Source: Euzebya rosea (GTDB lineage Bacteria > Actinomycetota > Nitriliruptoria > Euzebyales > Euzebyaceae). From it: a stretch of DNA of 32,000 nt. Below the pieces are notes generated by a model. It did not search any database and had not been told where the DNA came from. It saw nothing but the letters and a program-made list of their open reading frames with translations. Positions 1 through 32,000 of the stretch are shown piece by piece. The DNA lies in NCBI RefSeq assembly GCF_003073135.1, contig NZ_PGDQ01000004.1, forward strand, positions 18,363-50,362, read 5' to 3'. Each line of letters begins with the position of its first letter. The first letter of the stretch is position 1. The position numbers were made by a program, and so were the translations under genes.

Positions 1-150
1 CGGCCGACGTCGGGCCATCCCCCCCAGGGGTGGCATGCAGGGTGGGTCTGACCCCGCGCCCACCCGATCTCCACCCTCGGGGGGAGCACAGCTCACGGAC
101 CCGCGGTCGAGCATGCCGGGCACGGCCCCTCTGACCCGAAGGAACGACCG

Positions 151-666
151 ATGACGACCCTGCCGGCCACCACCACCGACGACGGACCCGACCTGGGACG
201 GTTGGAACGCCAGCTGCGCAGCATGGACGGGGTGATCCCTCCGCTGCGCGACGCCCGGCAGGTCCGCGAGATCGCGCAACGGCTGGTGGCGCCCGGGAAG
301 GGCATCCTGGCCGCCGACGAGAGCGATGGGACCGCCGACAAGCGCCTGGCTGCGGTGGGGGCCGCCACCGGACCCGCCGGCCGACGGGCCTACCGTCAGG
401 TGCTGTTGGGCACCGCCGATCTCGGCGCCCACATCAGCGGTGTGATCCTGTACGACGAGACGATCAGGCAGACCGCCGATGACGGGACCCCGTTCCCCTC
501 GTTTCTGTCAGCAGCAGGGGTCCTGCCTGGCATCAAGGTCGACACCGGCATCGTGCCACTGGCCCGCCAACCCGGCGAAACGGTGACCAAGGGGCTTGAC
601 GGACTTCGTACCCGACTGGCCAACTACACCGCCCTGGGTGCACGCTTCGCGAAGTGGCGAGCCACC
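151..666 (+). pseudogene. Class I fructose-bisphosphate aldolase, 5' fragment (first ~172 codons only)
   Basis: The translation carries GKGILAADES and runs to FAKWRAT. It aligns residue by residue with the intact aldolase at 2789..3928 (roughly two thirds aa identity by eye). Similarity stops abruptly after codon 172 (nt 666). The ORF then runs on into unrelated Arg/Ser/Pro-rich sequence that is antisense to other gene remnants. The GAAGGA Shine-Dalgarno spacing matches the intact copy. Confidence 0.8.
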
Positions 667-833
667 AGCAGCCGACGAGTCGGTGGGATGTCGACGAGGA
701 GGTTCAGGTTCGAGCCGGCCACGGCGCTGTCTGCGGCGACCGACCCGAAGACGCGGACGTCCCTGGCGTCGTACCGGTCGGCGATCGCCAGCACCTCGGC
801 AGCTCGCTCCTGCACGTCCCCGAGCGTCGGCAC
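667..833 (-). pseudogene. Nucleotidyltransferase (MNT/antitoxin-type) N-terminal fragment, truncated at the aldolase junction
   Basis: The minus-strand translation from GTG at 833 reads VPTLGDVQERAAEVLAIADRYDARDVRVFGSVAADSAVAGSNLNLLVDIPPT. This resembles the GS-x10-DxD minimal NTase fold of MNT/HEPN-partner antitoxins. The expected DxD is NLN, and the frame runs into antisense aldolase sequence near 667-690. The exact end is uncertain. Confidence 0.45.
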
Positions 834-949
834 GACGACGCGGCCCGGCGTCGGCGCGACGGGCGGGGCGGCGACATCGGTAAGGTCCAACACGTCGTCG
901 CCGTCACCCGGCTCGCACCCTCGGCGGCGGCAGTCGAGGGCGTCCCGCC

Positions 950-2610
950 AGCAACTGGCAGGGCGGCGCGGTCGCGGAGGTGGCGTGTGGCGTAGTGGGG
1001 CCGGAGCTGGACCTGGAACGGCGCGAGGTGCTGGTAGATCCCGACCGCCCCGCCTTCGGGGAGGCTGCGGATCGCGTGGGTGGCCATGAGCGGCTTGGGG
1101 GCCGGGTGGCCGCCGGTCGTCGGGCCGTTCGGGCGGTGTGTGCCGGCCGAGCGGGTCGCTCGTGGAGGAGAGGGCGTCGAGGTCGCGCGTGCATCGCAGG
1201 ACGAGGATGTACCCATCGCCCTCATGCCGGCGTGGTTGTTGACGATGGTGGCCGCGCGGGGGCCGTAGCGGGTGCGGATCTGGGCGAGGTCCTGCCAGAT
1301 GGTGACCAGTGTGATCCCGAGGCCCATGGCGGTGGAGGCGAGCTCGTCCAGGTCGGGTAGCGGCGCGATGTTGGCGGCTTCGTCCAGCACGATGAGCAGG
1401 GGCCGGTCGAAGGTGCCGCTGTGCTACTCGGCCCGCCGGTTGGCGGCGGTGATCGCCTGGTGGAGCAGCCCGACGAACAGCGGCCGCAGCCGCTTCTGGT
1501 CCTCGCGTGGCGCGCACAGGTACAGGGTGTTGTCGCCGTCGAGAAGCCGGTCGGGGTCGATGCCGGAGGTGACGGCGGAGGCGGCGACGGTGGGGTCCTC
1601 GTAGGCGGCGAGGACGGTCTCGGCCGTGGTGTAGATCGAGGACTTCTGGTTGTCCGCCCTCCCGGTGGAGGCCGCAAAGGCGTTGATGGCCTCGGGCACG
1701 CCGGCTGCCGCGAGGAGGGTATGGACGTGCCGTTCCTCCTGGGTGTTGAGCCAGGCGACGACGGTGGCGATCGGCAGGTCGTTGGCGGCGGCGGCGAGCA
1801 ACAGCGGGGCGAGGAGCTTGGCTGCCGAGGCGTACCAGAAGTCTCCGTCGGTCAGCCCGCCGGCGGTGCCGGTCGCCTTGACCGTCGCTGACATCGCGTG
1901 TGCGGTCCGGACGGCACCCATCCAACTGGCACACGCGGCGAGCGGTGACCAGCTGGTGGCGGGCAGCCCGGTGGCGCCGGTCGGGTCGTACAACTGGACG
2001 CCGCCGCGGCTGGCGCGCCAGCCGGCGGTGTCGCGGACCAGGTCGGTCTTGACGGAGGTCGCGATGACCGGCCCGTCCCATTCGAGGATCGCGGGGATGG
2101 CAAGGCCGGTGGTCTTGCCCGGCGGGATGGGCCGAGGACGAGGATCGACCGGGACGGCTCGGCGGCCAGCAGCCCACCGCGCGGGTGCCCGTGGCCGAGG
2201 GTCAGCCGGTTTCCGACCAGTTGCCGCACCCGCAGCGGCGCGAGGTCACGCCGGGTCGCCCAGGCCGCGTCCTCTGGCCTTCGGTTCCGCCGTTCGCGCC
2301 AGCGCACCCAGAGAGGACTGACCCGATCGTGGTCGGGACGAGCAGCAGGCCGAGCAGCGGGCCGTAGAAGACGATCGGGCCGGGCAGCCGGACGCGGTCG
2401 ACCTCCGGCCATGCGGCCGCGGGGTCGGCGGAGTTGGCGAGCAGCTGCACGGCCACGCTGGCGGCACCGGCGGGGCTGGTGTCCAGCTGGCCGGCGGTGA
2501 GGAGCCAGCCGGTCAACCACACGAGCAGGCCGACGGTGGCCCAGGCGGCGATGAGGACGAGGACGACCAGCTCGAACGGGCTGAACGTCGCCGGCCGGTC
2601 AGCCGGCGGG
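950..2610 (-). pseudogene. Type IV secretion coupling protein (TraG/TraD/VirD4-like T4CP), disrupted by several frameshifts and an in-frame TAG
   Basis: Homologous pieces lie in three minus-strand frames. They are: an N-terminal TM-like FSPFELVVLVLIAAWATVGLLVWLTGWLL; LTLGHGHPRGGLLAAEPSRSILVLGP; a P-loop GKTTGLAIPAILEWDGPVIATSVKTD readable only after a 1-nt shift near 2119-2123; VYDPTGATGLP...; Walker B PLLIVLDEAANIAPLPDL; and a C-terminal IRSLPEGGAVGIYQHLAPFQVQLRPHY. An in-frame TAG lies at 1424-1426 (minus) between ...AANRRAE and HSGTFDRPLLIVLDE. No ATG or GTG start lies upstream of the first TM segment. Confidence 0.75.
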
Positions 2611-2788
2611 CGCGGGTGCCTGGTTCATCGGATCCCGGTCACCTCCCCCCGTGGGGGGCCTGGGTGGGCCCCATGGGCACCGCCGGTCCGATCTCCTCCC
2701 GCAGGTCAGCCCCAGGGGGGAGGCATCGCGACGCACTTCGGGAGGACGATTGCTCCACGACCCGACCGAACTGCACGAAGGACCCCCG

Positions 2789-3928
2789 ATGCCCTCCCCC
2801 ACCCCCGACATCCCGCCGCACATCGACCTGGGCGAGCTGGAGCTCCAGCTGCGGTCGATGGATTCCGCGTTGCCCTCCGACCCGCGCGGTCCGGGGCGGG
2901 TCCGGCAGACCGCGGCCGAGCTGGTGGCGCCGGGCAAGGGGATCCTGGCTGCTGACGAGAGCAACTCAACCGCCGACGCACGCCTGGCCGCGTTCGGGGC
3001 CTCGACCGGTCCGGAGGGCCGCCGCGCCTACCGGCAGATGCTCCTGGCCGCCGACGGGCTGTCGGCGCACGTCAGCGGTGTGATCCTCTACGACGAGACC
3101 CTGCGTCAGCAGGCCGACGACGGGACGCCGTTCGCGACCCTCCTGGCCAGCCGCGGGATCATGCCCGGGGTCAAGGTGGACACGGGGACCGCCCCCCTCG
3201 CCGGCCGGTCGGGTGAGACGATCACCAAGGGCCTGGACGGCTTGCGCACCAGGTTGGCCGAGTACGTCGAGCTGGGCGTCCGCTTCGCCAAGTGGCGCGC
3301 GACGTTCCGCGTCGACAGGGGACCCTCGGACGCATGCCTGGCGGCGAACGTGACCGCCATGGCCCAGTACGCGGCGCTGTGCCAGGAGGCGGGCGTCGTG
3401 CCCATGGTCGAGCCGGAGGTGTTGATGAGCGGCGCCCACGGACTGGCCGCGGTCGAGGACGCGTCGACCCGGATCCTGCATGCCCTCTACGGCGCGTTGT
3501 TCGTCCAGGGGGTGGACCTGGCGGGAACCCTGCTCAAGGTGAACATGGCGGTCCCCGGCCAGTCCAGCACTGAGCAGCCGTCACCGGTGGAGGTGGCGGA
3601 GGCCACGCTGCGGATGCTGCGACGCACCGTCCCCGTCTCCGTGCCGGGGGTAGTGTTCCTGTCCGGCGGCCAGTCGGCGGGCGACGCGACGGTGCGACTG
3701 GACGCGATCAGCCGTGCCGCGGCCGAGGCCGGTACCCCGTGGACGCTGTCGTTCTCCTACTCCCGGGCGCTGCAGGAGACGGTGCTGACCATCTGGTCGG
3801 GCCAGTCCGAGAACGTCGTGGCTGCCCAGCGACAGCTCGTGCACCGCGCCGCCTGCAACGGGGCCGCCTCGACCGGGTCCTACGACCCCGTGATGGAGGC
3901 GGAGGGCGCGCTCGCAGGGGCACGCTGA
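2789..3928 (+). CDS. fba: Fructose-bisphosphate aldolase, class I
   Basis: Full-length class I aldolase signature: GKGILAADES, ISGVILYDET, GIMPGVKVDTG, FAKWRA and a Schiff-base region LLKVNMAVPG. ATG at 2789 sits 7 nt after GAAGGA. The track ORF start at 2651 adds 46 non-homologous residues and is rejected. Confidence 0.9.
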   Translation: MPSPTPDIPPHIDLGELELQLRSMDSALPSDPRGPGRVRQTAAELVAPGKGILAADESNSTADARLAAFGASTGPEGRRAYRQMLLAADGLSAHVSGVILYDETLRQQADDGTPFATLLASRGIMPGVKVDTGTAPLAGRSGETITKGLDGLRTRLAEYVELGVRFAKWRATFRVDRGPSDACLAANVTAMAQYAALCQEAGVVPMVEPEVLMSGAHGLAAVEDASTRILHALYGALFVQGVDLAGTLLKVNMAVPGQSSTEQPSPVEVAEATLRMLRRTVPVSVPGVVFLSGGQSAGDATVRLDAISRAAAEAGTPWTLSFSYSRALQETVLTIWSGQSENVVAAQRQLVHRAACNGAASTGSYDPVMEAEGALAGAR

Positions 3929-3935
3929 CCCGCCG

Positions 3936-5168
3936 TCAGCCGGGGATCGTGACCAGGACGATGGTGCCCTTGCCCTCGGCGGAGCGGATCTGCAGGTCGG
4001 CGTCGATCAGGTCGGCTCGCTCCCGCATGCCCGACAGCCCGTAGCTGGCCCGCTCACCGGCGCCGTCGGCGCCATCGGAGCGGAAGCCGCGCCCGTCGTC
4101 CCGGACCTCCAGCTCGACGGCTGAGCCCGTTGCGGACAACGTCAGCCAGACGTGGTCCGCCTCGGCGTGCTTCATGATGTTCTGCAGCGCCTCCTGGGCG
4201 ATGCGGTACACCGCGATCTCCTGGTGGTCGGCGAGTTCGACCTGCTCATCGATCGCCAGCTCCACGTCGACGCCGGGCAGGGTCCGCGCCAGGCTCTCCA
4301 GCCCCGCCGCCAGGCCGAGGTCGTCGAGGACGGTCGGCCGCAGGCCTGCGATCGCCACACGAGTCTCGTCCAGAGCTGCGGCGGCGAGGGCCCGTGCCGC
4401 CAGCACCTGCTGACCTGCGAACACCGGGTCGACTGGCCCGCCGCCGGTCAGGGCGTCCGCGGCCGCGGACAGGTGGAAGGACAGGCCGACCAGACGCTGG
4501 CTGATGCCGTCGTGGATGTCGCCTGCCAGCCGACGGCGCTCCGACTCCTGCACGGCCAGTAGGCGCTCGGCGAACCGCTCCCTGGCGCGCTCACGGCGGG
4601 CCAGGGAGCGGTGCAGGCTGGCGTTGTCGATCGCGCCGGCCATCAGGTTGGCGATCGTCCGCAGCAACTGCAGCTCGGACTCGCTGAAGTCCCGACGCAT
4701 GGTGCTGTGGACGTTGAGCACGCCGACCAGGCGCTCCGGGCCGGCGATCATGGGGACCGACACCAGTGACGTGTAGTCGTCCCCACGCAGTTCCGGGATG
4801 TACCGGTACCGCGGGTCCGCGCGCTTGTCCTCGGCGATCAGGACCGGCCGGCCGTGCTTGGCGACCCATCCGGCGACGCCGTCACCGACCGCGAGCTCGA
4901 TGGTGCCGACATGCCGGTCGAAGGGCGGGGTCGCACCGACCAGGGTCAGGCGCTGTCGCTCGGCGTCCAGCAGGTGGACGAAGCACACGTCGGTCGCGGT
5001 CGCCTCGGTGATGACCCCGGCGACGCGTTGGACCAGCGCGCCCATGTCCAGACCTGCGGTGATGACGTCGATGATCCGCTGGAGCAGGGTGCGTTCGCGC
5101 TCGGCGTCGGCCATGCCCAGTCCACCCGGCGGGATGGTCCAGCCGCTGCCCTGGCTCAGGTCCGGCAT
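3936..5168 (-). CDS. Soluble GAF-domain sensor histidine kinase (HisKA_3/NarL-partner type)
   Basis: An N-terminal GAF-like region (no TM segments seen) is followed by the HisKA_3 H-box ERRRLAGDIHDGISQRLVGL and an HATPase_c C-terminus (DDGRGF, YGLSGMRERADL). It lies directly downstream of a LuxR-type response regulator. An alternative start is ATG at 5114 (MADAERE). Confidence 0.85.
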   Translation of the reverse strand: MPDLSQGSGWTIPPGGLGMADAERERTLLQRIIDVITAGLDMGALVQRVAGVITEATATDVCFVHLLDAERQRLTLVGATPPFDRHVGTIELAVGDGVAGWVAKHGRPVLIAEDKRADPRYRYIPELRGDDYTSLVSVPMIAGPERLVGVLNVHSTMRRDFSESELQLLRTIANLMAGAIDNASLHRSLARRERARERFAERLLAVQESERRRLAGDIHDGISQRLVGLSFHLSAAADALTGGGPVDPVFAGQQVLAARALAAAALDETRVAIAGLRPTVLDDLGLAAGLESLARTLPGVDVELAIDEQVELADHQEIAVYRIAQEALQNIMKHAEADHVWLTLSATGSAVELEVRDDGRGFRSDGADGAGERASYGLSGMRERADLIDADLQIRSAEGKGTIVLVTIPG

Positions 5169-5190
5169 CGGACCGTGCTCGGCATGAGCG

Positions 5191-5844
5191 TCAATGGAAC
5201 AGGCCTTCCCGCAGCGCCATTGCGACGGCTTCGGTTCGGTCGGCGACGCCCATCTTGCGGTAGACGGAGCGGGTGTGGCTCTTGACGGTCTCCTCGGTGA
5301 TGTGCAGCGTCGCGCCCACCGCCCGGTTCGAGCGCCCGCTGACCACGAGCGCCAGCACCTCGCTCTCGCGCTGCGTCAGGCCCAGGTGCGCCCCCGGCCA
5401 GAACTCCCCGCGGTGGATCCGTGCCGCCGAGGCAGCGACCCGACCGGCCAACGTCGGGTCGATCACGATCTCGCCCTCCTGCACGTGGGCCAGGTGCCGC
5501 AGCAGCTCGTCGGCGTCGACGCGCTTCAGTAGGAAACCCGACGCACCGGTCCGCAGCGCCTGGAACAGGTACTGCTCGTCGTCGTAGACCGTCAGGAAGA
5601 CGATGCGGCACTCGGGGCTGACCCCCCGCATCTCGGCAGCCAGGTCCAGGCCGCTCTCGCCTCGCAGCCGCACGTCGAGCAGGACGATGTCGGGGGTGGT
5701 CTCCTGGAGCGCGACCAGCGCCTCGTCCCGGCTGCTGGCCTCGCCGACGATGGCGACCTCGTCGTGGCGGCTGAGCATGGCCTTGAGCCCGTCGATGACC
5801 ATCTGGTGGTCGTCGACGAGCAGCAGGCGTATCGGCTCGGCCAT
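5191..5844 (-). CDS. Two-component response regulator, NarL/LuxR family
   Basis: The receiver domain reads IRLLLVDDHQMVIDGL...DIVLLDVRL. The C-terminal LuxR HTH reads LTQRESEVLALVVSGRSNRAVGATLHITEETVKSHTRSVYRKMGV. Confidence 0.9.
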   Translation of the reverse strand: MAEPIRLLLVDDHQMVIDGLKAMLSRHDEVAIVGEASSRDEALVALQETTPDIVLLDVRLRGESGLDLAAEMRGVSPECRIVFLTVYDDEQYLFQALRTGASGFLLKRVDADELLRHLAHVQEGEIVIDPTLAGRVAASAARIHRGEFWPGAHLGLTQRESEVLALVVSGRSNRAVGATLHITEETVKSHTRSVYRKMGVADRTEAVAMALREGLFH

Positions 5845-5888
5845 GGCGGCGTGACTCTACGGGCGGCTCGCGGGCCGCTGCAACGTCC

Positions 5889-6866
5889 TCATCCGGTGTG
5901 GACCGCGTCCACGACAAGGCGCGGATGCAGGGGTGAGGCCACGAAGGATCGGGTCCGCCATCCGCCTGGCACCCGCAGCGGGTGTCGCTGGAGCGAGCCC
6001 CAGGTGACGCTCGTGACGACCATGCAGCACTGGTCCGTCGTGACGATGTCCTCCAAGGTCATCGGCGCCCCCGGGCTGTGGCCGGCGTCGATCAGACGGT
6101 CGCGCTCGACGTCGCTCTGGGGTGCGAGCCGCGCCTGCATCCCCCCGCCGAGCACCCGGACCGCGCAGGCCGTGATGACGCCCTCCGGTGCACCTCCCAC
6201 GCCCATGAGGGCATCGGCCCGCCCGTCCGGCGCCAGCACCTCCAGCGCGCCGGCGACGTCGCCGTCGGGGATCAGGGACACGGCGGCACCCGTGGCACGG
6301 ATCCTCGAGATCAGCTCGACGTGCCGCGCCTTGTCCAGGACCACCGTTCGCAGCTCGTGCACCGCCTTGCCCGTCGCCGTGGCGATCACCGCCAGGTTCT
6401 CCTCCACCGGGCGGGAGATGTCGATCACGTCCCGCGCCGCCGGGCCGACGACGAGCTTGTCCATGTACCAGGCCTCCCCCGACCCCCACAGGGTGCCCGA
6501 CGGTGCGGCCGCGACGACGGTGATCGCCCCGTCGGTGTCCCGGGCGCACGCCTTGGTGTTCTCGAGGGGGTCGATCGCCAGGTCGACCGCGGGTGCCCCC
6601 CCGAGACCGACGACCTCCCCCCGGTACAGCATCGGGGCGTCGTCCTTCTCGCCTTCGCCGATGACGACCGTCGCAGTCCCCGGCAGCTGCGCGAACGCCT
6701 GTCGCAGGGCGCTGACCGCGGCCTGGTCCGCGGCGTTCGCATCCCCCCGTCCGATCCACGGCTGGCAGGCCAGGGCCGCGTGCTGGGTCGCTCGCAGCAG
6801 GTGGGGGACGACGGTGTCGATGGCCACCTCCTGGACGTTGGGCGGGTCGAGGCTGACGGTTCTCAT
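5889..6866 (-). CDS. glpX: Class II fructose-1,6-bisphosphatase (GlpX type)
   Basis: GlpX-like motifs run throughout: LAIDPLENT, YMDKLVVGP, VVLDKARH, GDVAGAL, MGVGGAPEGV. The start MRTVSLD at 6866 overlaps the rpe stop by 4 nt (ATGA). The upstream part of the 478-aa track ORF is Arg-rich non-homologous read-through. Confidence 0.9.
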   Translation of the reverse strand: MRTVSLDPPNVQEVAIDTVVPHLLRATQHAALACQPWIGRGDANAADQAAVSALRQAFAQLPGTATVVIGEGEKDDAPMLYRGEVVGLGGAPAVDLAIDPLENTKACARDTDGAITVVAAAPSGTLWGSGEAWYMDKLVVGPAARDVIDISRPVEENLAVIATATGKAVHELRTVVLDKARHVELISRIRATGAAVSLIPDGDVAGALEVLAPDGRADALMGVGGAPEGVITACAVRVLGGGMQARLAPQSDVERDRLIDAGHSPGAPMTLEDIVTTDQCCMVVTSVTWGSLQRHPLRVPGGWRTRSFVASPLHPRLVVDAVHTG

Positions 6867-7567
6867 GCGGCGGCCACATCCTCGGGCGCCGATGTGCCCT
6901 CGCCTGCGGCCTGACGGAGCTCGGCGATCCCTGCCGTGTAGCCGTCGGGATGGCGGATGATCGCGCTGCCGGCCACGAAGGACCGTGCGCCGGCCCCTCG
7001 CGCACGCATGATCGTCTCGGCCGAGATGCCGCCGTCCACCTCCAGCCTGATGGTTCGGTCGCTGCGGTCGAGCTCGCGGCGCAGGTGGCTCGTCTTGGCT
7101 TCCATCTCCGCGAGATAGCGCTGACCGCCGTAGCCCGGGTTCACCGTCATCACCAGCACATGGTCCAGCAGGCCCAGAACCTGCGAGACGGCCTGCGGGG
7201 GCGTCCCGGGGTTCAGCGCCACACCGACGCGAGCGTCGAGATCGGCGATGGCCCCGAGCGTGCGGTGCAGATGGGTGCAGGCCTCGGCGTGGACGGTCAC
7301 GAGAGCACAGCCCGCCTCGACCCACCGGTGCAGGCTGCCGGCCGGTTCGTCCACCATCAGGTGCGCCTCGAAGGGCAGGGACGTGTGCGGACGCACCGAC
7401 GCGATGACGTCCGGTCCGATCGTGAGGTTGGGGACGAACCTGCCGTCCATCACATCCCAGTGGATCGCATCGGCTCCCGCTGCCTCCAGCGCGAGGACCT
7501 CCTCGGTCAGCCGGCCGAAGTCCGCGTTGAGGACGGAAGGGGCGATCCTGATTCGTGCCGCGGTCAT
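6863..7567 (-). CDS. rpe: Ribulose-phosphate 3-epimerase
   Basis: The translation reads MTAARIRIAPSVLNADFGRL...HWDVMDGRFVPNLTIGP...FEAHLMV...VMTVNPGYGGQ...VDGGI, a full-length Rpe signature. The start is at 7567. The rest of the 564-aa track ORF is antisense to the 7685..8497 gene. Confidence 0.92.
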   Translation of the reverse strand: MTAARIRIAPSVLNADFGRLTEEVLALEAAGADAIHWDVMDGRFVPNLTIGPDVIASVRPHTSLPFEAHLMVDEPAGSLHRWVEAGCALVTVHAEACTHLHRTLGAIADLDARVGVALNPGTPPQAVSQVLGLLDHVLVMTVNPGYGGQRYLAEMEAKTSHLRRELDRSDRTIRLEVDGGISAETIMRARGAGARSFVAGSAIIRHPDGYTAGIAELRQAAGEGTSAPEDVAAA

Positions 7568-7684
7568 GATCTCACCGTATGGGGCGGTCCACGCGCGGGC
7601 GTCCCCCCGAGGTGGGGAACCGGGGGTGAACCACGACGCGCTTCCCTTGTGTGCCCACCGGCCGGCTCGTAGGCTCCCGCAGCG

Positions 7685-8497
7685 ATGCTGCCACCCTTCG
7701 TCGAGCCGGCGGCGGACTCGGTCGACGGGTTCGTCTGGATCGATGCTGCGCGCACGGTCGGGCTGCCCCAGGTGCTCGCCGACCCCCTTCGTCCCGCGGG
7801 GGCGCTGCTGCGTCAGCACCTGGATGCGCTCGACCAGATGCTCATCACGGTGATGGGCGAGCTCGGTGTCCTCCTCGGCGGTTCGGCCGGGGCGCTCGAT
7901 CCGGCACAGAGCGATCGGCTGGACCGTCTGGAGGCCGCTATCGACCGGTTGGTCGGCGAGTACCGGGCTGGCCTCCTCACGGTCGGGGTGGTCGCCGACG
8001 TCCGTGGCGGCCAGATCTGCGGCACCGCCACCATCATCGGCCATCGCATCCGCGTGGTGCGAGGACGTGTGCCCTCCGCGCCCCTGTCCGGGCAGGTGGA
8101 TGAGCCGGGCCTGGGCGTGGTGGCGGGCCTCGCCGAGATGTCCGATCCCGTGGCGGGTGCCCCCTGGTCGGGCCGACGGTGGATCGTGCGCACCCAGGAC
8201 GGTCGTCGGCTTCCGGCGACGCTGGGGATGCTCCTGGGCGATTCGTCGGGGGTGGACCGCAAGGCGACGCTCGATGCCCACCGCGAGGCGCTGAAGGACA
8301 TCACGGGTGTGGCGGGCGACGACCCGCGCGCCGCCGGGGCGCTGGAGCACCTCCTGCTGGACTGGCTGATGGCGCACCGCGAGGACCAGACCTCCATCGC
8401 CGTGGAGATCGCCAAGGGACGGATCGACGACGCGGCGATGATCGTGGACGCGGCCACGACGGCCGGATCGTTGCGGACGCTGGCGACCGGGCACTGA
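7685..8497 (+). CDS. Hypothetical protein (270 aa), no family recognised
   Basis: This is a long ATG-initiated ORF with the strong third-position GC bias of the coding genes here. It is divergent from rpe across 117 bp. The opposite-strand ORF 7813..8457 is Ser/Arg/Pro-rich and looks like a shadow. No motif identified by eye. Confidence 0.6.
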   Translation: MLPPFVEPAADSVDGFVWIDAARTVGLPQVLADPLRPAGALLRQHLDALDQMLITVMGELGVLLGGSAGALDPAQSDRLDRLEAAIDRLVGEYRAGLLTVGVVADVRGGQICGTATIIGHRIRVVRGRVPSAPLSGQVDEPGLGVVAGLAEMSDPVAGAPWSGRRWIVRTQDGRRLPATLGMLLGDSSGVDRKATLDAHREALKDITGVAGDDPRAAGALEHLLLDWLMAHREDQTSIAVEIAKGRIDDAAMIVDAATTAGSLRTLATGH

Positions 8498-8525
8498 CGC
8501 AGGGTCTGCGGCGCCCACCGCGGCT

Positions 8526-9584
8526 CTAGCGGCGGAAGGTCGCCGAGGGGGGTTCACCGAACCGCTGGCGGTAGGCCGTGGCGAAGCGTCCCGCGTTGCT
8601 GAACCCCCAGTCGCTGGCCACCATCGCGATGGTGACCCCGTCGCCAGGTCCGTAGCGCAGAAGGTCCTCGCGGGCGGCCTCGAGTCGTCGGTCCCTGACG
8701 TAGTTCATCGGTGTGGTGTCCAGCAGATCCCTGAAGGTGCTCTGGACCGCCCGTACCGAGACGCCTGCGGCACGGGCGATGTCTGCCATGGAGATCGGTT
8801 CGTCGAGGTGTGCCTCGATGTGGTCGACGGCGCGCCGCGCCACGCGGTTGCGGCGGACCCCCGGCATGCGCAGCAGCTCGACGGTGCAGCTCGACTGGTG
8901 GGTCACCAGGATCGTGGTCAGCACCAGTGACTCGAGCGGCTGCGCCTCGACCGGCACCTCGGCCCCCGGTTCCAGGAGCGCGATCTCACCGTGCAACAAC
9001 GCCAGCGCCGACTGCCAGCGCTCTGCGGACAGCTCGGTCAGGTTCATCTTCTCGTCGAAGACCACCTCGTCGACGAAGGTCCGCCCCAGCAACGCGTCGA
9101 GGCCCCGCCGCAGGCCGTGCACCTCCAGGGACAGGATCATCAGCGGCCCTGCCCCGTCGGACTCGACCCGCACGGGCCGACGACGGGCGGGGAACCCGGC
9201 GGTCGTCGAGTCCAGCCAGGTCGAGGTGGTCCCGCTGCGGACCAGGACCGTCCCGTCGGTGGGCACGATGACCAGCTGGGCATCCTTGGGCAGCCGAGTC
9301 GCACGCAGGACCCAGGGCCGGTCGACCTCGAGGTAGGCCACCTTCACCCAGGTCATCTCCGCGAGGTACAGGCCCGCGCTGTGGCCCGGCACATCGGTCG
9401 CGGCATCGAAGCGACACCCCCCGAACAGGGTGGCGAGCGAGTGCCCAAGGGCGGCTGGGTCATCGCCGTGGTCGGCGACGAGGTAGCGGACGAACCCGTT
9501 CGGCAGGCCACGCCGCGGGGCCAGGGGGCGAACGGGGTGTGCCGTCTTCGCGATCTTGATCTTCTGCAGGTGTTGGAAGCCCAT
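8526..9584 (-). CDS. AraC/XylS family transcriptional regulator
   Basis: A C-terminal double HTH reads ISMADIARAAGVSVRAVQSTFRDLLDTTPMNYVRDRRLEAARE...IAMVASDWGFSNAGRFATAYRQRFGEPPS. The long N-terminal effector-type domain is consistent with the family. It is divergent from the hydrogenase cluster. Confidence 0.85.
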   Translation of the reverse strand: MGFQHLQKIKIAKTAHPVRPLAPRRGLPNGFVRYLVADHGDDPAALGHSLATLFGGCRFDAATDVPGHSAGLYLAEMTWVKVAYLEVDRPWVLRATRLPKDAQLVIVPTDGTVLVRSGTTSTWLDSTTAGFPARRRPVRVESDGAGPLMILSLEVHGLRRGLDALLGRTFVDEVVFDEKMNLTELSAERWQSALALLHGEIALLEPGAEVPVEAQPLESLVLTTILVTHQSSCTVELLRMPGVRRNRVARRAVDHIEAHLDEPISMADIARAAGVSVRAVQSTFRDLLDTTPMNYVRDRRLEAAREDLLRYGPGDGVTIAMVASDWGFSNAGRFATAYRQRFGEPPSATFRR

Positions 9585-9596
9585 TGCGCTAATCGT

Positions 9597-9640
9597 CCCA
9601 ACTGTACGTCAAACGTCTTTTCAAGCTTACCCAACTGAAC
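9597..9640. promoter_or_regulatory. Two direct 11-bp repeats CCCAACTG(T/A)AC, 33 bp apart, in the AraC/hydrogenase divergent intergenic region (candidate operator)
   Basis: cccaactgtac lies at 9597-9607 and cccaactgaac at 9630-9640. Both sit inside the only markedly AT-richer stretch (9585-9660) between the divergent start codons. Confidence 0.3.
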
Positions 9641-9695
9641 TAGTTTGCGACTACAGACGGGCCAGCCAGCGTGGTTGGTCCAACGGAAGGAGGGC

Positions 9696-10223
9696 GTGGT
9701 GAGCACTGAGTCTTCGTTGGTGCGCTCGGATTCGTCAGAGCGGCAGCCGATAGATGCGTTGACCGACCGGCTCAACGATCCTGCGGTCGCCGCATCGTTG
9801 GGGTTGCTGCTGGACAACGTCGAGGCGTTGGCGGTCCTGGCCATGGGCGCGCAGGGCCTGCTCAACCGCGGCGACACGCTGGCCGACTCGTTGGCAGACG
9901 GCGTGCACATGCTCCGCGATGCATCCGCGGGCGCCGGCGTGGACATCGACGAGGCCAGGCAAGCCATGGCCTTCGGTCGACACGTCATGGGCCACGCGGG
10001 GGACATCGAGCACCTGCTCGAGTCGCGCATGCTCCGCCCGCAGGTGGTCGAGGTGCTGTCGATGGCCGCCGAGGCGCTGGTCGAAGGTCGTGCCGCCGCA
10101 CGGGACGGCGAGCCGGAGATCACGGGCATCAGGTCGGCGTTGCGCGTGCTGAAGGATCCCGACGTCGCGAGGGGACTCGACTTCCTCATCAATGTCGCCC
10201 GCGCGCTGTCGACGCGCCTGTAG
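9696..10223 (+). CDS. DUF1641-like helical protein, first gene of the hydrogenase cluster
   Basis: The C-terminus ITGIRSALRVLKDPDVARGLDFLINVARAL matches my recollection of the DUF1641 signature (LRALRDPDVQRGLGFL-like). GTG at 9696 or 9699 directly follows GGAAGGAGGG. The ATG at 9645 lacks an RBS. Confidence 0.65.
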   Translation: MVSTESSLVRSDSSERQPIDALTDRLNDPAVAASLGLLLDNVEALAVLAMGAQGLLNRGDTLADSLADGVHMLRDASAGAGVDIDEARQAMAFGRHVMGHAGDIEHLLESRMLRPQVVEVLSMAAEALVEGRAAARDGEPEITGIRSALRVLKDPDVARGLDFLINVARALSTRL

Positions 10224-10245
10224 CCGCAGGACGGCGTAGACGACC

Positions 10246-10614
10246 ATGCACGAACTCTCCATCGCCAGCGCCGTCGCGCGAGAGGTGACCGACCAGCTCG
10301 GTGACCAGACCGCGCAGGTCCGCACGGTCCGCCTCGACGTGGGCCGGCTGTCGGGGATCGTCACCGACGCGCTCGCCTACGGCTGGACCTTCGTCCGCCA
10401 GGACACCCCGCTGGCCGACGCCGATCTGGAGATCACGTCGGTCGATGTGACGATCCGCTGCCAGCCCTGCGGTAACGTCGCCCGGGCGGTCGGTTTCGAG
10501 GGATTCGTCTGCGTCGAGTGCGGCACCCCCAGCGCCGACTTCCTCAGCGGCACCGATCTGATGATCCGCGGTGTCGTGCTGACCGACAGCGTTCCCGCCG
10601 GGGCTACGCTATGA
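10246..10614 (+). CDS. hypA: Hydrogenase nickel incorporation protein HypA
   Basis: N-terminal MHELSIA and a zinc site CQPCG...CVECG. The size is ~120 aa. Confidence 0.9.
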   Translation: MHELSIASAVAREVTDQLGDQTAQVRTVRLDVGRLSGIVTDALAYGWTFVRQDTPLADADLEITSVDVTIRCQPCGNVARAVGFEGFVCVECGTPSADFLSGTDLMIRGVVLTDSVPAGATL

Positions 10615-11315
10615 GCGCCCGGGCCGATGTCGACGCCCGCGAGGTGGCCCTCGAGCGGAAGGTTCTGGCCGCCAACGACGACGTAGCGATGCGGCTCCGG
10701 CAGCGCTTTGTCGCGGCGAGAACCGTGGCGATCAACATCCTCAGCTCCCCCGGCAGCGGGAAGACCACCCTCCTCACCGCGCTGCTCCGCGAGCTGGGCA
10801 CGGTCGGCCTTGGTGCAGCTGCGCTGGTCGGTGATTGCGCGACCGACAACGACGCACGGCGGCTGGCCGCCAGCGGCGCTCCCGTGCTGCAGATCGTGAC
10901 AGAGGGGATGTGCCACCTGGAGGCGGACATGATCGACGCCCACCTCGATCGTCTCGCGGTCGAGCAGGGTGCGCCGCTGGACGACCTGGACGTGCTGCTG
11001 CTGGAGAACGTCGGCAACCTCGTCTGCCCGGCTGGCTTCGACCTCGGCGAGACCGAGCGCTGGGTGCTGCTCAGCGTCAGCGAGGGCGAGGACAAGCCGC
11101 TGAAGTACCCGGCGGCCTTCGCCGGGGCCGATGTGGTCGTGATCAGCAAGATCGACCTCGCCGAGCCGTGCCGGTTCGACCGCGCGGCCGCTCACGACGC
11201 CATCCGACGGGTCGCACCGAGGGCGACCGTCATCGAGACCTCCTCCTTCACAGGTGAGGGACTGCAAGACCTGCTGCGGCGAGCCGCCGCTGCGACGCGA
11301 CAAGAAGGGAGCTGA
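10611..11315 (+). CDS. hypB: Hydrogenase nickel incorporation GTPase HypB
   Basis: P-loop SSPGSGKTTLL, the ENVGNLVCPA motif and SKIDL. ATG at 10611 overlaps the hypA stop (ATGA). No His-rich N-terminus. Confidence 0.92.
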   Translation: MSARADVDAREVALERKVLAANDDVAMRLRQRFVAARTVAINILSSPGSGKTTLLTALLRELGTVGLGAAALVGDCATDNDARRLAASGAPVLQIVTEGMCHLEADMIDAHLDRLAVEQGAPLDDLDVLLLENVGNLVCPAGFDLGETERWVLLSVSEGEDKPLKYPAAFAGADVVVISKIDLAEPCRFDRAAAHDAIRRVAPRATVIETSSFTGEGLQDLLRRAAAATRQEGS

Positions 11316-11317
11316 CC

Positions 11318-12289
11318 GTGGCATCCGTCCTCTGGTTCCAAGGAGGGGCGTGCAGCGGCAACACGATGTCGTTCCTCAACGCTGAGGAGCCGTCTGTTGT
11401 CGATCTGATCGTCGACTTCGGGCTTGACCTCATCTGGCATCCGTCGCTGGGCATGGAGCTCGGCGACCAAGCCAAGAAGATCTTCGCCGACTGCGCCAGC
11501 GGTGCGCGGGACATGGACATCTTCGTCTTCGAGGGCACCGTCATCGAGGGGCCGAACGGCACCGGCATGATGCAGACGTTCGCCGACCGTCCCATGAAGG
11601 ACTGGGTCGACGAGCTGGCCGCCGCGGCGTCGATCGTCGTCGCGATCGGTGACTGCGCCTGCTGGGGTGGCATCCCGGCGACCGACCCCAACCCGACCGA
11701 CTCCACCGGCCTGCAGTTCCACAAGCGGGCCAAGGGCGGCTACCTGGGCGGCGACTTCGTCTCCAAGGCGGGCCTGCCGGTGATCAACATCCCGGGCTGC
11801 CCGGCACACCCGGACTGGATCACGCAGATCCTGGTCGCCCTGGCCACCGGTCGCGCCGGCGACCTCTCGCTGGACGAGCTGCATCGTCCTGAGACGTTCT
11901 TCAAGACCTTCACCCAGACCGGCTGCACCCGGGTGCAGTTCTTCGAGTACAAGCAGGACACGGCCTCGTTCGGCGAGGGCACCCGGACAGGCTGCCTGTT
12001 CTACGAGTTCGGGTGCCGCGGGCCGATGACGCACTCACCCTGCAACCGGATCCTGTGGAACCGGCAATCCTCCAAGACCCGTGCGGGCATGCCCTGCATC
12101 GGCTGTACGGAGCCGGAGTTCCCGCACTTCGACCTCGCGCCTGGGACGGTGTTCAAGACGCAGAAGATCAGCGGCGTCGTCCCGCGCGAGGTGCCGGAGG
12201 GGACCGATCACCTGACCTACATGGCCCACGCAGCTGCAGCGCGGATCGCCGCGCCGCAGTGGTCCAAGGAAGACATGTTCGTCGTCTGA
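11318..12289 (+). CDS. hucS: [NiFe]-hydrogenase small subunit, no TAT signal (Huc/group 2a-like)
   Basis: The protein starts directly with the conserved core, (M)ASVLWFQGGACSGNTMSFLNAEEP, so it has no twin-arginine leader. Fe-S ligand regions are GDCACWGG, PGCPAHPDW, GCRGP and CIGCTEP. GTG at 11318 follows AAGAAGGGAG. Confidence 0.92.
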   Translation: MASVLWFQGGACSGNTMSFLNAEEPSVVDLIVDFGLDLIWHPSLGMELGDQAKKIFADCASGARDMDIFVFEGTVIEGPNGTGMMQTFADRPMKDWVDELAAAASIVVAIGDCACWGGIPATDPNPTDSTGLQFHKRAKGGYLGGDFVSKAGLPVINIPGCPAHPDWITQILVALATGRAGDLSLDELHRPETFFKTFTQTGCTRVQFFEYKQDTASFGEGTRTGCLFYEFGCRGPMTHSPCNRILWNRQSSKTRAGMPCIGCTEPEFPHFDLAPGTVFKTQKISGVVPREVPEGTDHLTYMAHAAAARIAAPQWSKEDMFVV

Positions 12290-12314
12290 GGACGGACCGG
12301 AAGGAACCAAGAGC

Positions 12315-13922
12315 ATGAGCACGCTAGATCTGCACGTCAGCCCGCTGGGCCGCGTCGAGGGCGACCTGGACGTCCGCGTCACCATCGAGGACGGCCACGT
12401 CACCTCGGCGTGGACCGAGGCCGCGATGTTCCGTGGCTTCGAGATCATCCTGCGCGGCAAGGACCCGCAGGCCGGCCTGGTCGTCACACCCCGCATCTGC
12501 GGGATCTGCGGTGGCAGTCACCTGTACAAGTCCTGCTACGCGCTGGACACCGCCTGGGCGACCCACGTCCCCCCGAACGCCACGCGGGTGCGCAACATCG
12601 CTCAGGCATGCGAGACGCTGCAGTCTATCCCGCGCTACTTCTACGCGCTGTTCGCGATCGACCTGGTGAACAAGAACTACGCCAAGTCCTCGCTGTACGA
12701 CGAGGCCGTCAGGCGCTTCGCACCCTACGTCGGCACGGCCTACCAGAAGGGCGTGACGCTCTCGAACAAGCCGGTGGAGGTCTACGCGATCTTCGGCGGC
12801 CAGTGGCCGCACAGCTCGTTCATGATTCCCGGCGGGGTCATGTGCGCGCCGAACCTGGCCGACGTCACGCGCTCCATCGCGATCCTGGAGCACTGGAAGG
12901 ACAACTGGTTGGAGGCCGAGTGGCTCGGCTGCTCCATCGACCGGTGGCTGGAGAACAAGACGTGGAACGACGTCCTGGCATGGCTGGAGGAGTCTGAGGC
13001 GCACTACAACTCCGACTGCGGCTTCTTCATCCGCTTCTGCATGGACGTCGGCCTGGACACCTACGGACAGGGCTGCGGCAACTACATCGCGACCGGCACC
13101 TACTTCCAGCCCGAGCTGTACACCACCCCGACCATCGACGCTCGCAACGATGCGCTGATCAACCGATCGGGGGTCTACGCCGGCGGCGAGTTCCACACCT
13201 TCGACCATCTTCGCGTCGGTGAGGACGTCACCCACAGCTTCTTCCAGGGCAGCGGCGTGCTGCACCCCTGGGAGGGGCAGACGATCCCGCTCGACCCGGT
13301 CGAGGCCAGGAAGCAGGGCAAGTACTCGTGGGCGAAGTCGCCCCGGTACAACGTCGAGGGCAAGGGCTACATCCCGCTGGAGGCGGGCCCGCTGGCCCGA
13401 CGGATGGCGGCGGCCGCACCCGGCGCGGGAGCGCACCAGGACGACGACCCGCTGTTCCTGGATATCATGAACACGATCGGGCCGTCGGTCATGACCCGGC
13501 AGCTCGCACGGATGCACGAGGGCCCGAAGTACTACAAGTGGACCCGGCAGTGGCTGGACGAGCTGGAGCTCGGCGAATCCTTCTACACCAAGCCGGTGGA
13601 GCACGCCGAGGGGCGCGGCTTCGGTTCGACCGAGGCAGCGCGCGGTGCGCTGTCGGACTGGATCGTGATCGAGGACAACAAGATCGCGAACTACCAGGTC
13701 GTCACCCCGACCGCCTGGAACATCGGCCCACGCGACGGAGAGGCCACGCTCGGCCCCATCGAGCAGGCCCTCGTCGGCGCACCGATCGTCGACCAGGACG
13801 ACCCGGTGGAGCTCGGGCACGTCGCCCGGAGCTTCGACAGCTGCCTGGTCTGCACGGTGCACGCCTACGACGGCAAGACGGGCAAGGAGCTGTCCCGCTT
13901 CGTCATCAACGGCAACGGCTGA
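12315..13922 (+). CDS. hucL: [NiFe]-hydrogenase large subunit (535 aa; Huc/group 2a-like)
   Basis: The L1 motif is RICGICGGSH (Cys62/Cys65). The L2 motif is SFDSCLVCTVH, followed by a 19-aa C-terminal extension (AYDGKTGKELSRFVINGNG), the substrate for the downstream endopeptidase. The size is smaller than my recollection (about 600 aa) of group 1h enzymes. Confidence 0.95.
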   Translation: MSTLDLHVSPLGRVEGDLDVRVTIEDGHVTSAWTEAAMFRGFEIILRGKDPQAGLVVTPRICGICGGSHLYKSCYALDTAWATHVPPNATRVRNIAQACETLQSIPRYFYALFAIDLVNKNYAKSSLYDEAVRRFAPYVGTAYQKGVTLSNKPVEVYAIFGGQWPHSSFMIPGGVMCAPNLADVTRSIAILEHWKDNWLEAEWLGCSIDRWLENKTWNDVLAWLEESEAHYNSDCGFFIRFCMDVGLDTYGQGCGNYIATGTYFQPELYTTPTIDARNDALINRSGVYAGGEFHTFDHLRVGEDVTHSFFQGSGVLHPWEGQTIPLDPVEARKQGKYSWAKSPRYNVEGKGYIPLEAGPLARRMAAAAPGAGAHQDDDPLFLDIMNTIGPSVMTRQLARMHEGPKYYKWTRQWLDELELGESFYTKPVEHAEGRGFGSTEAARGALSDWIVIEDNKIANYQVVTPTAWNIGPRDGEATLGPIEQALVGAPIVDQDDPVELGHVARSFDSCLVCTVHAYDGKTGKELSRFVINGNG

Positions 13923-13933
13923 GGACGAGGATC

Positions 13934-14479
13934 CTGGCCCCCCACCCGCCGCCGCAGTCGACGACCGACACCTTGGTCGTCGGCTGCGGCAACCTGCTTC
14001 GAGGTGACGACGGCGTCGGCCCGATCGTGATCCGCGAGCTGTGGGAGGGGCTCGGCGGACTCGCGATCACCCCCGGAGGCGTGGAGCTGGTCGACGGAGG
14101 GACCGCTGGGATGGACGTCGCCTTCAAGATGCGCGGCGTCCGTCGGGTGATCGTGATCGACGCCGCGGCGACCGGTGCCGAACCCGGCACCGTCTTCGAG
14201 GTTCCCGGCCAGGCGCTGGAGGACCTGCCGCCGCTTGAGGGGCTCCACACCCACCTGTTCAGGTGGGATCACGCACTGGCGTTCGCGCGCTGGCTGCTGA
14301 AGGACGAGTATCCGACGGATATCACCGTCCTTCTGGTGGAGGCCGTCTCGGTGGGGCTGGGGGATCCGCTGTCGGAGCCCGCACGACGCGGCCTGGACAT
14401 CGTCAAGCAGCGGATCATCGACGACGTGCTGGGCAGCGATTGGTCCCAGCCCGACCCCGCCGTGCTGCCGTGTCGGTGA
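13934..14479 (+). CDS. hupD: Hydrogenase maturation endopeptidase (HupD/HybD/HupW family); start codon uncertain
   Basis: The translation has LVVGCGNLLRGDDGVGP, VIVIDAA and GLHTH. There is no in-frame ATG or GTG between the hucL stop and the conserved N-terminus. Candidate starts are CTG 13934 (just after GAGGACGAGG) or TTG 13973. Confidence 0.8.
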   Translation: MAPHPPPQSTTDTLVVGCGNLLRGDDGVGPIVIRELWEGLGGLAITPGGVELVDGGTAGMDVAFKMRGVRRVIVIDAAATGAEPGTVFEVPGQALEDLPPLEGLHTHLFRWDHALAFARWLLKDEYPTDITVLLVEAVSVGLGDPLSEPARRGLDIVKQRIIDDVLGSDWSQPDPAVLPCR

Positions 14480-14715
14480 TGGCGACCGCGGAACCGGCCG
14501 ACCTGGCCACGGCGTCGGTCGAGCGGGAGGACGGCCAGTGGGTCGTGTACCTGACGGTGCTGTTCCCCGACGGCGTGGTGCGGCGTCGCATCGGCCAGCA
14601 CCGCACCGAGCACCTCGCCCGGATCGCGGCCACATGGATCGAACGCGCATCCAACCGGGACGTGTTGACCCCGGGCAACCAGCGGCCCCCGACGGAGGGA
14701 CCAGCAACGACATGA
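14479..14715 (+). CDS. Small hypothetical protein (78 aa) in the hydrogenase cluster
   Basis: The ATG overlaps the endopeptidase stop by 1 nt (TGATG), and its own stop overlaps the next ATG (ATGA). The frame is consistent with local codon bias. No family recognised. Confidence 0.5.
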   Translation: MATAEPADLATASVEREDGQWVVYLTVLFPDGVVRRRIGQHRTEHLARIAATWIERASNRDVLTPGNQRPPTEGPATT

Positions 14716-16040
14716 GCACGATGACGACCTCGACCAGCAGCACGATCGCACGACCGCAGCCCCTGGGTGTGCTCCCGCTGCCCGCCGGCTACCTGGTCCT
14801 GCCGGATCTCGACCCCGCGCATCACGAGGTCCTGGCCGGACTGTGCCGTGGACAGATCCCCACCAGCTGGCCGCCGGCCCTCGAGACCCTGCGCCTGGCG
14901 CTCTCCGGTGATCTCGCGGCGGCAGCGGCCAGCCTCGACGGGGATGACTCACCCGTTGGGACGGTCAACCGACTGGTCCTGACGGGAGACCCGAACCTGC
15001 TGTCGCGGCTGGCGGGGCTGGACGGGGACCTGGCAGCCCACGTCCGGTTGGTCGCCTTCTCGCTGGGGCTGTCCGACGAGGTGCCGGATCCCTCCGGCCT
15101 CGACGGTGTCGTGGCCGCGTTGGCGCACGCGGCGGTGGCCGCCGCAGCGACCGCGGCCCACGAGCACGGTCACGCGGTCCTTGCGCTGGAGTCGGCCGTT
15201 GAGGCCGCGCGGCCCGAGAGCGAGGCGCTGACCGGCCAGTTGCTCGGTGCGCTGGCCGGCGCAATGCAGGACGCAGGTGCCGCGGCTGGCCGCGTCCTGC
15301 AGCGCTACGAGGAGGGACTGCGGCTGCTGGAGGCCAGCGACCTCCGTCTGGCGCAGGCCGAGCTGCACCTCGCCGCGGGGATGGTGGTGCAGGAGCTGGC
15401 GGGCGAGAACCGGGACGCCCTGGGCGCCGCGGTCAGGCACTACCAGGGTGCGCTCCGCCTCGCCGATCCGAGGGTCGCGCCGGAGCTGTTCGCCCAAGCC
15501 CACACCAACCTCGCGACGGCCTACCTGACGATGCCGATGCTCGAGGCCAGCGATCAGCTGCGGGTCGGCATCGCGGTCCGGTCGCTGCGCAAGGCACTGG
15601 AGATCCTCGACCCGGAGCGCCACTCGGCGCAGGTCGCGTCGGTGCGGCTGAACCTGGCCAACGCGCTGGTGTACCTGCCGTCGCAGGTCCAAGGGGACAA
15701 CCTGGTGGAGGCCGTGGAGTTGTACGAGGAGGTTCTGGCCGAACGCGACGCCGACGCCGACCCTGCGGCCTACGCCAGGGCGGCAGCGAACCAGGGCAAC
15801 GCGCTGGCTCACCTGGGCATGTTCGATCAGGCGACCGCGCGCCTGCACGAGGCCCGGGTCATCTTCGACCAGATCGGCGACTACGACGGGGTGGCCACCG
15901 TCCGCGAGGTGCTGGGGGAGATCGCCCGCCAGGTCGCGCGGGATGGGAAGCGTGCCGGATACATCGGTGCGCTGCCGCCAAAGCCCGAGGCCGGCGCGTC
16001 GGCGAGCCGTTACCCGACCGAGGAGATCCCGCAGCCGTGA
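14712..16040 (+). CDS. TPR-like repeat protein (442 aa)
   Basis: The C-terminal half has repeated Ala/Leu-rich helical-pair units, for example AVRHYQGALRLADP...AQAHTNLATAY, IAVRSLRKALEIL...RLNLANALVYL and EAVELYEEVL...AANQGNALAHLGMFDQA. ATG at 14712 is coupled to the upstream stop. Confidence 0.7.
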   Translation: MSTMTTSTSSTIARPQPLGVLPLPAGYLVLPDLDPAHHEVLAGLCRGQIPTSWPPALETLRLALSGDLAAAAASLDGDDSPVGTVNRLVLTGDPNLLSRLAGLDGDLAAHVRLVAFSLGLSDEVPDPSGLDGVVAALAHAAVAAAATAAHEHGHAVLALESAVEAARPESEALTGQLLGALAGAMQDAGAAAGRVLQRYEEGLRLLEASDLRLAQAELHLAAGMVVQELAGENRDALGAAVRHYQGALRLADPRVAPELFAQAHTNLATAYLTMPMLEASDQLRVGIAVRSLRKALEILDPERHSAQVASVRLNLANALVYLPSQVQGDNLVEAVELYEEVLAERDADADPAAYARAAANQGNALAHLGMFDQATARLHEARVIFDQIGDYDGVATVREVLGEIARQVARDGKRAGYIGALPPKPEAGASASRYPTEEIPQP

Positions 16041-16963
16041 GCACGACGACCGAGCGGGAGGTGGCCGCCGATCAGCCGACGCTGACGCGGCTCGCCGGCC
16101 GGGTCGACGCCGCGATGGCAGCCCTGTCGGGGCTGGACCACGACGCGCGTGCCGTGGCCAAGGAGGTCAAGGCCTCGCTGGAGGCGTTCCACGGCGAGGC
16201 GCTGCGCCGCGTCGTCCGACGCCTGAAGGACGACGACCGCGGACGAGAGCTGTTGATGGAGCTGGTCGATGACGACCTGGTCAGGGCGACGCTCGGGTTG
16301 CACGGGATCCTGCGCCCGCCTGTGCATGTGCAGGCCGAACGGGCCCTGGCAGGGGTGCGGCCTTACCTGGAGAGCCACGGCGGCGGGGTGAGCCTGGTCG
16401 AGATCACCGATGATGGCGTCGCCCGGGTCAGGCTGGAGGGCGCCTGCAACGGCTGCTCGATGTCAGCGCAGACGCTGACCAACGCCGTGCAGGTGGCGCT
16501 GGTCGAAGGTGTCCCCGAGATCGGCGGAATCGAGGTAGTGACCGAGCAGGCGGTGAACCTGATCAGCCCGGAGTCCCTCACCCGGCGACCGCAGCCTAGC
16601 GGGCCTGCGACGTCCGACGGGCCAGGGGCACCCGTCCGCGAGGCCGGGTCGGAGGCGGGATGGGTTCGCGGACCTGGGCTCCTGGAGATCGGCGACCCCG
16701 GAGCCACCATCGCGAGGACCGATCTCGGGGAGATCCTCGTGGTCCAAGATGGTGGCGTCGTCGCGGCTTACCGCAACCAGTGCGGTCATCTGGGTCTGTC
16801 CCTGGAGGATGCCGATGTCGGGGCAGGCAAGGTCATCTGCGCCCACCACGGCTACCGCTTCGACGTCGCGACCGGGGCCGGGCTGACCGAGCCCGGATCG
16901 GCGCTCAGCCCGATCCCCAGCCGGGTCGAGGGGGTCCACGTCTGGCTCCGGCCGGGTTCGTGA
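16037..16963 (+). CDS. hucE: NifU-like / Rieske-type [2Fe-2S] fusion protein (HucE/HhyE-like hydrogenase-associated Fe-S protein)
   Basis: The central NifU C-terminal-type segment is VRPYLESHGGGVSLVEITDDGVARVRLEGACNGCSMS. The C-terminal Rieske pattern is C-G-H-x17-C-A-H-H (NQCGHLGLSLEDADVGAGKVICAHHGYRF). GTG at 16037 overlaps the upstream stop (GTGA). Confidence 0.8.
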   Translation: MSTTTEREVAADQPTLTRLAGRVDAAMAALSGLDHDARAVAKEVKASLEAFHGEALRRVVRRLKDDDRGRELLMELVDDDLVRATLGLHGILRPPVHVQAERALAGVRPYLESHGGGVSLVEITDDGVARVRLEGACNGCSMSAQTLTNAVQVALVEGVPEIGGIEVVTEQAVNLISPESLTRRPQPSGPATSDGPGAPVREAGSEAGWVRGPGLLEIGDPGATIARTDLGEILVVQDGGVVAAYRNQCGHLGLSLEDADVGAGKVICAHHGYRFDVATGAGLTEPGSALSPIPSRVEGVHVWLRPGS

Positions 16964-18156
16964 CTGAGGTGGCGGAGATCCGCGCGCCGCTGGCGCACAG
17001 CCGACCGGCGTTGATCGCCACGTCAGGCACGGCCGCGGCTGGTTCCTGGCGGCCAACCGTGCGCGTGGGGGCTCCCGCTGTCGGAGGGCTGTCGCTGCCC
17101 GCGGCCCACCCGACCGCCGCGCACCTGTACGCCCCCCGAGGTGTGTGGTTCGACGACGACGTGCTGGTCGTTGCCGACAGCGGCAACCACCGCATCTTGA
17201 TCTGGCACGGGCTTCCGAGCTCCGACGAGGCCGAAGCCGACGTGATCCTGTGCCAACCCGCTCCGACCGCCGAGGGTCCGGCCGCCGGGGGGCGCGGCCC
17301 GAGCAAGGGAGTGCACCTGCCGACCGGGGTCCTCGTCCACGACGGCGCACTGTTCGTCGCCGACGCGTGGCATCACAGGATCCTGGTCTGGTCCACGCTG
17401 CCGACCGCGCACGACGCCCCACCCGACGGCGTGATCGGCCAGACCGACCTGCAGAGCGTGCAGCCCAACCGCGGCGAGGACTCGTGCGGTCCGGACTCGA
17501 TGTACTGGCCCTACGGACTGGGCCTCGTCGGCGGGGTGTTCTGGGTCGCCGACACCGGCAACCGACGTGTGCTCGGCTGGAGTGGCGGCCCCCCCGAGCC
17601 CGGGTCCACGCGAGGCCCCGACATCCTGCTGGGACAGGCCGCCTGGACCGCCCGGGACGAGAACCGGGGCGGGGACCCCACCGCCGACTCCTTCCGCTGG
17701 CCACATGACATCGCCGGAACCGATCACCTGCTGCTGGTCGCCGACGCGGGCAACCACCGCGTGCTCGGATGGGCGCCCGTGCCCGACGGCGATGGACCCG
17801 CCGACCTGGTGCTGGGCCAGGACGCGATGACCACAGCGACGGAGTGGCCGTACGGTCCGCAGCGCGCGATCGGCCACCGCTTCCCCTACGCGATCAGCGT
17901 GGACGGGGACCGCCTGGTCGTCGCCGACACCGCCAACAACCGGCTACTGGTGTGGGACTCCGTCCCACGACACACCCAACAAGCGCCGGACCACGTCCTG
18001 GCACAGCCCGACTTCGCCGCCAACGGTGAGAACCGCTGGGACCAGGTGCGCGACGACACGCTGTGCTGGCCCTACGGCGTGCACCTGCGCGGGGACCGGC
18101 TGGCCGTGGCGGACTCCGGCAATAACCGTGTCATGGTGTGGGAGTCGCTCCCGTGA
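16960..18156 (+). CDS. Six-bladed NHL-repeat beta-propeller protein
   Basis: There are six evenly spaced repeats of the form (L/F)xVAD(S/T/A)xNxR(I/V/L)LxW: LVVADSGNHRILIW, LFVADAWHHRILVW, FWVADTGNRRVLGW, LLVADAGNHRVLGW, LVVADTANNRLLVW and LAVADSGNNRVMVW. GTG at 16960 overlaps the upstream stop (GTGA). No signal peptide is evident. Confidence 0.85.
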   Translation: MTEVAEIRAPLAHSRPALIATSGTAAAGSWRPTVRVGAPAVGGLSLPAAHPTAAHLYAPRGVWFDDDVLVVADSGNHRILIWHGLPSSDEAEADVILCQPAPTAEGPAAGGRGPSKGVHLPTGVLVHDGALFVADAWHHRILVWSTLPTAHDAPPDGVIGQTDLQSVQPNRGEDSCGPDSMYWPYGLGLVGGVFWVADTGNRRVLGWSGGPPEPGSTRGPDILLGQAAWTARDENRGGDPTADSFRWPHDIAGTDHLLLVADAGNHRVLGWAPVPDGDGPADLVLGQDAMTTATEWPYGPQRAIGHRFPYAISVDGDRLVVADTANNRLLVWDSVPRHTQQAPDHVLAQPDFAANGENRWDQVRDDTLCWPYGVHLRGDRLAVADSGNNRVMVWESLP

Positions 18157-20582
18157 AGGGCCAGGCGGTCGCTGCCCATGTCCGCCTTCGGGTTCGGGGC
18201 ACGGTGCAGGGTGTGGGGTTCAGGCCGCACGTGCACCGCCTGGCGACCTCGCTGGGCCTTGCCGGCAGCGTCCGCAACGACAGCGAAGGCGTGCTGATCG
18301 AGCTGTCCGGCCCCAGCGGGGCGATCACCGACTTCCGACGCCGGCTGGTCACCGACGCCCCCGCCCTCGCGGTGATCGCCGACGTCTGCGAGGAGACGAC
18401 GCCGCCGGGCGACCGGCCATCGCCGGAGGGCTTCACGATCGGCCTCAGCGACGCCGGTGACGGGCAGCGCCGGACCGCGGGCGCACCGCCGGACACCACG
18501 ACCTGTCGGGCCTGCCTCGACGAGCTGCACGATCCCCGGGATCGTCGCTACCGCCACCCCTTCATCACCTGTACCGACTGCGGCCCCCGCTTCACCATCA
18601 TCCGGTCCCTGCCGTACGACCGTCCCGCCACCACGATGGCCGACTTCGACCTGTGCGGGCCGTGCACCGAGGAGTACCACGACCCGTCCGACCGGCGCTT
18701 CCACGCCCAGCCCATCGCCTGCCACGAGTGCGGGCCCGGGCTGTGGTTCGATGGCCAGGGCGGTCGTGGCCGCGCGCTTACCGACGCCGCGTTGGCGGCG
18801 GCGCAGTCGGCTCTGCGGCAGGGACGGATCGTGGCGGTCAAGGGCATCGGTGGCTACCACCTGGCCTGTCGTGCCGACGACACCGCCGTTGTGGCGCGCC
18901 TGCGTCAGCGCAAGCAACGGCCGGGGAAGCCCTTCGCGCTGCTGGTGCGCGACCTGGACGATGCCCGGTCGATCGCGCACGTCGATGACGTCGAGGCAGA
19001 GGCCCTGTCAGGGCCGGCTGCCCCGATCGTCCTGCTCCGTCGGCGGGACAATGCGGCCGCCGCAGCCCGCATCGCGGCCGGGCAGGTCGCCCCGGGCAAC
19101 CCGCTGATCGGCGTGATGCTGGCGTCGAACCCGCTGCACCGGCTGCTGCTGGAACCCGTCCCCGGCATCGCGTCGGCACCGCCGGCCGTGCTGGTGATGA
19201 CCAGCGGGAACCTGAGCGAGGAACCGATCTGCACCGACGACAGCGACGCCCGGCGCCGGCTGGGGGACATCGCCGACGCCTTCCTCGCCCACGACCGCCC
19301 GATCGCCGTACCGTGCGACGACTCGGTGGTGCGGGTGCTCGACGGGCAGCCCGTCGTCCTGCGACGCTCACGCGGCTTCGTGCCCACCGCGGTCAGGTTG
19401 CCTGCTCCGGGCGCTGCCGCGCTGGGCCTCGGGGGCCAGCTGAAGTCGACGGTCTGCCTGACCGACGGCACCCAGGCCTGGTTGTCCCAGCACATCGGCG
19501 ACATGGGGAGCCTGCCGGCGCTGGAGGCCTTCCAGCGCAGCGTCGAGCGGACTCGGACGATGTACCGGGTCCGACCGCGGGTGCTCGCCTGCGATGCCCA
19601 TCCCGACCACACCGCCCATGCCTGGGCGCGGCGCCACGCCGACGGCGTGCCGGTCATGCCGATCCAGCACCATCACGCCCACGTCACCGCCCTCATGGTC
19701 GAGTCCGGCCTCACGGGGCCCGTGATCGGGGTGGCCTTCGATGGCACCGGATTCGGGCGGGCGCCCGATGGGTCTGCACAGATCTGGGGCGGCGAGATCC
19801 TGATCGCGACCCTGCAGGACGCGCGGCGCGCTGCCCACCTGTCGCTGGTGGCGCTACCCGGAGGGGACGCCGCGATCCGCCATCCACGACGGGTCGCGCT
19901 GTCGCACCTTCGCGCTGCCGGCCTCGACTGGGCTGCGGACCTTGCCCCCGTCGTCGCCACCGATGTCGACGAACGCGCCGTCATCGCAGCCCAGATCGAC
20001 CAGGGCGTGAACACCGTGCCGACCAGCAGCATGGGACGGCTCTTCGACGCCGTCTCCTCCCTGCTGGGGATCCGTCACGACATCACCTACGAGGCGCAGG
20101 CGGCCATCGAGCTGGAGATCGTCGCCGATGACCACCGTCGCCGGGGTGGCCGGACTGCCGAGCTGATCCTGCCGCTGATGTGGGACGCAAGGGTCGGGCA
20201 GGCAGACGCGAGCGAGCCGGGCGTGCTGCATGCACCGACCCTGGTCCACACGATCGTGGCGGCGCTGCGAGCCGGCGAGCCCGTGGGCGCCATCGCCCTG
20301 GGCTTCCACGTGGCGGTGGCGCACGCGGTGTCCACGGTTGCCGAGGATCTGGCCCGCCGGACCGGGGTGCGGGACGTATGCCTCACCGGTGGGGTCTTCG
20401 CCAACGCCCTGCTGCTGTCGCTGACGACCGACCGCCTGCGGGACGTAGGCCTGACGCCCCACCGCCATCGTGTTGTCCCGCCCAACGACGGCGGGTTGGC
20501 GCTGGGGCAGGCCGCCATCGCCTCGGCCTCCGCTAAGAACATCGGACAACCGCTACAAGAGAGGGGCGCACCATGTGCCTAG
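18153..20582 (+). CDS. hypF: Carbamoyltransferase HypF
   Basis: An acylphosphatase-like N-terminus (VRGTVQGVGFRPHV) is followed by two zinc-finger pairs (CRACLDELHDPRDRRYRHPFITCTDCGPRF and CGPCTEEYHDPSDRRFHAQPIACHECGP). YrdC-like and Kae1-like regions follow. GTG at 18153 overlaps the NHL gene stop (GTGA). An alternative ATG lies at 18138. Confidence 0.93.
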   Translation: MKGQAVAAHVRLRVRGTVQGVGFRPHVHRLATSLGLAGSVRNDSEGVLIELSGPSGAITDFRRRLVTDAPALAVIADVCEETTPPGDRPSPEGFTIGLSDAGDGQRRTAGAPPDTTTCRACLDELHDPRDRRYRHPFITCTDCGPRFTIIRSLPYDRPATTMADFDLCGPCTEEYHDPSDRRFHAQPIACHECGPGLWFDGQGGRGRALTDAALAAAQSALRQGRIVAVKGIGGYHLACRADDTAVVARLRQRKQRPGKPFALLVRDLDDARSIAHVDDVEAEALSGPAAPIVLLRRRDNAAAAARIAAGQVAPGNPLIGVMLASNPLHRLLLEPVPGIASAPPAVLVMTSGNLSEEPICTDDSDARRRLGDIADAFLAHDRPIAVPCDDSVVRVLDGQPVVLRRSRGFVPTAVRLPAPGAAALGLGGQLKSTVCLTDGTQAWLSQHIGDMGSLPALEAFQRSVERTRTMYRVRPRVLACDAHPDHTAHAWARRHADGVPVMPIQHHHAHVTALMVESGLTGPVIGVAFDGTGFGRAPDGSAQIWGGEILIATLQDARRAAHLSLVALPGGDAAIRHPRRVALSHLRAAGLDWAADLAPVVATDVDERAVIAAQIDQGVNTVPTSSMGRLFDAVSSLLGIRHDITYEAQAAIELEIVADDHRRRGGRTAELILPLMWDARVGQADASEPGVLHAPTLVHTIVAALRAGEPVGAIALGFHVAVAHAVSTVAEDLARRTGVRDVCLTGGVFANALLLSLTTDRLRDVGLTPHRHRVVPPNDGGLALGQAAIASASAKNIGQPLQERGAPCA

Positions 20583-20886
20583 GAGTGCCAGGGAAGGTCG
20601 TCGAGATCAGGGAGGAGCGGGGAACCCGGATGGCCACCGTCGATTTCGGCGGGGTGACCAAGGACTGCTGCCTCGCCTACGTCCCCGAGGCGCAGATCGG
20701 TGAGTACACCGTGATCCACGCCGGCTTCGCCATCACCATGCTGGACGAGGATTCCGCGCTGCAGACGCTGAAGCTGTTCGATGAGATCGGGCTGCTGGAG
20801 GAGGAGCTGGGTGTGCCCGACCAGATCGCCATCGTCGACAAGCGCACCCGCCGCGAGATCGGTCTGCAGGCAGGAGGAGGAACCTC

Positions 20887-20890
<4 letters not shown>
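20573..20890 (+). CDS. hypC: Hydrogenase assembly chaperone HypC/HupF family
   Basis: N-terminal [12 protein letters not shown]. At 105 aa it is longer than I would expect for a HypC, because of a C-terminal tail ([32 protein letters not shown]). Confidence 0.9.
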
Positions 20891-22005
<1,115 letters not shown>

Positions 22006-22014
22006 GGATCCTCT

Positions 22015-23082
22015 ATGAGCGACCACCTGGATCTGGAGAACTGGTCCTGTCCCTTGCCTCTACGCGACCACGAGCGGATTGTGAGCGGCCACGGCGGTGG
22101 CGGCAAGCTATCCGCCGAGCTGGTCGAGCATCTGTTCCTACCGGCGTTCGGTGAGGCGGCCGCCACCGCCACCCCGACCGATGCGGCAACGGTGATGGTG
22201 GGTGGCGCTCGACTCGCCTTCTCCACCGACAGCTACGTGGTGCAGCCGCTGTTCTTCCCCGGCGGCAACATCGGCGAGCTCGCCATCAACGGCACCGTAA
22301 ACGACATCGCGATGTCGGGGGCGGTCCCGCTGGCCCTGTCGACCGCCTTCATCCTCGAGGAGGGTTTGGAGCTGGCCGTGCTCGATGCGATCGCACGATC
22401 CATGGGCAAGGCCGCCGGGGCCGCCCAGGTTCCGTTGGTCACGGGCGACACCAAGGTCGTCGATACCGGGGACGGCAACGGGATGACGGTCACGACGGCG
22501 GGGTTCGGACTGGTCCCCGACGGTGTTGAACTTGCGCCGGGCCATATCCGTCCGGGCGACCGGATCATCGTGTCCGGACCGATCGGCGCGCACGGTGTCG
22601 CTGTGATGAGCGTTCGCGAGGGACTGTCGTTCGGCACCGAGGTCCGCTCGGACACGCGGCCGCTGACGCGCATGGTGCAGTCGATGCTGTCTGCGGCCCC
22701 CGCCGGGGCGGTGCACTGCCTCCGTGACGCCACGCGTGGCGGGATGGCGGCCTCCCTGTGCGAGCTCGCGCTGACCGCCGACGTGGGTGTGGCCTATCAG
22801 GAGCGAGCCGTGCCGGTCCCCCCCGAGGTTGCGAGCGCCTGTGCGTTTCTCGGGCTCGATCCGATCCATGTGGCCAACGAGGGGACCTTGGTGGCTTTCG
22901 TCGCAGCCGATGCGGCGGATGCCGTCCTGGCTGCCATGCACGGAACCTCCGAGGGCGCCGGCGCGGCGATCATCGGGGATGTGGTGGATGACCACCACGG
23001 GATCGTCGTGGCCCGAACTGCAATCGGTGCCAACCGAGTGGTCGACCTGCCACTGGGTGAGCAGCTTCCTCGGATCTGTTGA
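22015..23082 (+). CDS. hypE: Hydrogenase expression/formation protein HypE
   Basis: An AIR-synthase-like fold with the canonical C-terminal motif ending PRIC. Confidence 0.93.
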   Translation: MSDHLDLENWSCPLPLRDHERIVSGHGGGGKLSAELVEHLFLPAFGEAAATATPTDAATVMVGGARLAFSTDSYVVQPLFFPGGNIGELAINGTVNDIAMSGAVPLALSTAFILEEGLELAVLDAIARSMGKAAGAAQVPLVTGDTKVVDTGDGNGMTVTTAGFGLVPDGVELAPGHIRPGDRIIVSGPIGAHGVAVMSVREGLSFGTEVRSDTRPLTRMVQSMLSAAPAGAVHCLRDATRGGMAASLCELALTADVGVAYQERAVPVPPEVASACAFLGLDPIHVANEGTLVAFVAADAADAVLAAMHGTSEGAGAAIIGDVVDDHHGIVVARTAIGANRVVDLPLGEQLPRIC

Positions 23083-23229
23083 CTGATGGCGTTGGAGGCT
23101 CAGGGCCCGAGCGCCTTGTGGACCGCGCGGATCCGCCGGCCCTGCGCCTCGGTCACGTCGGCCGCCAGACGGCGTTGCCCAAGCCGACTATGGTCTTGGT
23201 CAGCAGCATCGCGTCGTCGGTGCCTGTCG

Positions 23230-23382
23230 GCCTCCGGGATCTACAAGGACCTCGCCCGCTACGGCCTCGTCACGCGCCACAAGCGTCTCATCGCACTCGC
23301 GACTGGATCGATCCACCACTTGATCGGCAAGATGGCCCCCATCGAGTTCGATCAGCAGTACCTCGACAGGCCCGTACCGTAG
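23230..23382 (+). pseudogene. Fragment resembling the C-terminus of an IS3-family/retroviral-type integrase (OrfB)
   Basis: The translation ends ...LIGKMAPIEFDQQYLDRPVP*, reminiscent of the ...SxGYxSPxEFExxY tail of IS3-family OrfB. No intact upstream catalytic region is present. Confidence 0.35.
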
Positions 23383-23396
23383 TCACCCACGTCCGC

Positions 23397-23507
23397 ATTG
23401 TCGACACCTGGACACTCGACGCGGCCCTGACCACAACCGATGACTACGACGACCGCGGCAACCTCGTGCTGCAGATCGACCCCGCCGGTGCGACCACCAG
23501 CCACTGA
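23397..23507 (+). pseudogene. Short YD/Rhs-repeat-like fragment abutting the IS3 remnant
   Basis: The translation ...DDYDDRGNLVLQIDPAGATTSH* resembles one YD repeat unit (YDxxGNL..xDPxGxxT). It is only ~37 codons long, and its stop coincides with the probable IS3 end. Confidence 0.3.
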
Positions 23508-23560
23508 GCCGCCCTGGGATCGGTGGAGGCTCCTAACCTTGGATTCCAAGGAGGAGCACG

Positions 23561-23871
23561 ATAAGCACGACAGGTCCATCGGGGTCGCCGAACTCGCGTC
23601 GGTACACCCCTGAGGAGAAGGCCCAGGCCGTCCGGCTGGTGCGCGCGCTGCGGACCGAGCTGGGCACGACGCAGGGCACCGTGACCCGGGTCGCCGACCA
23701 GCTCGGCTACGGCCGCGAGACGGTCCGCAAGTGGGTCCGCGACGACGAGATCACCAACGGCGCCACTCCGACCGTCGCTGAACAGAGCACGGCGGAGCAG
23801 CGCCGGATCGCGCAGCTGGAGCAGGAGAATCGCGAGCGCAAGCGGGCCAACGCGATCCTGAAGTCCGCATC
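23561..23871 (+). pseudogene. IS3-family OrfA, 5' part (no ATG; split by the IS30 insertion)
   Basis: AAGGAGG lies at 23548-23554, followed 6 nt later by ATA (23561) where an ATG would be expected. The frame is open from 23537. The reading frame resumes at 25096 after the nested IS. Confidence 0.6.
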
Positions 23872-25035
23872 CCTGAACTCAAGGGTCAGCGCAACGGTTG
23901 CGAGGGTAGCGGAGGGCGTGGCGAACTCGAGGCGCTTGCGGGGCCGGCGATTCAACTTGGCCGCGATCGCGTCGAAGTCGGCCTGGGTCAGGCCGGCCAT
24001 CGACTCACCCTTCGGCAGGTACTGGCGCAGCAGACCGTTCGTGTTCTCGTTCGTGCCACGCTGCCAGGGTGACCGGGAATCGCAGAAGAAGACCGGGACG
24101 CTGGTCTCCTCGGTGAGCCGCTGGTGATCGGCGAGTTCCATCCCGCGGTCCCAGGTCAGCGACTTGAACAGTCCGTCCGGCGCGTTGCCGATCCGGTTGA
24201 TGATCGCGTCGACGACGACGCTGGTGTGCCGACTCGCCAGCTCCAGGCAGATCGTGTAGCCGCTGGTGCGCTCGACCAGCGTCGCGATCTGCGTCCAGTG
24301 GCGGCCGAGAAGCATGTCACCTTCCCAGTGGCCTACTTCCTCGCGGGTCTCCACGTGCGCCGGCCGGTCGTGGATCGACACGGCGTTCTTGATCTGGGAG
24401 CGCCACTGCCCGGTCGTGGTGTTGTGCACGTTGCGGCGGGTGGGCCGCCGTGTGCGCAGCCGCTTCGTCAGCTGGTGGTCCAGCACGCCGCGGGAGCGGA
24501 CGAACAGCGACTTGTAGATGGCTTCGTGGGAGATCACCACGCCGTCGCCGAGCGGCTAGTCTCGTCGAAGCGTTCCGGCGATTTGCTCCGGCGACCAGTC
24601 CTCGGCGAGCCGATCAGCGACGTAGCCGCGTAGGCGCGGGTCACGTTTCAGCAGACAGGGCTTGGGGCGTCGGGCCCGCCGCCATGACCGGTCATCGGCG
24701 TCGACAGCACGGTAGTGCCGACGCCCGTTGTTTCTGGAGATCTCGCGACTGATCGTTGATGGGGGCCGCCCCAGATCGCGGGCAATCTGACGGATCGACT
24801 GCCCGGCGGCCAGACCTCTGGAGATCTCCTCCCGATCCTCAAGCGTCAGCGTGCCGGGACGACGGCGACGTGGCGGCGGAACGTAGCCGCCGGTCTGACG
24901 GATGATCGTGTAGATCGACCCCGGCGGGTGTCCGACGGCCTCTGCGATCTCGCTGAAGGAGCTGCCCGACCCCCACATCTTCCACACCGTCGCATGCTTC
25001 TCATCGGACATGCCGGGCCTCCCCAGCTTCGCCAT
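23872..25035 (-). pseudogene. IS30-family transposase with an in-frame TAG
   Basis: N-terminal HTH region: MAKLGRPGMSDEKH...SIRQIARDLGRPPSTISREISRN. DDE region: HWEGDMLLG...LTWDRGMELA...FCDSRSPWQRGTNENTNGLLRQYLPKG. An in-frame TAG (complement at 24556-24558) separates ...IAGTLRRD from PLGDGVVISHEAIY. The native stop appears lost, because the frame runs out through the IR. Confidence 0.75.
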
Positions 25036-25095
25036 CGCACACCACCTCCAGGGGTCATCTTCACGGGGGTGTTGCGCAGACCGGTTGAACCCAGG
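23872..25095 (-). mobile_element. IS30-family insertion sequence (copy 1, 1224 bp) nested in IS3 orfA
   Basis: The imperfect terminal inverted repeats are CCTGAACTCAAGGGTCAGCGCAAC (23872-23895) and the reverse complement of GTTGCGCAGACCGGTTGAACCCAGG (25071-25095). A 2-bp duplication TC flanks both sides. Removing the element and one TC restores the IS3 OrfA frame (KSAS-AFLAAELDRPHR*). Confidence 0.8.
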
Positions 25096-25133
25096 TCGGC
25101 TTTCCTCGCGGCGGAGCTCGACCGCCCACACAG

Positions 25134-25738
25134 GTGATGGTCGACTACATCGACGCCCACAAGGACGAGTACGGGATCGAGCCGATCAGCCGGGTGCTGC
25201 CGATCGCCCCGTCGACCTACTACGCCGCCAAGCAGCGGGAGGAACGGCCCTCAACACGGGCCGTGCGCGACGCGATCATGATGCCGGTCCTGCTCGCGCT
25301 GTGGACCGCCAACCGCAAGGTCTACGGGGCCGACAAGCTGTGGCGTGCCGCACGACGGGCCGGCCACGACATCGGCCGCGACCAGGTCGCCCGGCTCATG
25401 CGCCAGCTCGACATCCACGGCGTCTCCCGCCAGCGGAAACGCGTGTTCACGACCCGACCTGATCCGGACGCGGCCAGGCCGCCGGACCTGGTCAACCGCG
25501 ACTTCACCGCGGCGGCGCCGAACCTGCTGTGGGTCACGGACCTGACCTACGTCCCGACCCGGTCGGGGATGGCGTACGTGTGCTTCATCGTGGATGCGTT
25601 CTCCCGACGGATCGTCGGGTGGCGGGTCGCCTCGCACATGCGCCCGACATGGTCCTCGATGCGCTGGAGATGGCCCGACGCTCCCGCGGGACCGGCCGGT
25701 TCGTCGGCCTCGTGACACACGCCGATGCAGGGTCGCAA
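25134..25738 (+). pseudogene. IS3-family OrfB (integrase core), frameshifted and 3'-truncated
   Basis: ...IVGWRVASHMR is followed, after a 1-nt shift near 25643, by DMVLDALEMARRSRGTGRFVGLVTHADAGSQ. It ends abruptly at the IS30 copy 2 boundary (25738/25739), before the rest of the DDE core. Confidence 0.75.
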
Positions 25739-27185
25739 GGCGAACTCAACCGGTCGTCGCAACAACCTCGACGTATGGAGGTTGTGATGGTTCGACGGCA
25801 GCAGGCAGCAGATCGGGCGTTGCGTCCGGCGATGCGGTCACCGGGACGGCCGATCCCGGCACGTCATGTGGAACGCGAGTTCTGGCGGCTGATCGCCCAG
25901 GGGCTGAGCACCGAGGACGCCGCGGTCGAGGTCGGCGTGTCGGTTCCCGTCGGTTCACGATGGTTCCGCCACGCTGGCGGCATGACACCGCTGCCGCTTG
26001 CCGAGCCGTCCGGCCGGTACCTGTCGTTCGCCGAGCGCGAAGAGCTGGCGCTGCTCCGCGCCCAGAACCTGGGTGTCCGGGCGATCGCCCGCGAGATGAA
26101 ACGCGATCCGAGCACGATCTCGCGCGAACTGCGCCGCAACGCCGCCACCCGCGGTGGCAAGCTGGACTACCGGGCCAGCGTGGCGCAGTGGAAGGCCCAG
26201 ATGGCAGCCAAGCGCCCGAAGCCGGCGAAGCTGACCACGAACCCGCGGCTGGCCGACTACGTGCGCGAACGACTCAGCGGCGAGCTGACCCGGCCCGACG
26301 GCACGGCTGCGGCCGGCCCCCCGACGACGTGGAAGGGGCTGAACAAGCCGCACCGGTCGGATCGTCGCTGGGCCACCGCGTGGAGCCCGGAGCAGATCTC
26401 CCGGCGGCTGGTCATCGACTTCCCCGATGATGAGGACATGCGCATCAGCCACGAGGCGATCTACCAGGCGCTCTACATCGAAGGGCGGGGTGCGCTGAAG
26501 CGCGCACTGGTCGCCTGCCTGCGGACAGGGCGTGCGCTGCGCAAGCCGCGTGAACGGGCACGCAACCGCCCGCAAGGCCATGTGACCGCCGACGTGGTGC
26601 TGAGCGAACGGCCAGCCGAAGCCGAAGACCGGGCCGTGCCGGGACACTGGGAAGGAGACCTCATCATCGGCCTGCACCGCTCCGCCATCGGCACCGTCGT
26701 GGAACGCAGCAGCCGCTACACCCTTCTCGTGCACCTGCCACGACTTGAGGGGTACGGCATCCAGGCGCCGGTGAAGAACGGGCCGGCGCTTGGCGGCTAC
26801 GGCGCGGTCGCGATGAAGGACGCCCTCGAAGCGACCCTCGCAACGATGCCGCAGGGGTTGGTGCGCTCGCTGACCTGGGACCGCGGCAAGGAGCTGTCCG
26901 CCCACGCGCAGTTTACCATCGACACCGGCGTCGCGGTGTTCTTCGCCGACCCGCACTCACCGTGGCAGCGCGCGACCAACGAGAACACCAACGGGCTGCT
27001 CCGCCAGTACTTCCCCAAGGGCACCGACCTCTCCCGCTGGAGCCTTCAGGACGTCCTCGCCGTCCAAGACGCGCTCAACAGCAGACCCCGGAAGGTCCTC
27101 GGCTGGAAGACCCCCGCCGAAGTCCTCGACGAGCAACTACGCTCTCTGGAACAAGCAGGTGTTGCATCGACTGGTTGAACCTGGG
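25739..27185 (+). mobile_element. IS30-family insertion sequence (copy 2, ~1.45 kb), apparently intact
   Basis: The left end GGCGAACTCAACCGGTCGTCGCAAC (25739-25763) and right end GTTGCATCGACTGGTTGAACCTGGG (27161-27185) are inverted repeats. They are related to each other and to copy 1 (core TCAACCrGTCG..GCAAC). The tips are approximate. Confidence 0.75.
25775..27178 (+). CDS. IS30-family transposase
   Basis: HTH regions: LSTEDAAVEVGVSVPVGSRW and GVRAIAREMKRDPSTISRELRRN. DDE core: HWEGDLIIG...LTWDRGKELS...FADPHSPWQRATNENTNGLLRQYFPKG. The ORF is uninterrupted, and the stop TGA lies inside the right IR. An alternative start is ATG 25787. Confidence 0.88.
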   Translation: MEVVMVRRQQAADRALRPAMRSPGRPIPARHVEREFWRLIAQGLSTEDAAVEVGVSVPVGSRWFRHAGGMTPLPLAEPSGRYLSFAEREELALLRAQNLGVRAIAREMKRDPSTISRELRRNAATRGGKLDYRASVAQWKAQMAAKRPKPAKLTTNPRLADYVRERLSGELTRPDGTAAAGPPTTWKGLNKPHRSDRRWATAWSPEQISRRLVIDFPDDEDMRISHEAIYQALYIEGRGALKRALVACLRTGRALRKPRERARNRPQGHVTADVVLSERPAEAEDRAVPGHWEGDLIIGLHRSAIGTVVERSSRYTLLVHLPRLEGYGIQAPVKNGPALGGYGAVAMKDALEATLATMPQGLVRSLTWDRGKELSAHAQFTIDTGVAVFFADPHSPWQRATNENTNGLLRQYFPKGTDLSRWSLQDVLAVQDALNSRPRKVLGWKTPAEVLDEQLRSLEQAGVASTG

Positions 27186-27626
27186 CCGACGCTGGTCCTG
27201 ATCGAGGACGTAGACGCCCATGCCCCACGTCGCGGCCGGTCCGTCGATGGCCGGCTGGGGGAGTTCCTCAACGCGCTGGACGGGCTAGGGCGAACGGACG
27301 CCCCGGTGGTCACGCTCATGACCACCAACGACCTCCGCGTCCTCGATGAAGCCGCTCGGCGAGCCGGGCGCATCGACGTGGTCATCGAGGTGCCACGCCC
27401 CAACGTCTCGGGACGCGAATCGATCCTCCGTCATCTTTTGGCCAACGTCGATCACACCGTCGATGTCCGCCAGGCCGCGAGAGCCACCGACGGCTGCACC
27501 GCCGCAGACATCCGAGAGTTCGTACGCCGAGCAGCGTTCACCGGCCGAGGCCGCGTCGAACACGACGATGTGATGCGGGAGATCGCCGACTCGCGCGACT
27601 GGGCGCCGGCAGGGGCCTACCTGTGA
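27186..27626 (+). pseudogene. AAA+ ATPase, C-terminal part only (5' end removed at the IS30 boundary)
   Basis: It begins at the IS30 right end with Walker B PTLVLIEDVDA. It continues FLNALDGL, VTLMTTNDLRVLDEAARRAGRIDVVIEVPRP and the lid helix region. Walker A and the N-terminus are absent. Confidence 0.75.
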
Positions 27627-28126
27627 ACGCGGTCAGAGCCGAGCTGCTGTCCCTGCCCGGAACCGGGTTCGACGACGACTGTGCCCGGATCGCCGAGGCG
27701 GCGTACCAAGGTCTCGACGGGACGACCGCTGTCCGGGCGCGGGATTCATTCCAGCGGATGCGCGACACCAGCGGACTGCATCGCATGGGTGCGTTCGCCC
27801 ACGGCGAGCTCCGCGGATTCATTGCGGCAACGACCAACAGCGACTCCCCGTTGGCGTGGCAGGTGTGGTGGCTGGCCGTGCAGACGGGTGATCGCAGACG
27901 GGGCCTTGGTACCCAGCTCATTCGTGATCTTGAGGCCGATGCCCGGAAGGCAGGTGTCGTGCAGTTGTGGCTGTGGACCTGGCAGACCGCCGAGGCGGCG
28001 ATGGCCCTCTACGACGCAGTTGGCTGGCAGAAGTGTGAGCGGGTCGTCGTCGAACTGGAGGGGGATGCGCGAGGGCCCCTCCAGTCCCGATGGGTCTACC
28101 GACGCGAGATCGAGGCTCTCCGGTGA
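27623..28126 (+). CDS. GNAT family N-acetyltransferase
   Basis: The acetyl-CoA binding motif A reads WWLAVQTGDRRRGLGTQLIRDLEADARKAG. It is followed by LWLWTWQTAEAAMALYDAVGW. GTG at 27623 overlaps the AAA+ stop (GTGA). Confidence 0.8.
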   Translation: MNAVRAELLSLPGTGFDDDCARIAEAAYQGLDGTTAVRARDSFQRMRDTSGLHRMGAFAHGELRGFIAATTNSDSPLAWQVWWLAVQTGDRRRGLGTQLIRDLEADARKAGVVQLWLWTWQTAEAAMALYDAVGWQKCERVVVELEGDARGPLQSRWVYRREIEALR

Positions 28127-28728
28127 GTACACAGATCGACCTACCGATCGCCGGCGGAACGGTTCGCGCGGCTGGCGAGCTCGTTCGACGCTACTGCGGG
28201 ATGACCGGAGAGACATGGGCGTACCCGTTCTACGACGCGGTCCCGACCTCGCCGGTGGTCGGTCCGGTCGACTTGCTCGCCGCGGGGATCATGCATGGTC
28301 CCATCCGGCAGGAAGACCTGGAGTGGTTCGTCCAAGTCCGAGATGGCATGCAGCGTCTGGTCGATGCGCTCCCTGACGATACGGGCCTCGATGACGCCGA
28401 TGACGCGACGGTGGACACCCTAACCTCGGGAGTGTTGGACCTGGGTGATGGGCGCCCACCCTCACTGCTGACGAAGATCATCCATCGACATCGGCCGAGG
28501 CTGATCGTCCTGGACGAGCGAGATATCGGTCGTCGCTACGGCTCTGCCATCGATGGACGTGGTCGGCTGCCCTACCCGCGGCTGGTCCACGCCGTCCGGG
28601 AGGACATGCGGCAGCCCGCCGTTCGTGAGGGGCTGGAGGCGATCGGTCGTGAGCTCCGGGGACTGCTCCCAGTGCCCTCACGGCTGCGGATCCTCGACAT
28701 CGCCGTCTGGATGGACGCGCGGCGCTAG
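28123..28728 (+). CDS. DUF6308-like hypothetical protein
   Basis: GTG at 28123 overlaps the GNAT stop (GTGA). The segments LLTKIIHRHRPRLIVLDERDI and LRILDIAVWM resemble the KLLARKRPRLxPxYD ... LRVLDVxxWM pattern I recall for the actinobacterial DUF6308 family. The family name is from memory and unverified. Confidence 0.55.
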   Translation: MSTQIDLPIAGGTVRAAGELVRRYCGMTGETWAYPFYDAVPTSPVVGPVDLLAAGIMHGPIRQEDLEWFVQVRDGMQRLVDALPDDTGLDDADDATVDTLTSGVLDLGDGRPPSLLTKIIHRHRPRLIVLDERDIGRRYGSAIDGRGRLPYPRLVHAVREDMRQPAVREGLEAIGRELRGLLPVPSRLRILDIAVWMDARR

Positions 28729-28822
28729 GCGTGCGCCGTCCGGCAGCGTCCTGGAGTCCGCGGACTCGTGTCACAGGCGAGGGATACCGTGAACCCTGTC
28801 CGCTCGTTCTTGGAGGTGCTCA

Positions 28823-30115
28823 GTGAAGGTTGCCGTGGTCGGGCTGCGGTGGGATGGCACCGCTCGGATCGTGAGGGCCTTGGTGGAGGCTGGACATGAC
28901 GTACTGGCGATCCATGAGGGGGCGATGGACGGAAGCTCGTTGCCGGAGGAGCGGCTTTCCGAACTCCAGCCCGTGGCTGGTCGGTTCACGCTCGTGGGTG
29001 GGGATGGTGGCATCCACGACGAACTTGAGTCAATCGGCTGGAAAGCCGTCTCCCGTCTCGCTGACGGCTGTGACGTCGTTGTCTTGGGACGCTGGTACGG
29101 CTGGCTCGAGCATCATGTTGGCGAGCAAGCGGTGCAGTGGGCTGCCGATACCAGCGTGCACCTCGTGGTCATGGAGTCGGCCAACGTGGTCGTTGACTCC
29201 ACCGTTCGGGCCTTCGCTGACTGGGCAACGCAACACGACGCGGGCAGCCAAGTTCGGTTCGTCCGCGACGTCGAAGACGACTTGGCGCTAGCCGACCTTG
29301 GCTCCCTGAACGCACCAGGCGATGGCATCGGAGAGTTGCTGATCGTCCTAGCCGCGGCCGGCTTCGAATCCACCTCCGCAGCCATCGTGGATGAGCAGCG
29401 CGACCGGCTCCGGTGGGAATGGGGTGTCCCCGTGATCGGGCTCGACTGGGCGGAGGAGGGCTGGGTGGGCGGAGAGAAGTGGCACCTCCGGCTCGGGCCC
29501 TCGCGGGCAGCCCTTCAGCGTGATCACGAAGACGGGGTGGACTGGCATCCACCCGAGGGCATCCCAGCGATGATCCTGAGGGGGACGGACGAGGGCGGCG
29601 ACACCGTCGCAGTGCGTCTCGTCGGTGACACCGATGCGTTCTCCAGCGACGCCTCCCGGACCACCCGGGCTGTACTCAGCTTGCCGACCGGCGAGCTCTT
29701 CGTCGGGCCCGTCGATGCCGGTGAGGACGAGGTCATCGACGTCATCGATATCTCCCCCGGAGACTGGGTCGTCCAGCTCGATGACGAGCCGTGTGGAGCA
29801 CAGATCTTCCCTGCCAGTCCGAGCGTGCGGCAGGCATGGCCCGCATGCCCTGCCTGTGGTGAGCAGGTTGGGTTCTTGGTCAGCGGCATGCCGTCCTCAG
29901 ATCTGCTTCCCGCCGTTGAGCGCGGCGAGGTCAGGCTGGGAGGTTGCATGCCAGCTGTGGGTGGTCCGCCGGACGCGTGTCCTCGGTGCCGGAGCTGGCT
30001 CGCGCCGGTGTACCAGGATGACGCCGACCTCGATGAGGACGATGAGGGAGCGCAGGTCGGCTGGCGGACGCTGCCGTGGTCGGTCGGGTCGTTCGAGTTC
30101 TCCCTTGGGCGGTAG
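28823..30115 (+). CDS. Hypothetical protein (430 aa) with a C-terminal CxxC...CxxC zinc ribbon and an acidic tail
   Basis: GTG at 28823 follows GGAGG. The N-terminus MKVAVVGL...LVEAGHDVLAI resembles a Rossmann-type strand-loop-helix but has no clean GxGxxG. The C-terminus is CPACGEQVGFLVSGMPSSDLLPAVERGEVRLGGCMPAVGGPPDACPRCRSW, followed by DDADLDEDDE. No family recognised. Confidence 0.65.
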   Translation: MKVAVVGLRWDGTARIVRALVEAGHDVLAIHEGAMDGSSLPEERLSELQPVAGRFTLVGGDGGIHDELESIGWKAVSRLADGCDVVVLGRWYGWLEHHVGEQAVQWAADTSVHLVVMESANVVVDSTVRAFADWATQHDAGSQVRFVRDVEDDLALADLGSLNAPGDGIGELLIVLAAAGFESTSAAIVDEQRDRLRWEWGVPVIGLDWAEEGWVGGEKWHLRLGPSRAALQRDHEDGVDWHPPEGIPAMILRGTDEGGDTVAVRLVGDTDAFSSDASRTTRAVLSLPTGELFVGPVDAGEDEVIDVIDISPGDWVVQLDDEPCGAQIFPASPSVRQAWPACPACGEQVGFLVSGMPSSDLLPAVERGEVRLGGCMPAVGGPPDACPRCRSWLAPVYQDDADLDEDDEGAQVGWRTLPWSVGSFEFSLGR

Positions 30116-30149
30116 TTCGCGGCAGGGGGCCCAGCGGGTGAGTGCCACC

Positions 30150-30674
30150 TCAGTTGTGGTCTCGGGTGACGCTGACGTTGTCGAGGCCGAGCTCTGCCAG
30201 CGTCTCCTCCTCGTGGCCTGCGTCTGCCCAAACCGGTCCGGCCGGCAGGCCTTGGATAACGGACAGCCCGCACTCGTCATCGGTCCAGATGGTTGCGATG
30301 CCCCATCCCCAGAGCACCGTCCCTGCTTCACGGTGCTTGACCAGCAGACCCCGGGGCGTCAGCACCCAGCTGCCGGAGGACTGGATCGCTCCTCCGTCAT
30401 GGATTGCGATCGCTCCGGTGCCATGAACCGGGACGAGGTTGCAGCCGTTGTCAGGCATCCGGAGACGCCATCCCTCGGTGACGAGATCCCATGCCTGGGG
30501 GTCCTCGCCCACGAGGGGCATCGCGGCTGGAAGGTCCATCGCCGACAGATGGACCCGCGACCTGCTGCTGTCCGGCCACTGGACCGTGAGCCAGCATCCA
30601 TCGGCGATCAGCTGCAGGCGCCGCCCATCTCGATGATGAAGTTCCCAGTGCTCGACTTGGATGTGCTCGGTCAT
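30150..30674 (-). CDS. Hypothetical protein (174 aa)
   Basis: ATG at 30674 is preceded by GGGAGGA and overlaps the stop of the upstream HTH gene (ATGA). No family recognised. Confidence 0.55.
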   Translation of the reverse strand: MTEHIQVEHWELHHRDGRRLQLIADGCWLTVQWPDSSRSRVHLSAMDLPAAMPLVGEDPQAWDLVTEGWRLRMPDNGCNLVPVHGTGAIAIHDGGAIQSSGSWVLTPRGLLVKHREAGTVLWGWGIATIWTDDECGLSVIQGLPAGPVWADAGHEEETLAELGLDNVSVTRDHN

Positions 30675-31231
30675 GAGTCCTCCCTCGGGAGTGGTGCGCG
30701 TTTGGCGCGGGTGGGCACGAGTCGGGCGCGGCGATTCAGATGGGACAAGCCGTGTCGGCGGGCGTGGAGGGCCACGGTCGGGGCGCTCACCTTCGCCCGT
30801 TGAGCGATCCGTGCGTAGCTCAGGCCGTCCTCGAGCCAGGCCCTGAGATCGATTGGGTTGAGGAGTTCGGCGATCTCGCCGCGACGACGAGCAGCGCCTC
30901 CTCCGCCGGTCCTGGCGATGGTGCACTGCCGGAGTTGAGATGCGGAGATCGGAACGCCTTCCTGGGCAAGCAGTCGGGCGGCACCGGCCCAACTCACACC
31001 GATGCGGTGCTTCTCCACATCCATCGCCGCCCGGATCGGGGTACGGAGCGTGGCTCGCCACAACCCTGCGAGGACCACGTAGGCATGGGCAAGGGCGATC
31101 AGGCGGTCCTTGCCGGCCGGGGCGATCTTGAGTGCCTCGGCCGATCTTCGGACGCTTTCGGAGGCCTCGAGGAGCTGGCGGCTCAATGGGTCAGCTGGCT
31201 CTGAGGTTGCGTGGGGATGGTAGGAGGTCAT
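30671..31231 (-). CDS. Helix-turn-helix protein (186 aa), putative DNA-binding regulator of the accessory island
   Basis: ATG at 31231 is preceded by GGAAGGA. HTH-like segments are LSYARIAQRAKVSAPTVALHARRHGL and VSWAGAARLLAQEGVPISASQL. The + strand ORF 30740..31204 looks like a shadow. Confidence 0.6.
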   Translation of the reverse strand: MTSYHPHATSEPADPLSRQLLEASESVRRSAEALKIAPAGKDRLIALAHAYVVLAGLWRATLRTPIRAAMDVEKHRIGVSWAGAARLLAQEGVPISASQLRQCTIARTGGGGAARRRGEIAELLNPIDLRAWLEDGLSYARIAQRAKVSAPTVALHARRHGLSHLNRRARLVPTRAKRAPLPREDS

Positions 31232-31378
31232 GGGTCTTCCTTCCTGCGGGCGTTATTAACGACACACCTGACGCTAGATGGGGTCGGCGACACGTTCGTC
31301 CCCGGGGCGGGTTGCCGGACCTGACCAGGATCTCGGGCGCTGCGTGGGGCGAGTTGTCGATCAGCTACTGTCGCGCCA

Positions 31379-31710
31379 TGACTGATGACAAGGGAATCCC
31401 GTCGATAGGTCGGGAGTTCTGGTCTGACATCAAGGTGCTCGAAGTTCTCCGGTCCCTTGCGCTGCAACACGGCCGCGGCGATGGCTTGGACCAGCTGCTT
31501 GTTGCCTTCGCTGCCGAGGAGGCTGCCCGCGACTTTGTCTCCACGGTGGTTGCACAGGTACTGAACGAGGGGCACACGTGGGCCGGGATTGCAGACCGAG
31601 TTCATCTCTCCAGGCCCGCTGTAGCGCAGCGATACGACGCCCGACAGCGAATTGCCAATCGCGAGCGACAGGCAAAGCGTGTGGCGGAGTCGCGCCCGAA
31701 GACTCCGTGA
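31379..31710 (+). CDS. Small putative HTH protein (110 aa), divergent from the 186-aa HTH gene
   Basis: The segment HTWAGIADRVHLSRPAVAQRY looks like a classical HTH (xWxxIAxxLGxSRxAAxQRx type). The competing antisense ORF 31228..31770 shares third codon positions, so composition cannot discriminate between them. The minus-strand product is Ser/Arg/Pro-rich and less protein-like. No clear RBS. Confidence 0.45.
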
Positions 31711-31861
31711 CTCCTCGGGGTTGGATGGACTCGCCCGGAGCACGGCAGCGAGGTCAGAAGGCCGGTCCAAGTGCGCAGGACATCCACCGAGCTTTCTGCG
31801 ACAGGAATGCCGCCACCTTGCCGATGACTAGTACATGTCTTGGTCCGGTACTGAACAGGGT

Positions 31862-31966
31862 GGGGGTGAACCGACTCCCCGGCGGCGGGAGGGTGAACCC
31901 AGCTCCCCCGTTTGTGCTGGAAAAACCGGCAGTTGGTTCACCCCCTCACGCGTGATGGTTCACCCC
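31862..31966. repeat. Four copies of a GGGG(G)TGAACC-core repeat, two direct followed by two inverted
   Basis: The copies are gggggtgaaccgactcccc (31862-31880, +), gggtgaacccagctccccc (31891-31909, +), ggttcaccccc (31935-31945, which is gggggtgaacc on the minus strand) and ggttcacccc (31957-31966, minus). The flanking AAAACCG(G)CAG is also repeated (about 31922-31932 and 31973-31982). Confidence 0.7.
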
Positions 31967-32000
31967 TTGCTTAAAACCGCAGGTCAGGATATGTTTGCTC

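Follow-up and report, generated by a model that had tools for sequence, protein, structure and literature searches.

The four genes that lie between the maturation endopeptidase gene and hypF of Euzebya rosea, in the 32,000-nucleotide stretch of DNA that we analysed (the window), encode a 78-aa protein (g78), a TPR protein, a NifU-Rieske fusion (HucE) and an NHL protein. They are the E. rosea copy of an accessory set that stands beside group 2a (Huc or cyanobacterial Hup-type) hydrogenases, and they probably supply non-structural maturation or assembly factors, a reading to which we give a probability of roughly 60%. This block has been described since 2008 and our finding reveals no new kind of system: the original prediction of an undescribed functional module had been overtaken by the publication of the cyanobacterial block in 2008 and 2011, the hucE knockout of 2019 and the citation of hcaA and hcaB in 2020. 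New here are the conserved g78 family, the six-gene full block and the observation that in split blocks the NHL gene stays linked to hyp genes. Huc-type enzymes oxidise atmospheric trace hydrogen in full air, and their development as catalysts is under way, with low yields; a review of the field holds that progress depends on a better understanding of maturases (PMC10657181). The block is an obvious candidate list of Huc-specific maturases, and its reduced Euzebya- and Dactylosporangium-type versions reveal which parts can be lost, which gives co-expression and knockout studies a set to start from.

Table 1. Features of the E. rosea Huc operon, by position in the window.
Feature	Position (nt)	Strand	Residues (aa)	Basis
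HucM homologue (DUF1641; membrane-associated stalk subunit)	9645-10223	+		Pfam; 7UUS chain Q
hypA	10246-10614	+		Pfam HypA
hypB	about 10611-11315	+		Pfam CobW/HypB; candidate starts
hucS	11318-12289	+		M. smegmatis Huc structure match
hucL	12315-13922	+		M. smegmatis Huc structure match
Maturation endopeptidase (start probably TTG 13973)	13973-14479	+		Pfam HycI, TIGR00072
g78 (78-aa protein; ATG start)	14479-14715	+	78	ORF, GC3, RefSeq match
TPR gene ('hcaA'-type; ATG start)	14712-16040	+	442	weak Pfam TPR_12, AF2 fold
HucE (NifU-Rieske; GTG start)	16037-16963	+	308	Pfam NifU + Rieske
HucE Nfu/NifU-C CxxC (C137-N-G-C140)	16445-16456	+	137-140	
HucE Rieske [2Fe-2S] motif CGH-x16-CAHH	16781-16849	+	249-271	
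NHL gene ('hcaB'-type; GTG start)	16960-18156	+	398	Pfam NHL, six motifs
hypF	18153-20582	+		Pfam, NCBIfam
hypC	20573-20890	+		Pfam, NCBIfam
hypD	20887-22005	+		Pfam, NCBIfam
hypE	22015-23082	+		Pfam, NCBIfam

The window carries a complete Huc operon on a single unbroken plus strand, in the order hucM-hypAB-hucSL-protease-[four genes]-hypFCDE (Table 1). HucL and HucS score 1010 and 671 bits against the M. smegmatis subunits (7UTD/7UUR/7UUS), and for the HucM homologue 7UUS chain Q is a match with an E-value of 1.4e-15; these matches identify the enzyme beside the four genes as Huc, of group 2a of the [NiFe]-hydrogenases. The four genes and their domains were placed correctly by the original prediction, as borne out by the open reading frames, by third-position GC content (GC3 of 0.86-0.89 against a GC2 of 0.49-0.55 in all four frames), by the profile searches and by the 100% identity of the four products to E. 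rosea RefSeq proteins (WP_108665390.1, WP_205712140.1, WP_108665034.1, WP_205712141.1).

The start/stop overlaps of 1-4 nt that couple the genes were likewise found as predicted. The protease stop and the g78 start share 1 nt (TGATG at 14477-14481), g78 runs into the TPR gene through ATGA at 14712, and GTGA forms the TPR/HucE, HucE/NHL and NHL/hypF junctions at 16037, 16960 and 18153. One of these depends on the NHL start: a second RefSeq model begins at 16969, 9 nt shorter at the 5' end (395 aa), which turns the 4-nt HucE/NHL overlap into a 5-nt gap. Overlaps of 4 nt also join hypA/hypB, hypF/hypC and hypC/hypD in the same operon, and they arise cheaply by chance because any TGA after A, G or T gives one. 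The overlaps are thus marks of operon packing and nothing peculiar to the four genes, whose junctions look like the ones between hyp genes; the structural genes stand +2 to about +50 nt apart. Within the operon we saw no promoter-like sites, and terminator-like sites occurred no more often than in shuffled sequence. From the overlaps it had been predicted that the four proteins stand in fixed stoichiometry with the enzyme, a claim at odds with the equal overlaps of the hyp genes and with the composition of purified M. smegmatis Huc, which comprises HucS, HucL and HucM only, all four accessory proteins being absent (PMC10017518). As maturation factors, the four proteins would be made at low, coupled levels along with the Hyp proteins.

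The block is conserved well beyond Euzebya. Among 60 NHL-anchored genome loci with sufficient upstream DNA, 57 carry HucS, HucL and the protease, 59 the TPR gene and 58 HucE, and the order protease-(78aa)-TPR-HucE-NHL is kept in 57-59 of the 60, across at least five phyla (Actinomycetota, Chloroflexota, Acidobacteriota, Gemmatimonadota and Planctomycetota). A second set, made up of metagenome loci anchored on HucL that extend 5 kb or more downstream, has the protease, TPR, HucE and NHL genes in 28 of 28 cases, again in order. Plasmids of Thermus, Sphingopyxis and Bradyrhizobium show an equal layout. Group 2a neighbourhoods thus hold the block beside the hydrogenase, and the lack of conservation that would have refuted the original prediction was not seen. 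Some loci with the block have a HucM gene and others lack one, and this independence argues that it does not serve stalk assembly. In an RNA-seq table from Parageobacillus the TPR and NHL genes are near zero while their neighbours are strongly induced, an observation that counts against an assembly set.

The huc operon of M. smegmatis (HucE = MSMEG_2268; Islam, Cordero and Greening, 2019) encodes the same enzyme as that of Euzebya, with an identity of about 80-87% between Euzebya and mycobacterial HucS and HucL. Every Mycolicibacterium or Mycobacterium locus that we examined, a set to which the M. smegmatis locus itself does not belong, has protease-small ORF-TPR-HucE-NHL, except for the deleted M. 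agri locus L042. Mycobacterial HucE agrees with that of Euzebya in its NifU CxxC and Rieske motif; identities are 40-45% for HucE, 45-50% for the TPR protein and about 60% for the NHL protein. Two differences set Euzebya apart: hypA and hypB lie between hucM and hucS, unlike the M. smegmatis arrangement, and the endopeptidase lacks the additional 'X' domain, about 90 aa long, at the C-terminus of the mycobacterial enzymes.

A block of this kind was first reported between hupSL and hypF of cyanobacteria (Agervald 2008, PMC2408588; Holmqvist 2011, PMC3126725), where small ORFs are followed by TPR, NifU and NHL genes (asr0689-alr0693 / Npun_R0363-R0367), transcribed and induced together with hupS and the hyp genes, and a role in small-subunit maturation was proposed. 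According to the literature this 'extended hyp operon' occurs only with the uptake (group 2a) hydrogenase. The window likewise has TPR, NifU-like and NHL genes in that order, leading from the structural genes and protease to hyp, and by position, domain content and the HucE tree of Islam 2019 we regard the Euzebya block as the same kind as asr0689-alr0693. The two small cyanobacterial ORFs, described with two transmembrane regions, were not found in the window, which has instead one soluble 78-aa protein. A 2020 paper (PMC7248562) cites the corresponding genes of group 2a operons as hcaA (TPR) and hcaB (NHL), with "functions unclear". As originally predicted, the literature yields only descriptive mentions of the NHL, TPR and 78-aa proteins, with no assigned role, and HucE/HhyE is the sole member with genetic evidence (Islam 2019, PMC6883350).

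The HupGHIJ/HoxOQRT proteins of group 1d hydrogenases have a presumed job much like the one that we propose here, namely oxic protection and Fe-S loading of the small subunit. They share no sequence relationship with the Euzebya four, in which Pfam and NCBIfam detected no HyaE/thioredoxin-like, HupH or rubredoxin domains, and Huc has no Tat signal peptide for chaperones of that type to bind.

Of the four, HucE is the most readily classified. It scores above the Pfam cut-offs for NifU (70.6 bits, cut-off 27; 1.2e-19) and Rieske (33.3 bits, cut-off 20.3; 4.5e-8), preceded by a helical N-terminal part (about 95 aa) matching no family. With a NifU CxxC, a Rieske signature of 15-18 residue spacing and a place in a group 2a operon, it has the marks by which we would recognise HucE from sequence, and the CxxC and CxH...CxxH motifs are kept in almost all of 73 orthologues. 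The closest solved structures are Nfu carriers (plant CnfU/NFU, NfuA, human NFU1) for the NifU domain, with the CxxC in common, and Rieske-type ferredoxins (T4moC, dioxygenase ferredoxins) for the Rieske domain, with CxH...CxxH in common; unlike either group, HucE fuses both domains and adds its N-terminal extension. A high-potential Rieske domain of the bc1/b6f type was considered and rejected: HucE has four cysteines in total, all of them CxxC or cluster ligands, and lacks the extra disulfide pair. HhyE of group 1h is, from the literature, also a NifU-like CxxC protein encoded in the structural operon and needed for activity; it differs in having two C-terminal CxxC motifs and no Rieske motif, at about 27% identity.

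In M. smegmatis, deletion of hucE abolishes Huc activity, even with nitroblue tetrazolium as artificial acceptor (Islam 2019, PMC6883350). The explanation preferred by those authors is an electron relay, in which HucE takes electrons from Huc as its physiological acceptor, through the Rieske domain, and hands them on to menaquinone or the respiratory chain; HucE would be docked to the enzyme by the TPR and NHL proteins. The presence and conservation of the [2Fe-2S] domain, the lack of a cytochrome b subunit in Huc and the migration of HhyE with HhyS and HhyL on native gels (PMC6883350) are in its favour, the last leaving room for a looser physical association with the enzyme. We nevertheless consider a relay very unlikely, and disfavour this part of the original prediction. 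Purified HucS/HucL/HucM binds menaquinone next to the distal of its three [3Fe-4S] clusters and reduces it directly, without HucE (PMC10017518), and the hucE deletion strain is inactive even with an artificial acceptor. Moreover, hucE is located among maturation genes, some orthologues have no Rieske domain (L036, L070, L079) and a Frankia locus (L047) has no HucE. These last cases also indicate that part of the chemistry proposed below is dispensable in some lineages.

The same domains could serve maintenance or repair, the block re-inserting or re-reducing damaged Fe-S clusters or reactivating the enzyme in air with the Rieske domain as electron source. HucE does join a cluster carrier to a redox domain, the only hydrogenases with the block are those working in air, namely Huc (PMC10017518) and the uptake hydrogenase of N2-fixing cyanobacteria, and the all-[3Fe-4S] wiring of Huc is unusual (PMC10017518). 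We hold repair to be unlikely: purified Huc is stable and insensitive to O2 without any block protein (PMC10017518), and the knockout loses its activity totally rather than by gradual decay (PMC6883350). The present data do not separate repair from maturation.

For a maturation and assembly set, we infer the individual roles of all four proteins as follows. HucE would carry Fe-S clusters, its Nfu-type CxxC domain holding a labile cluster for handover to HucS, which with its three [3Fe-4S] clusters would have to be built in air; the Rieske-type [2Fe-2S] domain might serve cluster assembly or coupling as a source or buffer of electrons. The TPR superhelix may hold a client or partner by clamping an extended peptide of it, the NHL propeller could be a rigid docking platform where the set meets the Hyp (large-subunit) machinery, and the 78-aa protein may be a small adaptor. 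Most Fe-S proteins are matured by the generic Isc/Suf systems, and the need for a dedicated carrier is therefore not obvious, which counts against such a set.

The TPR protein, for which we found 549 homologues, scores 21.1 bits against Pfam TPR_12, under the cut-off of 30.1, and its assignment comes from the AF2 model (pLDDT 93.3, pTM 0.88), an all-helical solenoid of 19 helices that we take as a predicted paired-helix solenoid fold. The top Foldseek matches are the TPR domains of LGN/Pins (E 4e-7), with those of OGT and KLC also present; the predicted superhelix resembles LGN/Pins and kinesin-light-chain TPR (probability 1.0, TM 0.5-0.6) at about 19% identity, with about 120 aa extra at the N-terminus. 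Its invariant asparagines (N314, N317, N330, N360, N363) fall within NLANAL/NQGNAL motifs that correspond to the LGN/Pins helix-A motifs with invariant Asn. In the LGN/Pins and kinesin-light-chain families, asparagines of this kind line the peptide-binding groove.

The NHL protein is well above the Pfam NHL cut-off (83.2 bits, cut-off 20; 6.4e-24), and six VADxxNxR motifs with a period of about 62 aa point to a six-blade beta-propeller. It has 5136 homologues, with orthologues across phyla at 55-64% identity, and at about 60% it is the best conserved block protein, above TPR, HucE, HypA, HypB and HypF and about equal to the endopeptidase. In 42 loci, hypF or hypC comes immediately after the NHL gene. 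Where the block is split, the NHL gene remains beside hyp genes: one locus (L075) reads hypA-hypB-NHL-hypC-hypD-hypE with hucSL missing within 10 kb, and Trichodesmium has its NHL gene upstream of hypF, with hupSL 3.8 Mb away (PMC2408588). A PDB search gave a weak match to peptidyl-hydroxyglycine lyase, an enzyme that uses the NHL fold. One may speculate that the NHL protein, with the TPR and small proteins, is not a passive scaffold but a Hyp-like maturation factor peculiar to oxygen-insensitive cytosolic group 2a hydrogenases, installing an unexplained feature of Huc such as the D-His166 of HucL or the all-[3Fe-4S] relay; we know of no epimerase for this D-isomer. The high conservation, the hyp linkage and the existence of an NHL-fold enzyme are compatible with such a factor and none demonstrates it; we rate it as decidedly unlikely.

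The remaining protein, g78, belongs to a conserved family: orthologues of 35-60% identity occur in 55/80 and 49/80 related loci, invariably as protease-[g78]-TPR. The AF2 model (pLDDT 82, core >90) predicts a beta-beta-beta-alpha fold, a three-stranded sheet and one helix; it is soluble, with a longest hydrophobic run of about 9 residues. RefSeq labels g78 an 'AP2 domain-containing protein', from which one might take it for a small DNA-binding operon regulator with the TPR and NHL proteins as signal-sensing partners. The predicted sheet plus helix with conserved Trp/Arg on the strands would be compatible with the AP2-like domain layout, and direct huc regulators are still to be found (PMC13098282). 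Yet no relatives of g78 were found in Pfam, NCBIfam or the PDB, and there was no match to Pfam AP2 at E <= 10, the best orthologue reaching 14.6 bits against a cut-off of 33.3. An hhalign comparison with an AP2 sequence gave a probability of 0.4%, and Foldseek returned no AP2 or integrase structure among matches that all had E > 0.03. Given also the position of g78 amid maturation genes and its absence from the Thermus and alphaproteobacterial blocks, a regulatory role is extremely improbable. Small-ORF content differs between lineages: the full accessory block has six genes, of which X and Q are missing in Euzebya. Its conserved core comprises the TPR, NifU(-Rieske) and NHL proteins, with g78, X and Q as lineage-variable small proteins.

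The four genes between the endopeptidase and hypF form an unbroken chain of ORFs (Table). The protease stop meets the first gene in TGATG, the four genes are linked to one another by ATGA, GTGA and GTGA, and a further GTGA at 18153 leads into hypF. Because the window has a G+C content of ~70%, at which long chance ORFs arise on both strands, we tested coding independently. Each of the four frames has a GC3 of 0.86-0.89 versus a GC2 of 0.49-0.55, and RefSeq proteins of Euzebya rosea are identical to all four products. Together with the conserved gene order, this puts the originally predicted coordinates and junctions far beyond chance. A second RefSeq model of the NHL gene starts 9 nt later, so that the overlap preceding this gene depends on the annotation.

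Table. The four genes in the window, neighboring Huc and hyp products, and the two extra small block proteins (X, Q) of other loci; L003 is a relative's locus, and median identities are relative to the window proteins in the HucL-anchored set.
Feature	Location	Strand	Description (RefSeq name or motif)	Occurrence	Median identity
HucS + HucL + protease				57/60 NHL-anchored loci	
Endopeptidase					60.5%
78-aa gene	14479-14715	+	ORF; AP2 domain-containing	45/60 NHL-anchored loci	46%
TPR gene, 442 aa	14712-16040	+	ORF; hypothetical	59/60 NHL-anchored loci	48%
HucE gene, 308 aa	16037-16963	+	ORF; NifU family	58/60 NHL-anchored loci	42%
NHL gene, 398 aa	16960-18156	+	ORF; NHL repeat-containing		60%
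HypF					52%
HypB					43%
X	L003:7027-7323		~98 aa; GGLLLKQRN..GDR	64/80 loci	
Q	L003:8749-9135		~125 aa; RQQFDFLL	17/80 loci and Thermus plasmid L161	

All four lie within an uninterrupted plus-strand operon (9645-23082) ordered DUF1641 gene, hypA, hypB, small subunit, large subunit, endopeptidase, the four genes, hypF, hypC, hypD and hypE. We saw no promoter-like sites inside it, and shuffled sequence yielded terminator-like sites at least as often. Judged by sequence, its enzyme is Huc, the group 2a [NiFe]-hydrogenase: the large and small subunits match the Mycobacterium smegmatis Huc chains (7UTD/7UUS) with 1010 and 671 bits, and the DUF1641 protein resembles the stalk subunit HucM (E 1.4e-15). 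HucL ends in a 19-residue C-terminal extension. The placement of hypA and hypB between the HucM homolog and hucS (9645-11315) recurs on the Thermus thermophilus plasmid pTHTHE1601 (L161); in mycobacteria, hucM is immediately 5' of hucS.

The overlaps had been taken to imply a fixed stoichiometry with the enzyme, a reading we abandoned. Purified Huc consists of HucS, HucL and HucM only (Grinter 2023, PMC10017518), and the hyp genes overlap in the same way (hypA/hypB, -4; hypF/hypC, -10; hypC/hypD, -4). The structural genes lie +2 to about +50 nt apart. The overlaps common to the four genes and the hyp genes thus group the former with the maturation genes.

An alignment of NHL orthologs reached at least 557 genomes, from which the best 80 loci were retained, and same-strand upstream genes were counted in the 60 having at least 6.5 kb 5' of the NHL gene (Table). 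These NHL-anchored loci come from Actinomycetota, Chloroflexota, Acidobacteriota, Gemmatimonadota and Planctomycetota. In a second set, anchored on HucL in metagenome loci, we counted the 28 with at least 5 kb downstream: protease, TPR, HucE and NHL were present in all 28, and the 78-aa gene in 25. Both anchors retain the same neighbors, in line with the predicted tie of the four genes to this hydrogenase. A 4-nt overlap is the modal junction across loci and is exact at HucE-NHL in 42 of 75. NHL orthologs also adjoin NifU-family or hypF genes on plasmids of Thermus, Sulfobacillus, Sphingopyxis, Novosphingobium and Bradyrhizobium, and the three plasmid regions that we opened (Thermus, Sphingopyxis and Bradyrhizobium) share the whole layout. 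A role of the block in assembling the HucM stalk was discarded, since it is present in HucM-less loci too. In Mycolicibacterium agri (L042:8714-9054), an N-terminal fragment of HucM abuts a C-terminal fragment of the TPR protein; the locus has lost hucS, hucL, the protease gene and the greater part of the TPR gene, and keeps HucE, NHL and hypF-E. In one Mycobacterium MAG (L048; 298-2605, 10001-11134), ~7.4 kb separate the HucE and NHL genes.

Elsewhere the block can be larger. In L003 the chain runs protease-X-g78-TPR-Q-HucE-NHL, g78 being the 78-aa gene, with overlaps at all junctions. X and Q have no Pfam or PDB relative, and PDB-sequence profile searches of both, as well as of the 78-aa protein, returned nothing significant. 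In mycobacteria, X is fused onto the C-terminus of the endopeptidase, giving proteins of 255-290 aa (L001:6751-7521, L004:6710-7540, L010:6669-7529), a gene fusion that suggests X is at work in the large-subunit processing step. The universal core of the block is TPR, NifU(-Rieske) and NHL. We searched the window for X and Q and found neither, which makes the Euzebya block a reduced version. The versions on the alphaproteobacterial plasmids of Sphingopyxis (L162) and Bradyrhizobium (L163) differ in five respects: they are preceded by a sigma-54 regulator, two additional small genes separate the large subunit from the protease, the TPR-like protein is shorter (~330-350 aa), other small ORFs come before NifU, and a SIS-domain gene lies between hypC and hypD.

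Such a block is not an undescribed module, as the original prediction had it. In N2-fixing cyanobacteria, the stretch separating hupSL from hypF was reported to contain small ORFs along with TPR, NifU-like and NHL genes; these are co-transcribed and co-induced with hyp genes and were proposed to act in small-subunit maturation (Agervald 2008, PMC2408588; Holmqvist 2011, PMC3126725). In group 2a operons, the TPR and NHL genes have been referred to as hcaA and hcaB, with function unclear (2020, PMC7248562), and in a 2026 Parageobacillus paper they appear among the probable maturation proteins (PMC12976888). The Euzebya block is a further, reduced example of this known type. In the table of the latter paper, FPKM values stay at 0.01-0.04 in all conditions for the TPR gene, the NHL gene and one hypB of Parageobacillus thermoglucosidasius, against values reaching hundreds to thousands for genes interleaved with them in that cluster, a pattern that may be real or an artefact.

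The data are best fitted by a dedicated maturation and assembly set, to which we give a probability of roughly 0.6. What remains of the first interpretation is that the proteins are uncharacterized and linked to the enzyme; its undescribed block and stoichiometric subunits do not survive, nor, probably, does its electron relay. A role in repair or maintenance is unlikely, and on present data inseparable from maturation. The matter bears on how air-tolerant hydrogenases get built.

HucE was shown to be required and was found across 14 phyla (Islam 2019, PMC6883350). It combines a NifU-C/Nfu domain (70.6 bits) carrying C137-x-x-C140 with a Rieske domain (33.3 bits) carrying CGH-x16-CAHH. Its only four cysteines are all CxxC or Rieske ligands, leaving none for the disulfide pair that bc1-type Rieske proteins have. 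Among solved structures, it is closest to plant Nfu proteins and to Rieske-type ferredoxins, e.g., T4moC. Almost all of 73 orthologs retain both motifs; L036, L070 and L079 have NifU-only variants, and HucE is absent from one Frankia locus. An electron relay by HucE is quite unlikely, as it clashes with both the composition of purified Huc and its activity. The purified enzyme contains three [3Fe-4S] clusters, HucL carries a D-histidine, and bound menaquinone is directly reduced (Grinter 2023, PMC10017518). The hucE deletion strain, moreover, loses dye-linked activity. Within a maturation set, HucE would carry Fe-S clusters and bring its own redox domain.

The TPR protein matches by sequence under the Pfam threshold. 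Its AlphaFold2 model, of very high confidence (pLDDT 93.3, pTM 0.88), is an all-helical solenoid that, among PDB entries, best matches the TPR domains with which LGN/Pins clamp peptides, and invariant Asn residues lie within its NLANAL and NQGNAL motifs. It may function as a peptide clamp.

The NHL protein has six VADxxNxR motifs with a period of ~62 residues, and its homologs number in the thousands; an N-terminal segment (aa 30-60) is conserved. Where the block is split, the NHL gene stays with the hyp genes: a Thermoanaerobaculia MAG (L075:8879-13596) has hypA-hypB-NHL-hypC-hypD-hypE and lacks hucSL, TPR and HucE within 10 kb, and Trichodesmium likewise keeps it beside hyp genes (PMC2408588). 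The protein may be a platform tied to the Hyp machinery; that this highly conserved protein is responsible for one of the unexplained modifications specific to Huc is rather unlikely. An NHL-HypF fusion called by our script in L065 was an artefact, the DNA containing a stop codon. Giant multi-propeller proteins of 1000-7000 aa dominated a representative-library search with the NHL protein, which gave only six ortholog-sized matches, three of them truncated or frameshifted. These giants (P0245-P0392) hold up to 20 propeller copies, each 32-40% identical to the Huc protein, so that the hydrogenase-linked propeller falls into an NHL subfamily that is widespread in bacteria and serves as a repeated module.

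The 78-aa gene is real and conserved. Its orthologs (35-60% identity) lie between the protease and TPR genes in most actinobacterial and some Chloroflexota and Acidobacteriota loci. A model built from a 4-sequence alignment has one helix and a three-stranded sheet, with core pLDDT >90. Searches of Pfam, NCBIfam and PDB sequences gave no match, and Foldseek none of significance; its RefSeq AP2 label was dropped, having no support in Pfam, hhalign or Foldseek. The protein could be an adaptor; a regulatory role is without support and highly improbable.

Around the operon, the 5' region (151-8557) contains Calvin-cycle/gluconeogenic-type sugar-phosphate genes, namely class I FBP aldolase (one partial, one full), GlpX FBPase and ribulose-phosphate 3-epimerase, and on the minus strand (3936-5844) a GAF histidine kinase and LuxR-type response regulator resembling DosS/DosR. 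A minus-strand AraC-family regulator (8526-9584), divergent from hucM, may control the operon locally. Directly after hypE (23600-27200), several transposase/integrase fragments (rve, HTH_38, HTH_Tnp_1) on both strands look like an IS graveyard at the border of the hydrogenase island.

What the first reader, a model, noticed from the sequence alone, without database searches (positions are those of the whole stretch)
27186..28728. AAA+ ATPase / GNAT / DUF6308-like trio chained by GTGA overlaps: candidate three-gene accessory system, decapitated by IS30
The three ORFs are linked by identical 4-nt GTGA stop/start overlaps (27623-27626 and 28123-28126). This is a hallmark of obligately co-expressed modules. 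The ATPase is a classical-clade AAA (IEDVD Walker B, TTN sensor-1, RxGRxD). Combinations of an ATPase with a small-molecule- or protein-modifying enzyme and an unknown partner, found in IS-rich islands, are typical of defence or toxin-antitoxin-like systems. I know of no described system with this exact composition. The ATPase here lacks its Walker A half, so this copy is probably inactive.
Basis: inference. Interest (0 to 1): 0.6.

Follow-up and report, generated by a model that had tools for sequence, protein, structure and literature searches.

The report
Broken proteasome-tailed ATPase gene module
The three overlapping genes are a real but IS-broken copy of an undescribed, mobile actinobacterial gene module whose ring ATPase ends in the same short tail that known bacterial activators use to dock onto the proteasome.

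Summary
Window 27186-27626 encodes the last 146 residues of a classical AAA ATPase. A GNAT acetyltransferase (27623-28126) and a DUF6308 protein (28123-28728) follow, each joined to the gene before it by a GTGA overlap.

Intact versions exist. One metagenome contig (L019) carries a 420-aa ATPase that is 84% identical, followed by GNAT and DUF6308, with a second, divergent DUF6308 paralogue upstream. Two more lineages carry ATPase-GNAT with DUF6308. So this is a conserved module. The window copy has lost 274 N-terminal ATPase residues, including the Walker A motif, at the IS30 junction.

The wider core is a ring ATPase next to DUF6308 genes, often two of them. Of 80 metagenome loci, 46 have the ATPase next to DUF6308. 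GNAT is an add-on found in one clade only.

These ATPases end in G-x-Y-L (GAYL in the window), the motif Mpa and PafE/Bpa use to dock on the 20S proteasome. Of 41 complete neighbours, 35 end in YL. All six tail-bearing genomes tested, including this one, encode PrcAB. A fold with controls gave weak support for the tail sitting at the conserved PrcA pocket lysine.

DUF6308 is an all-helical protein, possibly with a helix-hairpin-helix motif. It has no significant structural match.

A defence or toxin-antitoxin role is not supported, though it is not excluded.

The parts
25739..27185 (+). IS30-family insertion sequence. Its right end replaces the 5' 822 nt of the ATPase gene.
Evidence: The transposase ORF ends at 27178 and matches NF033563 at 2.2e-70. 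Similarity to the intact L019 ATPase gene begins at about 27183-27186.
27186..27626 (+). 3' remnant of the AAA ATPase gene: 146 codons, equal to residues 275-420 of the intact protein. Walker B, sensor-1, the Arg-finger region and the lid are present. The N-domain, Walker A and pore loop are missing.
   Evidence: PF00004 positions 58-130 of 131 and AAA_lid_3 match. It is 84% identical to L019 ATPase residues 275-420. The missing N-terminal 274 residues were not found elsewhere in the genome. Gene callers extend the ORF to a GTG at 27159, inside the IS end.
27612..27623 (+). Codons for the C-terminal G-A-Y-L tail of the ATPase, a proteasome-docking-type motif.
   Evidence: The last four residues are GAYL. 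The tail is invariant G-x-Y-L in 18 of 18 family members. In the complex prediction, residues 143-146 are the only confident contacts with PrcA.
27623..28126 (+). GNAT acetyltransferase, 167 aa. It is intact and translationally coupled to the genes on both sides by GTGA overlaps (27623-27626 and 28123-28126).
   Evidence: PF00583 matches at 4.5e-12. The acetyl-CoA loop RRRGLG is present. Orthologues sit in the same position in L019, L021 and L023, at 32-56% identity. dN/dS is 0.23.
28123..28728 (+). DUF6308 protein, 201 aa, of the 'A-type' paralogue class. It is intact.
   Evidence: PF19827 matches at 2.4e-16. It is 70% identical to the L019 orthologue. The AlphaFold model has pLDDT 96.6 and is all-helical. 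dN/dS is 0.18.

Best explanation
The stretch is a decayed copy of a conserved, horizontally mobile actinobacterial operon.

The intact operon encodes four parts:
- A ring ATPase with three sections: a roughly 220-aa N-terminal domain that resembles the Bcs1-specific domain, a classical Cdc48-like AAA unfoldase module, and a flexible C-terminal G-x-Y-L tail.
- Two DUF6308 paralogues.
- In this clade only, a GNAT acetyltransferase inserted between the ATPase and the second DUF6308.

The most likely mechanism for the intact system is inferred, not shown. The ATPase ring docks by its G-x-Y-L tails into the pockets between alpha subunits of the host 20S proteasome, as Mpa and PafE/Bpa do, and feeds selected proteins into it. 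The DUF6308 proteins are all-helical and may carry a helix-hairpin-helix motif. They would act as the ATPase's dedicated partners: adaptors or sensors that may bind DNA, or regulated substrates. The GNAT would modify one of the partners or a target.

In this window, IS30-associated loss removed the N-domain, Walker A and pore loop, and the upstream DUF6308 paralogue is absent. The ATPase function is therefore dead. Only GNAT and one DUF6308 remain as intact ORFs.
For: SHOWN: the module is conserved.
- An intact orthologous locus, L019, has DUF6308(-) | ATPase 420 aa - GNAT - DUF6308.
- Further ATPase-GNAT/DUF6308 loci are L021/L022 and L023/L024. L025 and L026 have DUF6308-ATPase(-DUF6308).
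- Of 80 metagenome loci retrieved with DUF6308 alone, 46 have an adjacent ATPase. Among the 27 loci with at least 1.3 kb on both sides, 20 do.
- The two ATPase clades are homologous beyond the AAA core (hhalign probability 98.5% over 217 columns).

SHOWN: the tail is a family feature.
- The tail is G-x-Y-L in 18 of 18 members.
- Of 41 complete DUF6308-linked ATPases, 29 end in GxYL and 6 in xGYL.
- Among the top 150 homologues, 31 end in G-x-Y-L, including the single-AAA relatives most similar to the window protein; only one of the long multi-domain (Cdc48-like) hits does.
- The published GQYL motif of Mpa and PafE is required for 20S gate opening, and its Q is dispensable (PMC12288473, PMC6017811).

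SHOWN: host compatibility.
- This genome has prcB/prcA and an Mpa that ends in GQYL.
- All six genomes tested that carry a GxYL ATPase have PF00227: G000, G332, G137, and the genomes of L001, L002 and L003.
- Five of eight genomes with weak, non-GxYL relatives lack it.

PREDICTED:
- PrcA x2 plus the window fragment scores 0.48 against 0.00 for the best control, which the tool rates as weak support. The only confident contacts are tail residues 143-146 with a PrcA patch. That patch includes K112 of the ORF, which is K52 if counted from the likely start M61, the conserved pocket lysine.
- The AAA module is closest to the Cdc48/p97/VAT unfoldases.
- The N-domain model's best PDB matches are Bcs1 (E 1.6e-3, probability 1.0).

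Mobility:
- Module genes have lower GC3 than their neighbours.
- TrwC relaxases, a TnsA-like protein, NERD proteins or IS elements lie next to several copies.
- The window copy sits between IS elements and two giant tyrosine recombinases.
Against: - No experiment links any member of this family to the proteasome.
- The complex score lies in a range that the tool itself calls more often wrong than right, and the model may simply recall known GQYL complexes.
- A C-terminal YL could dock onto another partner.
- The proteasome co-occurrence test is small, its genomes are related to one another, and most Actinomycetota have a 20S proteasome anyway.
- No interaction was predicted between DUF6308-A and the ATPase N-domain, GNAT or DUF6308-B (score 0.00).
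- The helix-hairpin-helix/glycosylase reading of DUF6308 rests only on sub-threshold signals: E about 1 to the MutY motif, Pfam HhH hits at E 0.03-0.15 in 7 of 43 members, and unchecked Atlas labels. Foldseek found no significant PDB or viral match.
- In some loci a DnaB_C-type ATPase (L097) or a tail-less AAA (L098) replaces the GxYL ATPase, so DUF6308 function does not strictly need the tail.
Confidence: 0.5

Rival explanations
1. The module is a proteasome-independent conflict system, such as anti-phage or anti-plasmid defence or abortive infection. DUF6308 proteins would sense or attack foreign DNA, and the AAA ring would remodel or activate them. The YL tail would contact DUF6308 or another partner rather than the 20S proteasome.
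For: - Distribution is patchy: no match to P0003 in 60 related genomes and PF19827 hits in only 15 of 401 phylum genomes.
- GC3 is lower than in neighbouring genes.
- NERD proteins, relaxases and IS elements lie nearby.
- The ATPase can be swapped for another type in L097.
- The ATPase gives weak IetA/TRIP13 PADLOC hits.
- Atlas structural neighbours of DUF6308 include proteins fused to FokI or NmeDI nuclease domains.
Against: - DUF6308 and GNAT have no PADLOC model.
- No known defence genes were seen consistently beside the module.
- Nothing here explains why the tail matches the proteasome motif so exactly and is found in proteasome-bearing genomes.
- No phenotype data exist.
Confidence: 0.2
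2. The module serves the DNA metabolism or maintenance of the mobile element that carries it. DUF6308 would act as a helix-hairpin-helix DNA-binding or glycosylase-like protein, helped by a ring ATPase, for example in transfer, replication or anti-restriction on conjugative elements.
For: - TrwC relaxases lie directly beside the module in L106 and L113.
- Tyrosine recombinases and IS elements flank the window copy.
- The conserved GvG...K...P..D stretch aligns with the MutY HhH-GPD motif, with the Asp on the catalytic Asp position, at sub-threshold E.
- A DnaB_C-type ATPase replaces the AAA in L097.
Against: - Other copies sit among housekeeping genes with no element genes nearby (L102, L123).
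- The AAA module is of the protein-unfoldase clade, not a DNA motor.
- HhH-GPD membership is not significant by sequence or by fold.
Confidence: 0.15
3. The surviving GNAT-DUF6308 pair is a toxin-antitoxin-like couple, with a GNAT toxin that acetylates aminoacyl-tRNA and DUF6308 as its antitoxin. This pair would work independently of the ATPase.
For: - The two genes share a 4-nt overlap, and the GNAT is similar in size to TacT/AtaT-type toxins.
- Both ORFs are intact and under purifying selection.
Against: - No NCBIfam or Pfam match to GNAT toxin families was found; the best hits are RimI-like.
- No DUF1778/RHH antitoxin is present.
- In 80 related loci DUF6308 occurs without the trio-type GNAT.
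- The GNAT always follows the ATPase in the trio loci.
- No GNAT-DUF6308 interface was predicted.
Confidence: 0.07

Closest known systems
Mpa/ARC, the mycobacterial proteasomal AAA ATPase (TIGR03689)
   Same: - Both have a classical-clade AAA unfoldase module.
- Both end in a C-terminal G-x-Y-L tail with a penultimate Tyr (GQYL in Mpa, GAYL here).
- Both occur in Actinomycetota that encode PrcAB.
- The tail is predicted to contact the PrcA pocket lysine.
   Different: - This protein is not an orthologue: it scores 26 bits against a cut-off of 505.
- It has no coiled-coil/OB N-terminal region and no beta-grasp domain before the tail. Its N-domain is Bcs1-like instead.
- The gene is accessory and mobile, not part of the pup-prcBA locus.
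- It is paired with DUF6308 genes.
PafE/Bpa, the ATP-independent bacterial proteasome activator
   Same: It uses the same C-terminal GQYL-type docking motif. It is an alternative, Pup-independent route to the 20S proteasome.
   Different: Bpa is a small helical protein that forms dodecamers and is not an ATPase. There is no sequence relationship.
DUF5925-AAA ATPases (PF19347 + PF00004), a core gene in a Streptomyces-like genus
   Same: - They are homologous over the end of the N-domain, the linker and the AAA module (hhalign 98.5%).
- They have the same G-x-Y-L end; it is AGLYL in 11 of 11 genomes of one genus.
- They are the ATPase found beside most DUF6308 pairs.
   Different: - The window-type ATPase (alignment A4) gets no Pfam DUF5925 hit.
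- The core Streptomyces-like copies are not next to DUF6308.
- None of the DUF5925-type loci carries the trio-type GNAT.
Bcs1, the mitochondrial heptameric AAA translocase
   Same: The best structural matches of the N-terminal domain model are to Bcs1 chains. In both proteins an N-domain sits in front of a single classical AAA module.
   Different: The match is marginal (E 1.6e-3, TM 0.44). This protein has no transmembrane anchor. The oligomeric state is unknown and the tail motif is absent from Bcs1.
HhH-GPD DNA glycosylases (MutY/EndoIII/Ogg)
   Same: DUF6308 is all-helical. Its conserved G-v-G...K...P-x-x-D stretch aligns with the MutY hairpin and catalytic Asp. Atlas structural neighbours include an OGG-annotated cluster.
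   Different: No match is significant by sequence (E about 1) or by Foldseek (best glycosylase E 8). The A-type paralogue in the window lacks the G-x-G hairpin and has Glu at the Asp column.
IetAS and other AAA-based defence systems in PADLOC
   Same: They also pair a single-AAA ATPase with small partner genes in accessory islands. The ATPase gives weak IetA/TRIP13 HMM hits.
   Different: The hits are partial and weak (E 1e-7 to 1e-8 on the AAA core only). There is no IetS protease, and DUF6308 and GNAT have no PADLOC match.

Membership tests
Classical AAA ATPase (PF00004) | Walker B, sensor-1, Arg-finger region and helical lid | tested here: met
   PF00004 matches at 2.6e-9 over positions 58-130, together with AAA_lid_3. 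The motifs LIEDVD, TTN and RRAGRID are present.
Classical AAA ATPase (PF00004) | Walker A P-loop (GPPGTGKT) and pore loop | tested here: not met
   These are absent from the window copy, which starts at residue 275. They are present in the intact orthologue L019 at residues 232-239. They were not found elsewhere in the genome.
Bacterial proteasome activators with a GQYL-type tail (Mpa, PafE/Bpa) | C-terminal G-x-Y-L with a penultimate Tyr | tested here: met
   The window protein ends in GAYL. The motif is present in 18 of 18 family members, and 35 of 41 DUF6308-linked ATPases end in YL. The motif definition comes from PMC12288473 and PMC6017811.
Bacterial proteasome activators with a GQYL-type tail (Mpa, PafE/Bpa) | The host encodes the 20S core (PrcA/PrcB) | tested here: met
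   The window's genome has prcB/prcA at C39:204445-205762. All other GxYL-bearing genomes tested also have them.
Bacterial proteasome activators with a GQYL-type tail (Mpa, PafE/Bpa) | Physical docking on the alpha-ring and gate opening | tested here: inconclusive
   The complex prediction scored 0.48 against 0.00 for the controls, rated 'weak support'. The interface is made of tail residues 143-146 and a PrcA patch that includes the pocket lysine. No biochemistry was possible.
Mpa/ARC orthologue (TIGR03689) | Full-length match above the curated cut-off | tested here: not met
   The score is 26 bits against a cut-off of 504.75. The genome's true Mpa is at C39:212092-213627, scoring 802 bits.
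DUF5925-AAA (PF19347) | Pfam DUF5925 N-terminal domain | tested here: inconclusive
   The intact L019 ATPase gives no PF19347 hit at E<=0.01. A profile-profile match of 98.5% does extend into the N-domain end and linker. The window copy lacks the region altogether.
GNAT acetyltransferase (PF00583) | Family HMM above the cut-off and an acetyl-CoA loop (R/Q-x-x-G-x-G/A) | tested here: met
   The score is 46.7 bits against a cut-off of 20.7. The loop RRRGLG is present.
GNAT-type toxin-antitoxin (TacT/AtaT with a DUF1778 antitoxin) | Match to toxin GNAT models and an adjacent RHH/DUF1778 antitoxin | tested here: not met
   No such family appears among the NCBIfam or Pfam hits. The neighbours are the ATPase and DUF6308.
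DUF6308 (PF19827) | Family HMM above the cut-off over its full length | tested here: met
   The score is 60.6 bits against a cut-off of 27.3, covering positions 1-192 of 193.
HhH-GPD DNA glycosylase superfamily | Significant sequence or fold match, plus the hairpin and catalytic Asp | tested here: inconclusive
   The profile against the PDB gives E about 1 to the MutY motif. Foldseek gives no hit below E 1. Weak HhH Pfam hits appear in 7 of 43 members.
Known anti-phage defence systems (PADLOC-DB 2.0) | HMM matches to the system's signature proteins | tested here: not met
   GNAT and DUF6308 give no hits. The ATPase gives only weak partial TRIP13/IetA hits.

The most novel reading that the evidence does not exclude
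A family of mobile operons in Actinomycetota brings its own ring ATPase, which plugs into the host's 20S proteasome through a G-x-Y-L tail. This would be a fourth, horizontally transferred class of bacterial proteasome regulator. Paired DUF6308 proteins would select what is degraded, or be degraded themselves, in response to a signal, possibly foreign or damaged DNA. In that case a mobile element or defence module co-opts the proteasome as its effector.
Probability: 0.2. Interest if true: 0.85.

Novelty: new variant of a known kind. Interest (0 to 1): 0.6.

Why it matters
Only Mpa, Bpa/PafE and, less clearly, Cpa are known partners of the bacterial proteasome. How substrates other than pupylated ones reach it is an open question.

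A widespread and partly mobile family of single-ring AAA unfoldases that carries the docking tail and has dedicated partner genes would give a concrete, testable new route to the 20S core. The partners are DUF6308 pairs and, in this clade, a GNAT. It would also give first functional handles on two Pfam domains of unknown function, DUF6308 and DUF5925.

The window copy itself is a dead remnant. Its value is as the pointer to the intact module.

Tried and rejected
- Foldseek of the confident DUF6308 model (pLDDT 96.6) found nothing below E 0.8, against either the PDB or viral structures.
- A four-chain complex prediction (L019 N-domain, DUF6308-B, GNAT, DUF6308-A) scored 0.00. This gives no support and no evidence against.
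- A scan of viral contigs for DUF6308 relatives found none.
- PADLOC gave no system assignment.
- A search for the missing ATPase N-terminal half in the window's own genome found only Walker A-level hits to other AAA genes. It is therefore deleted or unassembled, not relocated.
- The truncated DUF6308 at contig C29 is not the missing upstream paralogue; it shows no similarity to the L019 DUF6308-B.
- A search with the GNAT found only its own cluster and the L019 orthologue.
- The promoter and terminator scan of 26900-28950 found nothing.
- The IS30 ends could not be defined from other copies, because the assembly holds only one.
- Metatranscriptome contigs cover three 151-nt pieces of the trio at 100% identity. 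This is too sparse to show transcription.
Full report
**1. Observation**

- Window 27186-27626 translates to 146 residues matching the second half of PF00004 plus the AAA lid.
- 27623-28126 is a GNAT acetyltransferase (PF00583, 4.5e-12).
- 28123-28728 is a DUF6308 protein (PF19827, 2.4e-16).
- Both junctions are GTGA overlaps.
- Directly upstream, an IS30-family transposase ends at 27178.
- A DNA alignment with the intact orthologue shows that homology begins at about 27183-27186, which is codon 275 of 420.
- Every metagenome contig examined that carries the identical DUF6308 and reaches that far has the same IS30 junction, so the break is fixed in this lineage.
- The missing 274 residues were not found anywhere else in the 5.5-Mb assembly.

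**2. The trio recurs, and the intact unit is larger**
- A JGI metagenome contig (L019) carries a 420-aa ATPase that is 84% identical over the shared part, then GNAT (56%), then DUF6308 (70%). A second DUF6308 paralogue is transcribed divergently upstream.
- Two further lineages have the same ATPase-GNAT pair: L021/L022 at 59% ATPase identity and L023/L024 at 53%. DUF6308 lies upstream in L021 and on both sides in L023.
- L025 and L026 have DUF6308-ATPase(-DUF6308) without GNAT.
- The four GNATs are orthologous and share motifs.
- dN/dS between the window and L019 is 0.10, 0.23 and 0.18 for the three genes, so these are real, constrained genes.

**3. The wider family**
- More distant relatives of the window's DUF6308 sit beside ATPases that carry the Pfam DUF5925 N-domain. 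Examples are Mycolicibacter genomes, an Acidimicrobiales MAG and the metagenome locus L020. Usually a second DUF6308 is also present.
- A metagenome scan seeded only with DUF6308 gave 80 loci. Of these, 46 have an adjacent ATPase. Among the 27 loci with at least 1.3 kb of flank on both sides, 20 do. Eighteen of the 46 show two or more DUF6308 genes. None has the trio-type GNAT.
- The window-type and DUF5925-type ATPases are homologous from the end of the N-domain through the AAA module (hhalign 98.5%).
- The conserved core is therefore a ring ATPase plus DUF6308, often a pair. GNAT is an addition specific to one clade.
- DUF6308 also occurs without this ATPase. In L097 a DnaB_C-type ATPase takes the AAA's place.

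**4.
- All 18 aligned members of the window's ATPase family end in G-x-Y-L; the window protein ends in GAYL.
- The three DUF5925-type neighbours first examined end in GMYL, GHYL and GNYL.
- Of 41 complete DUF6308-linked ATPases in the metagenome loci, 29 end in GxYL, 6 in xGYL, 3 in Y-V or Y-A, and 3 otherwise.
- A core DUF5925 ATPase found in 11 of 11 genomes of one large-genome genus ends in AGLYL.
- Among the 150 best representative homologues of the window fragment, 31 end in G-x-Y-L, including the single-AAA relatives most similar to the window protein. Only one of the long multi-domain (Cdc48-like) hits ends that way.
- This is the motif that Mpa and PafE/Bpa need to open the mycobacterial 20S proteasome, and its Gln is dispensable (PMC12288473, PMC6017811).

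**5. Tests of the proteasome link**
- The window's genome encodes PrcB/PrcA and an Mpa that ends in GQYL.
- Every tested genome with a GxYL-tailed ATPase has PF00227 pairs: G332, G137, and the genomes of L001, L002 and L003.
- Eight genomes have only weak DUF5925 relatives without a recognisable tail. Five of them lack PF00227 and three have it. One of those three, G354, is an unpublished genome.
- The sample is small and the genomes are not independent of one another.
- A complex prediction of two PrcA copies with the window fragment scored 0.48 against 0.00 for all three controls. The tool rates this as weak support.
- The only confident contacts are the last four residues (143-146) with a PrcA patch. 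That patch includes K112 of the ORF used, which is Lys52 counted from the probable start M61. The equivalence to the conserved pocket lysine rests on my reading of the sequence and on the review text.
- The model may be recalling solved GQYL complexes, so this result is consistent with docking but not decisive.

**6. The other parts**
- The AAA module is closest to the Cdc48/p97/VAT unfoldases.
- The N-terminal domain of the intact ATPase was modelled at pLDDT 84. Its best PDB matches are Bcs1 chains, at marginal significance (E 1.6e-3, TM 0.44).
- DUF6308 models with very high confidence (pLDDT 96.6) as an all-helical protein, but has no significant Foldseek match in the PDB or in viral models.
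- Several hints point to a helix-hairpin-helix, glycosylase-like DNA-binding fold. All are sub-threshold or unchecked:
  - Atlas feature labels, and structural neighbours annotated OGG, HHH or fused to nuclease domains.
  - Weak HhH Pfam hits in 7 of 43 members.
  - An E of about 1 alignment of the conserved G-v-G...K...P-x-x-D stretch onto the MutY hairpin and catalytic Asp.
- The A-type paralogue in the window lacks the G-x-G hairpin.
- No interaction was predicted between DUF6308-A and the N-domain, GNAT or DUF6308-B.

**7. Genomic context**
- With the window's DUF6308 protein as query, no match was found in 60 related genomes. A Pfam DUF6308 search found hits in only 15 of 401 genomes sampled across the phylum, including one weak hit in a congener.
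- Module genes have lower GC3 than their neighbours.
- Neighbours vary. TrwC relaxases lie beside L106 and L113. NERD proteins lie beside L020 and L113. A TnsA-like protein lies near L101 and a DDE transposase beside L019. L102 and L123 have housekeeping genes as neighbours.
- The window copy lies in a low-GC3 island. On one side are nested IS3 and IS30 elements. On the other side are two giant proteins with tyrosine-recombinase domains (814 and 2131 aa), followed by a high-GC3 UvrA-like gene.
- PADLOC has no model for GNAT or DUF6308, and no viral contig encodes a relative.
- This fits a horizontally mobile accessory module. It does not show a defence role.

**8. State of the window copy**
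- The ATPase remnant cannot hydrolyse ATP or thread substrate, and the upstream DUF6308 paralogue is absent.
- GNAT and DUF6308-A remain intact.
- Three metatranscriptome libraries each contain one 151-nt contig matching parts of the trio at 100% identity. This is too little to show expression.
- Two other DUF6308-like sequences exist in the genome: a truncated one beside IS21 remnants at the start of contig C29, and a weak C-terminal domain in a 390-aa protein on C3. Neither is the lost paralogue.

**9. Verdict**
- The composition needs revising: the core is the ATPase plus DUF6308 genes, often paired, and GNAT is optional.
- The most informative feature is the proteasome-type tail.
- No paper in the searchable library mentions DUF6308 or DUF5925. 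Reviews list only Mpa, Bpa/PafE and Cpa as proteasome partners.
I reached the same reading independently. That note is not independent evidence.
- New here are the operonic link to DUF6308 pairs and GNAT, the second ATPase clade, the mobility, and the docking prediction.

Noticed in passing
L039:112-564 (own genome, contig C29 start): A second, 5'-truncated DUF6308 gene (PF19827 positions 69-192, E 7.7e-20) lies at the very start of contig C29, next to IS21-like istA/istB remnants. It is not the missing paralogue of the window module.
   Followed up: partly
L054:778-1950 (own genome, contig C3): A 390-aa protein has a weak DUF6308-like C-terminal domain (E 1e-6) and an unassigned N-terminal half.
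   Followed up: no
L158:3446-12282 (own genome, starting about 80 nt past the window end): Two adjacent giant ORFs (814 aa and about 2131 aa) each carry a C-terminal tyrosine-recombinase (Phage_integrase) domain. They are followed by a high-GC3 UvrA-like ABC gene. They probably mark the far end of the mobile island that holds the trio.
   Followed up: partly
L055-L065 (11 genomes of one large-genome genus in the phylum sample): A DUF5925-AAA ATPase is present in 11 of 11 genomes of this genus (E about 1e-80) and always ends in A-G-L-Y-L. It looks like a core gene there, and it is not adjacent to DUF6308.
   Followed up: partly
L097:5119-7489: Two DUF6308 genes are followed by a DnaB_C/KaiC-like ATPase (341 aa) instead of the AAA ATPase. 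This suggests the ATPase partner of DUF6308 pairs can be exchanged.
   Followed up: no
L102:5314-5877: An unrelated GNAT (22% identity to the window GNAT) lies divergently upstream of a DUF6308-ATPase-DUF6308 module, between dnaE and a pseudouridine synthase gene. This may be coincidence.
   Followed up: no
L019:1139-2401 (Atlas look-up): Language-model feature neighbours of the intact ATPase include several clusters of 470-510-aa AAA ATPases annotated mostly from tailed phages (Uroviricota). I did not check whether these carry the YL tail.
   Followed up: no
window 23537-25738: IS3 and IS30 fragments are nested upstream of the intact IS30: an HTH_Tnp_1 ORF at 23639-24127, an IS30 HTH ORF on the minus strand at 24556-25131, and an IS3 OrfB fragment at 25134-25715.
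   Followed up: no
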